Part shown: piece after piece, positions 1 through 64,000 of the stretch | Position numbering within the stretch: position 1 is the stretch's first letter | Layout: each line of letters opens with the position of its first letter | Origin: a bacterium | Lineage (GTDB): Bacteria; Bacillota_I; Bacilli_A; RFN20; CAG-288 | Length of the DNA: 64,000 nt | Direction of reading: 5' to 3' | Assembly (NCBI GenBank): GCA_963612025.1 | Contig: CAVDUB010000001.1 | Coordinates: 7,323 to 71,322, forward strand | Translations under genes and position numbers: made by a program | The notes under the pieces: model-generated | Database searches by the model: none | Seen by the model: only the letters and a program-made list of their open reading frames with translations | Told to the model about the DNA's origin: nothing

Positions 1-57
1 TTCACATTTACAGAGAACGTTAAAAAGCCTATACTCATGAAAAGGAAGGAAAAAAAG

Positions 58-477
58 ATGGAATATAGAAAATATAATGATGATCTAGTCATCCGTATGG
101 ATCGAGGCGAAGAGATTCTCTCCTCTCTCAAGGTAGTCTGCCTAAAAGAGAAAATTCTTCTCGGAAGCATCTCGGCCATCGGAGCCGTCGACTCCTTCGT
201 CGTCGGTGTCTATGATGTTGAGAAAAAGGAATATCACTCCAAGGAATATAATGGAGCTTATGAGATTGTTTCCCTTGTCGGCAACATTTCGACAATGAAC
301 GATGAATATTATAGCCACCTTCATCTTGCCTGTGCGGATAAAGAAAACAGGGTGGTTGGCGGGCACCTCAATTCCGCAAGAGTCTCTGCGACAGTCGAAA
401 TGTTCCTTCATGTCCTTGCCGGAAAGGTTGACCGCATCAAAGATGAAGAAACAGGATTGAACATCTTCAAGTTCTGA
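58..477 (+). CDS. PPC (DUF296) domain protein
   Basis: The ORF spans 37..477. An internal ATG at 58 lies 7 nt after an AAGGAAGGA SD. The size (139 aa) and the segments GAYEIVSLVGNIS and HLHLACAD..VVGGHL resemble the PPC/DUF296 family. Confidence 0.6.
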   Translation: MEYRKYNDDLVIRMDRGEEILSSLKVVCLKEKILLGSISAIGAVDSFVVGVYDVEKKEYHSKEYNGAYEIVSLVGNISTMNDEYYSHLHLACADKENRVVGGHLNSARVSATVEMFLHVLAGKVDRIKDEETGLNIFKF

Positions 478-573
478 TATTCCGGGTAAGAGGAAATCGA
501 TGCTGAAATTTCATTTCCTTCTTCTATCTAAGGAAGTATAATATTTTACATCTATATAAAAGGAGAATTCCTG

Positions 574-1143
574 ATGAAAACAACAAGAAGCATCGCTTTT
601 GTCGCACTGTTCACTGCGCTTCTATGCGTATTGGCTCCGATATCCATTCCGATCGAACCTGTTGCCCTGACACTCGGCACATTGGCAATCTATCTCATCG
701 GTGCTCTTCTTGATCCAGTCAAAGCACCAATCAGCGTCCTTCTCTACCTCATCCTCGGATTGGTCGGCGTTCCCGTCTTTTCGAAATTCAATGCAGGACC
801 AAGTGTTCTCTTTGGTGTCACAGGTGGTTTTCTTTTAGGCTATATTCCGGGTGTCTTCGTCCAGTCTCTGCTCACCACATGGAAGAAAGAAAAAATGTGG
901 ATTTATCCTCTTGGCATGATTGCCGGAACATTCTTTATCTACGCCTTTGGCGTCGTTTGGTTCTTAGTCTATATGAATGTCATCAACAATACACCGACCA
1001 GCCTTGCGACAGCTTTGATGGGCTGTGTCGTTCCATTCCTCTTATGGGATGCAGCAAAGATTGTCGTCGCATCCTTGGCGAGTTTCAAACTGAGAAAGCC
1101 ATTGGACAAACTCCTCTATGTTGCTGAAAGAAAGAAGGCTTAA
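574..1143 (+). CDS. bioY: Biotin transporter, BioY family (ECF S component)
   Basis: AAAGGAGA SD lies upstream. The 189-aa multi-TM protein has a BioY-like N-terminus and the core GLVGVPVFS...GPSVLFGVTGGFLLGYIPG. Confidence 0.85.
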   Translation: MKTTRSIAFVALFTALLCVLAPISIPIEPVALTLGTLAIYLIGALLDPVKAPISVLLYLILGLVGVPVFSKFNAGPSVLFGVTGGFLLGYIPGVFVQSLLTTWKKEKMWIYPLGMIAGTFFIYAFGVVWFLVYMNVINNTPTSLATALMGCVVPFLLWDAAKIVVASLASFKLRKPLDKLLYVAERKKA

Positions 1144-1315
1144 AAACTTTCAATCTATTTGATCTTCTCTCATTTTTGTATCGACTAACTAATAAACTAT
1201 CGTTTATTTTCTTTACATATTTTATTTAATGTCATTGACAGACTTTATACAATATAAAGTCTGTTTTTCATCTTTCCTATGATTTCACGACTAAGTATGT
1301 CATAATCAAGTTCAC

Positions 1316-2884
1316 ATGAACGAAATCTCAAGACTGACAAAAAAGAAGCTCATCATCATCGGGGCCGGTGTTTCCGGTTTGACAAGCGGCATTTATGGCT
1401 TGGACAATGGTTTTGATGTGGAAATCTATGAGAAACATTCCATCCCTGGCGGAGAATGCACAGGATGGACAAGAAGAGGCCAGTACATCGATGGCTGTGC
1501 GCACTGGATTGTCGGAACCTCTCCCCATTCGGAACTCTATCCGCTTTGGCATCATATCGGTGCCTTTGATGACAATCCGAAAATCTATAAGACGGAATAC
1601 ATCACGAAATTCCAACTTGATGATCAGAGAGTCTTTACTTTCTATAGCGATTTGGACAAACTCAGAAAAGAAATGCTCTTCTTTTTCCCGGAAGACAGAA
1701 GGAACATCGAGAATTTCATCTCGACGGTCAAATGCTATCGTTCCATCCATGTCCCGGCAAAAAAGCCACTCGACTTCATGAACTTCTTCAGTTTCACTCT
1801 CTTCGGAATGAAGATGCTTCCCGCAGCCTATCCGTTCTTCCATTACAAACATATCTCCATCGAAGAATATATCTCCATCTTCCATAACCATGAGCTTGGC
1901 GAAATCATCGCCCGTTTCCTCGATCCGAACTACAACATCCATTCCTTCTTCTATATCTGCCAGGCCGTCAGCAAAGGCGACGCCGGAATGATCGAAGGTG
2001 GATCTTTGAAACTAATGAAGCATGTCAGTGAAAAATTCACCCGCATGGGCGGAAAGCTCTTTTTAAAGTCTCCCGTCAAGGAAATCCTCATCCGTAACGA
2101 CAATGCCTGCGGCATTCTTCTCGAGGACGGAAGAAAAGTGATGGCTGACTATGTCATTGCAGCCTGCGATGCCTATCATGTCTTATATTCCCTTTTGAAG
2201 GGGCAGTATAAGGATAAAAGCTTTGAAGAACAGTTTGCAGATCCAATCAGCAATCCTGTCAACACGTCCGTCATGGTCTCCTTCAAGACAAATCGGAATA
2301 TGAACCGCTTCCCAAAGATGATGGATTACAAATGCGAAACATTGAATGTCTTTGGAAAAGAAACCAATCATATCTGCATCCGCAATTTCGCTTTCGATAA
2401 GACTTTGCCTGCCTTGAATGATGAAACCTTATTGACCGTTCTTCTTCCATCCGATGCGAATATCTATGACTATCTCAAGTCGCTTAGCAAGGAGGAATAC
2501 GTTAGCAAAAAGAAGGAACTCGGAAAGAGAGTCTTCGAACTCGTCAAGGAAAAGATGAATCTCCAGAAAGGCGAACTCGAATTGCTCGATATCACGACGC
2601 CTTTGACGTATGAAAGATATACCAATGCCTACAAAGGATCCTATATGTCCTTCATCACGACAAAATTCACTAAAGGACTGATGCGTCCTGGTATCATCAA
2701 GGGACTCCATTCTTTTGTTCTAGCCGGACAATGGATCATGCCGCCAGGAGGCCTTCCCATCGCCCTCATCAGCGGCAAACATGCCATCATGCGCATCTGC
2801 AAGATGGACAATCGGAAATTCATCAACAAGGAAGAATACCAGTTCAGGTTCAACATCTGTCTCAAGCTTCCCAAAGTCGCATAA
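1316..2884 (+). CDS. NAD(P)/FAD-dependent oxidoreductase, phytoene-desaturase (CrtI) superfamily
   Basis: N-terminal Rossmann motif IIIGAGVSGLTSG..EIYEK....GG. C-terminal LAGQWIMPPGGLPIALISG is typical of CrtI-like flavoproteins. It is a paralog of the ORFs at 20633 and 23450. Confidence 0.75.
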   Translation: MNEISRLTKKKLIIIGAGVSGLTSGIYGLDNGFDVEIYEKHSIPGGECTGWTRRGQYIDGCAHWIVGTSPHSELYPLWHHIGAFDDNPKIYKTEYITKFQLDDQRVFTFYSDLDKLRKEMLFFFPEDRRNIENFISTVKCYRSIHVPAKKPLDFMNFFSFTLFGMKMLPAAYPFFHYKHISIEEYISIFHNHELGEIIARFLDPNYNIHSFFYICQAVSKGDAGMIEGGSLKLMKHVSEKFTRMGGKLFLKSPVKEILIRNDNACGILLEDGRKVMADYVIAACDAYHVLYSLLKGQYKDKSFEEQFADPISNPVNTSVMVSFKTNRNMNRFPKMMDYKCETLNVFGKETNHICIRNFAFDKTLPALNDETLLTVLLPSDANIYDYLKSLSKEEYVSKKKELGKRVFELVKEKMNLQKGELELLDITTPLTYERYTNAYKGSYMSFITTKFTKGLMRPGIIKGLHSFVLAGQWIMPPGGLPIALISGKHAIMRICKMDNRKFINKEEYQFRFNICLKLPKVA

Positions 2885-2886
2885 CA

Positions 2887-2946
2887 AAAGACTGCCCGAC
2901 TCTGTCCAGAGTCAAAAACTCATGGATAGAAATGGCAGTCTTTTTC
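2887..2946. terminator. Nested hairpin between convergent genes (putative bidirectional terminator)
   Basis: The outer stem pairs AAAGACTGCC (2887..2896) with GGCAGTCTTT (2934..2943). The inner stem pairs GACTCT with AGAGTC. A T-run follows. Confidence 0.45.
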
Positions 2947-3758
2947 TATTTCAGTTTTTTTCGAAGAAGAAGAGAATGGAATCCGCGATAGAAAAGTGAA
3001 ACAAAGAGGATGCCGACAAGAAAGAGGACAATCGTCGCCCCTGGCTTCAGGTTCGCATAATAGGCAAGTGTCAGACCCGCAATCATGGAGACAACTGAGA
3101 CGATGATAGAAGAAAGAAGCGTCCATTTATAGCCTTTCTTGAACTGCAATGCGATTGCCGTCGGAAGGACAACCAGACTTGAGACAACCAAAGAACCCAC
3201 AACCTTGGCCGAGATGGCGATCGTGATGGCAAAAAGAAGATCCTGAACAAAGGTAAGAAGATTCACCTTGATACCTGCAACTCGGCTCTCATTTTCAGAA
3301 TAGAGGGAAGAGAAGATTTGGCGGTAGAATAGGAAAGAAAAAAGAACGGCAATGAAAGTCAATCCCATGGTCAGATAAAGTTCTGTATCTGAGATCAGAA
3401 GAATCGATCCAAAGAGATAGGAATCAAAATTGCTTGCGGAGGTATAGCTCGAGAGAATACCGGCTAAGCCGACAGCAAAGGAAAGAACGACCGCGACACC
3501 CATTTCCGAATATTTGTTAAACTTCTTCCTGAGCAGTTCGATGATGATAAAGGACACAATACAGGCGAGAATCGAAATCAGAAGCGGATTGAGCCCAGCC
3601 GCCAAACCGATGGCAACACCAGCCAAGGAAGAATGGGAGAGGGCATCTCCAGAAGAGGAAAGTCTTTTAAAGACCGCACTCGATCCCAGAAGGGGAATCG
3701 TGATTCCTAAGAGGAGACAGACAAGAAATGCGACCTGCATGAATCTATAAGTCAACAT
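2946..3758 (-). CDS. znuB: Metal (zinc-type) ABC transporter permease, ABC-3 family
   Basis: Multi-TM protein. MLTYRFMQVAF is a family-typical N-terminus, so ATG 3758 is preferred over 3788. It carries GDALSHSSLAG and sits in an operon with an ATPase and an SBP next to a Fur-family gene. Confidence 0.8.
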   Translation of the reverse strand: MLTYRFMQVAFLVCLLLGITIPLLGSSAVFKRLSSSGDALSHSSLAGVAIGLAAGLNPLLISILACIVSFIIIELLRKKFNKYSEMGVAVVLSFAVGLAGILSSYTSASNFDSYLFGSILLISDTELYLTMGLTFIAVLFSFLFYRQIFSSLYSENESRVAGIKVNLLTFVQDLLFAITIAISAKVVGSLVVSSLVVLPTAIALQFKKGYKWTLLSSIIVSVVSMIAGLTLAYYANLKPGATIVLFLVGILFVSLFYRGFHSLLLRKKLK

Positions 3759-4404
3759 GGCTATGTCCCCTTTCCAATTCTTTTTCATAAGTCAGAATCT
3801 GCCCCTGCTCAATAAAATAGATGACGTCAGCCAAAGCAAGGTCATGCGGATGATGAGAGACAAATAGGATTCCCACTTTCTTAGAATGAAGTTCTTCGAT
3901 GATTTCCAAAAGTCCTTCATGTGCTTTTTCATCCATGCCGGCATCCGGCTCATCAAGGACGACCAAACTCGGTGAGGAGATCAAAGCTTTGGCAATCTTG
4001 ACTCTCTGGAGCTGTCCCCCAGAGAGTTCGTTGACCAATCGTTTCCGATAGGGAAGAAGGTCCATTTTCTCAAGCATGGCATGGACTTTCTCCTTATTTC
4101 TCCGAAAATGGAAATCGAATTTCTCATTCACAAGACCAAGAGAAACAACTTCTTCGACCGTAGATGGGAAGGAAGAGTCGGAAATCGATGTTGTCTGGGA
4201 AATATAAGAGATTCTCTTCTCCTTCACTTCGATTTTTCCTTTCGTCGGTTTCAAGAGATTCAGTGCGAGACGGAGGAAAGTCGATTTTCCTCCGCCGTTG
4301 GGGCCTAGAATGCCGATGAATTGTCCATCGTCCATATGGAAGGAAATATCTTTCAATACCGGTGTATCCGGATAGGAAAAGGATACATTTTCAAAATCAA
4401 TCAT
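3745..4404 (-). CDS. znuC: Metal ABC transporter ATP-binding protein
   Basis: Walker A GPNGGGKST, signature LSGGQLQR and Walker B LVVLDEP. It overlaps both neighbouring genes. Confidence 0.85.
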   Translation of the reverse strand: MIDFENVSFSYPDTPVLKDISFHMDDGQFIGILGPNGGGKSTFLRLALNLLKPTKGKIEVKEKRISYISQTTSISDSSFPSTVEEVVSLGLVNEKFDFHFRRNKEKVHAMLEKMDLLPYRKRLVNELSGGQLQRVKIAKALISSPSLVVLDEPDAGMDEKAHEGLLEIIEELHSKKVGILFVSHHPHDLALADVIYFIEQGQILTYEKELERGHSHVDL

Positions 4405-5263
4405 AGCACGCTCCTATAATTTTATCGTAGTTTTCTCTCATCACACTCAAGTAGTCTTTCGTCTTCATATCTTCTTCGCTCATCCCTTCCAAAGGAGAAA
4501 GCATCTCCGTTTTTGCACCGGTTTCCTCAGCAATCTTCTTCGAAATCTCATCCGAGACAAGTTCCTCGTAGAAGATGGTGGAAATATGATATTCCTTCAC
4601 AGCTGAAAGAATCATTTCCATATCTTTGGCTGTGGGTTCCTGATCCGGAGAGAGGCCGTTGACAGAAACCTGTACAAGATTGTAATCCTGACAGAGATAG
4701 CCAAACGCAGCATGGGAGACCACAAGATATCGATTGGATAGATTGGCCATCTTGGAGGAATATTCTTCCTTCAGATCAAGGAATTTCTTTTCTTCCTCTT
4801 CATAGTTGTTTTGATAATAGGAAGCGTTGTCTGGATCGATATCCTGCACGATTTCTAGGATCGTCTTCATTTCCTGAATCGCATTGGGCAGAGAAAGCCA
4901 GACATGAGGATCAATGGTATTGCCAATCGAGATTGTCTTGATGTTCTTTGTCACAACATAGGTCTTATTCTCAAAATCCTTGGGAAGCGAGGAAGCATAG
5001 GATTCCAATCCAAGTCCATTCATGAAAAGAGCTTTGGCCTTGGTCATCTCAACGACATTTCTCGCCGTGGGCTCATAGTCATGCGGTTCTGCACCATAGG
5101 GTGTCAGATTGATGACGGAGAATTTATCCTTCACAATTCTTTTTGTGAAATCATAAATCGGATAAAAGGATGTATAGATGATATTTTCCTCTGCCTCTTT
5201 CTGTGTCAAAGAGCACGAAGAGAGAAAGAGAAGAGAAGAAAAGAGTAATGCAGTTTTTTTCAT
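4397..5263 (-). CDS. znuA: Metal (zinc-type) ABC substrate-binding lipoprotein (ZnuA/AdcA/TroA family)
   Basis: Signal peptide plus lipobox LSSC. It carries the conserved motifs EPHDYEPT and DPHVWLS and is first in the operon. Confidence 0.85.
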   Translation of the reverse strand: MKKTALLFSSLLFLSSCSLTQKEAEENIIYTSFYPIYDFTKRIVKDKFSVINLTPYGAEPHDYEPTARNVVEMTKAKALFMNGLGLESYASSLPKDFENKTYVVTKNIKTISIGNTIDPHVWLSLPNAIQEMKTILEIVQDIDPDNASYYQNNYEEEEKKFLDLKEEYSSKMANLSNRYLVVSHAAFGYLCQDYNLVQVSVNGLSPDQEPTAKDMEMILSAVKEYHISTIFYEELVSDEISKKIAEETGAKTEMLSPLEGMSEEDMKTKDYLSVMRENYDKIIGACYD

Positions 5264-5286
5264 TCAGGACACCTCATAACGCATTT

Positions 5287-5299
5287 GCAAATCATTTGC
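5287..5299. promoter_or_regulatory. Candidate Zur/Fur-family operator (6-1-6 palindrome GCAAATCATTTGC)
   Basis: A perfect 6-1-6 inverted repeat lies in the 97-nt divergent znuA/zur intergenic region. It is 24 nt upstream of the znuA ATG. Confidence 0.45.
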
Positions 5300-5360
5300 G
5301 TTTGATAATATACGCACCCTCCCTTGATTTTGCAAGCAGAAAAGAACAAAATAAATACAT

Positions 5361-5774
5361 ATGAAAGAAAACGCATTTGAACAATACAATCTGAAAAAGA
5401 CGCATGCAAGAGAAAGGCTTCTTTCACTTTTGGAGAAATCGAGCCATCCCCTTACGGCCGATGAAATCTATCTTTCGTTTCGAAAGAAGGATGTCAACCT
5501 ATCCACCATCTACCGCAGCCTCAAAGCATTTGAGGAAAAAGGACTGATCAAAAAAGAAGTCAACGAAAAAAAAGAAAATGTCTATTCCCTCAATCATCGA
5601 GAAGACAACCATATCCTCGTGTGCACAAGATGCCATAAGCGCATTCCTCTCCAGGGATGTCCCTTCCATGAAGTCAACGAGAAAATCGAAAAGGAAACCG
5701 GCTTTCTTCTTCAGGATCAGAATATCGAACTCTATGGGATTTGCAAAGACTGTCAAAAGAAGGAGAAGGTATGA
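5361..5774 (+). CDS. zur: Fur-family metalloregulator, probably Zur
   Basis: 137 aa with a winged-helix N-half and paired CxxC motifs (CTRCHK..., CKDCQ). It is divergent from the zinc importer operon. Confidence 0.75.
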   Translation: MKENAFEQYNLKKTHARERLLSLLEKSSHPLTADEIYLSFRKKDVNLSTIYRSLKAFEEKGLIKKEVNEKKENVYSLNHREDNHILVCTRCHKRIPLQGCPFHEVNEKIEKETGFLLQDQNIELYGICKDCQKKEKV

Positions 5775-6766
5775 GCGAAAAACTTTATTCAATCTACCAT
5801 CGTGAAATTCCTTCCTTTCTTCTACCTTTTCTGGAAAGTCCGGAAATGGAAAGAATCGATCATGTCGGAATGCACTGTGGAATGGAATATACATCCTTTC
5901 CTTTCTACAAGGATTTCAAGAAATATTCCCGCTATGAACACTCTCTAGGCGTCGCCTTGATTGTCTATCATTTCACCAATAATATGAAGATGTCTCTCTC
6001 CGGGCTTTTTCATGATATCGCCACTCCGTCTTTTGCCCACGTCATCGATTTTCTCAATGGCGATCACGAAAAACAGGAAAGTACGGAGGAGAAAACATAT
6101 TCTATTCTTGCCCATTCGAATACCATTCTTTCCAACCTAAAAAAGCAGAATATTTCCCTTGAGGAAGTCTCTGACTACCACATCTACCCAATCGCCGATA
6201 ATGACAGTCCAAAATTATCTGCCGATCGACTTGAATACACTCTCCACAATTTCTACAATTACGAATTTGCAACTCGAGATGAAATCAAGGAAATGTATGA
6301 TGATTTATGCATCGGCAGGAACGAAGAAGGGGAAGTTGAGATTTCTTTCCAAAGAGAAAATATGGCAAAGAAGTTTTCTCTTCTGGCCATTAAAAACGGA
6401 CAAATCTATGTCACCAAGGAAGACCGCTTTGCCATGGAATATCTTGCTCAGCTCATCAAAAGAGCAATCCACCGAAAGGTCCTAACTGAAGACGATCTCT
6501 ATACGACAGAAGAGAAGGTCATTGAGAAGCTGAACAATGATGAAACCACCAGACAGGATTTTCTTTTTTTTCAGAATCTATCGAAAGTCCGTCTTGAGAA
6601 AAAGCCATCAAATGAATTTTCCTATCAGATTCATGCCAAGAAAAGATACATCGATCCTCTTGTCAAAGGAAAAGGAAGAATCTCTTCTCTTGATCAGGAG
6701 GTCAAGAACGAAATCCAATCCTTCCTCAAGGAAGACTTCTCATCCTATATTACCATCGACAATTAA
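5771..6766 (+). CDS. HD-domain phosphohydrolase-like protein
   Basis: H...HD signature (YEHSLGVALIV...GLFHDIATPSFAH). Its ATG overlaps the zur TGA (ATGA at 5771..5774). Confidence 0.65.
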   Translation: MSEKLYSIYHREIPSFLLPFLESPEMERIDHVGMHCGMEYTSFPFYKDFKKYSRYEHSLGVALIVYHFTNNMKMSLSGLFHDIATPSFAHVIDFLNGDHEKQESTEEKTYSILAHSNTILSNLKKQNISLEEVSDYHIYPIADNDSPKLSADRLEYTLHNFYNYEFATRDEIKEMYDDLCIGRNEEGEVEISFQRENMAKKFSLLAIKNGQIYVTKEDRFAMEYLAQLIKRAIHRKVLTEDDLYTTEEKVIEKLNNDETTRQDFLFFQNLSKVRLEKKPSNEFSYQIHAKKRYIDPLVKGKGRISSLDQEVKNEIQSFLKEDFSSYITIDN

Positions 6767-6799
6767 AATGGCTTGCCGAACTGGCAAGCCATTCTTTTT
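6767..6799. terminator. Rho-independent terminator (bidirectional position)
   Basis: The AATGGCTTGCC-gaac-TGGCAAGCCATT hairpin is followed by a T-run. It lies between convergent genes. Confidence 0.75.
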
Positions 6800-6835
6800 A
6801 TCTAAATTTCTTCATCCAACTTCACTTATCAGACA

Positions 6836-9800
6836 TCAGTCGTTATGTGAATGAGCTTCCTGGTTTTCGTTGTGACAACCAACTTCCATGACTGCATATT
6901 CACGGTTGTTATCTGTTTCCTTGCGGATGCGGATTGTCATATGGCAACCATCCGAGAATTCTTTCGTTGCAATGAGCTGTTTATCGCTTTCGACATAGTC
7001 ATAGATGTAAGTCCATGCGCTCTTGCCTGTCAAGGCATCGATATCATTGTTAAACGCGGTAATCGCATTATCGAAGACAAGATCATCCCAAACAAGACCT
7101 TCCAAACGGAGCGAGCCAGAATCTGTGGCGACACAAGTTGGAGAATCGGCACCGATATAGAAGTAAGGGACATCATGAAGAAGCGTGTTGCTCATATAGG
7201 CTTTGACTCTCGCATCCCAATCAGTGACATCTTCGGGTGCCTTGAAAGCCGGATAATAATAGATATTGCAGACCGACTGACTTCCGCTATCCTGATTGAC
7301 CTTGAGTTTGATTTTACTGTTATCGTCCAATGTCTTGGTTGCATTGACCATCAAGTCATCTCCAGATTTCGTGATGTAGGTTTCATAGCCGGCAGCAGTC
7401 AATTCATCATAGACAAGCCAGGCCTTCTCATGCGTGAATCTCTCAGGAGAAATAATCATGGCATAGTCATCCCCATCGACGAAGCTCTGATTGGTACCGA
7501 GTGTGAAATAAGGAAGCATATAGGTTGTCGAATGGATATAGGACTGAACCTCGCTCTTGATCGTGCTGTCCCAGTCTTCCGTTCCTGTCTTCGTGATCGG
7601 AGCCAGTTTCGATCTCCAGCAATAGAGCATCGCATTTGAAGAAGCTGTGATCTTTCCGATGAAAATGGAAATCATCGTATTGTTGGAAACATCGATGGAT
7701 TTCGCCATCAGACATTTTCCATAATCATTCTTGGAATAGTAGGCTGTATAGCCATTTGACTCCAAAACCGATTTTGCATTCGTCATGATTCGATCATCCC
7801 ACGTTCCGCCAGTCACATAGAAACGATCTGTAAAATTATATTTTGAATTCGTTGTTGCGACACAATTTGCTTTCGTTTCGTTCTTTGTTCCCAAGTAGAT
7901 ATAGGGCAAAGTGAAATTTTTGAACTTCGTCAGTTTGCTTAATGTGGTTTCACTCCATGTAGTCGGAGCATGTTCCAAATTAAAGTGTTCTTCATAATAC
8001 ACACAAAGTTGTGCACGCGTATCTGTGGCATCGTACTGATTCAGCGTCATGGTGAGCTGACAACCATCGTCTAGGTATTTTTCGACCTTCAGACTATCTG
8101 CCGAATCAGAAAGGATAGACCATCCATTTGCCGTCGTATAGACTTTCTTGGCCTCCGTGATCATCTCTGGATCGAATTCACCGCCAAGAATCTCCAAATG
8201 GGGTTTTTCATTTCCCTGTGGATAGAAATAATAGTCATCATAATGATTATAGGAATCCTTGCGAAGATACACATATTGGATTTCCGAGGCATGATTATCC
8301 AAATTGGTATCCATATAGGTCAGAAGATCATCGTTCCAACCAGTCGCAGTCGAAGGAACTTCATATTTCTTGACAAAGGAAATAACCATTTCCGCATTGC
8401 CAACACTGTTGGACTGGACTCTGATCTTATATTTGTTTCCATCGATCTTGGCTTCCATGATGATGGCACTGGTGGCATCGGTCACTGTCCACACCTTATT
8501 TCCTTCAGTATCTGTAATGTTCGAATAGGTCGTCTGAACATGTTCCATGATGGCGGAAATCCATTTTCCGCCTGTGATGGTCATAGTCGAGGAAGAATAG
8601 AGGGCCGTTTCAGGAGCTGCATTGAGATAGACATAAGGAAGGACATAGCCGAAATTCGTTGTCATGAGATCCTGAGTGGTTGTCGACCAGGCTGTCGCCG
8701 AGGACGGAATGACCAAGCCCTCCGTCAGATAGCATTCGATGACAACGCCATAGGCGGCACTTTCCTTGACAATCGCCTTCACCTTGCATTTGTCTGTGAA
8801 TTCTTTTTCATAGGTGATATAGCGAGAAGAATCAGTTTCCGATTCATCGACAAGCGTATTCCAACCATCACTCTCCAAGAAGACTGCCTTGGAATTGGTC
8901 AAGACCTGACCGATTTGATCCTTCGTGAGGTCTTTATTTCCGCGGACTTCGACATAGTTTTGTTCCTGCGTCCCCATCGACGTCGCATTTCTTGTACCCA
9001 AATAGAGATACGGAATCGTGTGACTATCCAAATAAGAAGCTAAATCCATGCTGACAGAACTTGGCCAAGCCGTCTGCACGCTTGGATCAAATCCTTCCTT
9101 GAAGTTCACTTTCATGACAATCTTGGCCAAGGAAGCACCAGACTTCGAAATCTCGATTTCGAAGGCATCCTCACCCGTCGAGGCTTTTCCGGTTGCAGTC
9201 AGCTTCTCATTTCCATCTTTTTTGACGGTATATCCAGCATCGGACAAAGAAAGAAGGGCATCGTCAATGACATTGGCATTCCATTTTCCGCCAGCGACGG
9301 TGATTGTCTTATCCACATCGGAATAGGAAGCATATGGATTCTTGGTTCCCAAATAGACAAAAGGAACGACCGAATAGAAATTCTGATTGAAAATCTTCGT
9401 GACATCGCTTTCCCAGGCGGTCGCAGCCGTCTTGTCATAGTCTTCATCATAGGTCGCAGAAATGACGATTGTTTCATCCAAAGCCGTGACATTCATGCTC
9501 TTCTGCTGGATTTTTACATTGATCTTACCGGTCGCATCTTTCGCAGTGAAGGAATTCTCACTATTGGTCAGAATCGTCCAGCCAGCTTTTGTATAAATAT
9601 CGGCAGCCGAGGAAGATGTGGTGTCTTCCCAGGTCTTGCTTCCCGAAATGGAAAGAACACCATAGTCAGCATCTGTGACATTCCATTCCGTTTCAACTTC
9701 AGAGGATTTTCCCAAATTCAGGAAAGGAAGAAGGCTTCCACCTAAATATTTCTGCATGGCAGAAGAAACCTTATCAGACCAACCGGCATAATAATCCGGT

Positions 9801-10009
9801 GCAGCGGATGAAGAAGACGAACTCGAAGAAGAAATGGATGAAGAGGAATCAGTAGTCGAAGAGATGACCGAGGAAGGCAAAGCTGTGCTTTCCTTCGTCG
9901 ATGAGGTTTCTCCAGTCGAAGAAGAAGCAGAAGAAGTATTTTCTCTTCCCGTGCATCCGATCATAGACAGCGCCACAAGAGGCAATAGGAGTAAATTGAT
10001 TTTTTTCAT
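6836..10009 (-). CDS. Large repeat lipoprotein LP1 (8 tandem ~120-aa modules), unknown function
   Basis: The start was moved to MKKINLL. It has lipobox LSMIGC, a Ser-rich tether, and eight modules anchored by W...(L/I/V)P(Y/F)xYLG. It is a paralog of LP2 and LP3. Confidence 0.85.
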   Translation of the reverse strand: MKKINLLLLPLVALSMIGCTGRENTSSASSSTGETSSTKESTALPSSVISSTTDSSSSISSSSSSSSSAAPDYYAGWSDKVSSAMQKYLGGSLLPFLNLGKSSEVETEWNVTDADYGVLSISGSKTWEDTTSSSAADIYTKAGWTILTNSENSFTAKDATGKINVKIQQKSMNVTALDETIVISATYDEDYDKTAATAWESDVTKIFNQNFYSVVPFVYLGTKNPYASYSDVDKTITVAGGKWNANVIDDALLSLSDAGYTVKKDGNEKLTATGKASTGEDAFEIEISKSGASLAKIVMKVNFKEGFDPSVQTAWPSSVSMDLASYLDSHTIPYLYLGTRNATSMGTQEQNYVEVRGNKDLTKDQIGQVLTNSKAVFLESDGWNTLVDESETDSSRYITYEKEFTDKCKVKAIVKESAAYGVVIECYLTEGLVIPSSATAWSTTTQDLMTTNFGYVLPYVYLNAAPETALYSSSTMTITGGKWISAIMEHVQTTYSNITDTEGNKVWTVTDATSAIIMEAKIDGNKYKIRVQSNSVGNAEMVISFVKKYEVPSTATGWNDDLLTYMDTNLDNHASEIQYVYLRKDSYNHYDDYYFYPQGNEKPHLEILGGEFDPEMITEAKKVYTTANGWSILSDSADSLKVEKYLDDGCQLTMTLNQYDATDTRAQLCVYYEEHFNLEHAPTTWSETTLSKLTKFKNFTLPYIYLGTKNETKANCVATTNSKYNFTDRFYVTGGTWDDRIMTNAKSVLESNGYTAYYSKNDYGKCLMAKSIDVSNNTMISIFIGKITASSNAMLYCWRSKLAPITKTGTEDWDSTIKSEVQSYIHSTTYMLPYFTLGTNQSFVDGDDYAMIISPERFTHEKAWLVYDELTAAGYETYITKSGDDLMVNATKTLDDNSKIKLKVNQDSGSQSVCNIYYYPAFKAPEDVTDWDARVKAYMSNTLLHDVPYFYIGADSPTCVATDSGSLRLEGLVWDDLVFDNAITAFNNDIDALTGKSAWTYIYDYVESDKQLIATKEFSDGCHMTIRIRKETDNNREYAVMEVGCHNENQEAHSHND

Positions 10010-10227
10010 ATTTGCGATAAGTCTCCTTGTTATTTGACTATTATACAAAATATCGTAGAATCCAAAATATAGAACAAAAAAAGAAAGCTGTTTTTCAAGC
10101 GCGATAAAAGAAAAAAACTAGAAACAAAGGGGAAATCGTTATCATTTGTCTCATTTCTATCAGATTAAGAAAAACACCACTTCTTTGCCAGTCAAAGACC
10201 GGTCTTCGGATTCTTAAAAGAATTTAA

Positions 10228-10256
10228 GAAAAAGAGGGGTCTTATTTACCCCTCTC
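10228..10256 (-). terminator. Rho-independent terminator of the 155-aa gene
   Basis: On the minus strand, a GAGGGGT-aaataag-ACCCCTC hairpin is followed by TTTTT. Confidence 0.7.
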
Positions 10257-10261
10257 AGAGA

Positions 10262-10729
10262 TTACTTTTCTTCTGCAAAGATAACAGCCCAGCGATTGTT
10301 GATTTCGCCATAGCAGTTGTCATAGAAGCGAACGAAAATGACGTATTCCTTCTTCTTGTCTCCGACAAAGACAAGGCTAGAGCCTTCCTTTGTATAATTG
10401 AAGATACGATTTTCATCATTCGAATAGATATCCAAAGCATTCTCGACTTTGAAGATCTTCTGGGCCAATCCTTCCAAGGTATAGCCGTGATTGTATCCGG
10501 CCATCGTCGGAATCTGATAAGCTAAATTCTCTCCGGCGATGAATTTGATCTCGCCCTGATGAAGTTTTCCTTCATAGACAAACTCATCCACGCAGGCTTC
10601 CGAAGAAAAAATCTTCTTCATCGGATGGATTTCGCCATAGCTCACATCATCCAGATAGATTCCGTCCTTCACATTGGTATAATCGATTTTCTGAACCGGC
10701 AATTTATTTCTCTTGTCAAGTTTCGCCAT
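10262..10729 (-). CDS. Hypothetical cytoplasmic protein (155 aa)
   Basis: Clean ORF with an AAAGGGGA SD and its own terminator. I recognised no motif. Confidence 0.6.
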   Translation of the reverse strand: MAKLDKRNKLPVQKIDYTNVKDGIYLDDVSYGEIHPMKKIFSSEACVDEFVYEGKLHQGEIKFIAGENLAYQIPTMAGYNHGYTLEGLAQKIFKVENALDIYSNDENRIFNYTKEGSSLVFVGDKKKEYVIFVRFYDNCYGEINNRWAVIFAEEK

Positions 10730-10965
10730 AACTTATTCCCCTTTCATAAATGAATTTCTATGTCTAATAGATGAACAATTAAATAATATGATATATCTTT
10801 AGATGAAAAATGAAAAGAATAAGACCGATTTTTTTCTTTAAAAAGTGGTTTCATTCTCCTTATTCTGACTGAAGTTTTGATCGCAAGCATGCATTTTCGT
10901 TTCGAATATTGTAAATCAATCGAAAATCAGTAAAATACTTTTATCGATTTAACAAGGAGTTTTTT

Positions 10966-11886
10966 ATGAAAAAAGAAATCTACCACTTCCCAATTCTCTA
11001 TCTTAGCATCAGTCTTCTCATCAGTCTTCTTGGCATCCTCTTTGGTTCCTTCTTCGATTTCTCTCTTTCCAGTTCGATTGTCAACACTTCCTCCCTGATG
11101 GGATCCATCGTAGAAAGCTTTGGGCTATCCATTGCCTTCTTTATCGTCAATCTCGGAGGCATCTTCTTATTTAAAGGGCTGAAACAATTCGAGAAGAAAA
11201 GCTATAAAATCATCGGATATGTTCTTCTAGCCGCCTCCTTCTTGGCCAGTGTCTATTATTCTGCCCACTACCTGATGAAAAGTGACAACAATATCACGCT
11301 TTCCTTTAATCCTTGGATGGCCTATCTCTTCGCTGTCCTTCTCATGGGAAGCTTCTTTGCTTTCTTCTTCTATTTCATCAAAGAAGGAGACAAAAAGACG
11401 ATGATCCTGATTGGAAGCCTCTTTCTTCTTTCAATTGTCCTGCAGACACTGTTCATCAATGGAATGAAACAACTCAACTGCCGACCAAGATACCGCTATC
11501 TCATCAATGACGACCTCAATGTGACGGGGGAATCCTTCCGTTCCTGGTGGGAATTCAAGCCGCTTAGCGAAAACAATGACTACCACAAATCCTGGCCGAG
11601 CGGGCATACCGCCACAGTGAGTGTCCTTCTGCTTCTTCCTCTTATTTCCGATTTCCTCAAGTACCCCATCCGGAACGGAAAAACCGTTCTCTTCTCTTTA
11701 AGTCTTGCCTATGTTCTTTTTGTCGCATTCTATAGAATTCAATGCGGAGCCCACTTCCTAAGCGACGTCTCCTTCGGATTGTTCTTCGTCACCATCCTTA
11801 TTTTTCTCCTTCTTCTTCTTGCTCAATTCCTTGAGAAAAAGATTCCATCCAAGCAGGTTGAGGAAAACAAATCCACCGAAGAGTAA
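10966..11886 (+). CDS. PAP2-family membrane phosphatase
   Basis: AAGGAG SD and multiple TM helices. PAP2 motifs are present: K...RPR, PSGHT and SR...(A)H...D (CGAHFLSD). Confidence 0.75.
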   Translation: MKKEIYHFPILYLSISLLISLLGILFGSFFDFSLSSSIVNTSSLMGSIVESFGLSIAFFIVNLGGIFLFKGLKQFEKKSYKIIGYVLLAASFLASVYYSAHYLMKSDNNITLSFNPWMAYLFAVLLMGSFFAFFFYFIKEGDKKTMILIGSLFLLSIVLQTLFINGMKQLNCRPRYRYLINDDLNVTGESFRSWWEFKPLSENNDYHKSWPSGHTATVSVLLLLPLISDFLKYPIRNGKTVLFSLSLAYVLFVAFYRIQCGAHFLSDVSFGLFFVTILIFLLLLLAQFLEKKIPSKQVEENKSTEE

Positions 11887-11914
11887 AGAAGATCCCATGC
11901 GGTCTTCTTTTTTT
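11886..11914 (+). terminator. Rho-independent terminator
   Basis: An AAGAAGATC-ccatgc-GGTCTTCTT hairpin is followed by T7. Confidence 0.6.
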
Positions 11915-12310
11915 ATGAGAAGAGAAGAATTGATAGACAATCCCCCTGGTCATCAATTTCGTCATCAATCATTTTTTGAACTCTTTTTTACAATCTAACG
12001 CATCGACAATCGCACATTGAGAAAGCCACCCGAAATGTCCTGACAAAGTATAGTCCCTTGCTTTATTTCTCAAATATTACGGCATAAGCCATTCGGAATG
12101 CGACTTCAGCAGAAATTCCGAGTATGGGGATACTATGACTATCAAATCATACGAAAATCGAGTCGATGGATTCTCTGCAAAAGACCAGGAAACAATTCCG
12201 ATAAATTCATAAAAAGAATTCTGAGGCCTCAAACTCTTTTAACCAGTTTTTTGAATTTTTCTTTTGCAAAACAGCTTTGCTTCAGAAAAAATATGCTATA
12301 ATTTTTGTCT

Positions 12311-13003
12311 ATGGAAGAAATTAAATTTTGTCCACGCTGTGGGCATGGCAACAAAGGGACCTCTAACTTTTGTGAAAAATGCGGCGCATCGCTCAATAAT
12401 GAGGAAATAAATCCGAACAAACCGGTCACTTTTTCCAATGCGAATCAAAATCAGGCAGCAGAGAATTTCAATGAGGCACCGATTGTCGAGAAAAATACAA
12501 TCACGCTCTTGAATTATTCCCAGACATTGAGAAGAAATCTCTTCATCAATCCTTGGCCACTCATCTCTGGAAGCATCTTCCTTCTCTTCGTCATCGTTTC
12601 GTTCCTTATCACCTACTTCATCGATTCGACGATCGACACCTACTTCTTCCTGAATTTCATCTTCATCGGATTGGACCTCTTCTATCTCTTCTACTATCTG
12701 ATTGTCAGTCCACTGAAAACGATCTCCGCCTCAAAAAAATATGACGTGGAGAATTATCGCATCTCCTTCTATTCCGATCGTCTCAGGTATCAGCTTTCCA
12801 TGAATATCCAAGGCCAGGAAATCCGAAATGATTTCTTTATGCTCTATAAGGATATATTCAAGGTCAAGGAATACAAAGATATGCTGATTCTCGGATTCGG
12901 AGTCCAAGGACAGATTGTTCCTCTTTGTCTTCTAAAGGATGAAATCTACGAGAAGATCATTCCTCTTCTCCAGGATAGAATCAATCAGCTTCGCGGAAAA
13001 TAA
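12311..13003 (+). CDS. Zinc-ribbon membrane protein with YcxB-like C-terminal region
   Basis: N-terminal CPRCGH...CEKCG zinc ribbon, two TM helices, then a soluble C-domain. ATG 12311 is preferred over TTG 12305. An extended -10 (TGcTATAAT) ends 8 nt upstream. Confidence 0.65.
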   Translation: MEEIKFCPRCGHGNKGTSNFCEKCGASLNNEEINPNKPVTFSNANQNQAAENFNEAPIVEKNTITLLNYSQTLRRNLFINPWPLISGSIFLLFVIVSFLITYFIDSTIDTYFFLNFIFIGLDLFYLFYYLIVSPLKTISASKKYDVENYRISFYSDRLRYQLSMNIQGQEIRNDFFMLYKDIFKVKEYKDMLILGFGVQGQIVPLCLLKDEIYEKIIPLLQDRINQLRGK

Positions 13004-13009
13004 AGTCGT

Positions 13010-13043
13010 ACCTCATTCCCACTCAATGGAAATGAGGTTTTTT
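13010..13043 (+). terminator. Rho-independent terminator
   Basis: An ACCTCATT...AATGAGGT hairpin is followed by TTTTTT. Confidence 0.65.
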
Positions 13044-13357
13044 CATTAGAAAGAAAAAACACCTATGTTTTTTTAATCTTTTTTAAGAAATAAAAGAAGT
13101 TTTTAAGTTTCTTTTAAACTTCGCAAAAAGCTTGTAAGCGATTCCACGCAAGAATTTATTTTCGCTTTTATTTCTATATATTTTTATTATCTTTTAATCT
13201 TCAATTTCTAAAATATCTATATTTTTAATGTTAAAATCATTTAAAAGAGACTTCACGTCTGTTAACCTTAATTTTATAAAGCGAAAAAAAATATTTGATT
13301 TTTTCTTTCGTTCTTGTTTTTAATTTTTTCAAGAAATCGAGAGGAGAAAAATTAATT

Positions 13358-16300
13358 ATGAAAAAAGTCAATTTGCTTATTTTGCCTTTGATTGCCTTAT
13401 CCCTGATTGGATGCACAAGAAATGATGCTTCCTCAAGCGCAAGCAGCACGAGCGAAGCCCCGATTGGAGAAACATCAACGACAACCCCAGACGTTTCGTC
13501 GAGTTCGTCCTTGACGTCTTCTTCTGCCCCATTATCATCTCTTGAGGATTCCAGCGAAGAAGCTTCTTCCGAATCCTCTTCCTCCTTTGACCCCTATTCA
13601 GTCGGTTGGTCAAAGACGGTCACAGACAAGATGCTCAAATACCTTGGCAACACGGTGCTTCCCTATATCAGCCTTGGAAAATCCTCGCTTGTCGACGCAG
13701 AGTGGAGTGTCAGTTCGAGCGACTTTGGCATATTGAAGATTATGGGCACTGCCGAGTGGGATTCCACCTCAACGCCGGCCACCTTGACAACTCTTTATAC
13801 AAATGCCGGATGGACGATCGGAACAGGAACAACCAACAGCTTTACAGCCACGGATGCCACTGGCAAGGTCCATGTTGAAATCGGACCCAATTCCACATCC
13901 AGTTATAGTCCGGATCCGACATTGACAATCAAGGCTTCCTATGATGAAGAATATGACAAAACAGCCATGACGGCTTGGGACAGCGAAACAACCCAGGCGT
14001 TCCAGGATAATTTCGGTGTCGTTGCACCCTTTGTCTATCTTGGAACAGTCTATCCATCAAGCAGCTATAGTTCCTACTATGGCCAGCTGACCATCACAGG
14101 CGGAAAATGGAATTCTGCCGTTTTGACTGACGCCATGACGACGTTGATTGCTGCCGGCTATTCCGCTTCCATCACAGGACAGGTCCTGACAGCCACTGGC
14201 AAAGTCAGTGCCACAAGCCAGGATGAATTCAAAATTGTCATCCAATCTTCCGGATACACCGTACAGAAGATTTCCATGGTCGTCGAAATGACCGAAACCT
14301 TCGATCCAGCAAGTCAAACGGATTGGCCAACCACTGTAAAATCTGAAATCACAACAAATTTGGATGGCCATGACATCCCCTACCTCTATTTGGGAACCAA
14401 AAATCCAACCACCTACTACTGGACTTCGAGTGTCGAGCTCGACATCCGCGGTTCAAGCAAAATCACCGATGCACAGCTCGATACGATTCTTGCCAACTCC
14501 AAGTTAGCCTTCACAGAAGATGAAGGTTGGACCTTGAAATCAGATGAATCCACAGCCAGTACAAAGAGAATCACCTATCAGAAAACATTCTCCGACAACT
14601 GCATCATCAAATGCGTTGTCACAGAAAGCTATAGCTATGGTGTCGCCATCGAATGCTATCTAAGTGAGGGATTGGATATTCCAGCCACCTCGACAGCCTG
14701 GTCGACAGCGACTCAGACTCTCATGACAACCAATCTTGGCGGCACTGTGCTCCCCTATGTCTACCTCAATACAGCCACCGAAACAGCCGATTGGACAGAA
14801 CCGAATCTGACCATCACGGGCGGAACCTGGCTGAAGTCCATTGGCGACCATGTCAATGATGTCTATTCCAAGGTGAAGGATAGTTCTGGCGCCAATGTCT
14901 GGACAATCGATTTAAGTGACTATGATGGCAGCATAACCATGTCGGCCAAGATTGGCGATGACCGATTCGACATCACCGTCAAGAAGGAATACAGTTCGGG
15001 CAATGCTCTCATGACCATCAAATATACACCGAAATATGTTGTTCCGGCTGATTGCACATCCTGGGCAGGAACGGATGTCGAAACAGCAGCCACGGATCAT
15101 TTCGACGGACATGATCTCCCCTACGTCTATTTGAGAACCAAGACGCCGACAACGTATTGGTCAAGCTATTCCAACTACCTCCAGATCAAGGGCGGTGAAT
15201 GGGATGAAGAGATGATCACCGAGATGAAGAAGAGCTACAACGAGGCCAACGGCTGGACGATTATCACAGATACACCAGCAGCCGGAACAACCGCTGGCGT
15301 CTACAAGGTCAGCAAAGACTTTGGCGATGGATTCAAATTCGTTGTCAACTTAACACGCTATTCTTCTTATACCACCATTGCAGAAATGATGGTTTATGTC
15401 GAAGAATACTATTCTGCCACAAATATGCCGACAGCCTGGGATACCACAACAGCAGGAAAACTCTCATCCTTAAGCTATACGATTCCTTATGTCTATCTCG
15501 CTTCGAAGAATCCAAGCGCCACTGTCAGCCCAGGTTATTCGAGTTATCTCAATAAAGTCGATATCACTGGTGGAACCTGGAACGATCAGATCCTTGCCAG
15601 TGGCAAGTTAGCCCTCGAGAACGGCGGATTCACTTGCTATTTCTCCAAGAGCAGCTATGGCGCGTCCGTTGCCGGATACAAGAAGCTCAACAGTACGACT
15701 TTCCTGTCCGCTCAAATTTTCAAGAACTATTCTGGAAAAGCTGAATTCTATGTCTTTGAGACAGCCATTGCTTCTCCTGCCATCTCCACGACCGGAACAT
15801 GGGATGAGACAGTCAAAACCGGTGTCCAAACCTACATTTCCGATACAACCTACATGCTCCCTTATCTGAGCCTTGGCGATGCTTCAACGGATGTCACCTA
15901 TTCCACGGATTCAGAACATGCCACATTGACCAGCAACAAGAAATTGACGCATGAAAGAGCCTGGACCATCTATGAACAGCTCTTGGCTGATGGATGGGAT
16001 AACCTCTATATCAAGGATTCTGCCAGCGACCTGAAGGTCACGGCCAACAAGACCATTCCAAGTGGAGCCAAACTCTCGGTTGAAATCGACAACTGGTCGA
16101 CAGCCAAGTGCTACCTCTACTACAATCCTCCATTTGTCGCCCCTGAAGGAACCACCAGTTGGTCGAGCGACGTCACAAACCTATTGACCACCAACTTCGG
16201 CCATACGCTTCCTTACTTCTATATTGGCGCCGCAAATCCGACTGCCAGCTATTCTTCCTACTACAATTGTGTCACTCTCACCGGTCAGACATGGAATGAT

Positions 16301-16519
16301 GCTGTCTATGACAACGCCATCGCCGCCTTTGATGCGGACAAGGATATCGAAGACGCGAGTAAATCCGCTTGGACATATATGTACGACTATTCGGATGACG
16401 AATATCCAATTCTTGTCGCAACCAGGAAATTCTCTGATGACAAACACATGACTGTCAAAGTCATCCATTACACCTACAATTCCCAGGAATATCCTAAGGT
16501 TGAAATTTACTGCAGATAA
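13358..16519 (+). CDS. Large repeat lipoprotein LP2 (8 modules), unknown function
   Basis: GAGGAG SD. MKKVNLLILPLIALSLIGC lipobox, Ser/Thr tether, and collinear homology to LP1 and LP3. Confidence 0.85.
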   Translation: MKKVNLLILPLIALSLIGCTRNDASSSASSTSEAPIGETSTTTPDVSSSSSLTSSSAPLSSLEDSSEEASSESSSSFDPYSVGWSKTVTDKMLKYLGNTVLPYISLGKSSLVDAEWSVSSSDFGILKIMGTAEWDSTSTPATLTTLYTNAGWTIGTGTTNSFTATDATGKVHVEIGPNSTSSYSPDPTLTIKASYDEEYDKTAMTAWDSETTQAFQDNFGVVAPFVYLGTVYPSSSYSSYYGQLTITGGKWNSAVLTDAMTTLIAAGYSASITGQVLTATGKVSATSQDEFKIVIQSSGYTVQKISMVVEMTETFDPASQTDWPTTVKSEITTNLDGHDIPYLYLGTKNPTTYYWTSSVELDIRGSSKITDAQLDTILANSKLAFTEDEGWTLKSDESTASTKRITYQKTFSDNCIIKCVVTESYSYGVAIECYLSEGLDIPATSTAWSTATQTLMTTNLGGTVLPYVYLNTATETADWTEPNLTITGGTWLKSIGDHVNDVYSKVKDSSGANVWTIDLSDYDGSITMSAKIGDDRFDITVKKEYSSGNALMTIKYTPKYVVPADCTSWAGTDVETAATDHFDGHDLPYVYLRTKTPTTYWSSYSNYLQIKGGEWDEEMITEMKKSYNEANGWTIITDTPAAGTTAGVYKVSKDFGDGFKFVVNLTRYSSYTTIAEMMVYVEEYYSATNMPTAWDTTTAGKLSSLSYTIPYVYLASKNPSATVSPGYSSYLNKVDITGGTWNDQILASGKLALENGGFTCYFSKSSYGASVAGYKKLNSTTFLSAQIFKNYSGKAEFYVFETAIASPAISTTGTWDETVKTGVQTYISDTTYMLPYLSLGDASTDVTYSTDSEHATLTSNKKLTHERAWTIYEQLLADGWDNLYIKDSASDLKVTANKTIPSGAKLSVEIDNWSTAKCYLYYNPPFVAPEGTTSWSSDVTNLLTTNFGHTLPYFYIGAANPTASYSSYYNCVTLTGQTWNDAVYDNAIAAFDADKDIEDASKSAWTYMYDYSDDEYPILVATRKFSDDKHMTVKVIHYTYNSQEYPKVEIYCR

Positions 16520-16542
16520 TTATTCCCTTATCATCCTCTTAT

Positions 16543-16575
16543 AAGGCTGTGATTTCTCACAGCCTTTTCATTTTC
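16543..16575 (+). terminator. Rho-independent terminator
   Basis: An AAGGCTGTGA-tttc-TCACAGCCTT hairpin is followed by a T-rich tail. Confidence 0.75.
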
Positions 16576-16673
16576 TTTTTTATAAACCAAAGAAAAAAGT
16601 TTTGGAAAAGTTCTAAATCAAAGAAGATAAGAATATAATGAAGAAATATAGAATTACCAAGGAGGAATCCATC

Positions 16674-19600
16674 ATGAGAAAAAAGAAACAATTGGCCTTT
16701 CTGATAACCTTAGCCCTGCTTTATGGCTGCAGCAAGAACCCCGAGTCGATTTCTTCATCAAGCGGATATAGTTCGACATCATCAAGTCAGACAAGTTCCA
16801 CTCCTGCCATATCCAGTTCTCTTTCCTCAAAAGAAGATTCCTCCCCTTCGATGTCCACTTTTGATCCCTATTCCGTGGGATGGTCAAAGACGGTCACAGA
16901 CAAGATGCTCAAATACCTCAACAACACTGTCTTGCCTTTCGTCAACCTTGGAAAGACAAGTCAGGTCGAGGGCGAATGGAAGACATATGGGAATGATTAT
17001 GGTCTTTTGGAAATCTCCGGAATCAAGGAATGGGACGAAGCAAAGACACCGTCTCTTTTGACATCGTCTTTTTCTGAAGCCGATGGGTGGAATATCACAA
17101 ACAATACAACCGAGTCCTTCCAGGCCAACAAAAATAAAGTGTATGTCGTCATCGGTCCAAAATCCACCGAAGAAGAAAAAGTCGATCTCACATTGACCAT
17201 CCAGGCCTACTATGAAGAAGATTATGATTCTTCTTCCATCAGCGACTATGATGAAGATGTGAAAAATATCTTCAACGAATATTTTGGGTCACTTCCACCG
17301 TTCCTCTATCTCGGCGAAAGATATCCGATTGCCACGTTCTCCAAAAAGCAGAAAACGATCACTCTTTACGGAGGAAAATTCGATGCTCGTGTCTTGAGCG
17401 AGAATAAAACTGTTTTGGAGCAGAACGGATACACCGCAAAGATAGATAACAACACACTTTCAGCAACTGGAAAAGTTTCTTCCACAGGTGAAGATTCATT
17501 TTCCATCACGATTTCACAAAGCGATGATGAGATTAAAAAGACAATCATGGAAGTCAGACTCATCGAAAAATATGACGCAACAAAAATAACCTCTTGGCCA
17601 ACGCGTGTCAGCCAGGAATTCAGTAATTACCTCGATGGACATACAATCCCCTATCTCTATTTGGGTACCCGGCTTGTCACCGCTGAATATCGTTCATCCC
17701 TTTTCGAGCTCGATATCCAAGGCGCCAACAACATCCAAGAAGAAGAACTCGATGCCATTCTTTCTTCTTCCAAGCAAGTCTTCCAAAATGATGGGTGGAG
17801 TCTCATTAAGGATGAATCCACAGATATCTATTGCAAAAAAATCTCCTACCGAAAGAACTATTCGGACAATCATATCCTCAAATGCAATATCATGGAAGAT
17901 TCCACCTATGGCGTCATCATCGAATGCTATTTCTCGGAAGCGTTGGTTGTTCCCGAGGGTTCTACATCCTGGTCAGAAAACACAAAATCCCTCATGAGAG
18001 AAAATTTCAATATGGTTCTCCCCTATGTCTACCTCAACTGCGAGGAAGAAGTTGCCGTCTATGACAACAGCCAATCAAAAATGACCATCACGGGAGGTGA
18101 TTATCTCTCTTCCATGGGAGACTATATCGAGACTATTTATTCAAGCGAAAAGAATTCTTCCGATCAGAAGGCATGGGATATCGACGTCGATGTCTCTTCC
18201 GGCTACCTCTCCATGACTGGCAATTATGATGGAGACATTTACAAAGTGACTTTGAAGGCAAAAAATGGAAAAGCTGTTCTGACGATCACCTTCGTTCCAA
18301 AATACGTAACACCTGAAAGCGATGCGACATGGGACGAGGATGTCAAAAAAGCCTTTGAAGATCATATGGACGGCCATCTTGTCCCATACATCTTCCTTCG
18401 AATGAAAAAGCCGAATATCGACTATTCTCCGCTCAATAAGACCCTTCGACTGACAGGAAACGAATATGATGAGGAAATGATGAATGATTTCCTTACAAAA
18501 TACACAAGCGAGAACAATTGGTCAACGATCGAAAAGAAAGAAGCGACAGCACAGACTGCATCCTCCATTCATGTCAGAAAGACCTTTGCGGATGGCTGCC
18601 AAATTGATGTCAGCTTAGGAACCGTTTCGACTTATTCCAAGAAGGCACAGCTTCTTGTCACATTGAAAGAAGCCTATGACATCAATGATAGTACAACAAC
18701 TTGGGATAATGAAACTCAGAATGAAATCAATAATATGACTGGCGTCAGCCTTCCCTACATCTATTTAGGAAGCAAAAATCCTTATGCTTATCATATTGCA
18801 GGAGGAGAGGACGAGAACTATCTTGATCGCTTAAAGATACAAGGCGGCGGATGGAATGATGAAATCATCACCAAGGCCTCACTTGCCTTCAGCAACGACG
18901 GATATACAATCCTGGAAGGAAAGAATGAAGAAGCAAAATGTCTTATCGCCTATAAGAAGATCAGCACAGGCAATCATTTCCTCTTTGCCTTCCTTGAGAA
19001 AAGCGAAGATTCCCCAAGTCTCACATTCTATCGCTGCACATTGGAAAACATCGTCAATACAGGAAGCTATGATTCCTCTCTTCTTTCCCAGGTCAACGGA
19101 TATATCTGCGATGAAAACTATACCATGCCCTACCTCAATCTCGGTGGAACCATGTCCTTCCATGAATCCGGGAATTATGCCTATATCGCCGGCAATGGGC
19201 TTTTCTCTTTCGAGAGAGCCTGTGTCCTCTCTGCCAAACTGAAGAATGAAGGCTATGACCTCACCTTCACTTTGGAAGATGATTCCATCCTTGTGAAAGC
19301 TGAAAAGGAACTCTCCAATCAGGCAAGCATCAAATTGGTCTTGGAAAATGATTCGAGCGCGACCTGCTCGATCTTCTATCACCCGCCATTCGATGAAGAA
19401 AGCACCATCACGTCCTGGAGCAATGAGATTCAGACAAAAATGCAGTCGAAATTCAATCACGTCATCCCTTATTTCTATATCGGCTCTGAAACTCCGAAGA
19501 TTCAGAAAGATTCCACAAATTCTCTTTCAATCATCGGACAGACATGGGATGACAAAATCTTTGCGAATGCAATCAACGCATTCGAAAAAGAAAAAGATGC

Positions 19601-19763
19601 TTCTGAAAATTGTCTATGGAAATATGAATATTCATCCTCGGATGAAACAAAGACTCTGATTGCAAAAAGAACCTATGACGACAACACGACCATCCAGGTG
19701 AAAATCTATCATTACGTCTATCTCGAAATCGATTATCCCGTCGTCGAAATCAATTCATTGTAG
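16674..19763 (+). CDS. Large repeat lipoprotein LP3 (8 modules), unknown function
   Basis: AAGGAGGA SD. MRKKKQLAFLITLALLYGC lipobox, Ser-rich tether, and collinear homology to LP1 and LP2. Confidence 0.85.
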   Translation: MRKKKQLAFLITLALLYGCSKNPESISSSSGYSSTSSSQTSSTPAISSSLSSKEDSSPSMSTFDPYSVGWSKTVTDKMLKYLNNTVLPFVNLGKTSQVEGEWKTYGNDYGLLEISGIKEWDEAKTPSLLTSSFSEADGWNITNNTTESFQANKNKVYVVIGPKSTEEEKVDLTLTIQAYYEEDYDSSSISDYDEDVKNIFNEYFGSLPPFLYLGERYPIATFSKKQKTITLYGGKFDARVLSENKTVLEQNGYTAKIDNNTLSATGKVSSTGEDSFSITISQSDDEIKKTIMEVRLIEKYDATKITSWPTRVSQEFSNYLDGHTIPYLYLGTRLVTAEYRSSLFELDIQGANNIQEEELDAILSSSKQVFQNDGWSLIKDESTDIYCKKISYRKNYSDNHILKCNIMEDSTYGVIIECYFSEALVVPEGSTSWSENTKSLMRENFNMVLPYVYLNCEEEVAVYDNSQSKMTITGGDYLSSMGDYIETIYSSEKNSSDQKAWDIDVDVSSGYLSMTGNYDGDIYKVTLKAKNGKAVLTITFVPKYVTPESDATWDEDVKKAFEDHMDGHLVPYIFLRMKKPNIDYSPLNKTLRLTGNEYDEEMMNDFLTKYTSENNWSTIEKKEATAQTASSIHVRKTFADGCQIDVSLGTVSTYSKKAQLLVTLKEAYDINDSTTTWDNETQNEINNMTGVSLPYIYLGSKNPYAYHIAGGEDENYLDRLKIQGGGWNDEIITKASLAFSNDGYTILEGKNEEAKCLIAYKKISTGNHFLFAFLEKSEDSPSLTFYRCTLENIVNTGSYDSSLLSQVNGYICDENYTMPYLNLGGTMSFHESGNYAYIAGNGLFSFERACVLSAKLKNEGYDLTFTLEDDSILVKAEKELSNQASIKLVLENDSSATCSIFYHPPFDEESTITSWSNEIQTKMQSKFNHVIPYFYIGSETPKIQKDSTNSLSIIGQTWDDKIFANAINAFEKEKDASENCLWKYEYSSSDETKTLIAKRTYDDNTTIQVKIYHYVYLEIDYPVVEINSL

Positions 19764-19904
19764 TTTTTATCCTTTTGAAAAATCAATCCGATCATTCCGA
19801 TTTATTTCAGGAGCGGGTTGATTTTTCCTTTTCATGTAATTTCTTTTCCATGGGAACGCTTTACCGTTTTTTTCTTATCATTTTTTGATACACTAAAAGT
19901 AATC

Positions 19905-19993
19905 AATGAGTAGAATTGATGCGTCAAGTGACATCCGATGGGAGTTGCGGATGTACGAAGGCCATCGCCGCGGTATCAATTCGCATCCGCATT
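19905..19993 (+). ncRNA. THF (tetrahydrofolate) riboswitch aptamer
   Basis: The sequence AAUGAGUAG-AAUUGAU-GCGUCAAGUG-ACAUCCG-AUGGGAGUUG-CGGAUGU-ACGAAG...CGCGGU-AUCAAUU-CGCAUCCGCAUU matches my recollection of the THF-I consensus. All helices (P1, P2, P3) are base-paired. It lies directly upstream of a folT-like gene. Confidence 0.85.
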
Positions 19994-20033
19994 GATCATT
20001 TTCTTTGTCTGCTTCTCCCAGAAATGAGGTTTC

Positions 20034-20615
20034 ATGAGAAAAGATACGACGTATCGCCTTGCCATCGATTCCATGATGGCCAGTCTCTATTTTGTCCTTG
20101 CATACTTCTCTATCCGTTTTGGAAACATCACCCTGACGCCGGCAAGCATCTGCATTGTCATTGTCTCTCTTCTTTATTCTCCAGGGGATGCACTCTTTGT
20201 CGCATTGGTGGGGGAAAGCATCAACCAGATGGCAAAATACGGTCCAGGACCAACCACAGTCCTATGGCTCATTCCAGGCATGCTCCGTGCACTTATCATC
20301 TCCCTTGTCGCTTTCTTCTATCGAAAAAGAAATACATATCTGGAAAATCATCTTGTTGTCTATTTCATCACAATCATCTTTGCCGGACTTGTCACAACCA
20401 GTGCAAACACCGGAATCATTATCCTAGATGGCATCCTGATGAATTATCCGACAAGTTATACCCTTCTTGAGACCTTCTTTCGGTTCCTCTCGAGTTTTCT
20501 GACCTGCATCTTTGTCGGAATTCTCGCTTTGCCCATTCTGAAGGCAGTCAATAGGATCAATATCGGAAGAATCCCCTGTCAGGCCAAACAAAAAGAGCCG
20601 CCTCAATCCCATTAA
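20034..20615 (+). CDS. folT: ECF transporter S component, folate family (FolT-like)
   Basis: 193-aa protein with about 6 TM helices of S-component type. It begins 40 nt downstream of the THF riboswitch. Confidence 0.6.
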   Translation: MRKDTTYRLAIDSMMASLYFVLAYFSIRFGNITLTPASICIVIVSLLYSPGDALFVALVGESINQMAKYGPGPTTVLWLIPGMLRALIISLVAFFYRKRNTYLENHLVVYFITIIFAGLVTTSANTGIIILDGILMNYPTSYTLLETFFRFLSSFLTCIFVGILALPILKAVNRINIGRIPCQAKQKEPPQSH

Positions 20616-20632
20616 GGAGAAAGGCGGTTTTT

Positions 20633-22243
20633 TCATTTTTTCTTTTTCTTCTTTGTCGGAATGATGATTTCCTGAAGAGGAGAGGGCACTTCGTTTTTAA
20701 ACTGATAATAGATATCTTCCGCTGCCTGATTCCCATTGATAATCTGTGTTCCCATGCCATCGCCTGCCATCTGATGAGCTCCGGCAAAGGCAAGTCCGGG
20801 AATGAAGAATTCATTATTGTGATTCATGGCTCTGGCAGCCACATTGTCATCCATCGTGGGAAGATAGCCATAGATGCATCCTAGATAGGATTTCGAATAA
20901 TGGGCGATGGAGACCGGTGTGATGAATTCGATTTCAAGAATATGATCCGACAAGTCAAAGCCGAGACGTCTGCTTTCCAAGTCAATCAGTTCTTTGGCTG
21001 CCAAATGTTTCCATTCATCATAATTGTCTTCGTTGACCCCTTTCCATCCATCCGAGTAGGGAAGGGCGGTTATGGAATAAACGCAGGTTCCTTTTCGGCT
21101 GAAATCCGGGCGCAGTGCATTGAAACTGACATTCATCATATATTTATAATCATGACGTCCATGATATTTTTCGCTGATGAGATCAAAATCCAATCCATCG
21201 GGTGCATAGAATGTCATATAGTCATTCAATCCAAGCGACTTGCAGTCCTGATCCAGAACCATCATGACGGAGAAAGCGGTCATGGAAATCTGCTTTGAAT
21301 TGACAAAGCGAATCGCTTTATCCTTCAGGGCATCTCTCGGATAGATCATCGAACTGTAAACGGTGTTCGGATAGGCTCCGGAAATGACATAATTCGAATA
21401 AATCTCTTTTCCGTCTTTTAGTCTCACGCCAACCACATGCCCTTTATCCACAAGGATATGCTTAACTTCCTGAGAAAATTCCACTTGGATGTCTCTATCA
21501 TGACAGGCCTCCAACATCTTCAAGGAGATTTCATGGCTTGTTTTAGAACATGTATAGGGGCCATATCCTAAATAGACGGTAATCAGATACGTATAGAGAA
21601 TATATGGGAGATCGTCAGGGACATTTCCAAGATAAACCCAATAGGCCAAGAGAATCCTTTTGGCAATATCCGGAAGCCCATAGACTGAAAGGACCTCACT
21701 TGTCGAATAGGATAGAGAACGCAAGAGATCGATATGGGAATTCAGCAGATTCAAATCAAAGAAGCTTCCATCGGAAAGAGAATTGATGCTATTGAACACA
21801 TTGGCGCAATCATTGAAGAAAAGCATAAGTTTTTCATACAAAGAACCATCATTATCCCCGATAGCTGAGGCGATGTCATGGGCAGGAATGGAGAAATCCC
21901 CGCCTTTTCCTGCATGGACCACGCAAGAGAATCCCGGCTCGACATATTTATATGCTTCATCGATGCGGATCCAATCCACCTTGATTGAGAATTCATCAAA
22001 AAACTTTCGCACTTCCAATGGATGATCCTTGTCGCTGACAGAAGACATCTCATGGAGGGAAGCTTCAAATTCGAAACCGGAGCGGACAAAAGAAGTGGTC
22101 ACGCCACCCGGACGATTCTGTCTTTCAAGAATGAGGATATTCTTGAATCCATGCTTGGTCAATTTCAAGGCAGCGGCCATGCCAGCGAGGGCACTGCCGA
22201 TGATGATGCAATCATAACTCGGTTTATAAAATCGATTTTCCAT
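20633..22243 (-). CDS. FAD-dependent oxidoreductase, CrtI superfamily (OxB)
   Basis: YDCIIIGSALAGMAAA..ILERQNRPGG Rossmann motif and a C-terminal FAGAHQMAGDGMG..NG motif. It is last in a three-gene operon. Confidence 0.75.
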   Translation of the reverse strand: MENRFYKPSYDCIIIGSALAGMAAALKLTKHGFKNILILERQNRPGGVTTSFVRSGFEFEASLHEMSSVSDKDHPLEVRKFFDEFSIKVDWIRIDEAYKYVEPGFSCVVHAGKGGDFSIPAHDIASAIGDNDGSLYEKLMLFFNDCANVFNSINSLSDGSFFDLNLLNSHIDLLRSLSYSTSEVLSVYGLPDIAKRILLAYWVYLGNVPDDLPYILYTYLITVYLGYGPYTCSKTSHEISLKMLEACHDRDIQVEFSQEVKHILVDKGHVVGVRLKDGKEIYSNYVISGAYPNTVYSSMIYPRDALKDKAIRFVNSKQISMTAFSVMMVLDQDCKSLGLNDYMTFYAPDGLDFDLISEKYHGRHDYKYMMNVSFNALRPDFSRKGTCVYSITALPYSDGWKGVNEDNYDEWKHLAAKELIDLESRRLGFDLSDHILEIEFITPVSIAHYSKSYLGCIYGYLPTMDDNVAARAMNHNNEFFIPGLAFAGAHQMAGDGMGTQIINGNQAAEDIYYQFKNEVPSPLQEIIIPTKKKKKK

Positions 22244-22274
22244 AGTTCTATCTTATTTCCAATGCCTCTAAAAA

Positions 22275-23453
22275 TCAATCGATATTGATTCTGATCGTCA
22301 GATCGCTCAAAGGGTAAGTCGAACAGGCGTGGACATAATTGAAGTCCTTATCCGCGGCTCTTCGATAATCGGCCTGCTCATTGAGATAGAAATCTCCTTT
22401 TTCGATTTTTATTCTGCAGAAACCGCATTCTCCGGAGCGGCATCCGCTATGTGTCTTTATGCCCGCTCTTTCCAATGCAACAAGAATCGATTCATCGGCA
22501 TTCGCTCGAATCACATCCTCTGATATCCCTCTTTTGACAGTGATATGATAAGACTCATCCTTTTTCAGAATCGGATAATCCGGAAGTTTTCTTACATCGT
22601 CGACAGAGCCAGGAACTTCCATGCGGATTCTTCTTTCTGGAACATTGAGCTTTTTGAGTTCTTCGCGCATCGATTCATACATCTTATTCGGACCACAGAT
22701 AAAATATGTGCTATCCTCAGGAGAATATTCCCTGATGATGTCTGCCGTGATATATCCTTTTAGCCCGGTATAATCCGGATTGGCTCCGGAAAGAACATGG
22801 ACAATTTTGACCTGTGGGCATTCAAAATCCTTCAGTTCGTCTTTCAGAACGATGTCTTTTTCATCCACAGAGCCATAGAGAATGACAAGATGAATATCAA
22901 GACAACCATATTTCACTTCTTTGGCCATGGAGGCGAAAGGCGTAATCCCACTTCCTCCAGCAATGCAGACGACGTTTTTCGAATCACGCAGGGGCTCATA
23001 GAAGAATTGGCCAAGTCCAACCTCTGCCAAGAAAGAGTCTCCCACCTTGCTTGAGAGAAGAAAATCGGAAACAAAGCCATTCTTCGGCTTTTTCTTGATG
23101 GTGATTTCCACAATCGGCTTCTTGCCTCTTGTCTGGAAGGGGGCTGAAGATATTGTATAGGGTCGGCTAACGATGGAGGAGCCGATTTTCATCGTGAGAG
23201 TGAGATATTGTCCAGCCTTGAAATACGGAAAATGAGCATCTTCGCTTTCCAGTGTAATCGTCTTCGAGGAAAGAGAAGAATCCCTGATTTTGCTGATATG
23301 AACTGGAATCTGCCCTGGATGAAGAAGATGAGCAACTTCGTTGATGGGATCATTGTCATTGGACATGGGACTGGCTCTTTTGATGGCCTCTTTTCTTCTT
23401 TTAGTCACCTTGGTAGACCCAAGCACATCCTGGAAAAAAGATTTGATTTTCAT
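22275..23453 (-). CDS. FNR-type flavin reductase with C-terminal plant-type [2Fe-2S] ferredoxin domain
   Basis: RPYTISS (FAD-binding RxYS/T), GGSGITP (NAD(P)H binding), and the Cys cluster CRSGECGFC...C. Its ATGA overlaps the upstream gene. Confidence 0.75.
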   Translation of the reverse strand: MKIKSFFQDVLGSTKVTKRRKEAIKRASPMSNDNDPINEVAHLLHPGQIPVHISKIRDSSLSSKTITLESEDAHFPYFKAGQYLTLTMKIGSSIVSRPYTISSAPFQTRGKKPIVEITIKKKPKNGFVSDFLLSSKVGDSFLAEVGLGQFFYEPLRDSKNVVCIAGGSGITPFASMAKEVKYGCLDIHLVILYGSVDEKDIVLKDELKDFECPQVKIVHVLSGANPDYTGLKGYITADIIREYSPEDSTYFICGPNKMYESMREELKKLNVPERRIRMEVPGSVDDVRKLPDYPILKKDESYHITVKRGISEDVIRANADESILVALERAGIKTHSGCRSGECGFCRIKIEKGDFYLNEQADYRRAADKDFNYVHACSTYPLSDLTIRINID

Positions 23454-25003
23454 TTTTTCGATTCCTTCCTTTCTCTGTCCTGAAGAATATCATCGGCTGC
23501 CAATCTCCCATTGGCAATCGCCGGTCCCATCCCATCGCCCAAATCCGAGTGCGCCCCGGCGAAATAGAGCCCCGGAATGAAATGATCATAGCCATGAAGA
23601 AGCCTTCGAGCGATAATATGGTCATCCATAGAATGCTGATACCCATAGACACATCCTCGATATGCTCCAGTATAATGGGCAATCGTCACTGGAGACTCAA
23701 TGATGCATTCTACAATGTGGTCAGAAAGATTGACCCCGAGTCTTTTGCTTTCCATTTCAAGAAGATAACGAGCATTTTTTTCCTTGAGGGCCGCATAATT
23801 TTCCTCTGTCACATTTAGCCAACCATCGGGATAGGGGAGTGCGGTGATAGAATAAAGAGTATATCCTTCTTTTACACAATCCGGTTTCGCCTTATTCATA
23901 CAGATTGACGTGATATAGGAATAGTGCCCATGGGAATGGTAGTTCTTATCAATTTTATCAAAATCGAGACCATCCGGTGCATAGAATGTCGAATAATCTT
24001 GGATATGGAGTTCTTCAGGAGACTGGTCGAGAATAAGATTCACAGAAAAGCAGGACATGCCCAGAACCTTGGAATTGATCACCTTGCCAATTTTTTTCTT
24101 TTGGACAAGGGAAAGAGATTTCATGTTCGGATACATCTTATCTGGATAGGCTCCCGAAACAATATAGTCCGAATGGATTTCATGACCACGTATTTTCACC
24201 CCAACCGCTTTTCCATCAGAAAGGAGAATTTCATCGACATGCATACCAAATTCCGTTTTCACCCCCATCTCATGACATTTCTCAATCATCTTAAGCGACA
24301 TCTCATGAGAACATTTTGACGGAATATAGGAACCATAGCCAAGATAATCTGCCAGAAGATAGCAGAAAATGGAGGCGGGAAGATCATAAACGGAATTTCC
24401 AAGATAAATCCAATAGGCAGAAAGAATCCTTTGTGCTTTCTCCGGAAGAGAAAAATGGTCCATGACAATCTTTGCTGAGTGGCCGATAGTCCTTACAAAT
24501 TCAGGATATTTTTTCAAAAGGGAAAATGGACTATCCTTTTGAAGATTCGGATCGCTCATGGCAATATAGATTTTCCTGCAGAAATTCAAAAAAGAAAGAA
24601 TCTTCTGATAGCAGTCCTCTTCCTTAACGGCCTCTGCAATCTCTTTTGCCGTAAGAGAGTAGTCTCCATCCTCTCCGGCATGAATAAGAACATTCACCTC
24701 TTGATCCACATAGCGATAGGCTTCAGGAACACGAATCCACGAGATATCGATTCCCATATCCTGGAAAAACTTTCCAATCGAAAGGCAATTATTCTTTCCA
24801 ATCGACATCATCTCATGAAGGGTCGCTTCCATCTCGATACCATGACGAAGATAAGATGTCGCAAGTCCGCCAGGAAGATTGTGCTGTTCTAGAATGAGGA
24901 CGTCCTTGACGCCTTTCTTCTTCAGTTCAAGGGCACAGGCCATGCCGGCGAGCCCTGCGCCGATGATGATGACATCATATTTATTTTTGAAATAAGGTTC
25001 CAT
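23450..25003 (-). CDS. FAD-dependent oxidoreductase, CrtI superfamily (OxA)
   Basis: YDVIIIGAGLAGMACA..ILEQHNLPGG. ATG 25003 (MEPYFKNKYD) aligns with the paralog's N-terminus (MENRFYKPSYD), so it is preferred over GTG 25027. Confidence 0.75.
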   Translation of the reverse strand: MEPYFKNKYDVIIIGAGLAGMACALELKKKGVKDVLILEQHNLPGGLATSYLRHGIEMEATLHEMMSIGKNNCLSIGKFFQDMGIDISWIRVPEAYRYVDQEVNVLIHAGEDGDYSLTAKEIAEAVKEEDCYQKILSFLNFCRKIYIAMSDPNLQKDSPFSLLKKYPEFVRTIGHSAKIVMDHFSLPEKAQRILSAYWIYLGNSVYDLPASIFCYLLADYLGYGSYIPSKCSHEMSLKMIEKCHEMGVKTEFGMHVDEILLSDGKAVGVKIRGHEIHSDYIVSGAYPDKMYPNMKSLSLVQKKKIGKVINSKVLGMSCFSVNLILDQSPEELHIQDYSTFYAPDGLDFDKIDKNYHSHGHYSYITSICMNKAKPDCVKEGYTLYSITALPYPDGWLNVTEENYAALKEKNARYLLEMESKRLGVNLSDHIVECIIESPVTIAHYTGAYRGCVYGYQHSMDDHIIARRLLHGYDHFIPGLYFAGAHSDLGDGMGPAIANGRLAADDILQDRERKESKK

Positions 25004-25168
25004 GTGAAATGTTTGTTGTGCTTTCACACTATTTTATACCAAAATCATTTGATTTCTAGAATTTTGTCATATATTTCACTCTTTTATCCTTTTCGTCTTT
25101 CATTCATATAAAAAGACTATCAAGAATGAGAAAAAAAGAAGATCATTCCAGATAGCCTAATTTCATTT

Positions 25169-26050
25169 TTATGCCTGAATCGTCTTCTTGAGTTCCATGA
25201 CTCTCGACAAAGACATCTTGAGAAGGGCGGCAATCTTCTCCTCGGGGAAAGTTCCTTCTTTCAGAAGGGAAAGACAACATTCATCATGTGCTTCAGCCTT
25301 GCCTTCCTCTCTCCCTTCTTTTTTTCCCTCTTCTCGACCTTCTTCTTTTCCTTCCTCTCTTCCTTCCTCCTTACATTTGTCTGCAAGATCATCCTTCAGA
25401 TTCTAGATTCTTCCCATTTCCTCACTGACCTCGATGCCATTTATTTGACGATATTGTACCATAGCCTTCCTGATGGTGTCATCTGTTATTTTTGCAACGT
25501 CATGCTCTGCGAGATTGAAGAACAGCGCGACATGTGCTGTCTTTTGTCCTCTATATCTCATGTTGTAGAGCCTGACTTCCTCCTGACATTCCACCCTGTC
25601 GTTCGTATCCAAATTGACCGCCTGGAATCTCTTGCAGAGGACATCCTCACTGAAAGTGCAGTCCTCGATGAGGAATAAGACGATGACCTTGGGTATATGG
25701 CCATAGTCCTCTCCGCTCTTGTGGTTGACCTGCTTCAGTTTTTCGCCATCGTCGAATCCCCTGTTGACCAAGTCCTTCTCATGCACCTTCTGCATCTCGA
25801 TGTCATAGTGGACTCCATCTGTATCCAAGGCATGAATATGCAGCTTGGCCGCATGGGAATCAAGGCTCATCCCTGCGATCCATTCCCGGGTCTGGACGGT
25901 CTTCAAATAGATGTCATCCCTTTCCAATAAAACGCGAAGTACATGCTCAGCAAGTTCATTGTTCTTGTTGAACGCCATCGTCATGATGGCATCCGACATG
26001 AGACAGCATTTTTCAATCCTCCTTCGTTTCTCTTCTTCCGATAGTCCCAT
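25169..26050 (-). pseudogene. Rpn / PD-(D/E)XK nuclease-family transposase-like gene interrupted by an in-frame TAG
   Basis: The 215-aa N-part carries D..D.EMQ-type nuclease motifs. TAG lies at 25403..25405. The same frame continues for 77 codons through an EEGREEGKEEG linker and a helical tail to TAA at 25169..25171. Sampled lines have about 50% GC versus about 40% in neighbours. Confidence 0.6.
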
Positions 26051-26225
26051 AGAAATAGACCTCTTTCACATATATATTCCCGTGTGAGAGGTGTTTTTCC
26101 GAAAAAAAGATGAAGTTTTTTGAACAGACAAATGCATTATATTTTTTCAACTGATAATCAACTAGGACTTCCGAAGTCACAAAAAAAGGCTTGGAAGACC
26201 ATCGTCTTCTTTCGCCTTTTTGATC

Positions 26226-29200
26226 TCAGAGATTTGCGTAATCGAATAGGAACGGATAAGATGTCACGTCATATTCGTCAGCAAGACATTTTGTCTTCTT
26301 GTCAGATCCCGTTGTCGTGACGGAATAGTCATTGATGAATGTTGTCAACTGCATAGAAGAGAAATCATAGACTCTCTTTGTCTTCGTCTCGATGCTCAAA
26401 GTAAGATCATCCTGACAATTCGTATCGATCAGATTGACAAGTGAATTCATTCGAGCCATGCCAGACTTCTGAGAAACATCCGTCTTGGAATCATAATAGC
26501 CCATATCAACGTAATTGCCCGTCGAGACGGCCTGAATGCCACCTTTGAGGGAGACCTTGGCCAATCCAGAGAGAACATTGAGTTCACAAGAAAGTTGAGC
26601 AGCATAGAATGGCGTCTTCTTCTCATCACCCTGGATTGTATAGTGATACAGTTTCAGATAGACATTATCGAAGGAAAGGAGGGAAATCGAATCATCACCC
26701 GAACCGACTTTGACAGAGAGAAGTTCATTCAGATTTAGGTTGAAGGAGAATTTCTGCTTTGATTCATTATAGAGAATCGATGTATTCTGATTATTCTCAT
26801 CATAGACATTGAACAGAGATGAGAAATCCGAATTGAGCTGGATAGACAAATCTGTCGTCAGAGAGGTCACATTCTCCGCTTTCGGAGTCGACGAGGAATC
26901 CGTTCCATCTTCCTTGTTTTTCAAGGCCTGATAGATATTTGCCATCAAGGTCTTTCCGGCAATTCTGTCATCGATGCCAAGGCCCTGTGAGACAAGATAG
27001 TAGAGAACATTGTTTTCGAATTCCTTTTTGGTCACACGATAGGCCGTCGAAGAAATCTGATTCACGACATTCTCATTTTCATCAAGCACAGCATCCGTCC
27101 TGGTATTGTCCATATAGACATAGTCGACATCTTCTTTGCTTGTGAAAGCGAATTCTGTTACATAATAGCCGGATTGCTGAATTGTCTGATTGCCGACCTT
27201 CAAGGCAAGATAGGTATTCACGTCGCCATTCTCATCGATATAGAGTGAAACATTGAAATTCAGATCGAAGCAGAGGGCATCCAAATTGATTGGCTGCTGG
27301 GAAGTGGAATTCTCAAACATAGTGAAATCCAGATTGAGATATCCCTGGAAGTGGAAATAGTTGTTCTCGGTGGTGTCAATCATCATCTTCGTGAGGTTCT
27401 TCAATCCATCCAAGGAAACGAATTTGCCCTTGTTGGCTTCATTATATTCCAAAACCGACGGGAGGTCTTCCTCGGAATAGGGGACTAGTTCGATACTACC
27501 CTTGCAGACTGTCTTTCCTTCCTTGGAAAGATCCACGGAAAGAGATGTCAGGATTGGATTTGCAGAATCTTCGTATTTGATCTTCAGAATGACCAAATCA
27601 CCTTCTTCCTGGATATTATAGAGTCTCTTATCGATCTTGATCGTGATTTCATTTTCGGTGTCAGAGAAATCCACAGAGTGGATATACGGATAAGAAAGAA
27701 GAAGACTTGGAGCTGAAAGAGAAATGACATCTTTTATCGGCATATTCGATGCGACAGAGGAAGATGTATCCAAGAGATTATTCAATAATGAAGTCTCGCT
27801 TGTCGAAGAAATGGTATTGACCATATCCTTGATGGTTGAGGAATGTAAGACAGCATGAAGATGCTCATTGTAGTCGGCAGTCAGTTCTCCATCACCTGAA
27901 GTGTCCTTTTGATACTTAAACTTCAGTTTCTGATCCGCTTGGGTCTTTTTCACACTCAACGTGTTGTCAATCGAAACGAATGGATGGGAAAGAACAAGGC
28001 TACCAGCAAATTTAGGATCATCTTTCACACTGAGATCCCAATAGGCAGAACCGGTAAGAGTCAAAGCACTTCCATAGGAGAGAACACTTCCATTCTCATC
28101 CATGGTCGGGTCTTTCTTATATTCCGCATTGACCTTGATACCATATTTCTCAATTTGGTTTCCAAGGTTGTAGAAGGAATCGACAATCGTATTGAAATCC
28201 TCAATCTTCTGATATTTTGCGCAAGCTTCTTCGTCAAGTTGGAAGGAAGAGAAAGAAGAAGAGAAATTCAGAGTGAAGGAGAAATCCTGATTGGATGAAA
28301 TCTTCGTCGAGATGGACAAACTCTTCATGCTCTTATCTTTCGTCGAAAGAAGAATCGTGATATTGCTTAGATTCTTTCCAATCAGGGAATCCGTTTTGAA
28401 AATCTTGTCGATGTTCAAGACAAGGGAGAGATATCCGCCATTCTCATCTTCATTCGAGGTGAGTGTAAAGACATTATCAAATCCGACAAGCGAACCATTT
28501 TGGACTTTTTTGATGGCATTCTGGAAATCCTCATTCATGCCAAGGAAATCCAAGACTTTGGAGACCTGATCGAAGGAAACAGAAACCGAGGAATCCGTTT
28601 TCTTATCCAAAACAGTCATCATCTTTCCGAGACTCACATTCTCAATCTCATTTTTGAAGACCGTATTCGATGGATTGTTTCCATAGATGGTGTCATAACC
28701 GAAGTAGAGATTATGATCCTGATAATTCATATTCAGATTGTGAACGCTCTCCCCACAGGAAGCCTTCATGGAAAGGACATAATCGCCTTCTGTCACCTTA
28801 TCAAGAATTGTGCCTTTGTTCGTCACAGAGGAAAGATCAGCGCCGATCAAACCACTGGCCGAAATCAAAGAATAGTTGTTATTCGTTCCATCATTGATCT
28901 TATCATTGTAGGTCAAGGTATAGTCTGCGAGGAATTTCTCATTTTGAGCGAAATTCGAAATCGAGGAGAAAATATCGCAGACCGGAGCAAGATTCTGATA
29001 TTGACTCTTTTCTTCATCACTGATGCTCAATTCCTTCTTCGTTTCTTCCGTAGATGCTTTCGGAGTCAAGGAAAGAGAAATGGTCGTCGTCTCTTTCTTT
29101 CCAGAGGTCGAATCCGTCGAAGAGAAGGACAATCCTTCGATTGTGATTTTCTCAATCTTCTTTTCGGAGGAACATTTGATCTTCAAGACGATGGCTCCAT

Positions 29201-30662
29201 CCGTCAAGCCAAGATAGCTTCCATCGATGGAAAGAGAGAAACTCGATGTGGATGAATCATAGTCAAAATAGGTGTTTTCCTGCTCAAGAAGTCCTTGGAT
29301 CTGTGTCATATCGCCGCCTTTGAGTTTATCGATATCCAAAGTGCCTAAGACAGTTCCTGTTTCCGAAGCAAAGACCTCAATCAAAGGAGAAGAGGTAATC
29401 TTCGTGATATAGGAGAACATTTCAGAAATCTTTGTATCCGAGATTCTCCCTTTAATGAGTTCATTCAGTTTCAGGTAGAGATTCCTGTCGATGAATTTCA
29501 CATCCAATGAATTCAGATTCTCATTAGCTGCACTTAGGTGGTCCAAAGAGAGTGAATAATTATTCTTCTTATAATCCATCGCAAGCAATCCATTCACATC
29601 GAAAGAGGATTGTACGCTGCTTGAAGAAGCATCCGAAACGCTCTTTTCGACATGAACTCCGATGGAGACATCCGAGTCATTGCCTAAAATATCATGAATC
29701 GTCGAGAAAAGAGACGTATTGGCGTCTGTGACATTGGAATAGGTCGAAATCTGTTCGGCCGTCAATGTCTTATAGCTGCTGACTTCCTTCAATTCGAGCT
29801 GCCCATCCAATGAAAGAGACAGGTTCTTTTCAAAAGAAGAGGATTCATCCTTTCTTGAATAGATGGCGATATCTTCCTTTGTTTGGAGTTTTTTCAGAGA
29901 ATAGGTGTCTTTTGTCGCATAAAGGGTCAAATTCAGTTTTCCAGCATCACTTCCGATTTTTGTATTTCCGATGGTGATTTCCGGAATTGAGATATCGAAA
30001 TGAACCAAGTCGCTTCCGGTATCTTCAATGGAGTCCGTCGCTGTGATTTCACCAGCCATATCCTGGACTTTGGAGACAATCGAAGAAAGGTCAAGAGAGG
30101 ATGTCGAGGCCGCATCATTCGTCTTGACAAGGCCAAGAGCCTTGAAGATTTCCATCAGATCTGAAAGATTCTGAGGAATATCGAAACAGAAATTTCGATT
30201 TTTGAATGTGACGTAGCAGGCCTCATTCTCCTCCACACGCAAAGAAAGCGTCTGGTCGAGTCTCTTGATGCTATTGGCTTCATCCGTTGAGGACTTTCCA
30301 TAAAGAACCTGGATATCCGTTGCGACATTGACAACGCTCGTATTGAGTTTGCTTAAATCAACATTGAGAGAATTCAGTTTTAGGTCAATCGATTCCTTCC
30401 CAACAGGTTTGATTGACAAGGAAAGATTTCCAGAAGAAATCTCCTTGGAATTCAGCAAGGAATTCAAAGTCTTAGAAAGATTGGTTTCTTCCTTATCCTG
30501 ATTGTTGTCATCGATGTCTGGAATCGTAATGTCATCATCGCCGACATCCTGATTCTGCTTGGTGGCATGCATCATCATATAGACGGTGGAGCCCGATGCA
30601 GAAGCACTGAAGATACCTAACAGAGTCAGTGCTCCAATTCTTTTCCATGTATTTTTTTTCAT
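26226..30662 (-). CDS. Giant membrane-anchored beta-rich protein G1 (1,478 aa), unknown family
   Basis: It has an N-terminal hydrophobic helix (IGALTLLGIFSASASG). It is coupled to A1 through a GGAGG in the A1 tail followed by TAG-aat-ATG. It is collinear with G2. Confidence 0.85.
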   Translation of the reverse strand: MKKNTWKRIGALTLLGIFSASASGSTVYMMMHATKQNQDVGDDDITIPDIDDNNQDKEETNLSKTLNSLLNSKEISSGNLSLSIKPVGKESIDLKLNSLNVDLSKLNTSVVNVATDIQVLYGKSSTDEANSIKRLDQTLSLRVEENEACYVTFKNRNFCFDIPQNLSDLMEIFKALGLVKTNDAASTSSLDLSSIVSKVQDMAGEITATDSIEDTGSDLVHFDISIPEITIGNTKIGSDAGKLNLTLYATKDTYSLKKLQTKEDIAIYSRKDESSSFEKNLSLSLDGQLELKEVSSYKTLTAEQISTYSNVTDANTSLFSTIHDILGNDSDVSIGVHVEKSVSDASSSSVQSSFDVNGLLAMDYKKNNYSLSLDHLSAANENLNSLDVKFIDRNLYLKLNELIKGRISDTKISEMFSYITKITSSPLIEVFASETGTVLGTLDIDKLKGGDMTQIQGLLEQENTYFDYDSSTSSFSLSIDGSYLGLTDGAIVLKIKCSSEKKIEKITIEGLSFSSTDSTSGKKETTTISLSLTPKASTEETKKELSISDEEKSQYQNLAPVCDIFSSISNFAQNEKFLADYTLTYNDKINDGTNNNYSLISASGLIGADLSSVTNKGTILDKVTEGDYVLSMKASCGESVHNLNMNYQDHNLYFGYDTIYGNNPSNTVFKNEIENVSLGKMMTVLDKKTDSSVSVSFDQVSKVLDFLGMNEDFQNAIKKVQNGSLVGFDNVFTLTSNEDENGGYLSLVLNIDKIFKTDSLIGKNLSNITILLSTKDKSMKSLSISTKISSNQDFSFTLNFSSSFSSFQLDEEACAKYQKIEDFNTIVDSFYNLGNQIEKYGIKVNAEYKKDPTMDENGSVLSYGSALTLTGSAYWDLSVKDDPKFAGSLVLSHPFVSIDNTLSVKKTQADQKLKFKYQKDTSGDGELTADYNEHLHAVLHSSTIKDMVNTISSTSETSLLNNLLDTSSSVASNMPIKDVISLSAPSLLLSYPYIHSVDFSDTENEITIKIDKRLYNIQEEGDLVILKIKYEDSANPILTSLSVDLSKEGKTVCKGSIELVPYSEEDLPSVLEYNEANKGKFVSLDGLKNLTKMMIDTTENNYFHFQGYLNLDFTMFENSTSQQPINLDALCFDLNFNVSLYIDENGDVNTYLALKVGNQTIQQSGYYVTEFAFTSKEDVDYVYMDNTRTDAVLDENENVVNQISSTAYRVTKKEFENNVLYYLVSQGLGIDDRIAGKTLMANIYQALKNKEDGTDSSSTPKAENVTSLTTDLSIQLNSDFSSLFNVYDENNQNTSILYNESKQKFSFNLNLNELLSVKVGSGDDSISLLSFDNVYLKLYHYTIQGDEKKTPFYAAQLSCELNVLSGLAKVSLKGGIQAVSTGNYVDMGYYDSKTDVSQKSGMARMNSLVNLIDTNCQDDLTLSIETKTKRVYDFSSMQLTTFINDYSVTTTGSDKKTKCLADEYDVTSYPFLFDYANL

Positions 30663-30665
30663 ATT

Positions 30666-31913
30666 CTAAGCCTCCTGAGGAAAAAGTTGATACCCTGCAA
30701 AATTGTCTGGGTCATCACTTTTGGGAATGTTGACTTCCACACCGGAGAAGACATTGCTCTCCGAGCGGAAATAATACTGATACATATCGCTTGAAGTCAT
30801 CGAACTGATGGGTCCGACGGTTGCGGAATATTCGTCCTTGAAATACGTCGAGACGAGCTGAAGTTCTTCATCCAAAGTGAATTCGAGATGGGTGAGAGAG
30901 AACGATGGTCTTGAATTGAGACCACCGGTTGTTCGCATCTGAACAGAATAATACGTATTGCCGATGGATATTTTCTTTTTTTCTTCATCACTCGCCGACT
31001 TTCGGTCTTTGTCCGTATAGAGATCAAGAGAAATCAGATAATTGTTCTCCTTTTTTTCAAAGGAGGAATTCTTGACACTGCTGGGTCCGATAAGATAGAT
31101 GACAACCCCATTGACATGGTGTTTGCTTTTCTCCAACGAAGAATCGTAGACGCTCTTATCAGAGGTGAGATAACGATCCGAAATCGGGGTCGCTTCCGTC
31201 ACATGGGATGAATCGGAGACCGTCGTGCAGTAATACGATCCCTGAAGAAGTTTTCCATAGCTTTGGATATATTCGTCATAGGTATATTCCTTCGGCGTGT
31301 TGTTTTTCTTCCAATCATCTGGAACAGACTCGAGATAGCCGAGAACCTTTCCATCAAGATTATCATAGAAGCGGTTGGCAGTCTTGACAACGCTTGAAGA
31401 AGAGACATTCTGGTTATAGATTCCTTCCGGCGTGGTATAGTTGCAAGAAACGATGTTCTGAGTCACGGAGACACCCGCATTGGCAACAACCGTTGCCTTG
31501 CCGATGGTTAATGCATATTTGCTTTCACCTTGCATAGACAATGCATAATTCACGAGTTGGTAGAATTTTCCTTCATAGTCTTTTTCCAATGTGTGATTGG
31601 AAATCGATTTCTGGATTTCCTCTTTGGAGGGAACATATCCCTCAAAGCCGGCACCGGCCAACGTGGCTGATTCCGGATTCTGCCAGCGATAGAGGAGATA
31701 ACCGCCTCCTCCACCAACAAGAATCGAAACAGAGACAACAATTGCAACAGGAATCCAGTTTTTCTTCTTCGTTTCCGGTCTTGCCTTGATTTTTTTTCGA
31801 TTCTTTTCTTTTATGCGAGCCCCCTCTTTTTCGGGTTGTTCCTTTGGTTTACAAACCAAAACTTGGCTCTCTATTTCTTCTTTATTTTTCTCTTCCATTA
31901 TTTTTAACCACAT
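30666..31913 (-). CDS. Single-pass membrane protein A1 (partner of G1), unknown family
   Basis: Lys-rich N-terminus, TM helix WIPVAIVVSVSILVGGGGGYLLY, and an extracytoplasmic domain of about 330 aa that is homologous to A2. The start could instead be the second ATG at 31898. Confidence 0.75.
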   Translation of the reverse strand: MWLKIMEEKNKEEIESQVLVCKPKEQPEKEGARIKEKNRKKIKARPETKKKNWIPVAIVVSVSILVGGGGGYLLYRWQNPESATLAGAGFEGYVPSKEEIQKSISNHTLEKDYEGKFYQLVNYALSMQGESKYALTIGKATVVANAGVSVTQNIVSCNYTTPEGIYNQNVSSSSVVKTANRFYDNLDGKVLGYLESVPDDWKKNNTPKEYTYDEYIQSYGKLLQGSYYCTTVSDSSHVTEATPISDRYLTSDKSVYDSSLEKSKHHVNGVVIYLIGPSSVKNSSFEKKENNYLISLDLYTDKDRKSASDEEKKKISIGNTYYSVQMRTTGGLNSRPSFSLTHLEFTLDEELQLVSTYFKDEYSATVGPISSMTSSDMYQYYFRSESNVFSGVEVNIPKSDDPDNFAGYQLFPQEA

Positions 31914-32077
31914 AAATATAAAATGAAAACAAACAAAAGTAAAATATTTCTTTTGTAAACATTCTAACTTTGAAACAATTTGGCAAAAAAACTATTTTTA
32001 GCTCGGATTATTGGACAAAAATATTGTTTTCTTTACCGAAAAAAATGTGTATACTTTCTCACGAGCGCAATAGACAA

Positions 32078-35000
32078 ATGAAAAAGAATGCAATTCGAGG
32101 ACTTTTCTTCACCCTTTTCCTGATTTCGCCTTTTCAGGCCTCTTTTGTCGACCAAAAAAATGCCATTCAGAAAGAGCAATCCAACAGTCAGGAAAACATT
32201 CTTCCCAGCATCGATAAGAACCAAAATGACAAAATCGACAATTCTCTTTCAACAGCTCTCAATCGTTTCTTCTCGGCTAAGCAAATTCAGATGAACACGC
32301 TGAAAATCAGCATCACGCCGGATATCTCTTCTGTCAATGATGTCTTGACACTGGAAATGAAAGATCTTGACTTAGACCTAAGCGGAAGCAATACCCTCTC
32401 ATTCAATTTCTATACAAACCTAAAAGTATCCTATAAAGGATTGGAAATCAGCCTCGATTGTGAATATAAAGCGGATGACTTCCTCTATCTTTCCTCGACA
32501 AAGGGAAACGCCATCAAGACAGATCTTCCCATGACATTTAATGACCTGTTCAAACTACTCAATCAGTTAGGGCTGAGTATCAATTCCACGACGGAAAATG
32601 GAAATATTTCTTTATATTCTCTATTTTCTTCTCTGCAGAAAGCGAGTGCAAATGCAATCGAAAATACCACATCTGATTCACAGAATTCCTTTCTTGTCTC
32701 TCTTCCTGATTTTACAATCGGAACGTCGAGCATTAAAAATGTCTCACTTCTTCTTTTCTCTGACAAGGACGAAAATCCAACCTCCATCAGGACAAAAGAC
32801 AGCATTCTTCTTTCCTCGACAGAAAAGAATATCACATCATCCATTTCCCTTGAAGGAACCATCAAAAAAGTAAGAGAAATCTCGACCTATACAAGCCACT
32901 CTTCCTCCTCTACGGATATCACTGCACAGGATTCTTCCATCATTTCCTTACTTTCGAACATCTTTTCGGGAAAATATTCCTCGGAGAGTGAAAGCGAAGA
33001 GAAGAAGCAATTCTCCATCGACATGAGTGCGAATCTATCCAAGAAAGTCGACAACTCCACAACCAAGACTTCCTATCTGAATGGAAGACTGGATTGCGAT
33101 ATCACCGACGTATTCTTGGATGACAACATCGGCGAATATGCCTTGAATCTCACCCAGAATGAGAAGGAGACTTTCGATGGAAAGACGTTGAATGATATCG
33201 GCTTGTACTTCAAGAAAAACACAAGCTACCTCTCCTTAAATAATTTCTTCAAAGGACGAATCGACAACAGCAAACTAAAGGATACTTTCAACACAATCAG
33301 CAAACTGTTAAATGATTTTACAATTGAAAAAATCGATGAAAACCTCAATATCATCTTCAAGACGGTCGATAAAAGCACCATTGAGAAGATCAAGAATGGG
33401 GATTTATCTCCTCTCAACAGCATCCTGAAAGCGTATTACTTCTCTTCCGCTTCCTTTTCCATCACCCTCGATGGGACGGCACTTTCTTTAAAGGATGATC
33501 TGACCCTATCGATTTCTTTCAATGATCTTGGAGAAGAAGGATATGAAGTGAAGAATATATCCCTCTCCAAATTGAATTTGGGTGATATAGTCTTGGAAAA
33601 TCTTACTTTTTCGATTTCCAATTTTACTTCCATTGCCAAGCCAAATGAGGAAGACTATGACTCCTATACAGAAAGCTTGGATCTCTTTTCGTCCTTGGCC
33701 GATCTCGTCAATAAGAAGAGGCTCAGCGTGGACTATTCCCTGATCTTCACCGATCAACAGAATGTCACCTTCAATGGTGAAGGAGAAATCAGTGTCGATG
33801 TCTCAAGAGCCGGTGTCATTGATCAGAATACACTCTATACATCCCTAGGCGACTACTACCTTTCCTTGAATCTTCCTTCCTCAAAGAATGATGCAGAAAG
33901 CATCATCGGACAAGGAATCGAGATGTACTATTCTGGGATAGATAAAAACCTTTATTTTGGCTATGGATATGATCAGGATAGTGACTATGTCTTCCGCAAC
34001 TCCTTAAGCGATGCCGATATTCGTTCCATGTATGCCCTAATTGATTCCAAAGTCCAGGATGATTCTTCCAATACATCCTCAAGCATCTTCTCGATGTCGG
34101 ATATTCTTCAGACACTATCGAACAGCGAAGCCTTCAAAAACCTGAAGAATGATTTATCCAATCATCTCTCCCTGAAAGGACTCGATGGCGTCATTTCCTT
34201 CTCGAGTGATGAACAAGGATGGATTACACTCACGCTTGACCCATCCTCCTTCCTCGCGGGAAGCAAATACGAAAGCAATACTGAAAAATTCTCTTTGACC
34301 CTATCCGAAGAAAATGAGATTCTATCTTTGTCCATCAAAGGAAAAGCAAATGGATGCCCTATCGCCTTCAGCATGAATTTCTCCGATCAGATTGTCGACC
34401 ATTCCTCTTCATTCAATGTGACGGACTATCCACCAATCACGAATTTCGAGGCCTTGTCAGAATCTTTATTTTCTCTCCCAACCGACTTAAAGCAGTTCGA
34501 CTTATCCTTAAACGGGACACTTCAGAATGAAGGAGACAGTGTTCCTTCCCTGACCATCAAGGAAGGCTCTGGTCTCAGCGCCGATCTGACAGGCGAAAAG
34601 AAGGACATCTCAGGTGAAGTCACTTTGACCCACAAGGACATCAATGATTCCACGAAAGCATCGACGGATCAGAAACTCGAATTCGCTCTTCAGGATTTGG
34701 ATGGACAGGTCGAAAACAATTCCCATAACCTCGTCAACAGAAGCCAATTCACTTTGGAATACAATGACAACATGCATGTCAAGATGGAAAACAGCGACCT
34801 CTATTCCATCATGAATACCATCAACGGTGTCGACAGCGATTCAAATCTTCTCTTCCGCTATCTGAAATTCATGAATTCCGTCGTCGAGACAAGCGGTTCT
34901 CCCTTGATGGATGTCATCAATGGAAAAGCCTTGTCCACATCAGGAATCTTTGCCTATAAATACCTCAAATCCTTATCCTTCCAGGATGGAAGTATCACAC

Positions 35001-36331
35001 TCACTTTGGATCCAAAACTCGTAAAGAGCAATTCTCTTGAGGGAAGCGAAGCCATTCTTTCCATAGAATATGACACCACAAAAAAGAAGGTCACAGGCGC
35101 ATCCATCAAGGCAAAATATATCCACCTTGTCGATGAAGAGACGAAGACAACCAACATCGACATTTCTCTTTCCCTCCAGACCGGAAATGAAAAAAAATAT
35201 GCTCGAACACTGACAAGCGATACGTCCAAGACAAAAGAAGACAAGACGATGCTCGAATATGTCGACAGTGTCACATCCTCTTCCTTTGTCGATATCGATG
35301 GATTCAAGATTCTTCTGGAATGTACAATCGATACCACAGAAAACAACTTCTTTGAATTGAGTGGAACTTTAAGCTTAGATGTCAAGGGAAAAATCATATT
35401 CGAAATTTCAATCGAAAATGTAATTGCCAATGCCTATGCTCAAATCTATGTCGAAAACGAAACGGCTTATGCCTATTTGAGAATCAATGCCTTCAACAAG
35501 AAAGTCACGGACAGCGGCAACAGAGTCACAGAATATTTCATCAAAGAAAAAGAAGTCCTTGTCAACCAGACAACGATATCAAGCGAAACACAGAAAACAG
35601 GATCTCTTTTCAATCGAAAGACAGAATATCGCTACACTGCTTCTTCAACCTACTACAAGACCACAAGCGAAAACATCGTCAAGAATATCGCCTACTATAT
35701 CCTCGACTATTCGATGAATATCGGAAGCGTCACAACCATTGGAATCAAGTCCGGAAACATCGCCCTCAACGAAATCTATAAAGCGATGAACTCCAGTGAA
35801 AGTTCTGCTTCGATAAGCAACGACTTCTCCACACTCATAAAGGCGGATTCCACTTCCTATGATTCTTCCTCCAACACTTTCGTTCTTGATCTCAACCTCA
35901 AGGATTTCCTCAATATCTCTCCTGCCTCTATCAGCTCCTTCAAACTGACCATCCAGCATGAGGATGAAAAGACAGTCAACGGCAAAGCCTATAAGCCGCT
36001 GAAATCTCTTTCTATCGATGGGAAATTAACTGTTTCCGTTCTGACGGTCAATATCACTTCCTCTTCGAACGTCAACACATTCACACTCAGCCGTCTAGAA
36101 AAGGTCTCCGCCAGTACGGCAAAGACCTATATGAAACGATATTATGACTATTGGAACCTTGTCTATGACGAACTTGGTGATGACATCTATGAAATCAGTT
36201 CGATAGAGTCGGCAGGTTCGCCAAACGACAACGGGAAATCAAAAACGAAATCTGTCACAAGCGATTGGTCTTCGAGTTCATCCTATCCGGATTCCTTGAA
36301 GAACAACAGCTACTTCTGCTATTGGGAATAG
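32078..36331 (+). CDS. Giant membrane-anchored/secreted beta-rich protein G2 (1,417 aa), paralog of G1
   Basis: The start was moved to MKKNAIRGLFFTLFLISPFQA (signal or anchor). Homology to G1 is collinear along the full length. No clear SD is present. Confidence 0.8.
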   Translation: MKKNAIRGLFFTLFLISPFQASFVDQKNAIQKEQSNSQENILPSIDKNQNDKIDNSLSTALNRFFSAKQIQMNTLKISITPDISSVNDVLTLEMKDLDLDLSGSNTLSFNFYTNLKVSYKGLEISLDCEYKADDFLYLSSTKGNAIKTDLPMTFNDLFKLLNQLGLSINSTTENGNISLYSLFSSLQKASANAIENTTSDSQNSFLVSLPDFTIGTSSIKNVSLLLFSDKDENPTSIRTKDSILLSSTEKNITSSISLEGTIKKVREISTYTSHSSSSTDITAQDSSIISLLSNIFSGKYSSESESEEKKQFSIDMSANLSKKVDNSTTKTSYLNGRLDCDITDVFLDDNIGEYALNLTQNEKETFDGKTLNDIGLYFKKNTSYLSLNNFFKGRIDNSKLKDTFNTISKLLNDFTIEKIDENLNIIFKTVDKSTIEKIKNGDLSPLNSILKAYYFSSASFSITLDGTALSLKDDLTLSISFNDLGEEGYEVKNISLSKLNLGDIVLENLTFSISNFTSIAKPNEEDYDSYTESLDLFSSLADLVNKKRLSVDYSLIFTDQQNVTFNGEGEISVDVSRAGVIDQNTLYTSLGDYYLSLNLPSSKNDAESIIGQGIEMYYSGIDKNLYFGYGYDQDSDYVFRNSLSDADIRSMYALIDSKVQDDSSNTSSSIFSMSDILQTLSNSEAFKNLKNDLSNHLSLKGLDGVISFSSDEQGWITLTLDPSSFLAGSKYESNTEKFSLTLSEENEILSLSIKGKANGCPIAFSMNFSDQIVDHSSSFNVTDYPPITNFEALSESLFSLPTDLKQFDLSLNGTLQNEGDSVPSLTIKEGSGLSADLTGEKKDISGEVTLTHKDINDSTKASTDQKLEFALQDLDGQVENNSHNLVNRSQFTLEYNDNMHVKMENSDLYSIMNTINGVDSDSNLLFRYLKFMNSVVETSGSPLMDVINGKALSTSGIFAYKYLKSLSFQDGSITLTLDPKLVKSNSLEGSEAILSIEYDTTKKKVTGASIKAKYIHLVDEETKTTNIDISLSLQTGNEKKYARTLTSDTSKTKEDKTMLEYVDSVTSSSFVDIDGFKILLECTIDTTENNFFELSGTLSLDVKGKIIFEISIENVIANAYAQIYVENETAYAYLRINAFNKKVTDSGNRVTEYFIKEKEVLVNQTTISSETQKTGSLFNRKTEYRYTASSTYYKTTSENIVKNIAYYILDYSMNIGSVTTIGIKSGNIALNEIYKAMNSSESSASISNDFSTLIKADSTSYDSSSNTFVLDLNLKDFLNISPASISSFKLTIQHEDEKTVNGKAYKPLKSLSIDGKLTVSVLTVNITSSSNVNTFTLSRLEKVSASTAKTYMKRYYDYWNLVYDELGDDIYEISSIESAGSPNDNGKSKTKSVTSDWSSSSSYPDSLKNNSYFCYWE

Positions 36332-36364
36332 ACCCTTGAGGCCTATTCCTTTTTGGGTTATCAC

Positions 36365-37267
36365 TTATTTATCAAGGAAAGCAAGAATATCCTTGACGAC
36401 CTTCTCTCTTTCTGTTTCATTGAGAATCTCATGACGCATATTGGGATAGAGTCTCAATGTGACATCCTTGACACCGAGCGAACGATACATCTTTTCGAGG
36501 GATTTCGGTCCCTTTGCAAAAGCACCCACTGGGTCTTCAGTTCCAGCAACAATGAGAATCTTCTCATTCTTGGATATCTTGGCAAGGTTCTTCTTTTTAT
36601 AGAGTTCTTTCAGACCCGTCATGAAGCCAAGGAAAAAGCCATGGGTATTGTAGTGTCCGCAATATGGATCCGCATTGTAATTCTTGACATTTTCCTTGTT
36701 GAAGGAAAGCCAATCATTGTCATCCTCTCGATTCTTCACCGATTTGATATAAGGACCCAAGGACATCTTGGCCATCAATTTATCCTCTTTGTCGAAATTC
36801 TTCTTGTTGGTCGTCATTTTGGAAAGACAATATCCCATTTTGATCGCAAGCTTATTGTTCTTTCCGTTGCTCGACATGATGATGATCTTATCGACGGTAT
36901 CAGGATAATTTTCCAAATAGGCCTGCATGGCAAAGCTTCCCATGGAATGTCCCATCAGATAGACAGGCTTCTGATCCTTTCTCAGCTCCTGCACCTTATT
37001 GTTCAACGCCTTGAGCATCATTTTCCATGCGCCCAAAGGCCATTTTTCCTGATCGTCAGGATTCGGAGCATTTTCACCCTGACCAAAATGATCCAGAACT
37101 GAAACTGAATAGCCTTGAGCATTGAGTTCCTTTGCGAAGGTCTCATAGCGGGAAGAATGCTCATTCATACCCGTGATGGCAAGAAGATGTGCTTTCGGAT
37201 TCTCGATGAGGTAATCATTTCCTTTAAGAGAAAATTCATCATTGATTTTGACTGTGAATATGGACAT
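36365..37267 (-). CDS. Alpha/beta hydrolase (lysophospholipase / monoacylglycerol-lipase-like)
   Basis: GHSMGS nucleophile elbow and an HG-type oxyanion region (ITGMNEHS). The 300-aa size matches the Hydrolase_4 type. Confidence 0.75.
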   Translation of the reverse strand: MSIFTVKINDEFSLKGNDYLIENPKAHLLAITGMNEHSSRYETFAKELNAQGYSVSVLDHFGQGENAPNPDDQEKWPLGAWKMMLKALNNKVQELRKDQKPVYLMGHSMGSFAMQAYLENYPDTVDKIIIMSSNGKNNKLAIKMGYCLSKMTTNKKNFDKEDKLMAKMSLGPYIKSVKNREDDNDWLSFNKENVKNYNADPYCGHYNTHGFFLGFMTGLKELYKKKNLAKISKNEKILIVAGTEDPVGAFAKGPKSLEKMYRSLGVKDVTLRLYPNMRHEILNETEREKVVKDILAFLDK

Positions 37268-37352
37268 TGTTCATATCTCCTTCTTATTCTTTTTATCATA
37301 TCATATTTTTTCTTTTGCTTGGCCAGAAAAAGTACAATGGTATAATAAATAT

Positions 37353-38141
37353 ATGAACGTAAAAGATAATATAATTCAGAATCTCTTAACCGACCTTCAT
37401 TTCTATCTTGCCCAGTATGAACTCTATCTTCATTCCGTAACGATTTCCAATGTCTCATTGATGGGGATTGAAGCGACGCAGAAAACATATTCTGACGCCT
37501 TCTATTTGGAAGAGAAAAGCATGATCACCACACTCTCTAATTCTTCTTTCGTCCATCTAGCCAGTTTCTCCATCGATGACTATCATGGACACATCAAAGA
37601 ATACCAAGGAAAAGACAAGAAGGACCTCCTAAACAAAAATCCAAAGGAATACGATTATCAGACCTACATCCAAATGTATGGAAAGCTCAACCAGAAGAAA
37701 TATCCAGTCCTTTCCATGCCAAGGAAAAAGGAAGAGATTCTCAATGAAATCTATCAAGAAAATGAAAAATCCATCGAGATCCAGAATCTTTTTCCAGAAG
37801 ATATCATCCAAGATGGAGTTAAGTCCATCCATAAGGAAAAAAAGACTTATTCTCTTATTCTAAATCCAAAAATCACTCATTGCCATCTTTCAGTATCCAT
37901 AAAAAATCGAGGAAAGTTCGATTCCTTCCCCGACTTCAAGGTAGCCAGTATGGATTTTTCATTCGGAAAAGAAATGCTATTCATTCATTCCCTTATGGAA
38001 TATCGAATCCGCTATGGATTCATGAACCTTCCCATCAAGCAGGAAACCAACACCGAGATTGTTATTGGAAAGCAAAAAAAATTCCTTATCGAAGATAAGG
38101 AAATCATCGTCTCTGAGACAGCGCCATTCTTCAGCATGTAA
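37353..38141 (+). CDS. A2, paralog of the A1 ectodomain, unknown family
   Basis: PKEYDYQTYIQMYGKL aligns with A1 PKEYTYDEYIQSYGKL, and a C-terminal block is shared. The promoter TTGGCC-16-TGgTATAAT ends 6 nt before ATG 37353. An upstream TTG/ATG extension (37242/37260) would add a hydrophobic N-terminus. Confidence 0.6.
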   Translation: MNVKDNIIQNLLTDLHFYLAQYELYLHSVTISNVSLMGIEATQKTYSDAFYLEEKSMITTLSNSSFVHLASFSIDDYHGHIKEYQGKDKKDLLNKNPKEYDYQTYIQMYGKLNQKKYPVLSMPRKKEEILNEIYQENEKSIEIQNLFPEDIIQDGVKSIHKEKKTYSLILNPKITHCHLSVSIKNRGKFDSFPDFKVASMDFSFGKEMLFIHSLMEYRIRYGFMNLPIKQETNTEIVIGKQKKFLIEDKEIIVSETAPFFSM

Positions 38142-38490
38142 TAAAGAAGAGTAAAGATAGAATCGGATAGAAACAGGAAAAGAAAACCGTGTTGATGATA
38201 AGAAAAACCAAATTTGCTTTCCTCAGTTTTTCATATCGAACAAGACCGATGACTTCCGGAAGAAAGTAGAAAGGAAGAAAATACCCGATTCCGGCAAGCT
38301 CGACAATCAAAACAGCATGCAACATCAGATCTTCGGAATGATTTTCCGAGGAGAAGACCACAAAGAAGATGATGAGGAGCATGGAAAGAATTCCACACAA
38401 CACAAAAAGGCTGTATCCCAAATAGAAAGGAGGAAGATGTATTTTTCTTGCATCCACTTCCGCTTGGTCGACAGCCTTTTTTGTTTTCAT
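38131..38490 (-). CDS. Small membrane protein (3-4 TM) downstream of an XRE regulator
   Basis: It starts 4 nt after the HTH gene stop. Hydrophobic helices are present. The arrangement is typical of YozG-type HTH plus membrane-protein pairs. Confidence 0.6.
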   Translation of the reverse strand: MKTKKAVDQAEVDARKIHLPPFYLGYSLFVLCGILSMLLIIFFVVFSSENHSEDLMLHAVLIVELAGIGYFLPFYFLPEVIGLVRYEKLRKANLVFLIINTVFFSCFYPILSLLFFITC

Positions 38491-38493
38491 TGT

Positions 38494-38721
38494 TTACTTC
38501 TCTTCTTCGTCTTCTTTGACGTCCGGACGATATTCAAAGAGATCGCTCGGCTGGCAGTCAAAAATTTCACAGAGTTTGTCCAAGGTCTTCAATTTGATGG
38601 CCTTGAGTTTTCCATTCTTCAGAATGGAGACATTCGCCATGGTAAGACCAAGCTTCTCAGACAATTCGGTGACTGTCATCTTGTGCTTGGCAAGTTCGAC
38701 ATCGACGTTGACAATAATCAT
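38494..38721 (-). CDS. XRE-family HTH transcriptional regulator (YozG-like, 75 aa)
   Basis: MTVTELSEKLGLTMANVSILKNGK...LDKLCEIFDCQPSDL is a typical Cro/C1 HTH. Confidence 0.8.
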   Translation of the reverse strand: MIIVNVDVELAKHKMTVTELSEKLGLTMANVSILKNGKLKAIKLKTLDKLCEIFDCQPSDLFEYRPDVKEDEEEK

Positions 38722-39014
38722 ATCTCAATCCTCTCTTTACACCTAAGGCAAACCATAGGTTCAAGATAAATGATAATCACTTTCTATCTTTTTTTCAAGC
38801 AAAAGCCTAAAAAAATATAGTTTTCTATATCAACCTATCTCGAAATTCGCTATCTAGAGCAAATATGTACAACATTTGTCAATGTATGAACAAAAAAGTG
38901 AGCAAAATCACTCGTCCAATTCATTCGAAATCGCTTTTTTCGAGAAGATTATAATACGGATTGTTTGGATATCCATTCATAGCGATAGAAATCAAAATCT
39001 GATATCTGACATAG

Positions 39015-39072
39015 AAAAAGGCAATCATGCCACAACACAATATATGTATGTGGATTGATTGCCCTTCTTTTT
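39015..39072. terminator. Long hairpin terminator (bidirectional context)
   Basis: GGCAATCA..CCACA...TGTGG..TGATTGCC is flanked by an A-run and a T-run. It lies directly 3' of the ABC gene. Confidence 0.6.
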
Positions 39073-39074
39073 TC

Positions 39075-42000
39075 TTATCGATTCTGAATCGCGTCGATTG
39101 GCTTCTTGTTGGCAATCTTGGTGACTGGAAGAATCGAGGAGATGAAACTTGTCAAGAGAGCAACACCAAACAGCAACAATACAATCAGAAGACTTGGATT
39201 CATAAGGTTGAAGGATAAGTTGGCCGCTTCCTTGAACCCCTTATTCAGGAGGTAGGAGAGAATAAAGGTGATGATGGTGGAGAAGACAAAGTTGAACATC
39301 GCGATGATGAAGGCTTCGGAATAGAAAATCTTGAAGACATCGCTTCTCTTGGCGCCGACTGCCCTGAGAATACCGATTTCTCTTTTCTTGTTGTTGATGG
39401 ACACCGAGATGAAGTTATAGAAAAGAAGCATGCTGAATATGGCAAGAACAATACCGACATAGAGGAAGACCTGGGTCAGTATGGCAATCATATTGGCATA
39501 GCTCTCAGTTGTCGAAACTTCGCTGTTGCCAATTGCAACTCTCCATGAACCGACTGGCGCCGATTCGTAATCATCCATGACCTTCTTCTTTTTGAAGTAG
39601 AAATCAAGGAATTTATCCAGATTCTGATTGGATACGCCGACATAACCAGAGGTGATGGTTTCATTACTGCTGATTCCCATCTCTTTTTCCTTGGCTTTGA
39701 GAACTTCTGCATCGCTCTTCGAGATGGACAAATTCATATAATCGAGGTCAAAGTCAACACCGACAACACGGAAGGTTGGGAAAGAAAGACTATATCTTTC
39801 GTCTTTGGATGCGGAAGGGACAATGCTCAGATTCGACGATGAGAAATCATAATTCTGGAAGATTTCTTTCTGCTTGTTCTTATATTCATTCTGATATTGT
39901 TGATAATAGGAAGTGTTATAGAAAAACATGTTGAAGACTTCCTTCTTGATATCATCCGTCACTTCGTCGACTTTCTGCTGCTTTTTTAATTCCTCAATCG
40001 CTTCGGCATAATAGGAGATATTCTTATATTTCTGATAGGCTTCCTCATAGTATTGCGAAATATATTCATTTCGCAATTGATTTTCAATCTCACTGATCTG
40101 CTGAGAGAGGAAGATTGTGGATAGGCTCGGATATTTTTTTGCCAATTCCTTCTGATATTCTGAAATGGCATTCAGATAATACTTGTAATAAGAAGAGGCA
40201 GTATCATACTGGTTATTGAAATACATATTGACATACGAACTGAACAGCTGATATTTCTGTTCATTGGTCGCATTCTGATAATCTTCATCCCTATAGACAT
40301 AATTACCAGTCTCCGAATCATAAGAACCAATCGCATTCACTGGATATTCAACATATAGATCTGTTCCTTCATTGATGGCTTTCGCTTTTGCAAAATCATT
40401 CTGATAGAAATCTTCATACTTATCATTGACAGTCTTATAACAGGCTGCCTGCTTGACAAGCTGTTGAAGATTTCCGCGTTGTTCATTCGTGAAGGAATAA
40501 TCACTTCCTCCATAATTTTGCGGTGCACCGGTGAAGGTGAAACTATATGTATCTTCATCCGAGGAATCAGACGACTTATTTAAAAATTCAAGGAAGAAGT
40601 TCGGTGAAACGAGTGTCTCTTCTGAAGAAAGGCTCGTCTTATTCTTATCGAAGAAATAAGTATTTGCATGATTGGCATAATAGGCAACAGAAAGATTGAA
40701 TTTTCCCATATCCGGTTGAAGAGTTGTACTGATGATAATATCGCTATCCTTCGTCTCCGAATTTCCTGAACTGCCATAGAAATAGGTCGCATGGATTGAA
40801 GCGTTATTTTTCAATTCCATGAGAGCCTGATAATCCGGATTGTTCCAGTCAAGTTTCTCCGTCGAATTGCGATATTTGAGATACTTTTCCGGGAGTTTCG
40901 TATCGATGATGCCGGTGACCTTCTTTGTCGTCGATGAAGAATAGGAAGAATAATTCATGACACTGAATTCCATGCCTAAGACATCCTCAGGCTTCTGGAT
41001 GCTATTATCTTCTGTCAAATCCTGCAAAGAATAGTAGGTATAAAGAGAAAGACAGATTTCATTCTCGTTTGCCGGAAGAGTTCCGCATGTCAAGGAAAAG
41101 CCTAAGTCGTCCATCATCTGCTGGCTTGCTTCCATGGCATAGTTGACTCCAGTCACATGGAAAGAATCCCCGACCGAGCTTAGATTCAGATTTAAATGAG
41201 AATATTTGGAGATATAAACCTGTGCACCGGTTTCCTTCTTGATTTCAGCAATTCTTTCTTCGCTCAATCCTTCCATTTGCTGATTATCCGCTGTTTTCTC
41301 ATTATAGCGTAGGGAAAGAACATTGATCTTGTTATCCTGGATGACATTCTTGACCGCACTCTTCTCAGAGAACATGGCCAGTGTAGCACTGGTTCCGAAC
41401 AATGAGAAGGATATGGTCGACAAGAAAATCGTGAAAACCAAACGGAATGGCTTTACTCTCATGGATTTTCCACCCATTCTGAAGGCATGACCTAAGGAAA
41501 AGCGGCTCTTGACGACGTCGAAGGAATCATTTCCCATCTGAATTTTGTTCGGATCAGTGGAAATGAATTCCTGCCTGTTTCCATCCTTATCGATTCTTGC
41601 CGCTTCGCACAATGCTTCATTGGCATGGCTATCGGCTGTGATATAGATATCGCTCTTGGCGTTTTCAATGGCTTTGTTGATCAAAGGAAGATCTTCCGCA
41701 GTCAGAGGGCGATTCTTCTCGATGCGGATCATATTGTCGCCAATCAAGGAAAGACCATCATTCGCCTTGACGCTTTCCACATTTGTCTTGGTGATATCCG
41801 AAATGACCTTTCCATCCTTCAGTTCGATGACGCGGTCACCGAAATGTTCCGCAAAGTCACGGTCGTGTGAAACAATGACGACCAACTTCGTCTTCGAAAG
41901 CTTCTTCAGGGTTTCGAAGACCTGTTTTCCGGTATTGCTATCCAATGCACCGGTCGGTTCATCGCCGAAGATGATCTTCGGTTCCTTGACCAAGGCTCTT

Positions 42001-42467
42001 GCGATAGCGACTCTCTGCTTCTGACCACCAGAGAGTTCATTCGGTTTTCTTTTTCCATAGCCGGAAAGGTCGACTTCCCTAAGAATGTTCTCAATCGCTT
42101 CTTCTGTCGCTTTCTTATGCTGCAATTGCAAGGCAAGAGCAATGTTCTCCTTGACCGTGAAATCGGAAAGAATATTGTATTCTTGGAAGATGAAGCCGAG
42201 ATAGGTGTTACGATAGGAATCCATCTCGCTTCCCGAAAATTCCTTGGAGGATTTTCCATTGATGATGATTTCACCATCATCCGCCTTATCCAAGCCGCCC
42301 ATGACATTGAGAAGAGTGGATTTGCCGGAACCGGATTTACCTAAAATAAAGACGAGACCCGTTTCCGGGAATTTTAATGACACATCATTCAGCGCATGAA
42401 CAGGTTCGGCATTCTTCACCCTGTATGTGCGCATCAGATGCCTGACTTCGAGCATCATATTATACAT
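39075..42467 (-). CDS. Fused ABC ATP-binding / FtsX(MacB)-type permease with a very large extracytoplasmic domain (1,130 aa)
   Basis: AAGGAGAA SD before ATG 42467. Walker A GKSGSGKST, signature LSGGQKQR, Walker B FGDEPTGALD. TM1 is followed by a soluble region of about 600 aa, then the C-terminal FtsX motif REIGILRAVGA and 3 TM helices. Confidence 0.85.
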   Translation of the reverse strand: MYNMMLEVRHLMRTYRVKNAEPVHALNDVSLKFPETGLVFILGKSGSGKSTLLNVMGGLDKADDGEIIINGKSSKEFSGSEMDSYRNTYLGFIFQEYNILSDFTVKENIALALQLQHKKATEEAIENILREVDLSGYGKRKPNELSGGQKQRVAIARALVKEPKIIFGDEPTGALDSNTGKQVFETLKKLSKTKLVVIVSHDRDFAEHFGDRVIELKDGKVISDITKTNVESVKANDGLSLIGDNMIRIEKNRPLTAEDLPLINKAIENAKSDIYITADSHANEALCEAARIDKDGNRQEFISTDPNKIQMGNDSFDVVKSRFSLGHAFRMGGKSMRVKPFRLVFTIFLSTISFSLFGTSATLAMFSEKSAVKNVIQDNKINVLSLRYNEKTADNQQMEGLSEERIAEIKKETGAQVYISKYSHLNLNLSSVGDSFHVTGVNYAMEASQQMMDDLGFSLTCGTLPANENEICLSLYTYYSLQDLTEDNSIQKPEDVLGMEFSVMNYSSYSSSTTKKVTGIIDTKLPEKYLKYRNSTEKLDWNNPDYQALMELKNNASIHATYFYGSSGNSETKDSDIIISTTLQPDMGKFNLSVAYYANHANTYFFDKNKTSLSSEETLVSPNFFLEFLNKSSDSSDEDTYSFTFTGAPQNYGGSDYSFTNEQRGNLQQLVKQAACYKTVNDKYEDFYQNDFAKAKAINEGTDLYVEYPVNAIGSYDSETGNYVYRDEDYQNATNEQKYQLFSSYVNMYFNNQYDTASSYYKYYLNAISEYQKELAKKYPSLSTIFLSQQISEIENQLRNEYISQYYEEAYQKYKNISYYAEAIEELKKQQKVDEVTDDIKKEVFNMFFYNTSYYQQYQNEYKNKQKEIFQNYDFSSSNLSIVPSASKDERYSLSFPTFRVVGVDFDLDYMNLSISKSDAEVLKAKEKEMGISSNETITSGYVGVSNQNLDKFLDFYFKKKKVMDDYESAPVGSWRVAIGNSEVSTTESYANMIAILTQVFLYVGIVLAIFSMLLFYNFISVSINNKKREIGILRAVGAKRSDVFKIFYSEAFIIAMFNFVFSTIITFILSYLLNKGFKEAANLSFNLMNPSLLIVLLLFGVALLTSFISSILPVTKIANKKPIDAIQNR

Positions 42468-42615
42468 TTTCTCCTTTACCGTAGTATTGTATACAAAAGA
42501 TGAGACATTATTCAAAAATAGAATGAAACAAGAAAAGAAATTCACAAAGCAGAATGACAAAAAAGAGTTTTTGTCAATACTGAAAGACAAAAGGCTAGAC
42601 ACAGAATTCTTTTTC

Positions 42616-42650
42616 AAAAAAAAAAAAAAAAAACACCCCCGAAGAGGCAT
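42616..42650 (-). terminator. Terminator of tRNA-Pro: short UUCG-loop hairpin plus an 18-nt U tract
   Basis: The minus strand reads GCCUC-UUCG-GGGGU followed by T18 (plus-strand A18 at 42616..42633). Confidence 0.55.
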
Positions 42651-42662
42651 CTTTGACAATCA

Positions 42663-42739
42663 TGGTCGGAACGATGGGATTTGAACCCATGACCCCTTCC
42701 ACCCCAAGGAAGTGCGCTACCAAGCTGCGCTACGTCCCG
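42663..42739 (-). tRNA. tRNA-Pro (anticodon GGG), CCA encoded
   Basis: The reverse complement CGGGACGTAGCGCAGCTTGGTAGCGCACTTCCTTGGGGTGGAAGGGGTCATGGGTTCAAATCCCATCGTTCCGACCA folds as a cloverleaf. The anticodon loop is UUGGGGU and a GGTTCAAATCC T-arm is present. Confidence 0.9.
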
Positions 42740-42803
42740 AACACCCACCTTTCGATAGGCTTTACAATTATATTTTAACCACCCTTGTATTTCAAGGATT
42801 TTT

Positions 42804-43508
42804 TTATTTAGCGTCCTTGTTCTCCTTGTTCAGTTCCTGAAGAATGTTATTGGCATCTTCCACTTTCATTTTTCCTTCGCTGACCATCTTCAGGATGGTT
42901 TTCTGAAGATCTTCCTTTTTATTCTCCTTTATTTCTTCCTTCTTTTCCACAATTTCTTCTTTCTTCTCTTCTTTTGTCACGAGAGAAGAAATTTCCGATT
43001 TTTCTTCTTTCTCATTCAGAAGCTCGGCTGCTTCCTTTTTGATTTTCTGATAGGGATTTTCGATCAAGCGGAAATAGAGATATGTATAGACCCCTAGGAA
43101 AAGAAGATTGAGAAAATAGATGATACTATTTCCGACAGCAATCACCCTTACCCCATTATCTAGGACGCCGCCAAGCCCAGAGAAGAAATAGAAAGACTGG
43201 AGAATCACAGAAATCCAAGAAGCAATGAAGATGCCTCGACTGACGAAATGATAATTATAGAAATAGGAAATCAGGAAGGAAAGAAGGGACATCATGCCGA
43301 CAAAACAATAGGCAATGATGACAAACACCGTCGCAATGCTTGGAAGAATGACACAAAGATTGATGGTTTCCTTATTAGACAAGGTGAGCATCTCATTGAG
43401 AAGATCATATTGGGAATGGGGAACCATCATCAACAAGAACATGCTGACAGAAAAAAGAAGACTGATGAGATTGGGTACATATTGTTTCTTTTCAATTTGG
43501 TTTGTCAT
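42804..43508 (-). CDS. Multi-TM membrane protein with Lys/Glu-rich linker and SHOCT-like C-terminal helix pair
   Basis: About 5 TM helices. The C-terminal ILKMVSEGKMKVEDANNILQEL resembles the SHOCT-like motif. Its ATGA overlaps the uvrC stop. Confidence 0.6.
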   Translation of the reverse strand: MTNQIEKKQYVPNLISLLFSVSMFLLMMVPHSQYDLLNEMLTLSNKETINLCVILPSIATVFVIIAYCFVGMMSLLSFLISYFYNYHFVSRGIFIASWISVILQSFYFFSGLGGVLDNGVRVIAVGNSIIYFLNLLFLGVYTYLYFRLIENPYQKIKKEAAELLNEKEEKSEISSLVTKEEKKEEIVEKKEEIKENKKEDLQKTILKMVSEGKMKVEDANNILQELNKENKDAK

Positions 43509-45322
43509 GATTTGTTCCTTCCTTCCAGTTTTTTCTTTTCAAGAAAATAATCATCTCTCTTTTTCAAAATTTCCTTTGCCGATTCAAGAGGGACAATCTG
43601 GGAAAGTTCCTCTTCCTTGACTCCCTCTAGGGATTCCATGGTGGGATAAAGATCGAGAAGTTTCTGTTTTCTTTTCTCACCGATCTTCTTCACATCATCA
43701 TAAATGGTCTTGAACACCGCTTTTCCTCTTTTTCCACGATGATAGGTAATGGCAAAGCGATGAATCTCATCCTGCATCCGCATCAGAAGAAAGAAGAGAG
43801 GCGAATTTTTCTCAAGAGGTATCTCCTCTCCGGTATCCGCATTGATAAGGGTATCGGTTTCGTGCTTGTCATTCTTCTGTAGACCGGCAAGAGGAATATC
43901 CACGCCGACCTCTTCCTTCGCTTTCAAGCCAACCTGGCATTGGGTTGCGCCACCGTCGAGAATGATGAGGTCTGGCATCTTTGCATTCTCTTCTTTCAAC
44001 CTCGTGAAGCGACGAGTCAAGACCTCATACATGCTGGCTAAATCATCCTGGGGGTTCGGTTGGGTAATCTTGTATTTTCGATATTGCTGTGGAGCCTTTT
44101 CGCCGTTGATATATTTGACCATCGCCCCGACCGGGTCATAGCCCTGGGTATGAGAATTATCATATAATTCGATATCCAATGGCGTTTTCTTCAGTCCGAG
44201 TTTCTTTTTCAGTTCCTCAAGAAGAGCAAGGACATCATCCTCCAGACGGGCCGTCTGAAAATGCTGATCGAGCATCTGCTTTGAGTTTTCTAAAGCCATC
44301 GCCATCAAATCTCTCTTTTTCCCTCTCGTCGGGCAGAGGACCTTGATCGACAAGGACTGTGAAAGAACGTCCTTGATCGACTCGGAAGGGACAATCAGTT
44401 CTCTAGGATAATCCTTGTGTTTTTCATAGAATTCGAGGATGATTTCCTCAAGAAGATCATCAAGATCGTCCTGCAGTTCCTCCACATATGTATTCTTTCC
44501 TAAGAGGACACCTTTACGATAGAGAAGAAAGATGACGCAGATATAGCCTTCACGGATGGAATAACCCACAATATCTCTGGAAACATGGTCAGGGAAGATG
44601 ATCTTCTGTGAGGAAGTAATCTTTTGGATGCTTGTCAGAAGATTCTTATAGTCCTGTGCCCTTTCGAATTCCATTCTGTCGGCATATTCCTTCATTTTAG
44701 CCTTCATCTGGGCTTCCAAGGAGGAAGAATCGCCATTGAGGAACCGGTTGATTTCCTCCACCATATTCTGATAATCCTTCTCCTCGACCTTCTTGATGCA
44801 GGGAGCAAGGCATTGCGACATGTGGTAATAAAGACAAGGCTTGGATGGAATATTCTTGCATTTTCGAAGCGGATAGATTTTGTTCAGCAAGTCAATCATC
44901 TTAAAGGCATCCGAGCTGTTCGGAAAAGGTCCAAAATAATAATATCCTTTCTCCTTATCGCTTCTCGCAATCTTTAGATAGGGATCTCCCTTTTTCTTCA
45001 AGGCGATATAAGGATACATTCGATCATCCATCAGCATGATGTTGTATTTTGGATAATATTTATGAATCAGGGAAATCTCAAGAAGAAGAGCTTCCTTCTC
45101 GGAATTCGTCTCGATATAATCGAAATCCCGAATCTCATCAACCATTCTTTTCACTTTTCCAATCTGAGGTCTAGTGAAATACTGCTTCACTCTCTTGACA
45201 AGGGATTTTGCCTTGCCGACATAAATGATGGTTCCATTTGCATCCTTCATCTGATAGGAACCGGGAACATCCGGCAAGAGCGATATCTTCTGTTTCAGAA
45301 CAGGATAATCCAAATACGACAT
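43505..45322 (-). CDS. uvrC: Excinuclease ABC subunit C
   Basis: GIY-YIG N-domain (GSYQMKD..GTIIYVGKAKSLVKRVKQYF), a UvrBC-type domain, and an RNase H-like/HhH C-terminus. 605 aa. Confidence 0.92.
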   Translation of the reverse strand: MSYLDYPVLKQKISLLPDVPGSYQMKDANGTIIYVGKAKSLVKRVKQYFTRPQIGKVKRMVDEIRDFDYIETNSEKEALLLEISLIHKYYPKYNIMLMDDRMYPYIALKKKGDPYLKIARSDKEKGYYYFGPFPNSSDAFKMIDLLNKIYPLRKCKNIPSKPCLYYHMSQCLAPCIKKVEEKDYQNMVEEINRFLNGDSSSLEAQMKAKMKEYADRMEFERAQDYKNLLTSIQKITSSQKIIFPDHVSRDIVGYSIREGYICVIFLLYRKGVLLGKNTYVEELQDDLDDLLEEIILEFYEKHKDYPRELIVPSESIKDVLSQSLSIKVLCPTRGKKRDLMAMALENSKQMLDQHFQTARLEDDVLALLEELKKKLGLKKTPLDIELYDNSHTQGYDPVGAMVKYINGEKAPQQYRKYKITQPNPQDDLASMYEVLTRRFTRLKEENAKMPDLIILDGGATQCQVGLKAKEEVGVDIPLAGLQKNDKHETDTLINADTGEEIPLEKNSPLFFLLMRMQDEIHRFAITYHRGKRGKAVFKTIYDDVKKIGEKRKQKLLDLYPTMESLEGVKEEELSQIVPLESAKEILKKRDDYFLEKKKLEGRNKS

Positions 45323-45323
45323 G

Positions 45324-47684
45324 CTATTTCAAATGAATGACGGTTGCACCAAGCCCGCCTTCCCCTTCATTTCCAAACTGATAGTCCTTGACGAATTCCT
45401 TATGGTTGGAAAGATATTTCCAAAGGGCGTTCTTCAGGGCAAAAGTTCCCGTCCCATGGATGATGCGCACACAGGAAAACTTGCGGATTCTTGCCGAATC
45501 GAGAAAAGAGACCACATTGCGCATGGCTTCGTCGACGTGTTGACCGATGATGTTGAGTTCAAGTCCCTGGGAGGAACCGATATTGAGAATCGTCTGATCG
45601 ATCAATGCCGTCGGCGTTTTCTTCACCTTAACGTCCGCAGCAGTGAGTTTTGCCCGGGTAAGCCCCTGAATTTTTCTTCGTATGCGAAGACCAGACATAT
45701 CAAGAAGAACCTCATTCTTTTTGACTTCCAGGACCTTTCCCTGTCTTTTGTCTTCATCAAGCAGGATGTCTCCGACCTTGACATCCTTGAGAACTTCATT
45801 TTTCCCTACCGGAGAAAGACTAGGTGTCTTTTCTTCCTTGATTTTGTTGAGCTGTCCCTTCTTCTGAGAGACATCCGAATAATTCAGAGAGGAATCCTTC
45901 TTATTCGATTCTTGTTTCCAGATGCGATTGATTTCCTCGATTCTTTCATCGACAAGACGGTTGATTTTGTTTTCAGCCTTCATCTTGATGGAATTTCTTT
46001 CCTCATTGAGGGCATCGATGGCTTTCTGTCTTTTTTCGGCGAGCTTCTCAAGGTCTTTTTTCGCATTTTCGAGTTCTCTTGCCTTCTTTTCATTCTCCAT
46101 CACCTGTTGGGTAAGTTTCTCCATCAAGGCATCAGTATCCTTGTTGCTTCTTTGATTCTGGAAAGCAACGGCATCCTTGAGAATCTCTTCATCAAGACCC
46201 ATCTGTCGAGCCAAAAGAATGCCATAGGATTTTCCGGTCGTATGGAGAAGAAGACGATACGTCGGCTTGAGCCCGCTCGTATTGAATTCCATGGCACCCG
46301 TGAGACACTTCTCATCATTTGCCGCATAAATCTTCAAGCCATCGAAATGGGATGTCAGCATCGTCAGGCATCCTTTTTTCTCAAAGAAGCGAAGAAGTCC
46401 AACACCAAGTGCTTCGCCATCCTTTGGAGAGGTTCCCTCACCGACTTCATCGATGATGACAAGAGAATTCTTTGTCGCGGATGTCGTGATGTTCTTGATG
46501 CCTAAAAGATGGCTTGAGAACGTCGAAAGATTATCCATCACCGACTGGTTGTCTCCGCCCAGGAAATAGACCTCATCGATATAGGGAATCTTGCATTCAT
46601 ACATGCAAGGTGCCATAAGGCCGAGTTTATCCATCATGACGGTTAGGGCACAAGCCTTGATGAAAATAGATTTTCCACCGGCGTTTGGTCCAGTGATAAG
46701 AAGAACTCGAGGATCTTTTCCTCCTAAGGAGATACTATTCTTAATGATATTTTTTGCCTTGAGAAGCGGATGGAAAAGTTCCTTCAATGAGAATTCATTC
46801 TCCGTCATCTGAGAGATGCATCCATTATAGGAATTTCCAAAGCGGACTGCCCCAAGATAGCGGTCAAAGTTCAGAATGATTTCATAGTCTCTTTTTAGAT
46901 ATTTTATCTGCTTGTAGGCCTTTAATGAGAGATCAGAGAGAACCTTCATCACCTCCGTGGCCTCTTCCTGGACAAGACTCGATTCCTTGTTTCTCAACTC
47001 CAAGGCTTCATAGGGAACCATGAAGACCGTTTCCCCTGTCGAGGAATAGGAAATCACGCTTCCTTTGACAAATCCCTTATCCGAGGTACGGACAGCAAGG
47101 ACTTCCTGATTATCTCTTAAGGCAATGCTATCGCTCGAAAGATAAGCGCTATAACGGTTCTTATACGAATTCATGATGTTCGAAAGCTGTCTTCGGATGC
47201 TTCGCAAGGAGCTTCTTAGATCGCGAAGCTTTACACTGGCATTATCCGAGACGGTGAGATCCGGTTCGATGCAGTTAAGAATGTCTCTTTTCAGCTGAAT
47301 CAGGGGATTGAGATCTAGGGCATCATCATTGAGATGGAAATACTGCTTCTTGTCATAGAGAAGATCATAGAGGCTTTCACTTGCCGAGAGAAGATCCGCG
47401 ATGGAATTCAGTTCTCCGCAAGAAAGAACAGACTGCTTCTCCAGAGAGAGAAAAATTGGTTCGAAATCAAGAAGAGATGGAATATTGATTTCATGTCCGT
47501 CGTGAAGAAGACGGGAAAATTCCTCCAAATATTCATGGGAAAGAAGGATATCATCCTTCGAGGCAGCCAGATATCCTTCACGGCTGAAGTTTTTCTTCAA
47601 TCCCTGAAGGGAAAAGAAGCCTTTCAGTTTTTCGATGACTTCGTCAACTTCATGATTCAAATAATTTTCTTCCATATTGTCCAT
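45324..47684 (-). CDS. mutS2: Endonuclease MutS2 (MutS ATPase plus C-terminal Smr domain)
   Basis: Walker A GPNAGGKS, a DE(V)G motif, a coiled-coil region, and a C-terminal Smr domain (LNIIGQHVDEA...RIIHGTGTFALK). Confidence 0.92.
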   Translation of the reverse strand: MDNMEENYLNHEVDEVIEKLKGFFSLQGLKKNFSREGYLAASKDDILLSHEYLEEFSRLLHDGHEINIPSLLDFEPIFLSLEKQSVLSCGELNSIADLLSASESLYDLLYDKKQYFHLNDDALDLNPLIQLKRDILNCIEPDLTVSDNASVKLRDLRSSLRSIRRQLSNIMNSYKNRYSAYLSSDSIALRDNQEVLAVRTSDKGFVKGSVISYSSTGETVFMVPYEALELRNKESSLVQEEATEVMKVLSDLSLKAYKQIKYLKRDYEIILNFDRYLGAVRFGNSYNGCISQMTENEFSLKELFHPLLKAKNIIKNSISLGGKDPRVLLITGPNAGGKSIFIKACALTVMMDKLGLMAPCMYECKIPYIDEVYFLGGDNQSVMDNLSTFSSHLLGIKNITTSATKNSLVIIDEVGEGTSPKDGEALGVGLLRFFEKKGCLTMLTSHFDGLKIYAANDEKCLTGAMEFNTSGLKPTYRLLLHTTGKSYGILLARQMGLDEEILKDAVAFQNQRSNKDTDALMEKLTQQVMENEKKARELENAKKDLEKLAEKRQKAIDALNEERNSIKMKAENKINRLVDERIEEINRIWKQESNKKDSSLNYSDVSQKKGQLNKIKEEKTPSLSPVGKNEVLKDVKVGDILLDEDKRQGKVLEVKKNEVLLDMSGLRIRRKIQGLTRAKLTAADVKVKKTPTALIDQTILNIGSSQGLELNIIGQHVDEAMRNVVSFLDSARIRKFSCVRIIHGTGTFALKNALWKYLSNHKEFVKDYQFGNEGEGGLGATVIHLK

Positions 47685-47796
47685 CTCACCTATAAATTAC
47701 ATAATAGGTATTATATCGCACAAGAGGGAAATTTTGACCCTTTCGGAAATGAGAAAGAGTTTTCCATCCCCATGGGAAATCCTTTATAATAGTCGC

Positions 47797-48726
47797 ATGA
47801 CATACATAACCATCAAGACAGACTTGGCCAAGGCCAGTGAAATCAAAGATTTTCTTCAAGCAAAAGAAATCCGCGATGAAAAACATCCCTACGACTATTT
47901 TGATTCATCCTATCAGGGAATCCATATCCATGCCTATCGAAACAAAAAGGAAATCTATACCATCTCATTTTCCGGAGAAGAAGAAAAGGTAAAAGAACTT
48001 GCCAGCATCTTCTCAACGGATTTCACAATCAAGAAGAGTGAGTCAAAAGAAACCAAACCCCACAATATCATGGAAGGCTGGGAGGACTTTGGTCCCCAGA
48101 TCGGATCCGACGAGGTCGGAAAAGGAGATTTTTTCGGTCCCTTGATTGTCGTCGCAAGCTATGTCGGAAAAGAAGATATTCCCTATCTCGAGAAGATGAA
48201 AATCAATGATTCGAAAAAAATGAATGATGATTACATCCTAGAAATTGGACCTGCTCTGAAAAAGAAGATCAAGAACTATATCGTCTTGATTTCCGCCGAT
48301 AAACTCTCAAAGCTCCATGACAATCATATCAATATCGATAAAGCGCTTTCCATTGCACACAATCATGCCCATCGAGGGCTGATGAAAAAATACGATCTCC
48401 CTGATTTCCTCATCACCTATGTCGACCAATTCCTCGCCGAAGACAATTATCGGAAATACGTTGCCGACGACATCATAAAGAATCCACTCTACTTCCGCAC
48501 AAAAGGAGAAACTTATTATCCTTCTGTGGCTGTATCGAGCGTCATTGCACGCTATACCTTTTTAGTTGAATGGAAAAAGATGGAAGAACTTTTCCATATG
48601 GTAATTCCAAAAGGAGCCTCTCGAAGTGTCGACACGACATTCGGAAGACTCAAAAACCTCTATGGGAATGAAAAAGTCTCTCCCTATGTAAAAAGATTTT
48701 TCACCAACTACACAAAACGGATGTAA
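47797..48726 (+). CDS. rnhC: Ribonuclease HIII
   Basis: N-terminal TBP-like domain plus an RNase HII/HIII catalytic core (GSDEVGKGDFFGPLIVVA, ...DSKK...). ATG 47797 follows a TATAAT by 6 nt. Confidence 0.85.
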   Translation: MTYITIKTDLAKASEIKDFLQAKEIRDEKHPYDYFDSSYQGIHIHAYRNKKEIYTISFSGEEEKVKELASIFSTDFTIKKSESKETKPHNIMEGWEDFGPQIGSDEVGKGDFFGPLIVVASYVGKEDIPYLEKMKINDSKKMNDDYILEIGPALKKKIKNYIVLISADKLSKLHDNHINIDKALSIAHNHAHRGLMKKYDLPDFLITYVDQFLAEDNYRKYVADDIIKNPLYFRTKGETYYPSVAVSSVIARYTFLVEWKKMEELFHMVIPKGASRSVDTTFGRLKNLYGNEKVSPYVKRFFTNYTKRM

Positions 48727-48762
48727 TATTTTATAATAAAAGAACCAAATAGAAAGGAGAGG

Positions 48763-49128
48763 ATGAACATGAAGAAAAATTTTCTTTTTGCCGCATTGTC
48801 TTTAGTGTCCAACTTCTCCAAATACCATGAAGACAATCAGGGTATCACGGGAATGGAAATCGAAAAAAACAATGAGTTCATCATTTCCGGAACCTATAAG
48901 AATGTCAATAACTTCTGGGGACTGAATGTCACGGATACCGGGACGGAAGATTATTTCTATACCTTTGAACAGAATGATTTTTCCAAGGTAATCAAGAACG
49001 GAGAGGAAGCGAAATTCGAAGACATCAAGGAAGGGGATAAACTCAAGATTACCTATGATGGAACTGTCTCTTTGGTCTATCCTCCGAAACTCAACAACGT
49101 CTCCAAAATCGAAATCGTCGATAAATGA
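48763..49128 (+). CDS. Small exported protein (possibly DUF3221-like)
   Basis: GGAGAGG SD. The second ATG at 48769 has better spacing from it. The N-terminus is hydrophobic. The C-terminal ITYDGTVSLVYPPKL..KIEIV resembles DUF3221. Confidence 0.5.
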   Translation: MNMKKNFLFAALSLVSNFSKYHEDNQGITGMEIEKNNEFIISGTYKNVNNFWGLNVTDTGTEDYFYTFEQNDFSKVIKNGEEAKFEDIKEGDKLKITYDGTVSLVYPPKLNNVSKIEIVDK

Positions 49129-49151
49129 TGGCACTCATGCCATCTTTTTTT
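49127..49151 (+). terminator. Rho-independent terminator
   Basis: A GATGGCA-ctca-TGCCATC hairpin is followed by T7. Confidence 0.75.
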
Positions 49152-49506
49152 CATAATCCTTCTTTACCTATCAAAAAAATGTTTTCCGTTTTTGATGGCA
49201 ATCGCTGCATTCGTAAACTGCAAATAATAGGGAAACCGGCACATTTTTGTTTAAAAATATTTTTCCGTGTGGTGAAAGCAAAAGAAAAATGTAATTTGAA
49301 TGGAGAACTCAAACATGATTTTCAAAAGAAATATCGATCAGACATGGCGGTCGGAGAAATGTCTTCGGCAATCAACATCTCATAATGAAATCGTGCTTTT
49401 CATATCAACGAAGGAAAAAATATACTCTCCAATTATAAGATTTTTCCATTGAAGTAATCTTTCATCATCGAAAGAAATCGATTCTAAAAAAATGACTTTC
49501 TGCAAA

Positions 49507-49544
49507 GAAAAAAACGACCAATCACCTATAGAGCGATTGATCGT
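49507..49544 (-). terminator. Rho-independent terminator of the aminotransferase gene
   Basis: The minus-strand hairpin ACGATCAATC...GATTGGTCGT has one mismatch and is followed by T7-8. Confidence 0.65.
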
Positions 49545-49551
49545 TTCTTTT

Positions 49552-50784
49552 TTATTCTTGGACTTTCTTGATTTCCTGGATGAGAAGAGCGACTTCTTCT
49601 TTCGTCATGCCGGATATGGCAAGACGGATGGAGTCCTCATTCATCGGAACGACATACATATGAGAAGAGACAAGTTTCTTGGAAACTTCGAATGCATCCT
49701 TGATCTTCAAAGTGATGAAGAAACCACTCTTGTAGGGATAATATTCGATTCCGGCTTTTTCGAGTTCTTCCATCAGAATCTTGCTTCTTTCGGCAAGAAT
49801 ATCGGAATTTTTCTTGACCTCTGCATTCAGTTCATCGATTTTTGCAGGATTATTGAGCACCTGACTGACAGCAATCTGAGCTGGACCATTTGGAACAGAA
49901 TAGGTTCCTCTCGCCATGGCTCCGAACGCTCTCTTGACTTCAACCTGATTTTCTTCATTCGGGCAAAGCACAATCAAGGCACCGACGCGAAGGCCATAAA
50001 GGCCAAAAAGTTTCGAGCAGGAGAAGCAGACAAGCGGAAGGAAATCACATTTTCCCTCAGCGAGTTTCCCAATCAAACCACATTCCTGTCCATCGATATG
50101 GAAGAAAGAGATATAAGCGATATCAAACAAGACAGTCAGATATCCTTTTCTTCCTTCCTCATTGAGGATAATGAACAATTCATCATATTCTTCCTTCGTC
50201 ATGCAATAGCCTGTCGGATTTTGGCAGGGATCATTGATGACCAAGAGGACATGGTGATATTTTTCTCTTGCTTCCTGAATCGTCTTTCGAATGGAAGGAA
50301 GATTCAATCCACCTTTTTCATCAAACATCGAATACGTCATATAGGTCGCATGGGCCTTCTTGGCAATCAGCTTATAGTTGGTCCACATGACATCTGGGAG
50401 CAAAACAGCCTCACCTTCTTCCAAAAAAAGGTTGAAGGCAATGGAAATCGCACCCGTACCACCTAAAGTCCCCCCGACAAAAGGCTTATAGAGAGAATTG
50501 ATGGCATCTAATTTATCAGCGAAAACATACTTCATAACGCCATCCAGATAGGAGGCGACACCGGAAGTTCCAGGATAACCCAAATTATCCGTGATGTGAT
50601 TCTCGATAGCTTCCTTAATCAATGGAACAGATCCGACTTTCTTATCATCGTCTAGGAAAGTGCCGATGGATGCGTTGATGACCTTATTGCCTTCTTTAGC
50701 ATCCTTCAAAGCCTGAGAGTTGATTGCAATGATGTCCGTCTTGGAAACGCCCTGTCTACTTCTTTTTGCAACGAATTCTTTCAT
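49552..50784 (-). CDS. Aspartate/aromatic amino-acid aminotransferase (class I, AspC/TyrB type)
   Basis: AAGGAG SD before ATG 50784. The PLP-lysine motif SCSKLFGLYGLRVG is present, along with the GT motifs of subfamily I-alpha. Confidence 0.8.
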   Translation of the reverse strand: MKEFVAKRSRQGVSKTDIIAINSQALKDAKEGNKVINASIGTFLDDDKKVGSVPLIKEAIENHITDNLGYPGTSGVASYLDGVMKYVFADKLDAINSLYKPFVGGTLGGTGAISIAFNLFLEEGEAVLLPDVMWTNYKLIAKKAHATYMTYSMFDEKGGLNLPSIRKTIQEAREKYHHVLLVINDPCQNPTGYCMTKEEYDELFIILNEEGRKGYLTVLFDIAYISFFHIDGQECGLIGKLAEGKCDFLPLVCFSCSKLFGLYGLRVGALIVLCPNEENQVEVKRAFGAMARGTYSVPNGPAQIAVSQVLNNPAKIDELNAEVKKNSDILAERSKILMEELEKAGIEYYPYKSGFFITLKIKDAFEVSKKLVSSHMYVVPMNEDSIRLAISGMTKEEVALLIQEIKKVQE

Positions 50785-50948
50785 TTGAAGAGCTCCTTGG
50801 ATTCTGAACACGAAGAAATTATATCACGTATGAAAATGTTTCAAAGAAGCTTTTCGTCTTAGGAAGGGGTTTCAAGAATTCAGTAATAAGAATGAATGGA
50901 AAAACACCTGTTTTTTGAAAATATTTTCATAACATTGTGAAAACATTT

Positions 50949-52631
50949 TCATTCGTTCTCCTTGCTCAGTTCGTCCTTAAGGAAGGAGTAGACGATGCTT
51001 TCATAGGTTTCCTTGTTCATGTCGATGCCCAAAAGATAGATTTTATGGAATGAGAGATAGTCATCGATTTTTTCTTCCAAGGAAGGGAAAAGAACCATGA
51101 CTTTCCGAACGGCACCGACTCTTAAGCCTTCATCAGAAACAAAGCCGAATTGGAGATAGTCGCTTGCTGTCAGAAGAATATCCTTTTTCAAGTCCTGTTT
51201 TTCATCGAACTTGAAAATTGGAATATATTTGATTTCCAAGACTAAATCGAAGAGGAATGTCTTCTTTTCCATGTCATAGACTTCCATGATGAAATCAGGC
51301 GATCGATGATGAGAATTGATACTGACAGTGCAATCCTTTTCCTTATTCGAAAGAAAATCCTTGCAGAAAGGCCCATAGAGTACCTTGACCATTCTCTGCT
51401 CACTCTCGTAGACAAAAAAGGATTCATTTTCCTTTAGAGCAGAAGCCGAAAGAGATTGGCTCACTTTTTGATAGCCAAGTTCCATCAGAGCTGTATGGAT
51501 CAGATAATAGCCATAGAGTTCAAACAGTTCGCGTGCCGGCTTATAGGAAACTTTATCCTTGTCAGGAAAAATCTTCTTTTGCATATCACGGATTTCTTTT
51601 GCTGCCGGCGTATAAGACAAAAAGGATGGTGTCGAAATGAGAGTCACTTTTTTGATTCTTTCATCCTGTAAAAAAGAATCGCAGATGCGATGATATTTCA
51701 TCAGAATATCAGCCAAATCGGATAAAACTTTTCCCTCGCCTTGAAGTTCATTTCGCTTCTTTTGAAGAACAAGACTCTCCTCTGTAAGCCGAATATCCAT
51801 ATAAAGATGTTCTTCTCTTTGTTTCGACAAACGAGCATGTTCCACGTCACCATCTCTTTGCAAAAGCGAATTTTGCGTCTTTTTTTCCTTTAAGGAATTC
51901 AAGAGAAAAGAGACCCTTCTCTTAAAGGAATTCATCTGATACTTCAGAATACGATTTTCTTTCGAATCAAAAGAGAGACCTTTCTTCTTCGTCATCTTTT
52001 CTGAAAAAGGATGTGTGATATTTCTTCTGAAGGTCTTCAAGTCTTCTCTCCCAGCTGGGAAATAGCCATAAACCGTCACCACATCCTCTTTGAGACAGGA
52101 AATCATTCTTCTTTCCAGTTCCCTGAAGGAAGGGAGATTTTCTTCCAATCGATTGACTAAGAGAGGATAGGAATGCTCAAGGGAATCCACATCGCCTTCC
52201 CTTGAGAGTTCACGGGTGATATTCTGCAAAATCGATTCGAGTCTTGCAACGATGTTTCCAAATCCATCCTTACCCAAGACCGAATTATTCTTCACCTCAA
52301 AATAGAATGTCTTTTTGCACATGCTATTTTCATAGCAGAGACAATAGATTCCTGGAAGGTAATAATATTCACTTCCACCGGAAACAAGGTAAACGACATC
52401 ATTTGCCAGAGAGAAGATATCTTTTTCGATTGTGACTTTTTTGTTTTTCTTTTCATTTAACGCTTGATAGCATTGCATAGAAAAGCGACTGTTCCCATCC
52501 GTATGAAAAGAAACACGGAGATGGCAGGTATCAGTCATCGAAAAGAGGATTCTTTCTTTTTCCTTGCCAAGGTCAAAGCTTTTCGGTTCCTCTTTGTTGA
52601 TTATGACGAATAATTTATCGGACATAGCCAT
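50949..52631 (-). CDS. DUF2357/McrC-like PD-(D/E)XK nuclease (560 aa)
   Basis: ELFELYGYYLIH is followed by PD(446)...D(462)LVLE(466)IK(468), encoded at 51228..51296. It overlaps the upstream McrB-like gene by 17 nt. Confidence 0.75.
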   Translation of the reverse strand: MAMSDKLFVIINKEEPKSFDLGKEKERILFSMTDTCHLRVSFHTDGNSRFSMQCYQALNEKKNKKVTIEKDIFSLANDVVYLVSGGSEYYYLPGIYCLCYENSMCKKTFYFEVKNNSVLGKDGFGNIVARLESILQNITRELSREGDVDSLEHSYPLLVNRLEENLPSFRELERRMISCLKEDVVTVYGYFPAGREDLKTFRRNITHPFSEKMTKKKGLSFDSKENRILKYQMNSFKRRVSFLLNSLKEKKTQNSLLQRDGDVEHARLSKQREEHLYMDIRLTEESLVLQKKRNELQGEGKVLSDLADILMKYHRICDSFLQDERIKKVTLISTPSFLSYTPAAKEIRDMQKKIFPDKDKVSYKPARELFELYGYYLIHTALMELGYQKVSQSLSASALKENESFFVYESEQRMVKVLYGPFCKDFLSNKEKDCTVSINSHHRSPDFIMEVYDMEKKTFLFDLVLEIKYIPIFKFDEKQDLKKDILLTASDYLQFGFVSDEGLRVGAVRKVMVLFPSLEEKIDDYLSFHKIYLLGIDMNKETYESIVYSFLKDELSKENE

Positions 52632-54567
52632 ACCGCTTCAGTTCAAGTATTTTATTGGCAATTTCCTGCTTGGAAAGTTCAAACGAAGATATCTCGCTAT
52701 ATTTTTCAAGAAGATCATAGATTGGAGAGTGGATACTTCCATCTTCCATCCGACAGCCTAATACTTCGCCTAGAATCTCCTCGCTTCCGCGGATTCTTCT
52801 CAAAACCGTCTGACGGAAAACATAGTCAAAGGACTGTTTTGCGCTGATATCATCTATCGGACCATCCTCTTCCATTCTCGAATTGGCAAGATAGAGAGAG
52901 ATGTTGCGCACGGTTCTGAAAGAGATGCCTTTCTGCGGATCTTTTTCCGATAGAATCTTATTGAATTCATCGAAAAATTCTCGCATCGTTGGAGTCAAGA
53001 AGGAATTGAAGTTGAATGTCTTTGCCATCTTCGGCATCAAGGACATCAATTCCCCCTCATAAGTTTTTCCGGTTTCTTCCGCCTTATCGAGCATGACGCC
53101 ATTGTATTTGTCAAACGAAGCACGGCGAAGCGAAATCACAAACGAGCGGTCAAGCAGCCTTTCGGAAAGTTCTTTTGTCGTATCGTCAAGATTGATGGTG
53201 CCGACAAAAAGGACATTGTCTCCAATCGAGATGGAATCCGGATAGAGATTCTTATTTTTGCATTCCAGATTCTGATCATAGAGACGAAGAATACGACGAT
53301 CTTTTTCTCTTTCCAATATGGATAGGAAGGGAGCGAAATAATATTCTATCTGAGCAAGATTCATCTCATCGAAAATAACCATATGCATCTTCTCAGGATT
53401 TTCCGATGCATGCTTGAGAAAACTGACCAATCCGGTCTCGCTCGACATATAGTTTTCATTGGCCGGATTATAGAATCCGAGCATATCACTCGGCTCAGTG
53501 TAGCTCGGCGAAATCGGCACAAAGAGAAGCGTTCCATTTTCTTCGGTCATATTGAAATAGTTGGCATATTCCAAAGGAAGACGCGTCTTTCCCGTTCCAG
53601 ACATGCCAGCCAAAATCGTCAAAAGTCGGCATTTCAGACAGGCATGGAAATTCTTGACATCATCATCGAAATAGTAGAGATTCTTGCTTTTCAGATAGGA
53701 CTCAAATCCCAGCAGTGCTTTTCTTGTGTCAAATTCCTGCTCAGACGGATAGACTGTTTCCTCCATCTCATCCTGTTCATCATCTTGCCAAGGAAGAGAC
53801 TGCATTTTCCTCATGAGAGGAAGGCTTCCCTTTTCCAGGAAACAATATCCATTTTCATAGCGAAGAAATCCGCTATCGACAAAATCATCGATGTCGAATT
53901 CAAGGTCAAGATAATCGGTATCCTTCTTTTCCCATTGACAGTTGTAATCGGAATTCACGCTTGTCGTTAAAGGAGCAAGAATGAGATGATTTCCATAAAG
54001 AATATATTTTGGTTTTCCAAATAGACTCAAATTCCAGTTGGAAAGGGAAAAAGTCTTATGAGTCAAAAACAGTTTGAAATTTTGTTCATTGAGGGTCGGG
54101 ATGACAAAGAAGCATTCATTGGGGTATTGAAGCGGAAGCGTCAAGATATCCTTTGTGGAGTCGACGTTCTTATAGAAAAGATTCTTTCTCTCATCATATT
54201 TATAGTAAGGAGTGAAAAGGAGCATTTTTCCCTTCATTGCTTCGATGACGATATCCTCTTGCCTCTTCACATCCTCTTCGGATTCAGAACTATATCCATC
54301 CCATAAGCCAAGATAAGCCAAGAGGTTATCTCCGGTGACAGTGTAGCAGGATTTTCCATCGATCATCGCCCTTCCCCAGAAGAGTGATTCGTTTTCGAGA
54401 AGAATATCCGGTTCATCCGAAATCGGGAGAAGGGCGCATTGAAGATAGAAATGATTTTGGCTTTGCATCATGAAGGTTTTATAAAGAACAGCCAAAACGA
54501 CATGATCGGAAACTTCGCTGAATTTTTCGCTCAATCCACTATAATCTTTTTCCTGTTCCATCCTCAT
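52615..54567 (-). CDS. McrB-like AAA+ (AAA_5) GTPase with an unassigned ~320-aa N-terminal domain
   Basis: Walker A GMSGTGKT (53584..53607), Walker B MVIFDEMN, and a McrB-type GTINLDDTT..LLDR segment. Its ATGA overlaps the upstream gene. Confidence 0.8.
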   Translation of the reverse strand: MRMEQEKDYSGLSEKFSEVSDHVVLAVLYKTFMMQSQNHFYLQCALLPISDEPDILLENESLFWGRAMIDGKSCYTVTGDNLLAYLGLWDGYSSESEEDVKRQEDIVIEAMKGKMLLFTPYYKYDERKNLFYKNVDSTKDILTLPLQYPNECFFVIPTLNEQNFKLFLTHKTFSLSNWNLSLFGKPKYILYGNHLILAPLTTSVNSDYNCQWEKKDTDYLDLEFDIDDFVDSGFLRYENGYCFLEKGSLPLMRKMQSLPWQDDEQDEMEETVYPSEQEFDTRKALLGFESYLKSKNLYYFDDDVKNFHACLKCRLLTILAGMSGTGKTRLPLEYANYFNMTEENGTLLFVPISPSYTEPSDMLGFYNPANENYMSSETGLVSFLKHASENPEKMHMVIFDEMNLAQIEYYFAPFLSILEREKDRRILRLYDQNLECKNKNLYPDSISIGDNVLFVGTINLDDTTKELSERLLDRSFVISLRRASFDKYNGVMLDKAEETGKTYEGELMSLMPKMAKTFNFNSFLTPTMREFFDEFNKILSEKDPQKGISFRTVRNISLYLANSRMEEDGPIDDISAKQSFDYVFRQTVLRRIRGSEEILGEVLGCRMEDGSIHSPIYDLLEKYSEISSFELSKQEIANKILELKRYGYVR

Positions 54568-55487
54568 TCTCCCTTCTCAAGAAGGCCTAAAATCACATAA
54601 GCCTTCACAAGCAGATCCATTGAAAGGTCATAATGAGATTTTTTCAATTCATCAATCGCCAGTTGAAGAATTTCCAAAGCATTGCTTTGCTCAACCAAAA
54701 GCGTATTTTTATCAATATCAGCCACCTTTCTTTTCGAAAGGGTATTCAGTTTTTTCAGAATCGAAGATAACTTTTCCTCATTCTCTATGTTCTTCTTTTC
54801 AAATCCGTCACGTTCTTTTTTTAACTGCGAACAGGATTCCTTCAGAATAGAAAGATCTTCCTGGGATTTTTTGAGTTTGTTTTCCGATGTGTCATATTTT
54901 TTCTTCAGGTCATCGTAGTTCTTCTTATCTTCCTTGGCCTGCTTGCTGACAGCCTGATTGATTCTCGTCTCCACATCATCTTTCTTGGATATTTTCGGTA
55001 AAACAAATTTTGGCTTTTCCTCCTCCTTTGCTTCACCCTCAGCAGCATCCTCGTCAGGAAGCGGTTCTTCTTTTTCCAATTCAAAGCCAAAGGCTTTATA
55101 AAGAATCGCCTTATTTTCTCTCCGGCTATATTTCGTATCTTCATCGATAGCAGAATGAATCATCTCTATAGATGGATTCTGATAATTTTCTTTTCCGACA
55201 ATCGTCTTCAAAAGTTTCTCTTCGAATTGCTGATAATATCTCTCTGGGACATTCTCTTCCTTGGTAAAGAGATATACAAAGAAACTCTTTACAAAAGAGG
55301 AAGGCGGATTCTTTCTGTCTTTGTTATTCCACTCCTTCGATCCTTTTCCATAATGCTTTTTCCTTGTAGATTCATCTCCATAATAATCAATCAGAATGTT
55401 TTTTACTCTCTCAATGCTTGCAATCGTACATAATCTCTCAATTTCTTCTTCACTTAATGATGCTAAATTCTGTTTATTCAAGTACAT
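54564..55487 (-). CDS. Coiled-coil protein (about 307 aa), unknown function
   Basis: The C-terminal half is Lys/Glu-rich and heptad-like (KKNYDDLKKKYDTSENKLKKSQEDLSILKESCSQLKKERDGFEKKNIENEEKL). ATG 55487 is preferred over TTG 55496. It overlaps the upstream gene. Confidence 0.65.
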   Translation of the reverse strand: MYLNKQNLASLSEEEIERLCTIASIERVKNILIDYYGDESTRKKHYGKGSKEWNNKDRKNPPSSFVKSFFVYLFTKEENVPERYYQQFEEKLLKTIVGKENYQNPSIEMIHSAIDEDTKYSRRENKAILYKAFGFELEKEEPLPDEDAAEGEAKEEEKPKFVLPKISKKDDVETRINQAVSKQAKEDKKNYDDLKKKYDTSENKLKKSQEDLSILKESCSQLKKERDGFEKKNIENEEKLSSILKKLNTLSKRKVADIDKNTLLVEQSNALEILQLAIDELKKSHYDLSMDLLVKAYVILGLLEKGE

Positions 55488-55878
55488 TTTCCACAATCTC
55501 CTTTACCTTTTTCTGGAATTCATTCTTCAAGGATTCCACTTTTGTTTTCGTCGTTTTAATCTTTACTTCTTTTTTTCTTTCTACAAACTGTCTTTTTATC
55601 TGTAAGGAAAGTTCTTCCTTTGTCTTATCCAGCTTTTCCATATTGAAGTACACCCGATCAATCGGAACATATGTTTCGAAAAGATAGACTCGCAGTTCAT
55701 AAAGCCCGGATTTCGCTTCCGGCTGATAGACAACATCATTGATTTTATTTGGAAAAGATCTTGTCTCTTTTGTGTTTTTTCCTAAATTGACAATCTCAAA
55801 TCGATCGGTCGAGAAAAGAAACTGAATCTCTTTTGAGACGACAAGATTCTGCCCACTCTGCTGAAGATAATAGGCCAT
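55474..55878 (-). CDS. Small protein (134 aa), first gene of the McrBC-like operon, unknown function
   Basis: AGGAGG SD lies 7 nt before ATG 55878 (MAYYLQQSG...). The Lys-rich C-terminal helix has no recognised motif. Confidence 0.6.
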   Translation of the reverse strand: MAYYLQQSGQNLVVSKEIQFLFSTDRFEIVNLGKNTKETRSFPNKINDVVYQPEAKSGLYELRVYLFETYVPIDRVYFNMEKLDKTKEELSLQIKRQFVERKKEVKIKTTKTKVESLKNEFQKKVKEIVENVLE

Positions 55879-55905
55879 TTGTATACCTCCTTTTGATTTC
55901 TTTTT

Positions 55906-55911
55906 ATTATA
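55906..55911 (-). promoter_or_regulatory. Candidate -10 box (TATAAT) of the four-gene operon
   Basis: A minus-strand TATAAT lies 28 nt upstream of ATG 55878. No good -35 was seen. Confidence 0.35.
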
Positions 55912-55946
55912 CGTTTTTAAGCAAAATGCGAAAAGCCTTTTCAAAG

Positions 55947-55983
55947 AAAAAAAACCTAGGCCCTCCAAAAGGAAAGTCTAGGC
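55947..55983 (-). terminator. Terminator of the uxuB-like gene
   Basis: A minus-strand CCTAG...CTAGG hairpin is followed by T8. Confidence 0.55.
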
Positions 55984-56007
55984 AACGCAAATCAAAATCG
56001 AATCAGA

Positions 56008-56862
56008 TTAGACGCCAGAGTAGGCAGAGAATCCGCCATCAATTGGGAGAACGACACCAGTGACAAAGCTGGCAGCCTTGCTATCGGTAAGGAACAAGAC
56101 GGCACCGAGAAGTTCCTCGGGCGTACCGAATCTTCCCATTGGAGTATTGTTGAGAATCTTTCCAGTTCTTGCCGTTGGTGTGCCATCAGGATTGAAGAGA
56201 AGAGCTTGATTCTGCTTCGTAGCGAAGAAGCCAGGGGCGATGGCATTGACACGGATGCCTTCTTTGGCAAAATAGGTAGCCAGCCACTTTGTGAAATTGG
56301 AGACACCGGCCTTGGCAGAGGAGTAGGCTGGAATCTTGGTCAAGGGAGTGAAGGCATTCATCGATGAGATGTTGAGAATTGAGCATCCTTCACGGCCGAT
56401 CATATCGGCAGCGAAGATCTGGGTTGTGACCAAGGTCGCCATGATGTTAAGGTTGAAAACGAATTCGAATCCTTCTTCCTTCAAGTCGAAGAAGGTAATG
56501 GTGTCTTCGTCAACCTTCGGAGCATAGAATTCCTGGGTTGTGGAAGCCTTCGGGGAATTTCCTCCGGCACCATTGATGAGGATATCGCACTTTCCGAAAT
56601 CTTTGAGGATGGCTGCATGGGCAGCAAGAAGTGAATTCTTGTCTAAGCAGTTTGCCTCATAGGCCTTGGCGATATAGCCTTCGGCAGTAATTTCATCGAC
56701 AACCTTCTGCGCGGAGGTGAGGTGAAGATCCATGATGGCGACTTTGGCACCACAGCAGGCAAGAGCCTTTCCCATCAAAGAGCAGAGAACACCACCGGCA
56801 CCGGTGATGACAGCCACCTTATCTTTCAGATTGGTGGCAAACGGCAATTCATTGACTTTCAT
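56008..56862 (-). CDS. SDR-family oxidoreductase, probably D-mannonate oxidoreductase (UxuB/YjmF-like)
   Basis: TGAGGVLC cofactor motif and the catalytic YSSAK motif. It lies immediately downstream of uxuA. Confidence 0.65.
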   Translation of the reverse strand: MKVNELPFATNLKDKVAVITGAGGVLCSLMGKALACCGAKVAIMDLHLTSAQKVVDEITAEGYIAKAYEANCLDKNSLLAAHAAILKDFGKCDILINGAGGNSPKASTTQEFYAPKVDEDTITFFDLKEEGFEFVFNLNIMATLVTTQIFAADMIGREGCSILNISSMNAFTPLTKIPAYSSAKAGVSNFTKWLATYFAKEGIRVNAIAPGFFATKQNQALLFNPDGTPTARTGKILNNTPMGRFGTPEELLGAVLFLTDSKAASFVTGVVLPIDGGFSAYSGV

Positions 56863-56877
56863 TTTTGATTCCTCTTT

Positions 56878-57921
56878 TTATTTCTTCATTTTTTCAGCAG
56901 CTTCGAATAAGCCATTGATATAGGCACAGCCAAGGGCACGGTCGAAAAGTCCATATCCCGGTTTTTCTTCTTCTCCGAAGATGTTTCTTCCATGATCCGG
57001 TCTCACATAGCCGTCAAAGCCATTATCGACGAGATTCTTGACAATCTTGAACATATCTAAGGATCCAGCATTGGAATAATGTCCGACTTCGACGAAGGAA
57101 TCCTTGTCATCCGTGTACAAGACATTGCGGAGATGGGCAAAATAGATTCTTCCTTCCTTGGCATATTTTTCAGCCATGTGCGGAACATCGTTCTTTCTTC
57201 CGGCACCAAAGGATCCTGTGCAGAGGGTCAAGCCATTATGCTTATTCGGAACAGCAGCAAACATATTATCGAGATTCTTTTCATTGGAGACGATTCTCGG
57301 AAGAGAGAAGATATCCCACGGCGGATCATCCGGATGGATTGCCATGTTGATATCATACTGATCGCAGACATCCATGATGGAATTGAGGAAATAAACCAAA
57401 TTCTTGAAATATTCCTCATGGCTGATTCCCTGATAGATATGAAGCAGGTTCTGCAGTTCATCCGGAGAATAGGATTCATCCCATCCAGGAAGATGAAGAT
57501 GATTCGGATCGACCTTGGCAAAATCATCAGCAGAATAGCTCAGCGAATTCGAATAATCCGGATTCTGGTGATGCATATTGGTTCTCAACCAATCGAAGAC
57601 CGGCATGAAATTGTAGCAGACGCATTTGACACCGACCTCACCACAGAGTGCCAGATTCTTGCGGAAGGCAGCGATGTGCTCGTCTCTTTTCGCAGAGCCC
57701 ATCTTAATATCTTCGCTAACCGGAATGGACTCGATGACTTCCATGGCAAGACCATGCTTTGCACTGTGTTCCTTCAAGGCAAGAAGGCTTTCCTTATCCC
57801 AGACTTCTCCAGGCTTCTTATCATAGACAGACGTAACGACAGAATACATATTCGGTATCTGCTTGATATAGGTAAGCGGGATGGAATCGTTTAAGCCATA
57901 CCATCGAAAAGATAGTTTCAT
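56878..57921 (-). CDS. uxuA: Mannonate dehydratase
   Basis: MKLSFRWYG... is the family-typical N-terminus. It is a xylose-isomerase-like TIM-barrel protein of 347 aa. Confidence 0.85.
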   Translation of the reverse strand: MKLSFRWYGLNDSIPLTYIKQIPNMYSVVTSVYDKKPGEVWDKESLLALKEHSAKHGLAMEVIESIPVSEDIKMGSAKRDEHIAAFRKNLALCGEVGVKCVCYNFMPVFDWLRTNMHHQNPDYSNSLSYSADDFAKVDPNHLHLPGWDESYSPDELQNLLHIYQGISHEEYFKNLVYFLNSIMDVCDQYDINMAIHPDDPPWDIFSLPRIVSNEKNLDNMFAAVPNKHNGLTLCTGSFGAGRKNDVPHMAEKYAKEGRIYFAHLRNVLYTDDKDSFVEVGHYSNAGSLDMFKIVKNLVDNGFDGYVRPDHGRNIFGEEEKPGYGLFDRALGCAYINGLFEAAEKMKK

Positions 57922-57993
57922 ATGTTTTTCTCCTTTGTACCTATTTTAGTAAAGCGCTGCCATTCTTACCATTGCAATTTTATGCTTGATAGT

Positions 57994-58022
57994 TTGCAAA
58001 AAATGAAATAATACTCTATAAT
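57994..58022 (+). promoter_or_regulatory. Sigma-70-type promoter TTGCAA-17-TATAAT ending 8 nt before the AraC-family ATG (leaderless candidate)
   Basis: -35 at 57994..57999, -10 at 58017..58022, ATG at 58031. No SD lies between them. Confidence 0.55.
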
Positions 58023-58030
58023 AATCGCAT

Positions 58031-58804
58031 ATGTTCAATTTCACATACCGGAGCCTCGATTTCAGTCATAAACTCGACCACGCCTCCTCCCCCAAGGATG
58101 AATATGGAAAGCATATGCATCCCTTCTTTGAGATACTCTATTTTGTCTCCGGCGATGCAAAATACAATGTTGAAGGCGAAATCAGAAAGCTCCGCCCGGG
58201 AGACTGCGTTCTCATTCAGCCGGGAAAGTTCCACTTTGCCGAAGTCAACAAATCAATCCTCTATGAACGCTATGTCCTGAAATTCCCGGAGAACCTTTTT
58301 CCAGAGCCCATACGCATCAAGTTTCATTCCAAGGCGCCTTTCTTCCATCTCACTTCCGAGGAAGTCAGCATCTTCAAATCCTTGGATAACTACTATAACC
58401 AGATGACAGACGAGGATATGTATGTCATGGCTGTGGCCAAGCTTTGGGAACTGCTTGCCTTACTCGATAATACCAAACAGGCACTTGATAGCAATAGGGA
58501 ACTTTCAGTCATCTCCAAGATTACGAACTATATCGAATTGCATCTCGAGGACAATCTCAGTCTGACCAAGATGAGTCAGGATCTCTCCTATTCGGAATCC
58601 TATATTTCGAATTGCTTCAAAAAAGAGATGCATATCCCGATCATGAAATATATCCGTTCAAAGAAGATCATCCATGCCCATTCTCTGATCCAGGGAGGTG
58701 CCAAGCCACAGGATGTCTGCGAAAGGCTGAATTTCAATGACTATTCCACATTTTACCGACAGTATCTGAAAGTCATCGGCATTTCTCCATCGGACGACAA
58801 GTAA
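58031..58804 (+). CDS. AraC-family transcriptional regulator (cupin plus HTH)
   Basis: N-terminal cupin (HMHPFFEILYFVSGD). The C-terminal double HTH includes LSLTKMSQDLSYSESYISNCFKK and FNDYSTFYRQY. Confidence 0.85.
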   Translation: MFNFTYRSLDFSHKLDHASSPKDEYGKHMHPFFEILYFVSGDAKYNVEGEIRKLRPGDCVLIQPGKFHFAEVNKSILYERYVLKFPENLFPEPIRIKFHSKAPFFHLTSEEVSIFKSLDNYYNQMTDEDMYVMAVAKLWELLALLDNTKQALDSNRELSVISKITNYIELHLEDNLSLTKMSQDLSYSESYISNCFKKEMHIPIMKYIRSKKIIHAHSLIQGGAKPQDVCERLNFNDYSTFYRQYLKVIGISPSDDK

Positions 58805-58978
58805 AATGGCTTATTTGTTTACAAATAAAGTAATAAGAAAAAAGTTTTTTGTTACAAAAGAACAAAGAAGTAAAAAGAGTCTTTACTATTGATAGTGAAA
58901 GGGCTATACTTGAAATTAGAGATATCTTGTATACAAGTTATGGAAGATGTCAAATTCATATGAAAAGAGGTAAGTACT

Positions 58979-59626
58979 ATGAATTCAGATGAAATCATTC
59001 AGGCGATTGTCGATTCTGGTGTCTTAGCTGTCATCAGAGCAAACTCTGTTGACGAGGCCGTCAAAATGGCCAGCTATGCTGCCAAAGGTGGTATCAAAGG
59101 TTTGGAAATCACCTTCACTGTTCCCGATGCAGACAAGGTCATCGAAAAATTGGTTGCTGACAAGGTCGATGCCGTTGTCGGTGCTGGAACTGTCTTAAAT
59201 GAAGAAACCGCAAAATTGGCTTATTCCAAAGGTGCCAAGTTCATCGTTTCTCCCTGCTTTGATGATGGCGTCAACGAATTCTGCAAATCTGTGGATATCC
59301 CATATTTTGCCGGCTGCTTCACTCCAACCGAAATCTACAATGCAATGAAGAAAGGTGTCAAGGTTGTCAAGGTCTTCCCTGGCTCCGTCTGCAAGCCGAG
59401 CTACTTCAAGGATGTTCATGGACCGTTCCCGAAGGCAAAGCTTCTTCCTTCCGGTGGTGTCTCCCTTGAGAACATCAACGACTGGATCAAGTTCGGTGCC
59501 GTCGCTGTCTCTGCTGGTTCTTCCTTGACTGCTCCAGCCAAGACCGGTGAATATGAGAAGATCATCGACAACGCCAAAGCTTTTGTCGATGAAGTCAAGA
59601 AAGCCCGTGCTCAGTATTCGAAGTAA
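58979..59626 (+). CDS. eda: 2-dehydro-3-deoxyphosphogluconate / 4-hydroxy-2-oxoglutarate aldolase
   Basis: GAGG SD. VLAVIR...GIKGLEITF...GAGTVL...KVFPG (Schiff-base Lys) is typical of the KDPG aldolase family. Confidence 0.85.
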   Translation: MNSDEIIQAIVDSGVLAVIRANSVDEAVKMASYAAKGGIKGLEITFTVPDADKVIEKLVADKVDAVVGAGTVLNEETAKLAYSKGAKFIVSPCFDDGVNEFCKSVDIPYFAGCFTPTEIYNAMKKGVKVVKVFPGSVCKPSYFKDVHGPFPKAKLLPSGGVSLENINDWIKFGAVAVSAGSSLTAPAKTGEYEKIIDNAKAFVDEVKKARAQYSK

Positions 59627-59648
59627 TATAGAAAAGGAAAAGAAAACA

Positions 59649-60674
59649 ATGTCTCAGAAAGTCATTACGTTCGGCGAAGTCATGCTTCGTCTTGCCCCGA
59701 TGGGCTATCTCCGTTTTGTCCAGTCCGATACGATGGAAGCCACCTATGGTGGTGCTGAAGCCAATGTTGCCGTCTCTTTGGCCAACTATGGCATCGATGC
59801 TGCTTTCGTCACAAAGCTCCCAAGCCATGAAATCGGTCAGGCTGCCGTCAATTCCCTTAGAAAGTTCGGTGTTGACACCTCCCTCATCGTCCGTGGCGGT
59901 GACAAGGTCGGTATCTACTATTGTGAAAAAGGTGCTTCCCAGCGTCCGAGCAAGGTCATCTATGACAGAGCTCATTCCGCCATCTCCGAAGCCAAGCCAT
60001 CCGACTTCGATTGGGAAAAGATTTTCGCCGGTGCCACATGGTTCCATGTTACTGGCATCACTCCAGCCATCTCTGAAAATATGGCTGAAATCACCATCGA
60101 AGCTGTCAAGGCTGCCAAGAAACTTGGTTTGACTGTTTCCACCGACCTCAACTTCCGCAAGAAGCTCTGGAGCAAGGAACAGGCCAACAAGGTCATGACT
60201 GAAGTCTGCAAATATGTCGATGTCTGCATCGCCAATGAAGAAGACGCTTCTGATGTCTTCGGCATCAAGGCCACCGATACTGATATCAACACCGGAAAGC
60301 TTTCTGCCAAGGGTTATGAAGATGTCTGCAATCAGCTCGTCAGCAAATTCGGTTTCAAGAAGGTTGCCATCACGCTTAGAGAATCTCTCTCCGCTTCTGA
60401 CAACAACTGGTCCGCTATGCTCTATAGCGATGGAAAGTTCTATACTTCCAAGAAATATGCCATGCGCATCGTCGACAGAGTCGGCGGCGGCGATTCCTTC
60501 GGTGGCGGCTTGATTGCTGCTATCCTCAAGGGATATGATGATCAGCAGGTCATCGAATTGGCTGTTGCTGCTTCCTGCTTGAAGCACTCCATCGAAGGTG
60601 ACTACAACCTTGTCTCCTGGAATGAAGTCGAAACTCTTGCCAACGGCAATGGTTCGGGCAGAGTTCAGAGATAA
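59649..60674 (+). CDS. kdgK: 2-dehydro-3-deoxygluconokinase (PfkB family)
   Basis: MSQKVITFGEVMLRL and GGAEANVAV are present, with the C-terminal DRVGGGDSFGGGL PfkB signature. The start was set to ATG 59649. Confidence 0.85.
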   Translation: MSQKVITFGEVMLRLAPMGYLRFVQSDTMEATYGGAEANVAVSLANYGIDAAFVTKLPSHEIGQAAVNSLRKFGVDTSLIVRGGDKVGIYYCEKGASQRPSKVIYDRAHSAISEAKPSDFDWEKIFAGATWFHVTGITPAISENMAEITIEAVKAAKKLGLTVSTDLNFRKKLWSKEQANKVMTEVCKYVDVCIANEEDASDVFGIKATDTDINTGKLSAKGYEDVCNQLVSKFGFKKVAITLRESLSASDNNWSAMLYSDGKFYTSKKYAMRIVDRVGGGDSFGGGLIAAILKGYDDQQVIELAVAASCLKHSIEGDYNLVSWNEVETLANGNGSGRVQR

Positions 60675-60693
60675 GCTATCTGAAATTCCTTTG

Positions 60694-60730
60694 CACTATT
60701 CCTCTTTTTTAGGGGAATAGTGTTTTTTAT
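60694..60730 (+). terminator. Rho-independent terminator
   Basis: A CACTATTCC...GGAATAGTG hairpin is followed by T6-7. Confidence 0.75.
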
Positions 60731-60778
60731 TTTTCCATGTTAGGATATACTATTGAGGTACAAAACAGGAGAACATAT

Positions 60779-61714
60779 ATGGTCAACATCTTTGCCGCCT
60801 ACAAAGGCAATCACATCGGAAGAGAACTTTCCACACCCGTCAGTCAAGAAGAAATCAATCACGAAATCGAGCATCTTCTTTCAGAACATAATCACGGAAA
60901 GAAGAAAGAAGGTCCATCTGAAAACGGAGATATCGTCAACATCGATTTCGAAGGATTCCTCGATGGTGTCGCCTTCCAAGGCGGAAAAGGGGAACACTAT
61001 GATCTCGAACTCGGTTCCCATTCCTTCATCCCCGGATTCGAAGAACAGCTTATCGGGCATGTCGCCGGAGAGGATGTCGAAGTCAAGGTCACTTTCCCAA
61101 CGAACTATCAGGCCGAAGAACTCGCCGGAAAAGAAACAATCTTCAAATGCAAGATTCATGAAGTCAAGACAAAGGCCAAGCCGGAACTCAACGATGAATT
61201 TGCCGCTCATTTCGGATACAAGAATGTCGACGAACTCAAGGCTGCCATCAAAAATAATCTCGAAATCGTCCATCAGAACGATGCCAAGAACAAATATCTC
61301 GAGAAGCTGCTCCGTCATCTTGTCATGACGTCTTCTCTTGAGCCGACAAAAGAACAGATCATGAAAAGCAAAGACAGAATCATCGAATACTACACCTCCG
61401 CTGTCAGCCAGTATGGCATGACTCTCGATAGCTATCTCTCTGCCATCGGCATGGACAAAGCCAAATTCGAGGAATCGATTCTCAAGGAAGCCGAGAATAC
61501 CGCAAAGACGGATATGATTGCCCAATATATCGGTGAAAAAGAAAATCTTCTCCCTACGGAAGAAGAAATCAATCAGAAAGTCCAGCTCTTCAAGAACACC
61601 TATCATCTTCCGGATGACAAGATCGATGAATTCCTTGCCGGTCGCAAAGAGGAAATCACTTCAGATATCCTGAGAGAGAAAGTCGCCAAGCTGCTTTTAG
61701 AAAACAACGACTAA
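60779..61714 (+). CDS. Trigger-factor-like protein (FKBP PPIase plus C-terminal chaperone domain) lacking the ribosome-binding N-domain
   Basis: AGGAG SD before ATG 60779. GDIVNIDFEGFLDGVAFQGGKG...LGSHSFIPGFEEQLIGH...FPTNYQAEELAGKE..F matches the Tig PPIase domain. The protein is 311 aa, versus my recollection of about 430 aa for canonical Tig. Confidence 0.7.
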   Translation: MVNIFAAYKGNHIGRELSTPVSQEEINHEIEHLLSEHNHGKKKEGPSENGDIVNIDFEGFLDGVAFQGGKGEHYDLELGSHSFIPGFEEQLIGHVAGEDVEVKVTFPTNYQAEELAGKETIFKCKIHEVKTKAKPELNDEFAAHFGYKNVDELKAAIKNNLEIVHQNDAKNKYLEKLLRHLVMTSSLEPTKEQIMKSKDRIIEYYTSAVSQYGMTLDSYLSAIGMDKAKFEESILKEAENTAKTDMIAQYIGEKENLLPTEEEINQKVQLFKNTYHLPDDKIDEFLAGRKEEITSDILREKVAKLLLENND

Positions 61715-61718
61715 TAAA

Positions 61719-61749
61719 AGAGTCTGCCTTATCGGCAGACTCTCTTTTT
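61719..61749. terminator. Bidirectional rho-independent terminator
   Basis: The GAGTCTGCC-ttat-CGGCAGACTC hairpin is flanked by A- and T-runs. It lies between convergent genes. Confidence 0.8.
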
Positions 61750-62395
61750 ATTCTTCTAAATGAAAGGAAAATTCGTTTTCCTTTATAGAAAGAATCATCT
61801 TCTTTTTCATCAGCAGGTTCTGGGAATCGCTGCTCATTCCAAGGAACCAATCCAGATAAATTTTATCATCCACGATTTCCATTCCAAGGTCCTTATAGAA
61901 TTCAGCAAAGGATACATTTTCGTATTTATAGCTTGAATCGATATCGAAGGATTTGTTTTCGATATCCTCCTTTGTCAGAATAAGATAATTTGGAAAATAG
62001 ACTATGCTCTTCACATCATCATCTTTTATAGAACAGGTCGTCGCATTTGCCCAATAGGAATAATAAGCCTTGTTTTCTTTTGCGCTTGTCGAATTCAGGT
62101 TCACAAATTGATAAGCATCATGTTCTTCTGTGATGACATAGACTTGATTTTCAACTTTCTTTTTCGATTTGATTTTGCTCTTAAAAAAGGAATCATCCTT
62201 CATCATTGTGTCAAGAAGGTGTTCATCCGTGGAATATAGAAAACTAGAATCACCTTTTGTATAGACAGTTTTCTTTTGGAGTTCCAATTTCGTCTTATAC
62301 CGAGGAGCCTGAATACCGGAGACCTCACGCCATTCATTTCCACAGGATGCGAGAAGTGTCAGAAAGGCAAGCCCGAATATCTTTATTTTTTTCAT
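61748..62395 (-). CDS. Lipoprotein, unknown function (215 aa)
   Basis: The start was moved to MKKIKIFGLAFLTLLASCG (lipobox LASC). GGAGG SD is present. Confidence 0.7.
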   Translation of the reverse strand: MKKIKIFGLAFLTLLASCGNEWREVSGIQAPRYKTKLELQKKTVYTKGDSSFLYSTDEHLLDTMMKDDSFFKSKIKSKKKVENQVYVITEEHDAYQFVNLNSTSAKENKAYYSYWANATTCSIKDDDVKSIVYFPNYLILTKEDIENKSFDIDSSYKYENVSFAEFYKDLGMEIVDDKIYLDWFLGMSSDSQNLLMKKKMILSIKENEFSFHLEE

Positions 62396-62547
62396 ATTAC
62401 ACCTCCTTGTACATACATTATCGTCCTTAAAATAGGAAAAGAACCATTTTTGCATTATCAGTTCACTTTCTCATAAAACAGACTAGACTATATGAAAAGG
62501 CTTTCAGATACAATCTAGCGATAAAAAGTCAAAGGCAGAAGGTCGAT

Positions 62548-63055
62548 ATGAAAAAGACTGCAAAATATGAAAAGACAAGAATTCGTATTCTAAACTTGCT
62601 TCCTGATATCCTAAAGGACCATGATCCAAAAACAATCAGCCTGAATGAATTCATCACATGTGCCAATATAAGCAAAAATACCTTCTACAATCATTATGAT
62701 TCCCTAAACGATCTCTACCATGATTACTGCTCATGGATTGAAGAAAAAATATGATGCTGAGATTATGAAAATGGAAAAGAAAGATGACTTGCAGCACCTT
62801 CTGACTCTCTTATTACAAAAACTGAAAGATGATCCATACTTCCAATGCTACATTCATCTTCAAGAGAATCTTACCAAGAAACTTGCGGAAAAATGCCATC
62901 ATATCTATTCCGTCGAACTGGATTCCAATCAGATGTTCTTTACTGTGACAGGACTTATCAAGACAATCGAAATGTGGATAAAAGATAAAAGAGAAGAGAG
63001 TCCAGAATATGTCGCAAATTTGCTTTCGAAATATGTCGACAAGTTTTTAGGCTAA
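62548..63055 (+). pseudogene. TetR/AcrR-family regulator split by a frameshift at an A7 run
   Basis: The N-terminal HTH ORF (62548..62754, FITCANISKNTFYNHYDS) and the C-terminal ORF (62720..63055) overlap around GAAGAAAAAATATGA. A shift of 1 nt fuses them. Confidence 0.6.
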
Positions 63056-63202
63056 ACACTTATCATGGAACCAAAGCTGTCATAGTTTGATTTAAAAAGA
63101 TAATTTCGCAAAGCGCCATCAAAATAGTGATACAAAAATATAGTCTTGTATATTATCCCGTCAGTTTTTTATCGTTTCTTCACAAAATTATTCTTTATCA
63201 AG

Positions 63203-63230
63203 AAAAACCAGGAATCAATCCTGGTTTTTC
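63203..63230. terminator. Bidirectional terminator
   Basis: AAAAACCAGGA-atcaa-TCCTGGTTTTT. Confidence 0.7.
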
Positions 63231-63254
63231 TCGATATTCAAATTCTGTCTCTTC

Positions 63255-64000
63255 CTATTCTGCTGTCTCTTCCTCTTTTTTGATCTTGAGGATATTCAGC
63301 GTGATGACAAGACCACCCCAAACGACAATGATGCCGACAAGGGAGCAGATGGTTGTCACTTCCACCCATTTCCACTTCTTGGCTTTTCGTCCAATGATCG
63401 TACCCTGCATGATGTTGGAATTGACTAAAGCATAGGAAACATTGTGAAGAATTCTTCTTAAGACCAACTGATCTCCGATTGAAGATTCATCATATTTCCA
63501 GAAAGAGGATTCCATCGTAGCCAAATTCAGATCACCGCCAGCATAAGCTTCCTGTTGTGGATCCATATAGGTAGGAATCGTGTTGAAATCGCAGATGACA
63601 GCCCCTCTGAATCCCCATTCATCTCTTAAAATCGTAGTCAGAAGTCGATAATCACCGCCGGTCCATCTCGTTCCGATACGGTTGAACGAAGACATCAATC
63701 CGGTTGCCTTTCCTTCCTTGACTGTGATTTCAAAAGGTCTAAGATAGATTTCTCGCATGACCTGTTCGGAAACCCAAGAGCAATCACCGGAAACCGAACG
63801 ATGTGTTTCCTGTTCATTTAAGGCAAAATGCTTGATGAAGGCAATTGTACCCTTGCTTTGGGTTCCACGGACTTCAGCAGCACCAATCTTTCCGGAAAGG
63901 AAAGAATCTTCTGAATAATATTCGAAGTTTCTTCCGCCGAATGGAGAACGATGAATGTTCATTCCAGGTGCATACCATCCAGTATAGGGAACGCCATCAT
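63255..64000 (-). CDS. Glycoside hydrolase family 3 (beta-glucosidase/xylosidase-like), 5'-truncated by the window edge, with a C-terminal TM anchor
   Basis: SPFGGRNFEYYSEDSFL and KHFALNEQE are GH3 motifs. The frame is open to position 64000. The C-terminal hydrophobic helix is VTTICSLVGIIVVWGGLVITL. Confidence 0.8.
   Translation of the reverse strand, partial: DGVPYTGWYAPGMNIHRSPFGGRNFEYYSEDSFLSGKIGAAEVRGTQSKGTIAFIKHFALNEQETHRSVSGDCSWVSEQVMREIYLRPFEITVKEGKATGLMSSFNRIGTRWTGGDYRLLTTILRDEWGFRGAVICDFNTIPTYMDPQQEAYAGGDLNLATMESSFWKYDESSIGDQLVLRRILHNVSYALVNSNIMQGTIIGRKAKKWKWVEVTTICSLVGIIVVWGGLVITLNILKIKKEEETAE

Follow-up and report, generated by a model that had tools for sequence, protein, structure and literature searches.

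A conserved two-gene envelope module of uncultured gut and rumen Bacilli and its possible role in handling hydrophobic ligands

The 64,000-nucleotide stretch of DNA analyzed here (the window) carries a strictly conserved gene pair that encodes a membrane protein with a predicted LolA/LprG-like ectodomain (A) and a giant, tandem-repeat extracytoplasmic protein (G). We propose that this locus encodes a membrane-anchored extracytoplasmic relay or complex for a hydrophobic ligand in a group of related, uncultured Bacilli from gut and rumen, and we put the probability of this reading at roughly 45%.

The open reading frames of the locus were found where the initial annotation had placed them. G1 (26226..30662, minus strand) encodes an extracytoplasmic protein of 1478 amino acids, and A1 (30666..31913, minus strand) a 415-residue protein that crosses the membrane once (type II, N-in). 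G2 (32078..36331, plus strand; 1417 amino acids) is a paralogue of G1, and A2 (37353..38141, plus strand; 262 amino acids) is a paralogue of the A1 β domain. An α/β hydrolase gene (36365..37267, minus strand; Pfam Hydrolase_4) separates the latter two. The collinear paralogy of G1 and G2 that had been described extends over about 1350 residues at 26% identity (E 9e-63 with composition adjustment), A2 can be aligned with residues 131–377 of A1 (22% identity, E 4e-9), and all peptide matches quoted earlier could be located in the sequences. At the A1–G1 junction, GGAGG is followed by TAG-AAT-ATG, as had been claimed, which indicates that G1 is translationally coupled to A1. The A1–G1 operon and G2 diverge from an A/T-rich intergenic region (31914..32077, no strand), which contains promoter-like consensus hexamers on both strands (31943-31915, minus, and 31970-31998, plus; consensus matches only) and in which a search for a convincing operator found none. 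An Rpn/PD-(D/E)XK transposase-like gene is located just downstream of G1 (25403-26050), and the window also contains a THF riboswitch and three further large paralogous lipoproteins that carry no annotation. The flanks consist of housekeeping genes that are syntenic between genomes, and the GC content is flat throughout the region.

The initial annotation would have been refuted if A-like and G-like genes were not adjacent in related genomes; they are adjacent in 37 of 37 loci (L001–L038 minus L009, which has the same genes as L008): a G homologue lies 3′ of A on the same strand, with a gap of at most 32 nt or an overlap. The P0202 subfamily, which is about 25% identical to A1, keeps the A–G order, and its two giant neighbors are remote G homologues (hhalign 96–99%). 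A and G are the only genes of the neighborhood that are shared across lineages. A1 has 22 close homologues, and an exhaustive search returned 352 clusters but no Pfam family; G1 has 14 homologues, none with an annotation. At least 352 sequence clusters from uncultured bacteria of gut and rumen carry the module, among them a lineage that recurs in the human gut. The one named source labels a host genome ‘Bacilli bacterium’, because of which an outer membrane is not expected, and the gene listings of the loci contain no Omp85 or POTRA gene. G1, G2, A1 and A2 have no match in Pfam, NCBIfam, PHROG or PDB sequence profiles, which, together with the synteny, bears out the earlier suggestion of an unrecognized conserved envelope gene module.

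Other parts of that suggestion did not survive comparison between genomes. The A+G pair had been thought to occur twice, but A2 is parted from G2 by a gene on the opposite strand and is best described as a lineage-restricted, anchor-less and fast-evolving paralogue. It has neither a TM segment nor a signal peptide, and the same is true of its orthologues (250–251 amino acids), even where a stop codon bars an N-terminal extension. Its identity to the L006 orthologue is 31%, compared to 64% for A1. A2 occurs in close relatives only and is missing in L011, L003, L005 and L028–L033, some of which carry a second G. Since A2 is missing from genomes with a second G, the conserved unit, judged from gene order, is A then G, often with a second G, and not two A+G pairs. 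The one or two G proteins of this unit are 1,300–1,550 residues long. The hydrolase and a MacB-like transporter had also been pointed out close to the module. Both neighbors are present (Hydrolase_4, E 5.5e-43, and a fused ABC-FtsX protein with several hundred extracytoplasmic residues between its ABC and FtsX domains), but the hydrolase is found next to G2 in the closest relatives only (L001, L002, L006–L009 and L011) and homologues of the transporter's extracytoplasmic region in L001, L002, L006 and L007 only. The hydrolase has no signal peptide, is 77% identical to its L006 orthologue and is predicted to be a cytoplasmic, monoacylglycerol-lipase/lysophospholipase-like accessory protein. The A–G module has no dedicated ATPase conserved alongside it.

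From its N-terminus, A1 consists of a Lys-rich tail in the cytoplasm, a TM helix that contains a GxxxG motif, and about 320 residues of ectodomain. As M6 hardly varies among the aligned orthologues, the true start of the protein is probably at this residue (position 31898). The TM helix (residues 53–78, 31680..31757, minus strand; the hydropathy peak is at residues 52–57 and the helix of the model spans 53–78) carries G67-x-x-x-G71, in which the conservation of both glycines is 90% or higher among 24 close and 97 distant sequences. The ectodomain (residues 95–415, 30669..31631, minus strand) is predicted to form a LolA/LprG-like open barrel. In the AF2 model, which has a mean pLDDT of 83.6 with most of the ectodomain above 90, N-terminal helices are followed by about 14 β-strands with helices interspersed. 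The conserved residues of A are largely polar, and the ectodomain contains two conserved polar motifs, NQNVSSSSxVxTANRFYD and YYSVQMRTTGGLxSRPxF. Such conservation would fit an interface with a protein or glycan no less than a carrier.

G1 begins with a putative signal-anchor (residues 9–31, 30570..30638, minus strand; IGALTLLGIFSASASGSTVYMMM) that contains a [small]-S/T-G-x-x-x-Y motif. An uncharged N-terminal run of 19–29 residues (median 23) with this motif is found in G proteins encoded directly after A in 13 lineages; wherever a G follows A, it has this conserved uncharged segment, some 23 residues long, as its predicted inner-membrane anchor. The earlier statement that each G has one N-terminal hydrophobic helix therefore holds for the G1 type, with its TM-length run, but not for the G2 type, which has a short signal-peptide-like segment or a lipobox.

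The G proteins had been described as having no known repeat. G1, however, contains four tandem homologous β-rich modules of about 260 amino acids each, with helices at their ends (D1–D4, residues 60–330, 331–575, 576–835 and 836–1100; 27363..30485, minus strand). In hhalign comparisons, D2 and D3 match with a probability of 98.8% (E 8e-17), D2 and D4 with 97.3%, and D3 and D4 with 95.8%, while D1 matches D3 with 87% and D2 with 78%. Judged from their sequences, these repeats are ancient. The C-terminal domain D5 (residues 1101–1478, 26229..27362, minus strand) is distinct from them (hhalign probability below 3% versus D1–D4) and is the best-conserved part of G, with 12 of the 40 invariant residues; its invariant columns include G1107, Y1151, E1170, T1187, Y1221, Y1222, D1279, S1281 and R1404. 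An IDTTENN motif lies just before D5 at the D4/D5 boundary (around residues 1095–1100), where the invariant T1097 belongs to the end of D4. The AF2 model of G1, which covers residues 279–1478 and was built from 15 sequences, is of moderate confidence (pLDDT 67.6, pTM 0.43). It displays recurring units of 5–7 long strands followed by helices, and the repeat unit of about 260 amino acids comprises 11–13 strands and several helices.

The N-terminus of G2 is short and signal-peptide-like (FQA|S), and its equivalents elsewhere carry lipoboxes. G2 orthologues occupy the same divergent position in L001, L002, L006, L008 and L011, and a second G is common among the loci. The two G copies of L003 and those of L033 are each other's best match, whereas G1 and G2 of the window's clade fall into separate orthologue groups; G has apparently been duplicated on more than one occasion. 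Close to the L005 locus, there is a group II intron reverse transcriptase. Between genomes whose hydrolases are 77% identical, the identity of G is 52%.

Searching the PDB with Foldseek, we found that the top matches of the A1 ectodomain are LprG with and without PIM, P. gingivalis LolA and LolA3, DUF1329, a lipoprotein-sorting domain and SAOUHSC_02783. The best of these are the LprG structures 3mh8 and 3mha (probability 1.0, E 4e-5), and 7 of the 12 top matches belong to the LolA/LolB/LprG superfamily or are annotated as LolA-like, the LolA family structures 8cgm and 9tp6 being among the top matches. For the G1 model, a probability of 0.97 or higher was obtained only with LolA (4ki3), a LolA–lipoprotein complex (7z6w), the S. 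aureus LolA-like protein SAOUHSC_02783 and YwiB. The first three reach 0.99–1.0 over 248–270 columns, and each high-probability match is about one repeat long. The superpositions of the A1 and G1 matches are weak (TM-score 0.25–0.44, rmsd 9–10 Å; TM-score relative to the target 0.34–0.44 for LolA-like matches). The Pfam profiles LolA, LolB, LppX_LprAFG, DUF1329, MucB_RseB and others did not match A1, A2, G1 or G2, LolA-type Pfam profiles did not match any of 97 divergent A-family members, and PDB sequence-profile searches for links to LolA, LprG or other families were empty. The models thus suggest a resemblance of A and G to LolA/LprG open barrels at the level of the fold, which does not prove homology.

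In the proposed relay, A would be a type II membrane protein with a LolA/LprG-like open β-barrel as its ectodomain, and G1, co-translated with A, would stay in the membrane by its uncleaved N-terminal helix and project four LolA-like modules and the C-terminal domain. The second copy, G2, would be released or lipid-anchored to the membrane. A and G1 would associate via their conserved small-residue TM helices, and A, G1 and G2 would jointly bind a lipid, glycolipid, sterol or lipoprotein by its acyl or hydrophobic portion and hand it on, either outward from the cytoplasmic membrane to the cell surface or environment (surface delivery) or inward in the opposite sense (scavenging). What the analysis shows directly are the gene structure, the paralogies, the strict A–G synteny, the repeats within G and the predicted folds; complex formation, the class of ligand and the direction of transport are inferred. 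Speaking for the relay are the A–G synteny, the topology of A and G1, the conservation of GxxxG in A, the folds of A and G, the repeats, the recurrent duplication of G, the lipase/lysophospholipase-like cytoplasmic hydrolase embedded in the cluster of the closest lineages, and the precedents of P116 and LprG. Weighing against the relay are the weak superpositions, the moderate G model, the absent sequence-profile link, the polar residues of A, the GerS precedent described below, and a hydrolase and MacB-like transporter that are not conserved with the module. It is doubtful, in our estimate, that the LolA-like modules of G1 and G2, docked via A, form a multi-module conduit for lipids, sterols or the acyl chains of lipoproteins or glycolipids across the monoderm wall zone.

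Several known systems resemble parts of the module. Mycobacterial LprG/LppX proteins (LppX_LprAFG) are similar in structure to the model of the A1 ectodomain and are likewise membrane-tethered and extracytoplasmic; LprG is an open β-barrel that moves acylated glycolipids outward (PMC12873929). A, however, has no sequence similarity to LprG, is anchored by a TM helix instead of a lipobox, has an ectodomain of about 320 instead of 200 amino acids, and is partnered by a giant tandem-repeat protein in a Bacilli-type organism, whereas LprG is partnered by an MFS pump in a mycomembrane bacterium. LolA and the predicted folds of A and G share an incomplete β-barrel closed by helices, but LolA, with a single domain of about 180 amino acids, shuttles through the periplasm as a soluble protein and is fed by LolCDE in diderms, whereas the modules of G are four, concatenated, membrane-anchored and present in presumed monoderms. 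The Lol pathway proper was rejected, as A and G1 are predicted to be membrane-anchored and the neighboring ABC-FtsX protein is not conserved with the module. P116 of Mycoplasma pneumoniae is, like G, a large N-terminally anchored surface protein of the reduced-genome Bacilli/Mollicutes radiation, and it needs no ATP to extract and deliver lipids (PMC10023570, PMC12487902). By analogy, it is the closest functional counterpart for a scavenging version of the carrier hypothesis. P116 differs in having its own previously unseen fold, in being a homodimer and in lacking an A-type partner and sequence similarity to A or G; it was not found among the 50 best listed Foldseek PDB matches of A or G or in the PDB sequence-profile searches.

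The same observations can be read in terms of a structural or adhesive surface complex, in which G1 and G2 would form modular fibrils or a coat (adhesin, S-layer-like or wall-organizing), A would be a docking or assembly factor, and the LolA-like barrels would be scaffolds or glycan-/protein-binding modules and not lipid carriers. The size of G, its S/T/N/D/K-rich composition and its tandem β modules are typical of surface proteins, G evolves quickly compared to the hydrolase and has been duplicated repeatedly, the three other lipoproteins in the window imply that expanded surface proteomes are normal here, and the conserved residues of A are polar. We nevertheless consider such a complex somewhat unlikely: LPXTG, SLH, LysM, Ig-like, Cna-B and other adhesin or wall-binding domains are absent in Pfam and NCBIfam scans, adhesins are not usually coupled strictly 1:1 to a LolA-like membrane partner that has conserved TM motifs, their tips usually vary whereas G is conserved most at its C-terminal domain, and the structures matched with high probability are those of carriers and not of adhesins. 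A precedent for protein–protein use of the fold is the Firmicute lipoprotein GerS of C. difficile, which activates the amidase CwlD (bioRxiv 10.1101/2025.01.13.632879), and a LolA-like fold thus does not imply lipid binding. GerS is, like A and G, an envelope protein without sequence similarity to LolA, and the LolA-like domains of A and G, with the polar surface motifs of A, could by extension bind enzymes of the cell wall or membrane and position them or control them allosterically. This is improbable, however: GerS is a small lipoprotein with a single domain, the lineages have only A and G in common, with no amidase or other enzyme partner conserved beside them, and a regulator would need far less than a giant protein with four modules in tandem and a second copy of it.

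The initial annotation had suggested a resemblance of G to bridge-like lipid-transfer proteins of the AsmA/TamB/YhdP type, with a repeating β-groove (RBG) that spans the periplasm to the outer membrane. G does share with these proteins an N-terminal TM anchor, more than 1,300 β-rich extracytoplasmic residues with strand-plus-helix repeats, such as the recurring 5–7 long strands and helices of the G1 model, and a dedicated partner. Yet neither G1 nor G2 matches AsmA, AsmA_2 or DUF490 in Pfam/NCBIfam even at E 0.1, and TamB, Vps13, ATG2 or other RBG structures are not among the 50 best listed PDB Foldseek matches of the G1 model (pLDDT 67.6). The LolA-like unit of about 260 amino acids, with 11–13 strands and several helices, differs from the five-strand RBG unit; moreover, a host genome is labeled as that of a member of the Bacilli, the window contains a THF riboswitch, and neither an outer membrane nor, in the gene listings of the loci, an Omp85 partner is evident. 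Membership in this family is therefore very improbable, whereas the broader idea of lipid handling agrees with the predicted folds, which resemble carriers of hydrophobic ligands. Hardly credible is an origin as mobile-element or phage cargo (e.g. a receptor-binding or exclusion protein), to which the transposase-like gene and the reverse transcriptase by L005 might point: there are no PHROG matches, no BFVD structural matches with meaningful probability and no relatives of A in 2.9 million viral contigs, and the flanks are syntenic and the GC content flat.

For Gram-positive-type and reduced-genome gut Bacilli, the traffic of hydrophobic molecules among membrane, wall zone and environment has few known models, such as LprG and P116, and the A–G module, a strictly conserved gene pair that has no annotation in the libraries searched, provides a concrete and testable candidate. 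Were the conduit true, it would represent a bridge-like system for hydrophobic cargo in a single-membrane cell that evolved independently of Lol, Lpt, Mla/MCE, AsmA/RBG and P116. Even if the carrier hypothesis fails, a new giant envelope protein family, a new tandem-repeat domain of about 260 amino acids and a new membrane-anchored LolA-like family, for which profile models are now possible, will stand. On the basis of the structural models, the A–G module may constitute a system, not described so far, by which hydrophobic molecules are handled at the surface of the cell.

The four genes that the initial annotation had recognised are all confirmed by the ORF list: the giant paralogous surface proteins G1 (26226-30662, minus strand, 1478 aa) and G2 (32078-36331, plus strand, 1417 aa), the small membrane-anchored partner A1 (30666-31913, minus strand, 415 aa), and A2 (37353-38141, plus strand, 262 aa), a paralogue of the A1 beta domain. 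G1 and G2 are collinear and 26% identical over ~1350 residues (BLASTP with composition adjustment, E 9e-63), and A2 aligns with residues 131-377 of A1 at 22% identity (E 4e-9), which bears out both of the proposed paralogies; the peptide pairs cited at that time are all found in the sequences. The junction between the A1 stop and the G1 start reads GGAGGCT-TAG-AAT-ATG, containing the GGAGG and TAG-AAT-ATG that had been described there.

The GC content is flat over the region and its flanks consist of normal chromosomal genes (FAD oxidoreductases, UvrC, MutS2, an RNase HII-family protein, ZnuABC and ECF S-components). The divergent promoter region contains no convincing regulatory palindrome, and no convincing tandem repeat was seen at the DNA level. 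A gene of the Rpn/PD-(D/E)XK_2 'putative transposase' family, with scores below the family cut-offs, lies directly downstream of G1 (25403-26050, minus strand); none was called beside G1 in L006 or L008, two of the loci fetched from other genomes and metagenomes (L001-L038). An alternative genetic code was considered and rejected: the protein-search member P0013 and the translation of L003 differ by one residue, at a stop near the C-terminus, which would most simply be a difference between a cluster representative and the contig's own copy, and every G ORF is open in table 11.

To follow the families to which these proteins belong, A and G, loci were gathered in three independent ways: from G homologues, from 22 loci picked out by a metagenome scan that used the A alignment alone (A identity 28-59%), and from P0202, a distant A-subfamily member and the one addition made by a third protein search, which used a 97-member alignment under a candidate cap. 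The adjacency of A and G in related genomes, a check proposed in the initial annotation, was found wherever a locus offered enough sequence: the G-family HMM recognises an ORF of 1316-1551 aa directly 3′ of A on the same strand, with a gap of at most 32 nt or an overlap. In truncated loci the same HMM finds the start of a G after A. The P0202 loci carry two adjoining giants of 1317 and 1225 aa, which are remote, collinear G homologues (hhalign 96-99%). Clustering of the neighbouring genes left A and G as the only ones that lineages have in common. We conclude that A and G, both extracytoplasmic and tethered to the membrane, are encoded as a conserved, operon-like gene pair.

Many lineages possess a second G. 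In the window, L001/2, L005, L006-9 and L011 this copy is divergent, in L003/4 and L028-32 it is tandem, and in L033-37 it comes after an HTH gene. As G1 and G2 are separate orthologue groups within the window's clade, and the two G copies of L003 and of L033 are reciprocal best matches, the duplication of G has either recurred or been homogenised. Two of the related loci have peculiarities of their own. In L002 (10001-14934, MAG CAVKZJ01), two overlapping ORFs, of 914 aa and 731 aa, take the place of an intact G1 orthologue, owing to a frameshift or pseudogene or else to an assembly error. L001 (CAVCCX010000020.1), in which the locus is 92% identical, belongs to a record titled 'Bacteroides uniformis'; judging by its Firmicute-type genes, the MAG has probably been mislabelled or mis-binned.

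The second A gene has a much narrower distribution. A2 occurs only in L001/2 and L006-8; L011 lacks it, although the hydrolase gene and G2 are present there, as do all more distant two-G loci. Its orthologues have 250-251 aa and carry neither a TM segment nor a signal peptide, and in L006, where the ORF opens at that very start, an N-terminal extension is impossible. Between the window and L006, A2 retains 31% identity, compared with 77% for the hydrolase, 64% for A1 and 52% for both G1 and G2. Given its restricted distribution, lack of an anchor and low identity, we do not uphold the idea of an A+G pair occurring twice: A-G(-G) is the ancestral module, with A2 as a derivative particular to one lineage. 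A2 evolves much faster than its neighbours and has no export signal despite being the paralogue of an ectodomain. A −10/−35-like site, extended by TG, ends 7 nt upstream of the A2 ATG and would make a leaderless mRNA.

The hydrolase and the ABC transporter to which attention had been drawn are indeed present near the module, but neither is conserved with it. The 300-aa alpha/beta hydrolase (36365-37267; Pfam Hydrolase_4, E 5.5e-43) is encoded on the minus strand between G2 and A2, and was rejected as part of a conserved system since it is present in the closest relatives only. The fused, MacB-type ABC-FtsX protein (39075-42659, minus strand, 1194 aa), just upstream of which lies tRNA-Pro(GGG) (42663-42739, minus strand), was likewise rejected, homologues of its extracytoplasmic region occurring only in L001, L002, L006 and L007. 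ABC ATPases near other loci are of unrelated types and no more frequent than expected by chance. The extracytoplasmic stretch between the ABC and FtsX domains is unannotated and several hundred residues long; in L008, ABC and FtsX were called next to G1 as fragments only.

Several further features of the window lie outside this locus. Three paralogues of ~1050 aa (6836-10048, minus strand; 13295-16519 and 16638-19763, plus strand) share 36-43% mutual identity, lipoprotein signal peptides (LSMIGC, LSLIGC and LLYGC) and long Ser-rich linkers; they match no Pfam family, are unrelated to A or G, and make up another family of large, unannotated surface proteins within the window. A THF riboswitch (19904-19994, plus strand, 68.7 bits) lies directly 5′ of an ECF-type S-component gene (20034-20615), the latter probably a folate-family transporter. 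Two amine-oxidase/phytoene-desaturase-like FAD oxidoreductases with 46% mutual identity stand on either side of a Fer2/FAD/NAD reductase (20633-25027, minus strand); this trio is syntenic in L006, and a third, distant oxidoreductase copy is located at 1316-2884 (plus strand). A 650-aa AAA_5 (dynein/McrB-like) ATPase between unannotated genes of 560 and 310 aa (50949-55496, minus strand) may form an McrBC-like restriction or defence module with them. A 325-aa trigger-factor-like protein (60737-61714, plus strand) has FKBP and Trigger_C domains but not the N-terminal ribosome-binding domain.

A has a Lys/Arg-rich N-terminus followed by one strongly hydrophobic segment, a helix at residues 53-78 in the model, which argues for an N-in, C-out orientation. 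In 13 lineages, the G directly after A has an N-terminal run, counted as residues without charge and without N, Q, H or P, that spans 19-29 residues (median 23) and closes with a conserved [small]-S/T-G-x-x-x-Y motif; a run so long and so well conserved is more in keeping with an uncleaved signal-anchor than with a signal peptide that is cut off. The single N-terminal hydrophobic helix previously ascribed to each G holds for the A-following G, but not for the second G, whose hydrophobic segments are shorter, some with a lipobox (LLVSC, LSAC, MISC) and others with a SPase-I-like site (FQA|S in the window's G2). Small-residue motifs conserved in both A and G1 suggest that their TM helices may pack together.

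Beyond its N-terminus, no known repeat had been recognised in G. We cut a 30-sequence G alignment at model-derived boundaries, compared the pieces by hhalign and found four homologous tandem modules of ~260 aa, D1-D4. D2 (331-575) and D3 (576-835) match at 98.8% (E 8e-17), D2 and D4 (836-1100) at 97.3%, D3 and D4 at 95.8%, D1 (60-330) and D3 at 87%, and D1 and D2 at 78%, the significant alignments covering 194-231 columns. The C-terminal domain D5 (1101-1478) is unrelated to any repeat (below 3%) and contains 12 of the 40 invariant residues of G; an IDTTENN motif marks the D4/D5 boundary of G1. An alignment of 21 repeat sequences displays a common pattern that includes a Y..YN..(K/H) strand with an amphipathic helix after it, and a Y/F..(D/S)....L helix at the module end. 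As no repeat is seen at the DNA level, the repeats must be ancient. In all, G comprises four repeats and a C-terminal domain of a different kind.

An AF2 model of A1 from a 24-sequence alignment has a mean pLDDT of 83.6 (mostly above 90 in the ectodomain) and a pTM of 0.78, and consists of three N-terminal helices and then ~14 strands with inserted helices. Its best Foldseek matches in the PDB are LprG with and without PIM (E 4e-5, probability 1.0), further top matches being P. gingivalis LolA and LolA3, a DUF1329 protein, a lipoprotein-sorting domain and S. aureus SAOUHSC_02783. The TM-scores are low (0.25 by query, 0.44 by target), and we read the matches as a resemblance of the modelled A1 ectodomain to the LolA/LprG open barrel at the level of fold. 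The G1 model, built from 15 sequences and covering residues 279-1478, reaches a pLDDT of 67.6 and a pTM of 0.43, at which inter-domain geometry is unreliable. The model displays repeated blocks of 5-7 long strands and then helices. Whole-chain Foldseek matches are meaningless, and among the listed matches those with a probability of at least 0.97 are only Y. pestis LolA, the E. coli LolA-lipoprotein complex, SAOUHSC_02783 and YwiB, each covering 223-270 columns, about one module length. In the modelling and Foldseek check envisaged earlier, LolA/LprG-type structures were matched, and TamB, Vps13 and ATG2 are all missing from the listed PDB matches of G1. On these models, an LolA/LprG-like open-barrel fold is predicted for both A and G, and we regard it as rather probable.

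Profile searches, also proposed initially, connected neither family to a characterised one. G1, G2, A1 and A2 have no meaningful match in Pfam, NCBIfam or PHROG scans, where the ETRAMP, holin and CD1107 matches to A1 were discarded as below cut-off and confined to its K-rich tail and TM segment, and profiles of A, G and the G repeat have none in the PDB sequence set. Word-sharing homologues among 5.8 billion proteins (14 for G1, 22 for A1) are all unnamed or 'hypothetical protein', and the A/G family has members only in uncultured organisms of gut and rumen, one being a rumen MAG with the label 'Bacilli bacterium'. The A-family profile, used in an exhaustive HMMER search, yielded 352 clusters at E ≤1e-3, of which 156 reach 1e-10 and 45 reach 1e-30; none of 97 divergent members scanned singly matches a Pfam family. 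Distant members of ~300-330 aa keep the K-rich tail, the TM helix with a nearly invariant GxxxG and the ectodomain motifs. Profile-profile comparison reveals no homology between A and G, nor between the A ectodomain and each G domain separately. A phage or mobile origin is rejected, as there is no PHROG match, no meaningful match to viral structures, and no relative of A in 2.9 million viral contigs. A literature search for tandem LolA-like giant proteins in monoderms returned nothing relevant.

These results bear on what the module may do. Membership of G in the AsmA/TamB group, suggested by the initial annotation, is rejected on grounds of profile, structure and the labelled host, which leaves a loose architectural analogy. 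We tentatively propose, at slightly below even odds, that the module relays hydrophobic cargo: A and G1 would form a membrane complex held via their TM helices, G2 would join it as a lipid-anchored or released component, and the barrels would take up acyl or other hydrophobic moieties and pass them between the membrane and the exterior. LprG offers an analogy for outward delivery of a glycolipid (PMC12873929), and Mycoplasma P116 for lipid scavenging independent of ATP (PMC10023570, PMC12487902), with which the cytoplasmic lipase/lysophospholipase-like hydrolase, part of one clade's cluster only, is compatible. The main rival to such a relay is a structural or adhesive surface complex, and the precedent of GerS shows that lipid handling does not follow from the fold by itself (bioRxiv 10.1101/2025.01.13.632879).

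Whether relay or surface complex, A-G is a real, conserved, unannotated envelope module, and we assign its anatomical description a probability of about 0.85. It is best described as a new variant among proteins of the LolA/LprG fold: tandem, membrane-anchored and composed of two or three components.

What the first reader, a model, noticed from the sequence alone, without database searches (positions are those of the whole stretch)
50949..55911. Translationally coupled four-gene operon: small protein, coiled-coil protein, McrB-like AAA+ GTPase and DUF2357/McrC-like nuclease (candidate defence system, non-canonical McrBC variant)
Seen in sequence:
- Four minus-strand ORFs have overlapping stops and starts: at 55474..55487, at the ATGA at 54564..54567, and at 52615..52631.
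- The operon has its own TATAAT (55906..55911) and an AGGAGG SD.
- It is inserted between an unrelated aminotransferase gene and hexuronate genes. Upstream it is bracketed by the uxuB-like terminator.
- Gene 3 has Walker A GMSGTGKT (53584..53607), Walker B MVIFDEMN, and the McrB-type segment GTINLDDTTKELSERLLDR.
- Gene 4 has ELFELYGYYLIH followed by PD(446)...D(462)LVLE(466)IK(468), encoded at 51228..51296. This is the layout of McrC/DUF2357 PD-(D/E)XK nucleases.

Established knowledge: McrB-type GTPase plus McrC-type nuclease pairs are type IV, modification-dependent restriction modules. Coiled-coil-associated relatives (CoCoNuT-type) have been described.

Unusual here: two extra genes are coupled upstream. 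One encodes 134 aa. The other encodes about 307 aa with a long Lys/Glu coiled-coil half. The GTPase also has no recognisable DNA-reading N-domain.
Basis: partly seen in the sequence, partly recalled or inferred. Interest (0 to 1): 0.75.

Follow-up and report, generated by a model that had tools for sequence, protein, structure and literature searches.

The report
Four-gene CoCoNuT-type McrBC-like operon
This is a real, tightly coupled four-gene operon from a family of McrBC-like candidate defence systems described by computation in 2024 (Type I-B "CoCoNuT"); it is a variant with a shortened coiled-coil protein and one extra small gene, so it is interesting but not a new kind of system.

Summary
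Four minus-strand genes (134, 307, 648/650 and 560 aa) are coupled by overlaps and sit between hexuronate genes and an aminotransferase gene.

Gene 3 is a McrB-like AAA+ GTPase and gene 4 is a DUF2357 + PD-(D/E)xK McrC-like nuclease. The GTPase motif is N-x-D followed by D or E (N459 and D461 in 80/80 relatives), which marks the NxD/CoCoNuT branch (Bell et al. 2024, eLife), not canonical NxxD McrB.

63 of 80 related loci in Bacillota have a same-strand gene directly upstream of the GTPase gene; those examined are coiled-coil proteins.

Two things differ here:
- This CnuA-like protein lacks the C-terminal REC-like domain.
- A small gene (gene 1) precedes it. It occurs in 20/27 loci with a short CnuA and 0/29 with a longer one (p = 1e-9).

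The GTPase N-terminus models confidently and weakly resembles OB-fold binders of single-stranded nucleic acid. PADLOC has no model for the whole unit. No CoCoNuT has been tested experimentally.

Verdict: a new variant of a known, predicted kind, of moderate interest.

The parts
55961..55976 (-). Terminator-like hairpin with a T-run, ending the upstream adh_short (uxuB-like) gene
   Evidence: (6-bp stem, 3 GC pairs, T-run). It is a consensus match only; function was not shown.
55906..55911 (-). TATAAT -10-like hexamer. No good -35 and no TG extension.
   Evidence: Read from the sequence. Not listed by the promoter scan.
55886..55891 (-). AGGAGG Shine-Dalgarno sequence, 7 nt before the gene 1 ATG
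55474..55878 (-). Gene 1: 134-aa protein with an N-terminal part that looks beta-rich (about 85 aa) and a Lys/Glu-rich C-terminal helix. It is an orphan family and the extra component relative to published Type I-B CoCoNuT.
   Evidence: called as a gene. No Pfam, PADLOC, NCBIfam or PHROG family. An exhaustive search finds only about 7 clusters of small proteins. Sequence homologues occur in 7 loci and positional analogues in 13 more.
54564..55487 (-). Gene 2: 307-aa CnuA-like protein. It has a conserved N-terminal domain (about 1-150, helical by inspection), a coiled coil (about 165-255) and a conserved C-terminal helical segment with invariant Y297. It has no REC-like domain.
   Evidence: family alignment A5. 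Only coiled-coil proteins match profile positions about 150-250. The REC-like HMM does not hit it.
54723..54995 (-). Approximate coiled-coil segment of gene 2 (residues about 165-255)
   Evidence: matches to keratin, Csm1, ZapB, the LmuB coiled coil and similar proteins. The boundaries are approximate.
52615..54567 (-). Gene 3: CnuB/McrB-like AAA+ GTPase (650 aa, or 648 aa from the ATG at 54561)
   Evidence: Pfam AAA_5 1.7e-7. NCBIfam McrB 5.8e-6. PADLOC PDC-M26A 1e-41, GTPase core only. AF2 pLDDT 85, and the top Foldseek hits are E. coli and T. gammatolerans McrB.
53794..54567 (-). Gene 3 N-terminal region (residues 1-258): two beta-rich domains, OB-fold-like. This is the putative nucleic-acid-binding specificity module.
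   Evidence: AF2 on alignment A2 gives pLDDT 90.9. Foldseek hits are weak (best E 0.016) but consistently OB-fold proteins: Teb1, RPA70, editosome OB proteins, SSBs. No Pfam or PDB sequence match.
53584..53607 (-). Walker A GMSGTGKT (residues 321-328)
   Evidence: G321, G324, G326 and K327 are invariant in 80/80 relatives.
53365..53382 (-). Walker B MVIFDE (residues 396-401)
   Evidence: D400 in 78/80 and E401 in 80/80 relatives.
53182..53193 (-). N-L-D-D signature (residues 459-462): the NxD motif followed by an acidic residue
   Evidence: N459 in 80/80 and D461 in 80/80 relatives; position 462 is E in 75 and D in 5. This matches the definition in Bell et al..
50949..52631 (-). Gene 4: CnuC/McrC-like protein (560 aa). 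It has an N-terminal part of about 130 aa that looks beta-rich, a DUF2357 domain with a coiled-coil insert, and a PD-(D/E)xK nuclease.
   Evidence: Pfam DUF2357 5.5e-5 (23.0 bits against a cut-off of 23.3). Among 30 family members, DUF2357 matches 10 (best 2e-15) and PDDEXK_7 matches 8. It follows g3 in 77/80 loci.
51627..51929 (-). Approximate coiled-coil insert in the DUF2357 region of gene 4 (residues about 235-335)
   Evidence: The A4 profile matches only coiled-coil proteins (CFAP100, keratin, Rad50, tropomyosin) over profile positions about 220-340. The boundaries are approximate.
51228..51296 (-). Nuclease core P445-D446 ... E466-x-K468. The helix glutamate E371 lies at 51519-51521.
   Evidence: E371, P445, D446 and K468 are invariant in 30 relatives. 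E466 is conserved in 60-90% of 71 sequences.

Best explanation
What it is
The unit is a four-gene variant of the Type I-B CoCoNuT class of McrBC-like systems, which is a computationally predicted immune or abortive-infection module.

What is shown
- Gene 3 is a McrB-fold AAA+ GTPase with the NxD-E/D signature and no fused coiled coil.
- Gene 4 is its McrC-type partner, with DUF2357 and an intact PD-(D/E)xK site.
- Gene 2 is a separate coiled-coil protein encoded directly upstream.
- Gene 1 is a small protein that co-occurs only with short, REC-less versions of gene 2.
- All four genes are translationally coupled and move as one cassette.

What is inferred, from solved McrBC structures and from Bell et al.
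- The GTPase forms a hexamer.
- The DUF2357 stalk of gene 4 inserts into the ring and stimulates GTP hydrolysis.
- The OB-like N-terminal domains of the GTPase bind single-stranded nucleic acid. This is most likely RNA of an invading element or of the translation apparatus; ssDNA is possible.
- GTP-driven translocation or stalling licenses cleavage by the PD-(D/E)xK nuclease.
- The coiled coil of gene 2 pairs with the coiled-coil insert of gene 4, or bridges two GTPase-nuclease complexes.
- Gene 1 docks onto gene 2 through its C-terminal helix. It would supply the regulatory or sensor input that the REC-like domain supplies in canonical CnuA.
For: GTPase (gene 3)
- McrB fold and motifs.
- NxD-E/D: N459 and D461 in 80/80 relatives, position 462 E or D in 80/80. 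This is the definition given in the paper. A Type I-A CnuB row in the paper's supplement shows the motif NMDETTHHLSPKVLDR; set beside NLDDTTKELSERLLDR of g3, the two line up without gaps.
- Only about 58 residues and one helix lie between Walker B and NxD. The large Type I-A insert is therefore absent, and the GTPase has no long coiled coil.

Nuclease (gene 4)
- It lies downstream of g3 in 77/80 loci. The five relatives checked show the same 17-nt overlap.
- Catalytic residues E371, D446 and K468 are invariant.
- DUF2357 and PDDEXK_7 match other family members.

Upstream proteins (genes 1 and 2)
- A same-strand gene sits directly upstream of g3 in 63/80 loci; those examined are coiled-coil proteins.
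- The long versions in Clostridium and Bacillus relatives have a helical N-terminus, a coiled coil and a C-terminal alpha/beta domain. This matches the published PYD-CoCo-REC layout.
- In a neighbour-joining tree of the GTPase part, the window's clade is interleaved with those loci.
- A small upstream ORF occurs in 20/27 short-CnuA loci and 0/29 longer ones, p = 1.1e-9.

Cassette behaviour and context
- The four-gene order and the overlaps are kept at 87-90%, 60% and 50% g3 identity. The 60% and 50% relatives lie in different flanking contexts.
- Relatives sit on plasmids: between two ISS1 copies near an Abi gene in one case, and next to an ABC-three-component system in another. Others lie near TIR or SNF2/ResIII genes.

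N-terminal region of gene 3
- It models confidently, and every Foldseek hit of note is an OB-fold binder of single-stranded nucleic acid.
Against: - No CoCoNuT of any type has been tested experimentally; no experimental paper turned up.
- I could not obtain named Type I-B reference sequences, because that sheet of the supplement is truncated in the held copy. Membership therefore rests on architecture, the motif and co-clustering, not on placement in the published tree.
- Gene 2 shows no detectable sequence similarity to the long CnuA-like proteins beyond the coiled coil (hhalign E 0.2-0.5).
- Gene 2 lacks the REC-like domain.
- No YTH/EVE-like structure appears among the top 50 Foldseek hits for the GTPase N-terminus, and the OB hits are weak (best E 0.016, TM 0.2-0.4).
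- In this window both flanks are housekeeping genes, not a defence island.
- The target (RNA or DNA) and the roles of genes 1 and 2 are inference only.
Confidence: 0.65

Rival explanations
1. It is a classical Type IV, modification-dependent DNA restriction system (a McrBC variant). The N-terminal domain of gene 3 reads modified DNA, the GTPase translocates along dsDNA, and gene 4 cuts it. Genes 1 and 2 are accessory.
For: The McrB fold and the McrC-type partner have an intact PD-(D/E)xK site. OB folds can also bind DNA; hits include RPA, SSB and HIN domains. Bell et al. also allow DNA targeting through McrC homologues.
Against: The signature motif is NxD-E/D, not NxxD. No known modified-base reader (ADAM/DUF3578, SRA, EVE, YTH) is detected by sequence or fold. 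The best fold matches bind single-stranded rather than duplex nucleic acid. A conserved coiled-coil partner is not part of canonical McrBC.
Confidence: 0.15
2. It is not an anti-phage system. [quoted passage not shown]
For: The flanks in this window are housekeeping genes (uxuA, adh_short/uxuB-like, aminotransferase, RNase H, MutS2), and the context is identical in the 87-90% relatives. Some relatives sit next to RNase R, UvrA or DinB genes. The paper itself proposes a non-defence role for the closest sister group.
Against: The cassette occurs in unrelated contexts at 50-60% identity. Its GC content is below that of its flanks (0.35-0.42 against 0.43-0.50). Relatives are plasmid-borne, flanked by IS elements and adjacent to Abi, TIR, SNF2 or ABC-three-component genes. 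This patchy, mobile distribution is typical of defence genes.
Confidence: 0.12
3. Only the pair of genes 3 and 4 is the functional unit. Genes 1 and 2 are unrelated neighbours, and gene 1 may be a spurious ORF.
For: Gene 1 has no family assignment and a very small family. Its homology to the small ORFs of more distant loci is not statistically established. A Bacillus clade lacks any upstream coiled-coil gene.
Against: Gene 1 is conserved as protein at 27-87% identity. Independent gene callers call it. It overlaps gene 2 by 14 nt in 6 of the 7 loci where its sequence is detectable, and in the window. A small ORF co-occurs with short CnuA in 20/27 loci against 0/29, p = 1e-9. An upstream same-strand gene is present in 63/80 loci. 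By a rough estimate of mine, a chance open frame of more than 100 codons has p of about 1e-3 per frame in such AT-rich DNA.
Confidence: 0.05

Closest known systems
Type I-B CoCoNuT (CnuA-CnuB-CnuC), Bell, Sahakyan, Makarova, Wolf & Koonin, eLife 2024 (PMC11090510)
   Same: - NxD-E/D McrB-like GTPase with no fused coiled coil and with beta-rich, OB-like N-terminal domains.
- McrC-like partner with DUF2357 and an active PD-(D/E)xK site, plus an extra N-terminal region.
- A separate coiled-coil protein encoded immediately upstream.
- Bacillota host range.
- Operon order A-B-C with overlapping reading frames.
   Different: - The CnuA-like protein is short (307 aa) and lacks the C-terminal REC-like domain.
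- Its sequence is not detectably related to the long CnuA-like proteins outside the coiled coil.
- A fourth, small gene precedes it. The paper's text does not mention such a gene.
- No YTH-like fold was detected in the GTPase N-terminus.
- A coiled-coil insert is present in gene 4. The published Type I-B CnuC label is IG-McrC_N-PD-DxK, with no coiled coil.
Type I-A and Type I-C CoCoNuT (same paper)
   Same: NxD GTPase, OB/CSD-like N-terminal domain, and McrC-like partner. Type I-A CnuC also carries coiled-coil inserts in DUF2357.
   Different: In I-A and I-C the coiled coil is fused to CnuB and there is no separate CnuA. I-A has a large helical insert between Walker B and NxD (about 125 residues in the Rhizobium example, by my count), against about 58 here.
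Canonical McrBC (E. coli K-12; T. gammatolerans), PDB 6HZ4, 6UT6, 6UT3-7
   Same: AAA+ GTPase fold; these are the top structural matches. Walker A and B motifs. A DUF2357 + PD-(D/E)xK partner is encoded downstream with overlapping frames.
   Different: McrBC has an NxxD signature, an N-terminal reader of modified DNA (ADAM/DUF3578 in E. coli), no coiled-coil partner and only two genes.
PADLOC candidate system PDC-M26 (PADLOC-DB v2.0.0)
   Same: Gene 3 matches model PDC-M26A at 1e-41, as do distant relatives.
   Different: The match covers only the GTPase core (profile positions 279-444 of 724). No PADLOC model other than PDC-M26A gives more than a weak match (E >= 6e-4) to genes 1, 2 or 4, or to their counterparts in three of the four related loci scanned; in the fourth only the upstream and McrC-like genes were scanned.
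LlaJI-type four-gene R-M operons of lactococcal plasmids (two methyltransferases + McrB-like R1 + McrC-like R2). This comparison is from my own knowledge.
   Same: A four-gene operon in Bacillota that ends in a McrB-like/McrC-like pair.
   Different: The two upstream genes here are not methyltransferases; they have no Pfam family at all.

Membership tests
McrBC-like systems (broad sense) | [quoted passage not shown] | tested here: met
   Pfam AAA_5. NCBIfam McrB, weak. The AF2 model's best PDB matches are 6HZ4, 6UT6 and 6UT3 McrB. The motifs are invariant in 80 relatives.
McrBC-like systems (broad sense) | Adjacent McrC-type partner: DUF2357 domain plus PD-(D/E)xK nuclease | tested here: met
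   DUF2357 5.5e-5, just under the gathering score. In 30 relatives, DUF2357 matches 10 (best 2e-15) and PDDEXK_7 matches 8. E371, D446 and K468 are invariant. It lies downstream of g3 in 77/80 loci.
Canonical McrBC (Type IV modification-dependent restriction) | NxxD GTPase signature | tested here: not met
   The invariant aspartate is at N+2 (D461, 80/80). N+3 is E in 75 and D in 5 relatives. By the paper's definition this is the NxD variant.
Canonical McrBC (Type IV modification-dependent restriction) | N-terminal modified-DNA reader domain (e.g. ADAM/DUF3578) | tested here: not met
   No Pfam or NCBIfam domain in residues 1-300. The profile search against PDB sequences found nothing. The fold search returned only weak OB-fold matches.
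CoCoNuT / NxD branch (Bell et al. 2024) | Strictly conserved NxD motif, usually followed by E or D | tested here: met
   The motif lines up without gaps with the Type I-A motif NMDETT in the paper's supplement.
CoCoNuT / NxD branch (Bell et al. 2024) | Extensive coiled coils in or associated with the McrB/McrC homologues | tested here: met
   Gene 2 residues about 165-255 and gene 4 residues about 235-335 match only coiled-coil proteins.
Type I-B CoCoNuT | [quoted passage not shown] | tested here: met
   Gene order. The AF2 model of gene 3 has no long helix N-terminal to the AAA+ core. An upstream same-strand gene is present in 63/80 relatives.
Type I-B CoCoNuT | REC-like domain at the C-terminus of CnuA | tested here: not met
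   An HMM of the C-terminal alpha/beta domain of 22 long CnuA-like proteins hits 27 upstream proteins, but not gene 2, gene 1 or any short-CnuA relative that has the small upstream ORF. Its one hit shorter than 300 aa (L031, 265 aa) looks like half of a split long gene. Only about 50 helical residues follow the coiled coil in gene 2.
Type I-B CoCoNuT | PYD/CARD-like helical domain at the N-terminus of CnuA | not tested
Type I-B CoCoNuT | CSD-like OB fold at the N-terminus of CnuB | tested here: inconclusive
   The model is confident (pLDDT 90.9). All notable Foldseek hits are OB-fold binders of single-stranded nucleic acid, but they are weak (best E 0.016, probability at most 0.8, TM 0.2-0.43).
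Type I-B CoCoNuT | [quoted passage not shown] | tested here: not met
Type I-B CoCoNuT | Ig-like beta-sandwich at the N-terminus of CnuC | not tested
   Residues 1-130 of gene 4 have no family match and look beta-rich by eye. No structure was predicted.
Type I-B CoCoNuT | GTPase-domain phylogeny places it with Type I-B | tested here: inconclusive
   In a neighbour-joining tree of 80 sequences (79 relatives plus the window), the window's clade is interleaved with clades whose upstream protein has the helical-CoCo-alpha/beta (PYD-CoCo-REC-like) layout, and with a Bacillus clade lacking CnuA (Pseudo-I-B-like). Named reference sequences were not retrievable.
Type I-A CoCoNuT | Helical insert between Walker B and NxD; coiled coil fused to CnuB | tested here: not met
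   There are 58 residues and one helix between D400 and N459, and no fused coiled coil. By my count the Rhizobium Type I-A example has about 125 residues there.
PADLOC PDC-M26 | All components match the PDC-M26 models over their full length | tested here: not met
   Only PDC-M26A matches, and only over profile positions 279-444 of 724. Genes 1, 2 and 4 have no PDC-M26 match.

The most novel reading that the evidence does not exclude
Gene 1 and the REC-less coiled-coil protein (gene 2) together form a two-protein input or regulatory module that has not been described. It would replace the REC-type C-terminal domain of canonical CnuA. That would define a distinct four-gene CoCoNuT subtype, found mainly in metagenome-assembled genomes labelled Erysipelotrichaceae, Acholeplasmatales or Bacilli (about 20 of the 80 loci sampled). 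In this reading the small protein senses the trigger, such as a phage protein or nucleic acid, and releases the GTPase-nuclease.
Probability: 0.4. Interest if true: 0.5.

Novelty: new variant of a known kind. Interest (0 to 1): 0.4.

Why it matters
CoCoNuTs are a large branch of McrBC-like systems known only from prediction. Whether they protect cells, whether they cut RNA or DNA, and what the coiled-coil partner does are all open questions.

This locus is a compact cassette of about 5 kb and four genes, with an intact nuclease and a confidently modelled specificity domain. That makes it a convenient test case.

The mutually exclusive pattern is a clear comparative clue to how the system is regulated: a small protein plus a short CnuA in some loci, and a CnuA with a REC-like domain in others (20/27 against 0/29). 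It suggests specific deletion and swap experiments.

It also shows that current defence-finder models (PADLOC-DB v2) miss this family apart from a partial hit on the GTPase core.

Tried and rejected
1. Named Type I-B reference sequences (GED20858.1, GED20857.1, TKH01449.1). I looked in the paper's supplement and the preprint's. The Type I-B sheet is truncated in the held copy, so no direct comparison or tree placement was possible.
2. Names or accessions for cluster members. None were on record.
3. Hypothesis that genes 1 and 2 are a split canonical CnuA. Rejected as unsupported.
   - hhalign of the g1 and g2 families against 23-27 long CnuA-like proteins (whole length, N-terminal and C-terminal parts) gave only coiled-coil or non-significant alignments (E 0.2-0.9).
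   - The REC-like HMM does not hit gene 1.
4. Gene 1 as a duplicate of the gene 4 N-terminal domain or of the gene 3 N-terminus. Not supported (E 0.1-0.6).
5. Extending the gene 1 family by jackhmmer over all 4,352 ORFs of the 80 loci. It stalled at 7 members. Within the set of small upstream ORFs alone there are only marginal links. Homology of the distant small ORFs therefore remains positional.
6. Apparent gene 1 matches to cadherin- and C2-repeat proteins. I judged these non-specific.
7. Profile searches against PDB sequences for the gene 4, gene 2 and gene 3 N-terminal families. They found only coiled-coil noise or nothing.
8. Empty-site search through an exact look-up of the uxuB-like protein. 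It is not on record.
9. Flanking direct repeats as insertion scars. None found.
10. PHROGs. Nothing informative.

Full report
**1. The observation**

| Gene | Coordinates | Length |
|---|---|---|
| g1 | 55474-55878 | 134 aa |
| g2 | 54564-55487 | 307 aa |
| g3 | 52615-54567 | 650 aa |
| g4 | 50949-52631 | 560 aa |

- The same locus is on record in assembly GCA_963649095.1, with independent gene calls of 134, 307, 648 and 560 aa.
- The g1/g2 overlap is 14 nt and the g3/g4 overlap is 17 nt.
- At the g2/g3 junction the ATGA exists. However, a second ATG six bases downstream (54561) has the better Shine-Dalgarno spacing and is the start the gene caller used. The junction is either a 4-nt overlap or a 2-nt gap.
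- TATAAT (55911-55906) and AGGAGG (55891-55886) are present.
- The -35 element is poor and the consensus scan does not list the site. That scan finds no more promoter-like sites in the region than in shuffled sequence.
- A terminator-like hairpin with a T-run follows the upstream short-chain dehydrogenase gene.
- The flanks are UxuA and an adh_short (uxuB-like) gene on one side. On the other side are an aminotransferase gene, then RNase H and MutS2 genes.
- The cassette has lower GC content (0.35-0.42) than its flanks (0.43-0.50).

**2. The GTPase and the nuclease**

Gene 3:
- It matches AAA_5, McrB weakly, and the PADLOC candidate model PDC-M26A at 1e-41. That match covers only the GTPase core.
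- An AlphaFold2 model built on 43 homologues has mean pLDDT 85. Its best PDB matches are the McrB AAA+ domains of E. coli and Thermococcus gammatolerans.

Gene 4:
- It scores just under the Pfam threshold for DUF2357.
- Of 30 family members scanned, 10 match DUF2357 (best 2e-15) and 8 match PDDEXK_7.
- E371, P445, D446 and K468 are invariant, so the nuclease looks active.
- The family profile also picks up only coiled-coil proteins over its middle part. This indicates a coiled-coil insert in the DUF2357 region.

**3. Which branch of the McrB family**

Bell et al. (eLife 2024, PMC11090510) split McrB-like GTPases by the signature motif:
- Canonical systems have NxxD.
- A large branch, which includes the coiled-coil nuclease tandems (CoCoNuTs), has a strictly conserved NxD, usually followed by E or D.

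In an alignment of gene 3 with 79 relatives, N459 and D461 are invariant. Position 462 is E in 75 sequences and D in 5.

A Type I-A CnuB in the paper's supplement reads NMDETTHHLSPKVLDR. Gene 3 reads NLDDTTKELSERLLDR, and the two line up without gaps. Gene 3 is therefore an NxD-type GTPase.

Two features set it apart from the other Type I subtypes:
- It lacks the large helical insert of Type I-A. Only 58 residues and one helix lie between Walker B and NxD.
- It lacks the fused coiled coil of Types I-A and I-C.

**4. The 'extra' coiled-coil gene is the known CnuA position**

The paper defines Type I-B CoCoNuT by a separate coiled-coil protein, CnuA, encoded with CnuB and CnuC. The GTPase itself has no fused coiled coil, and the type occurs mostly in Bacillota.

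A scan of one genome per species with the g3 profile returned 275 relatives. The 80 best loci carry almost only Bacillota names: Erysipelotrichaceae, Acholeplasmatales, Clostridium, Bacillus, Sporosarcina, Paenibacillus and others. A few carry Bacteroidota or Treponema bin labels that I suspect are binning errors.

In those 80 loci:
- A g4 homologue follows g3 in 77.
- A same-strand gene lies directly upstream of g3 in 63. Those examined give only coiled-coil noise against Pfam and PDB.
- In the Clostridium and Bacillus-type loci this protein is 410-500 aa. It has a long helical N-terminal part, a coiled coil and a C-terminal alpha/beta domain of about 110 residues.
- A Bacillus/Gottfriedia clade has no upstream coiled-coil gene. 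It resembles the paper's 'Pseudo-Type I-B'.

**5. What differs in this locus**

Gene 2 and its full-length relatives (alignment A5) share four features:
- a conserved N-terminal domain;
- a coiled coil;
- a short conserved C-terminal helical segment with invariant Y297;
- no alpha/beta domain.

The HMM of the REC-like domain hits 27 upstream proteins. It hits none of gene 2, gene 1 or the relatives with the short-CnuA-plus-small-ORF layout.

Beyond the coiled coil, gene 2 shows no significant profile-profile similarity to the long CnuA-like proteins.

Gene 1 has no family in Pfam, NCBIfam, PADLOC or PHROGs. An exhaustive HMMER search of 1.84 billion representative proteins finds only about seven clusters of small proteins.

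Its sequence is recognisable in seven of the 80 loci. In 13 more loci a same-strand ORF of 100-175 aa, overlapping or abutting, occupies the same position. These ORFs have a similar layout and a similar C-terminal helix, D-x-F-x-x-x-[VI]-K-[ED].

Part of that motif is encoded by the AAGGAG Shine-Dalgarno sequence of gene 2, so some of its conservation may be at the nucleotide level.

| Upstream coiled-coil protein | Loci | With small ORF |
|---|---|---|
| Short (under 340 aa) | 27 | 20 |
| Longer (340 aa or more) | 29 | 0 |

Fisher p = 1.1e-9.

In a neighbour-joining tree of the GTPase part, the four-gene layout fills two clades. These are interleaved with the REC-type clades.

**6. The four genes travel together**

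- Relatives at 87-90% g3 identity share this window's context.
- Relatives at about 50% (L003-L007) keep the order and the 14/4/17-nt overlaps in a different context.
- A 60% relative has 132 + 305 + 649 + 558 aa with 14/1/17-nt overlaps, next to unrelated genes.
- The 17-nt g3/g4 overlap persists in five relatives checked, down to 33-37% identity.

**7. The GTPase N-terminus**

Residues 1-258 are conserved across the family (alignment A2). Modelled alone they give pLDDT 90.9, as two beta-rich domains.

Foldseek against the PDB gives no strong match; the best E-value is 0.016. Nearly all leading hits are OB-fold binders of single-stranded nucleic acid:
- Teb1 and RPA70 tandem OB domains;
- trypanosome editosome OB proteins;
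- bacterial and human SSBs;
- Stn1.

A few hits are HIN-domain dsDNA sensors, which also have tandem OB folds.

No YTH or EVE structure is in the top 50. This agrees weakly with the 'CSD-like OB fold' of Type I CnuB. It does not reproduce the 'often present' YTH-like domain.

**8. Defence context**

- In this window the flanks are housekeeping genes.
- Neighbours of relatives are mixed. Some are defence-like: a TIR-domain protein, SNF2/ResIII helicases and SMC-like ATPases. Others are not: RNase R, UvrA and DinB.
- Three-gene relatives occur on plasmids.
  - In Lactococcus lactis p275A the cassette lies between two ISS1 copies, near a putative abortive-infection gene.
  - On a Priestia megaterium plasmid it sits next to an ABC-three-component system.
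- PADLOC-DB v2 has no model for the coiled-coil or McrC-like components of this family.

**9. Mechanism**

Shown: folds, motifs, gene order, coupling and co-occurrence.

Inferred from solved McrBC structures and from Bell et al.:
- Gene 3 forms a hexameric GTPase, activated by the DUF2357 stalk of gene 4.
- The OB-like N-domains capture single-stranded nucleic acid.
- The PD-(D/E)xK domain cleaves it.
- The coiled coil of gene 2 pairs with the insert in gene 4 or bridges two complexes.
- Gene 1 docks on gene 2 and stands in for the REC-type input.

I put 0.65 on the overall identification. I put much less, about 0.3-0.4, on RNA rather than DNA as the target.

**10. Verdict**

- It belongs to a family that was already described, but only computationally.
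- The loss of the REC-like domain together with a mutually exclusive small upstream gene is a variant that the paper's text does not describe.
- No experimental study of any CoCoNuT was found.

Noticed in passing
window 50826-50841 and 50941-50956: A 16-nt inverted repeat (94% complementary, 99 nt apart). It brackets the whole intergenic region between the gene 4 stop codon and the -10 region of the aminotransferase gene. It could form a long-range hairpin in read-through transcripts, or be a remnant of the cassette boundary.
   Followed up: no
window 55487-55520 (g1 C-terminus / g2 start): The Shine-Dalgarno sequence of gene 2 (AAGGAG) is encoded by the K-E codons of the conserved C-terminal helix motif of gene 1. 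Part of the apparent protein conservation there may reflect this translational signal.
   Followed up: partly
L082 (Lactococcus lactis plasmid p275A, NZ_CP016699.1 61704-66555): A three-gene relative (347-aa hypothetical protein, 664-aa AAA ATPase, 608-aa nuclease-domain protein) lies between two identical ISS1 (IS6-family) transposase genes, like a composite transposon. It sits a few kb from a gene annotated as a putative phage abortive-infection protein.
   Followed up: partly
L052 (Paenibacillus sp. N3.4): Two GTPase/McrC-like pairs sit in tandem on one strand (675 + 621 aa, then 752 aa and a 359-aa g4-like ORF). This looks like a duplicated or double system.
   Followed up: no
L033, L035, L048, L050, L053, L064: These relatives have g3 homologues of 744-886 aa. 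None has the usual coiled-coil gene directly upstream, although L050 and L064 have other same-strand ORFs there. The coiled coil may be fused to the GTPase, giving a Type I-C-like layout.
   Followed up: no
L001, L005, L018, L064, L071 (record titles): Contigs carrying this Bacillota-type cassette sit in metagenome bins named Bacteroides uniformis, Alistipes, Bacteroidales or Sodaliphilus. L001 has the same uxuB/aminotransferase flanks as the window. These are probably binning errors rather than transfer to Bacteroidota.
   Followed up: no
window 47677-47684: By the mechanical ORF list, the MutS2-like gene (minus strand, 45324-47684) and the RNase HIII-like gene (plus strand, from a TTG at 47677) overlap head-to-head by 8 nt. 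The gene caller places the RNase H gene start further in, so this is probably an artefact of start-codon choice.
   Followed up: no
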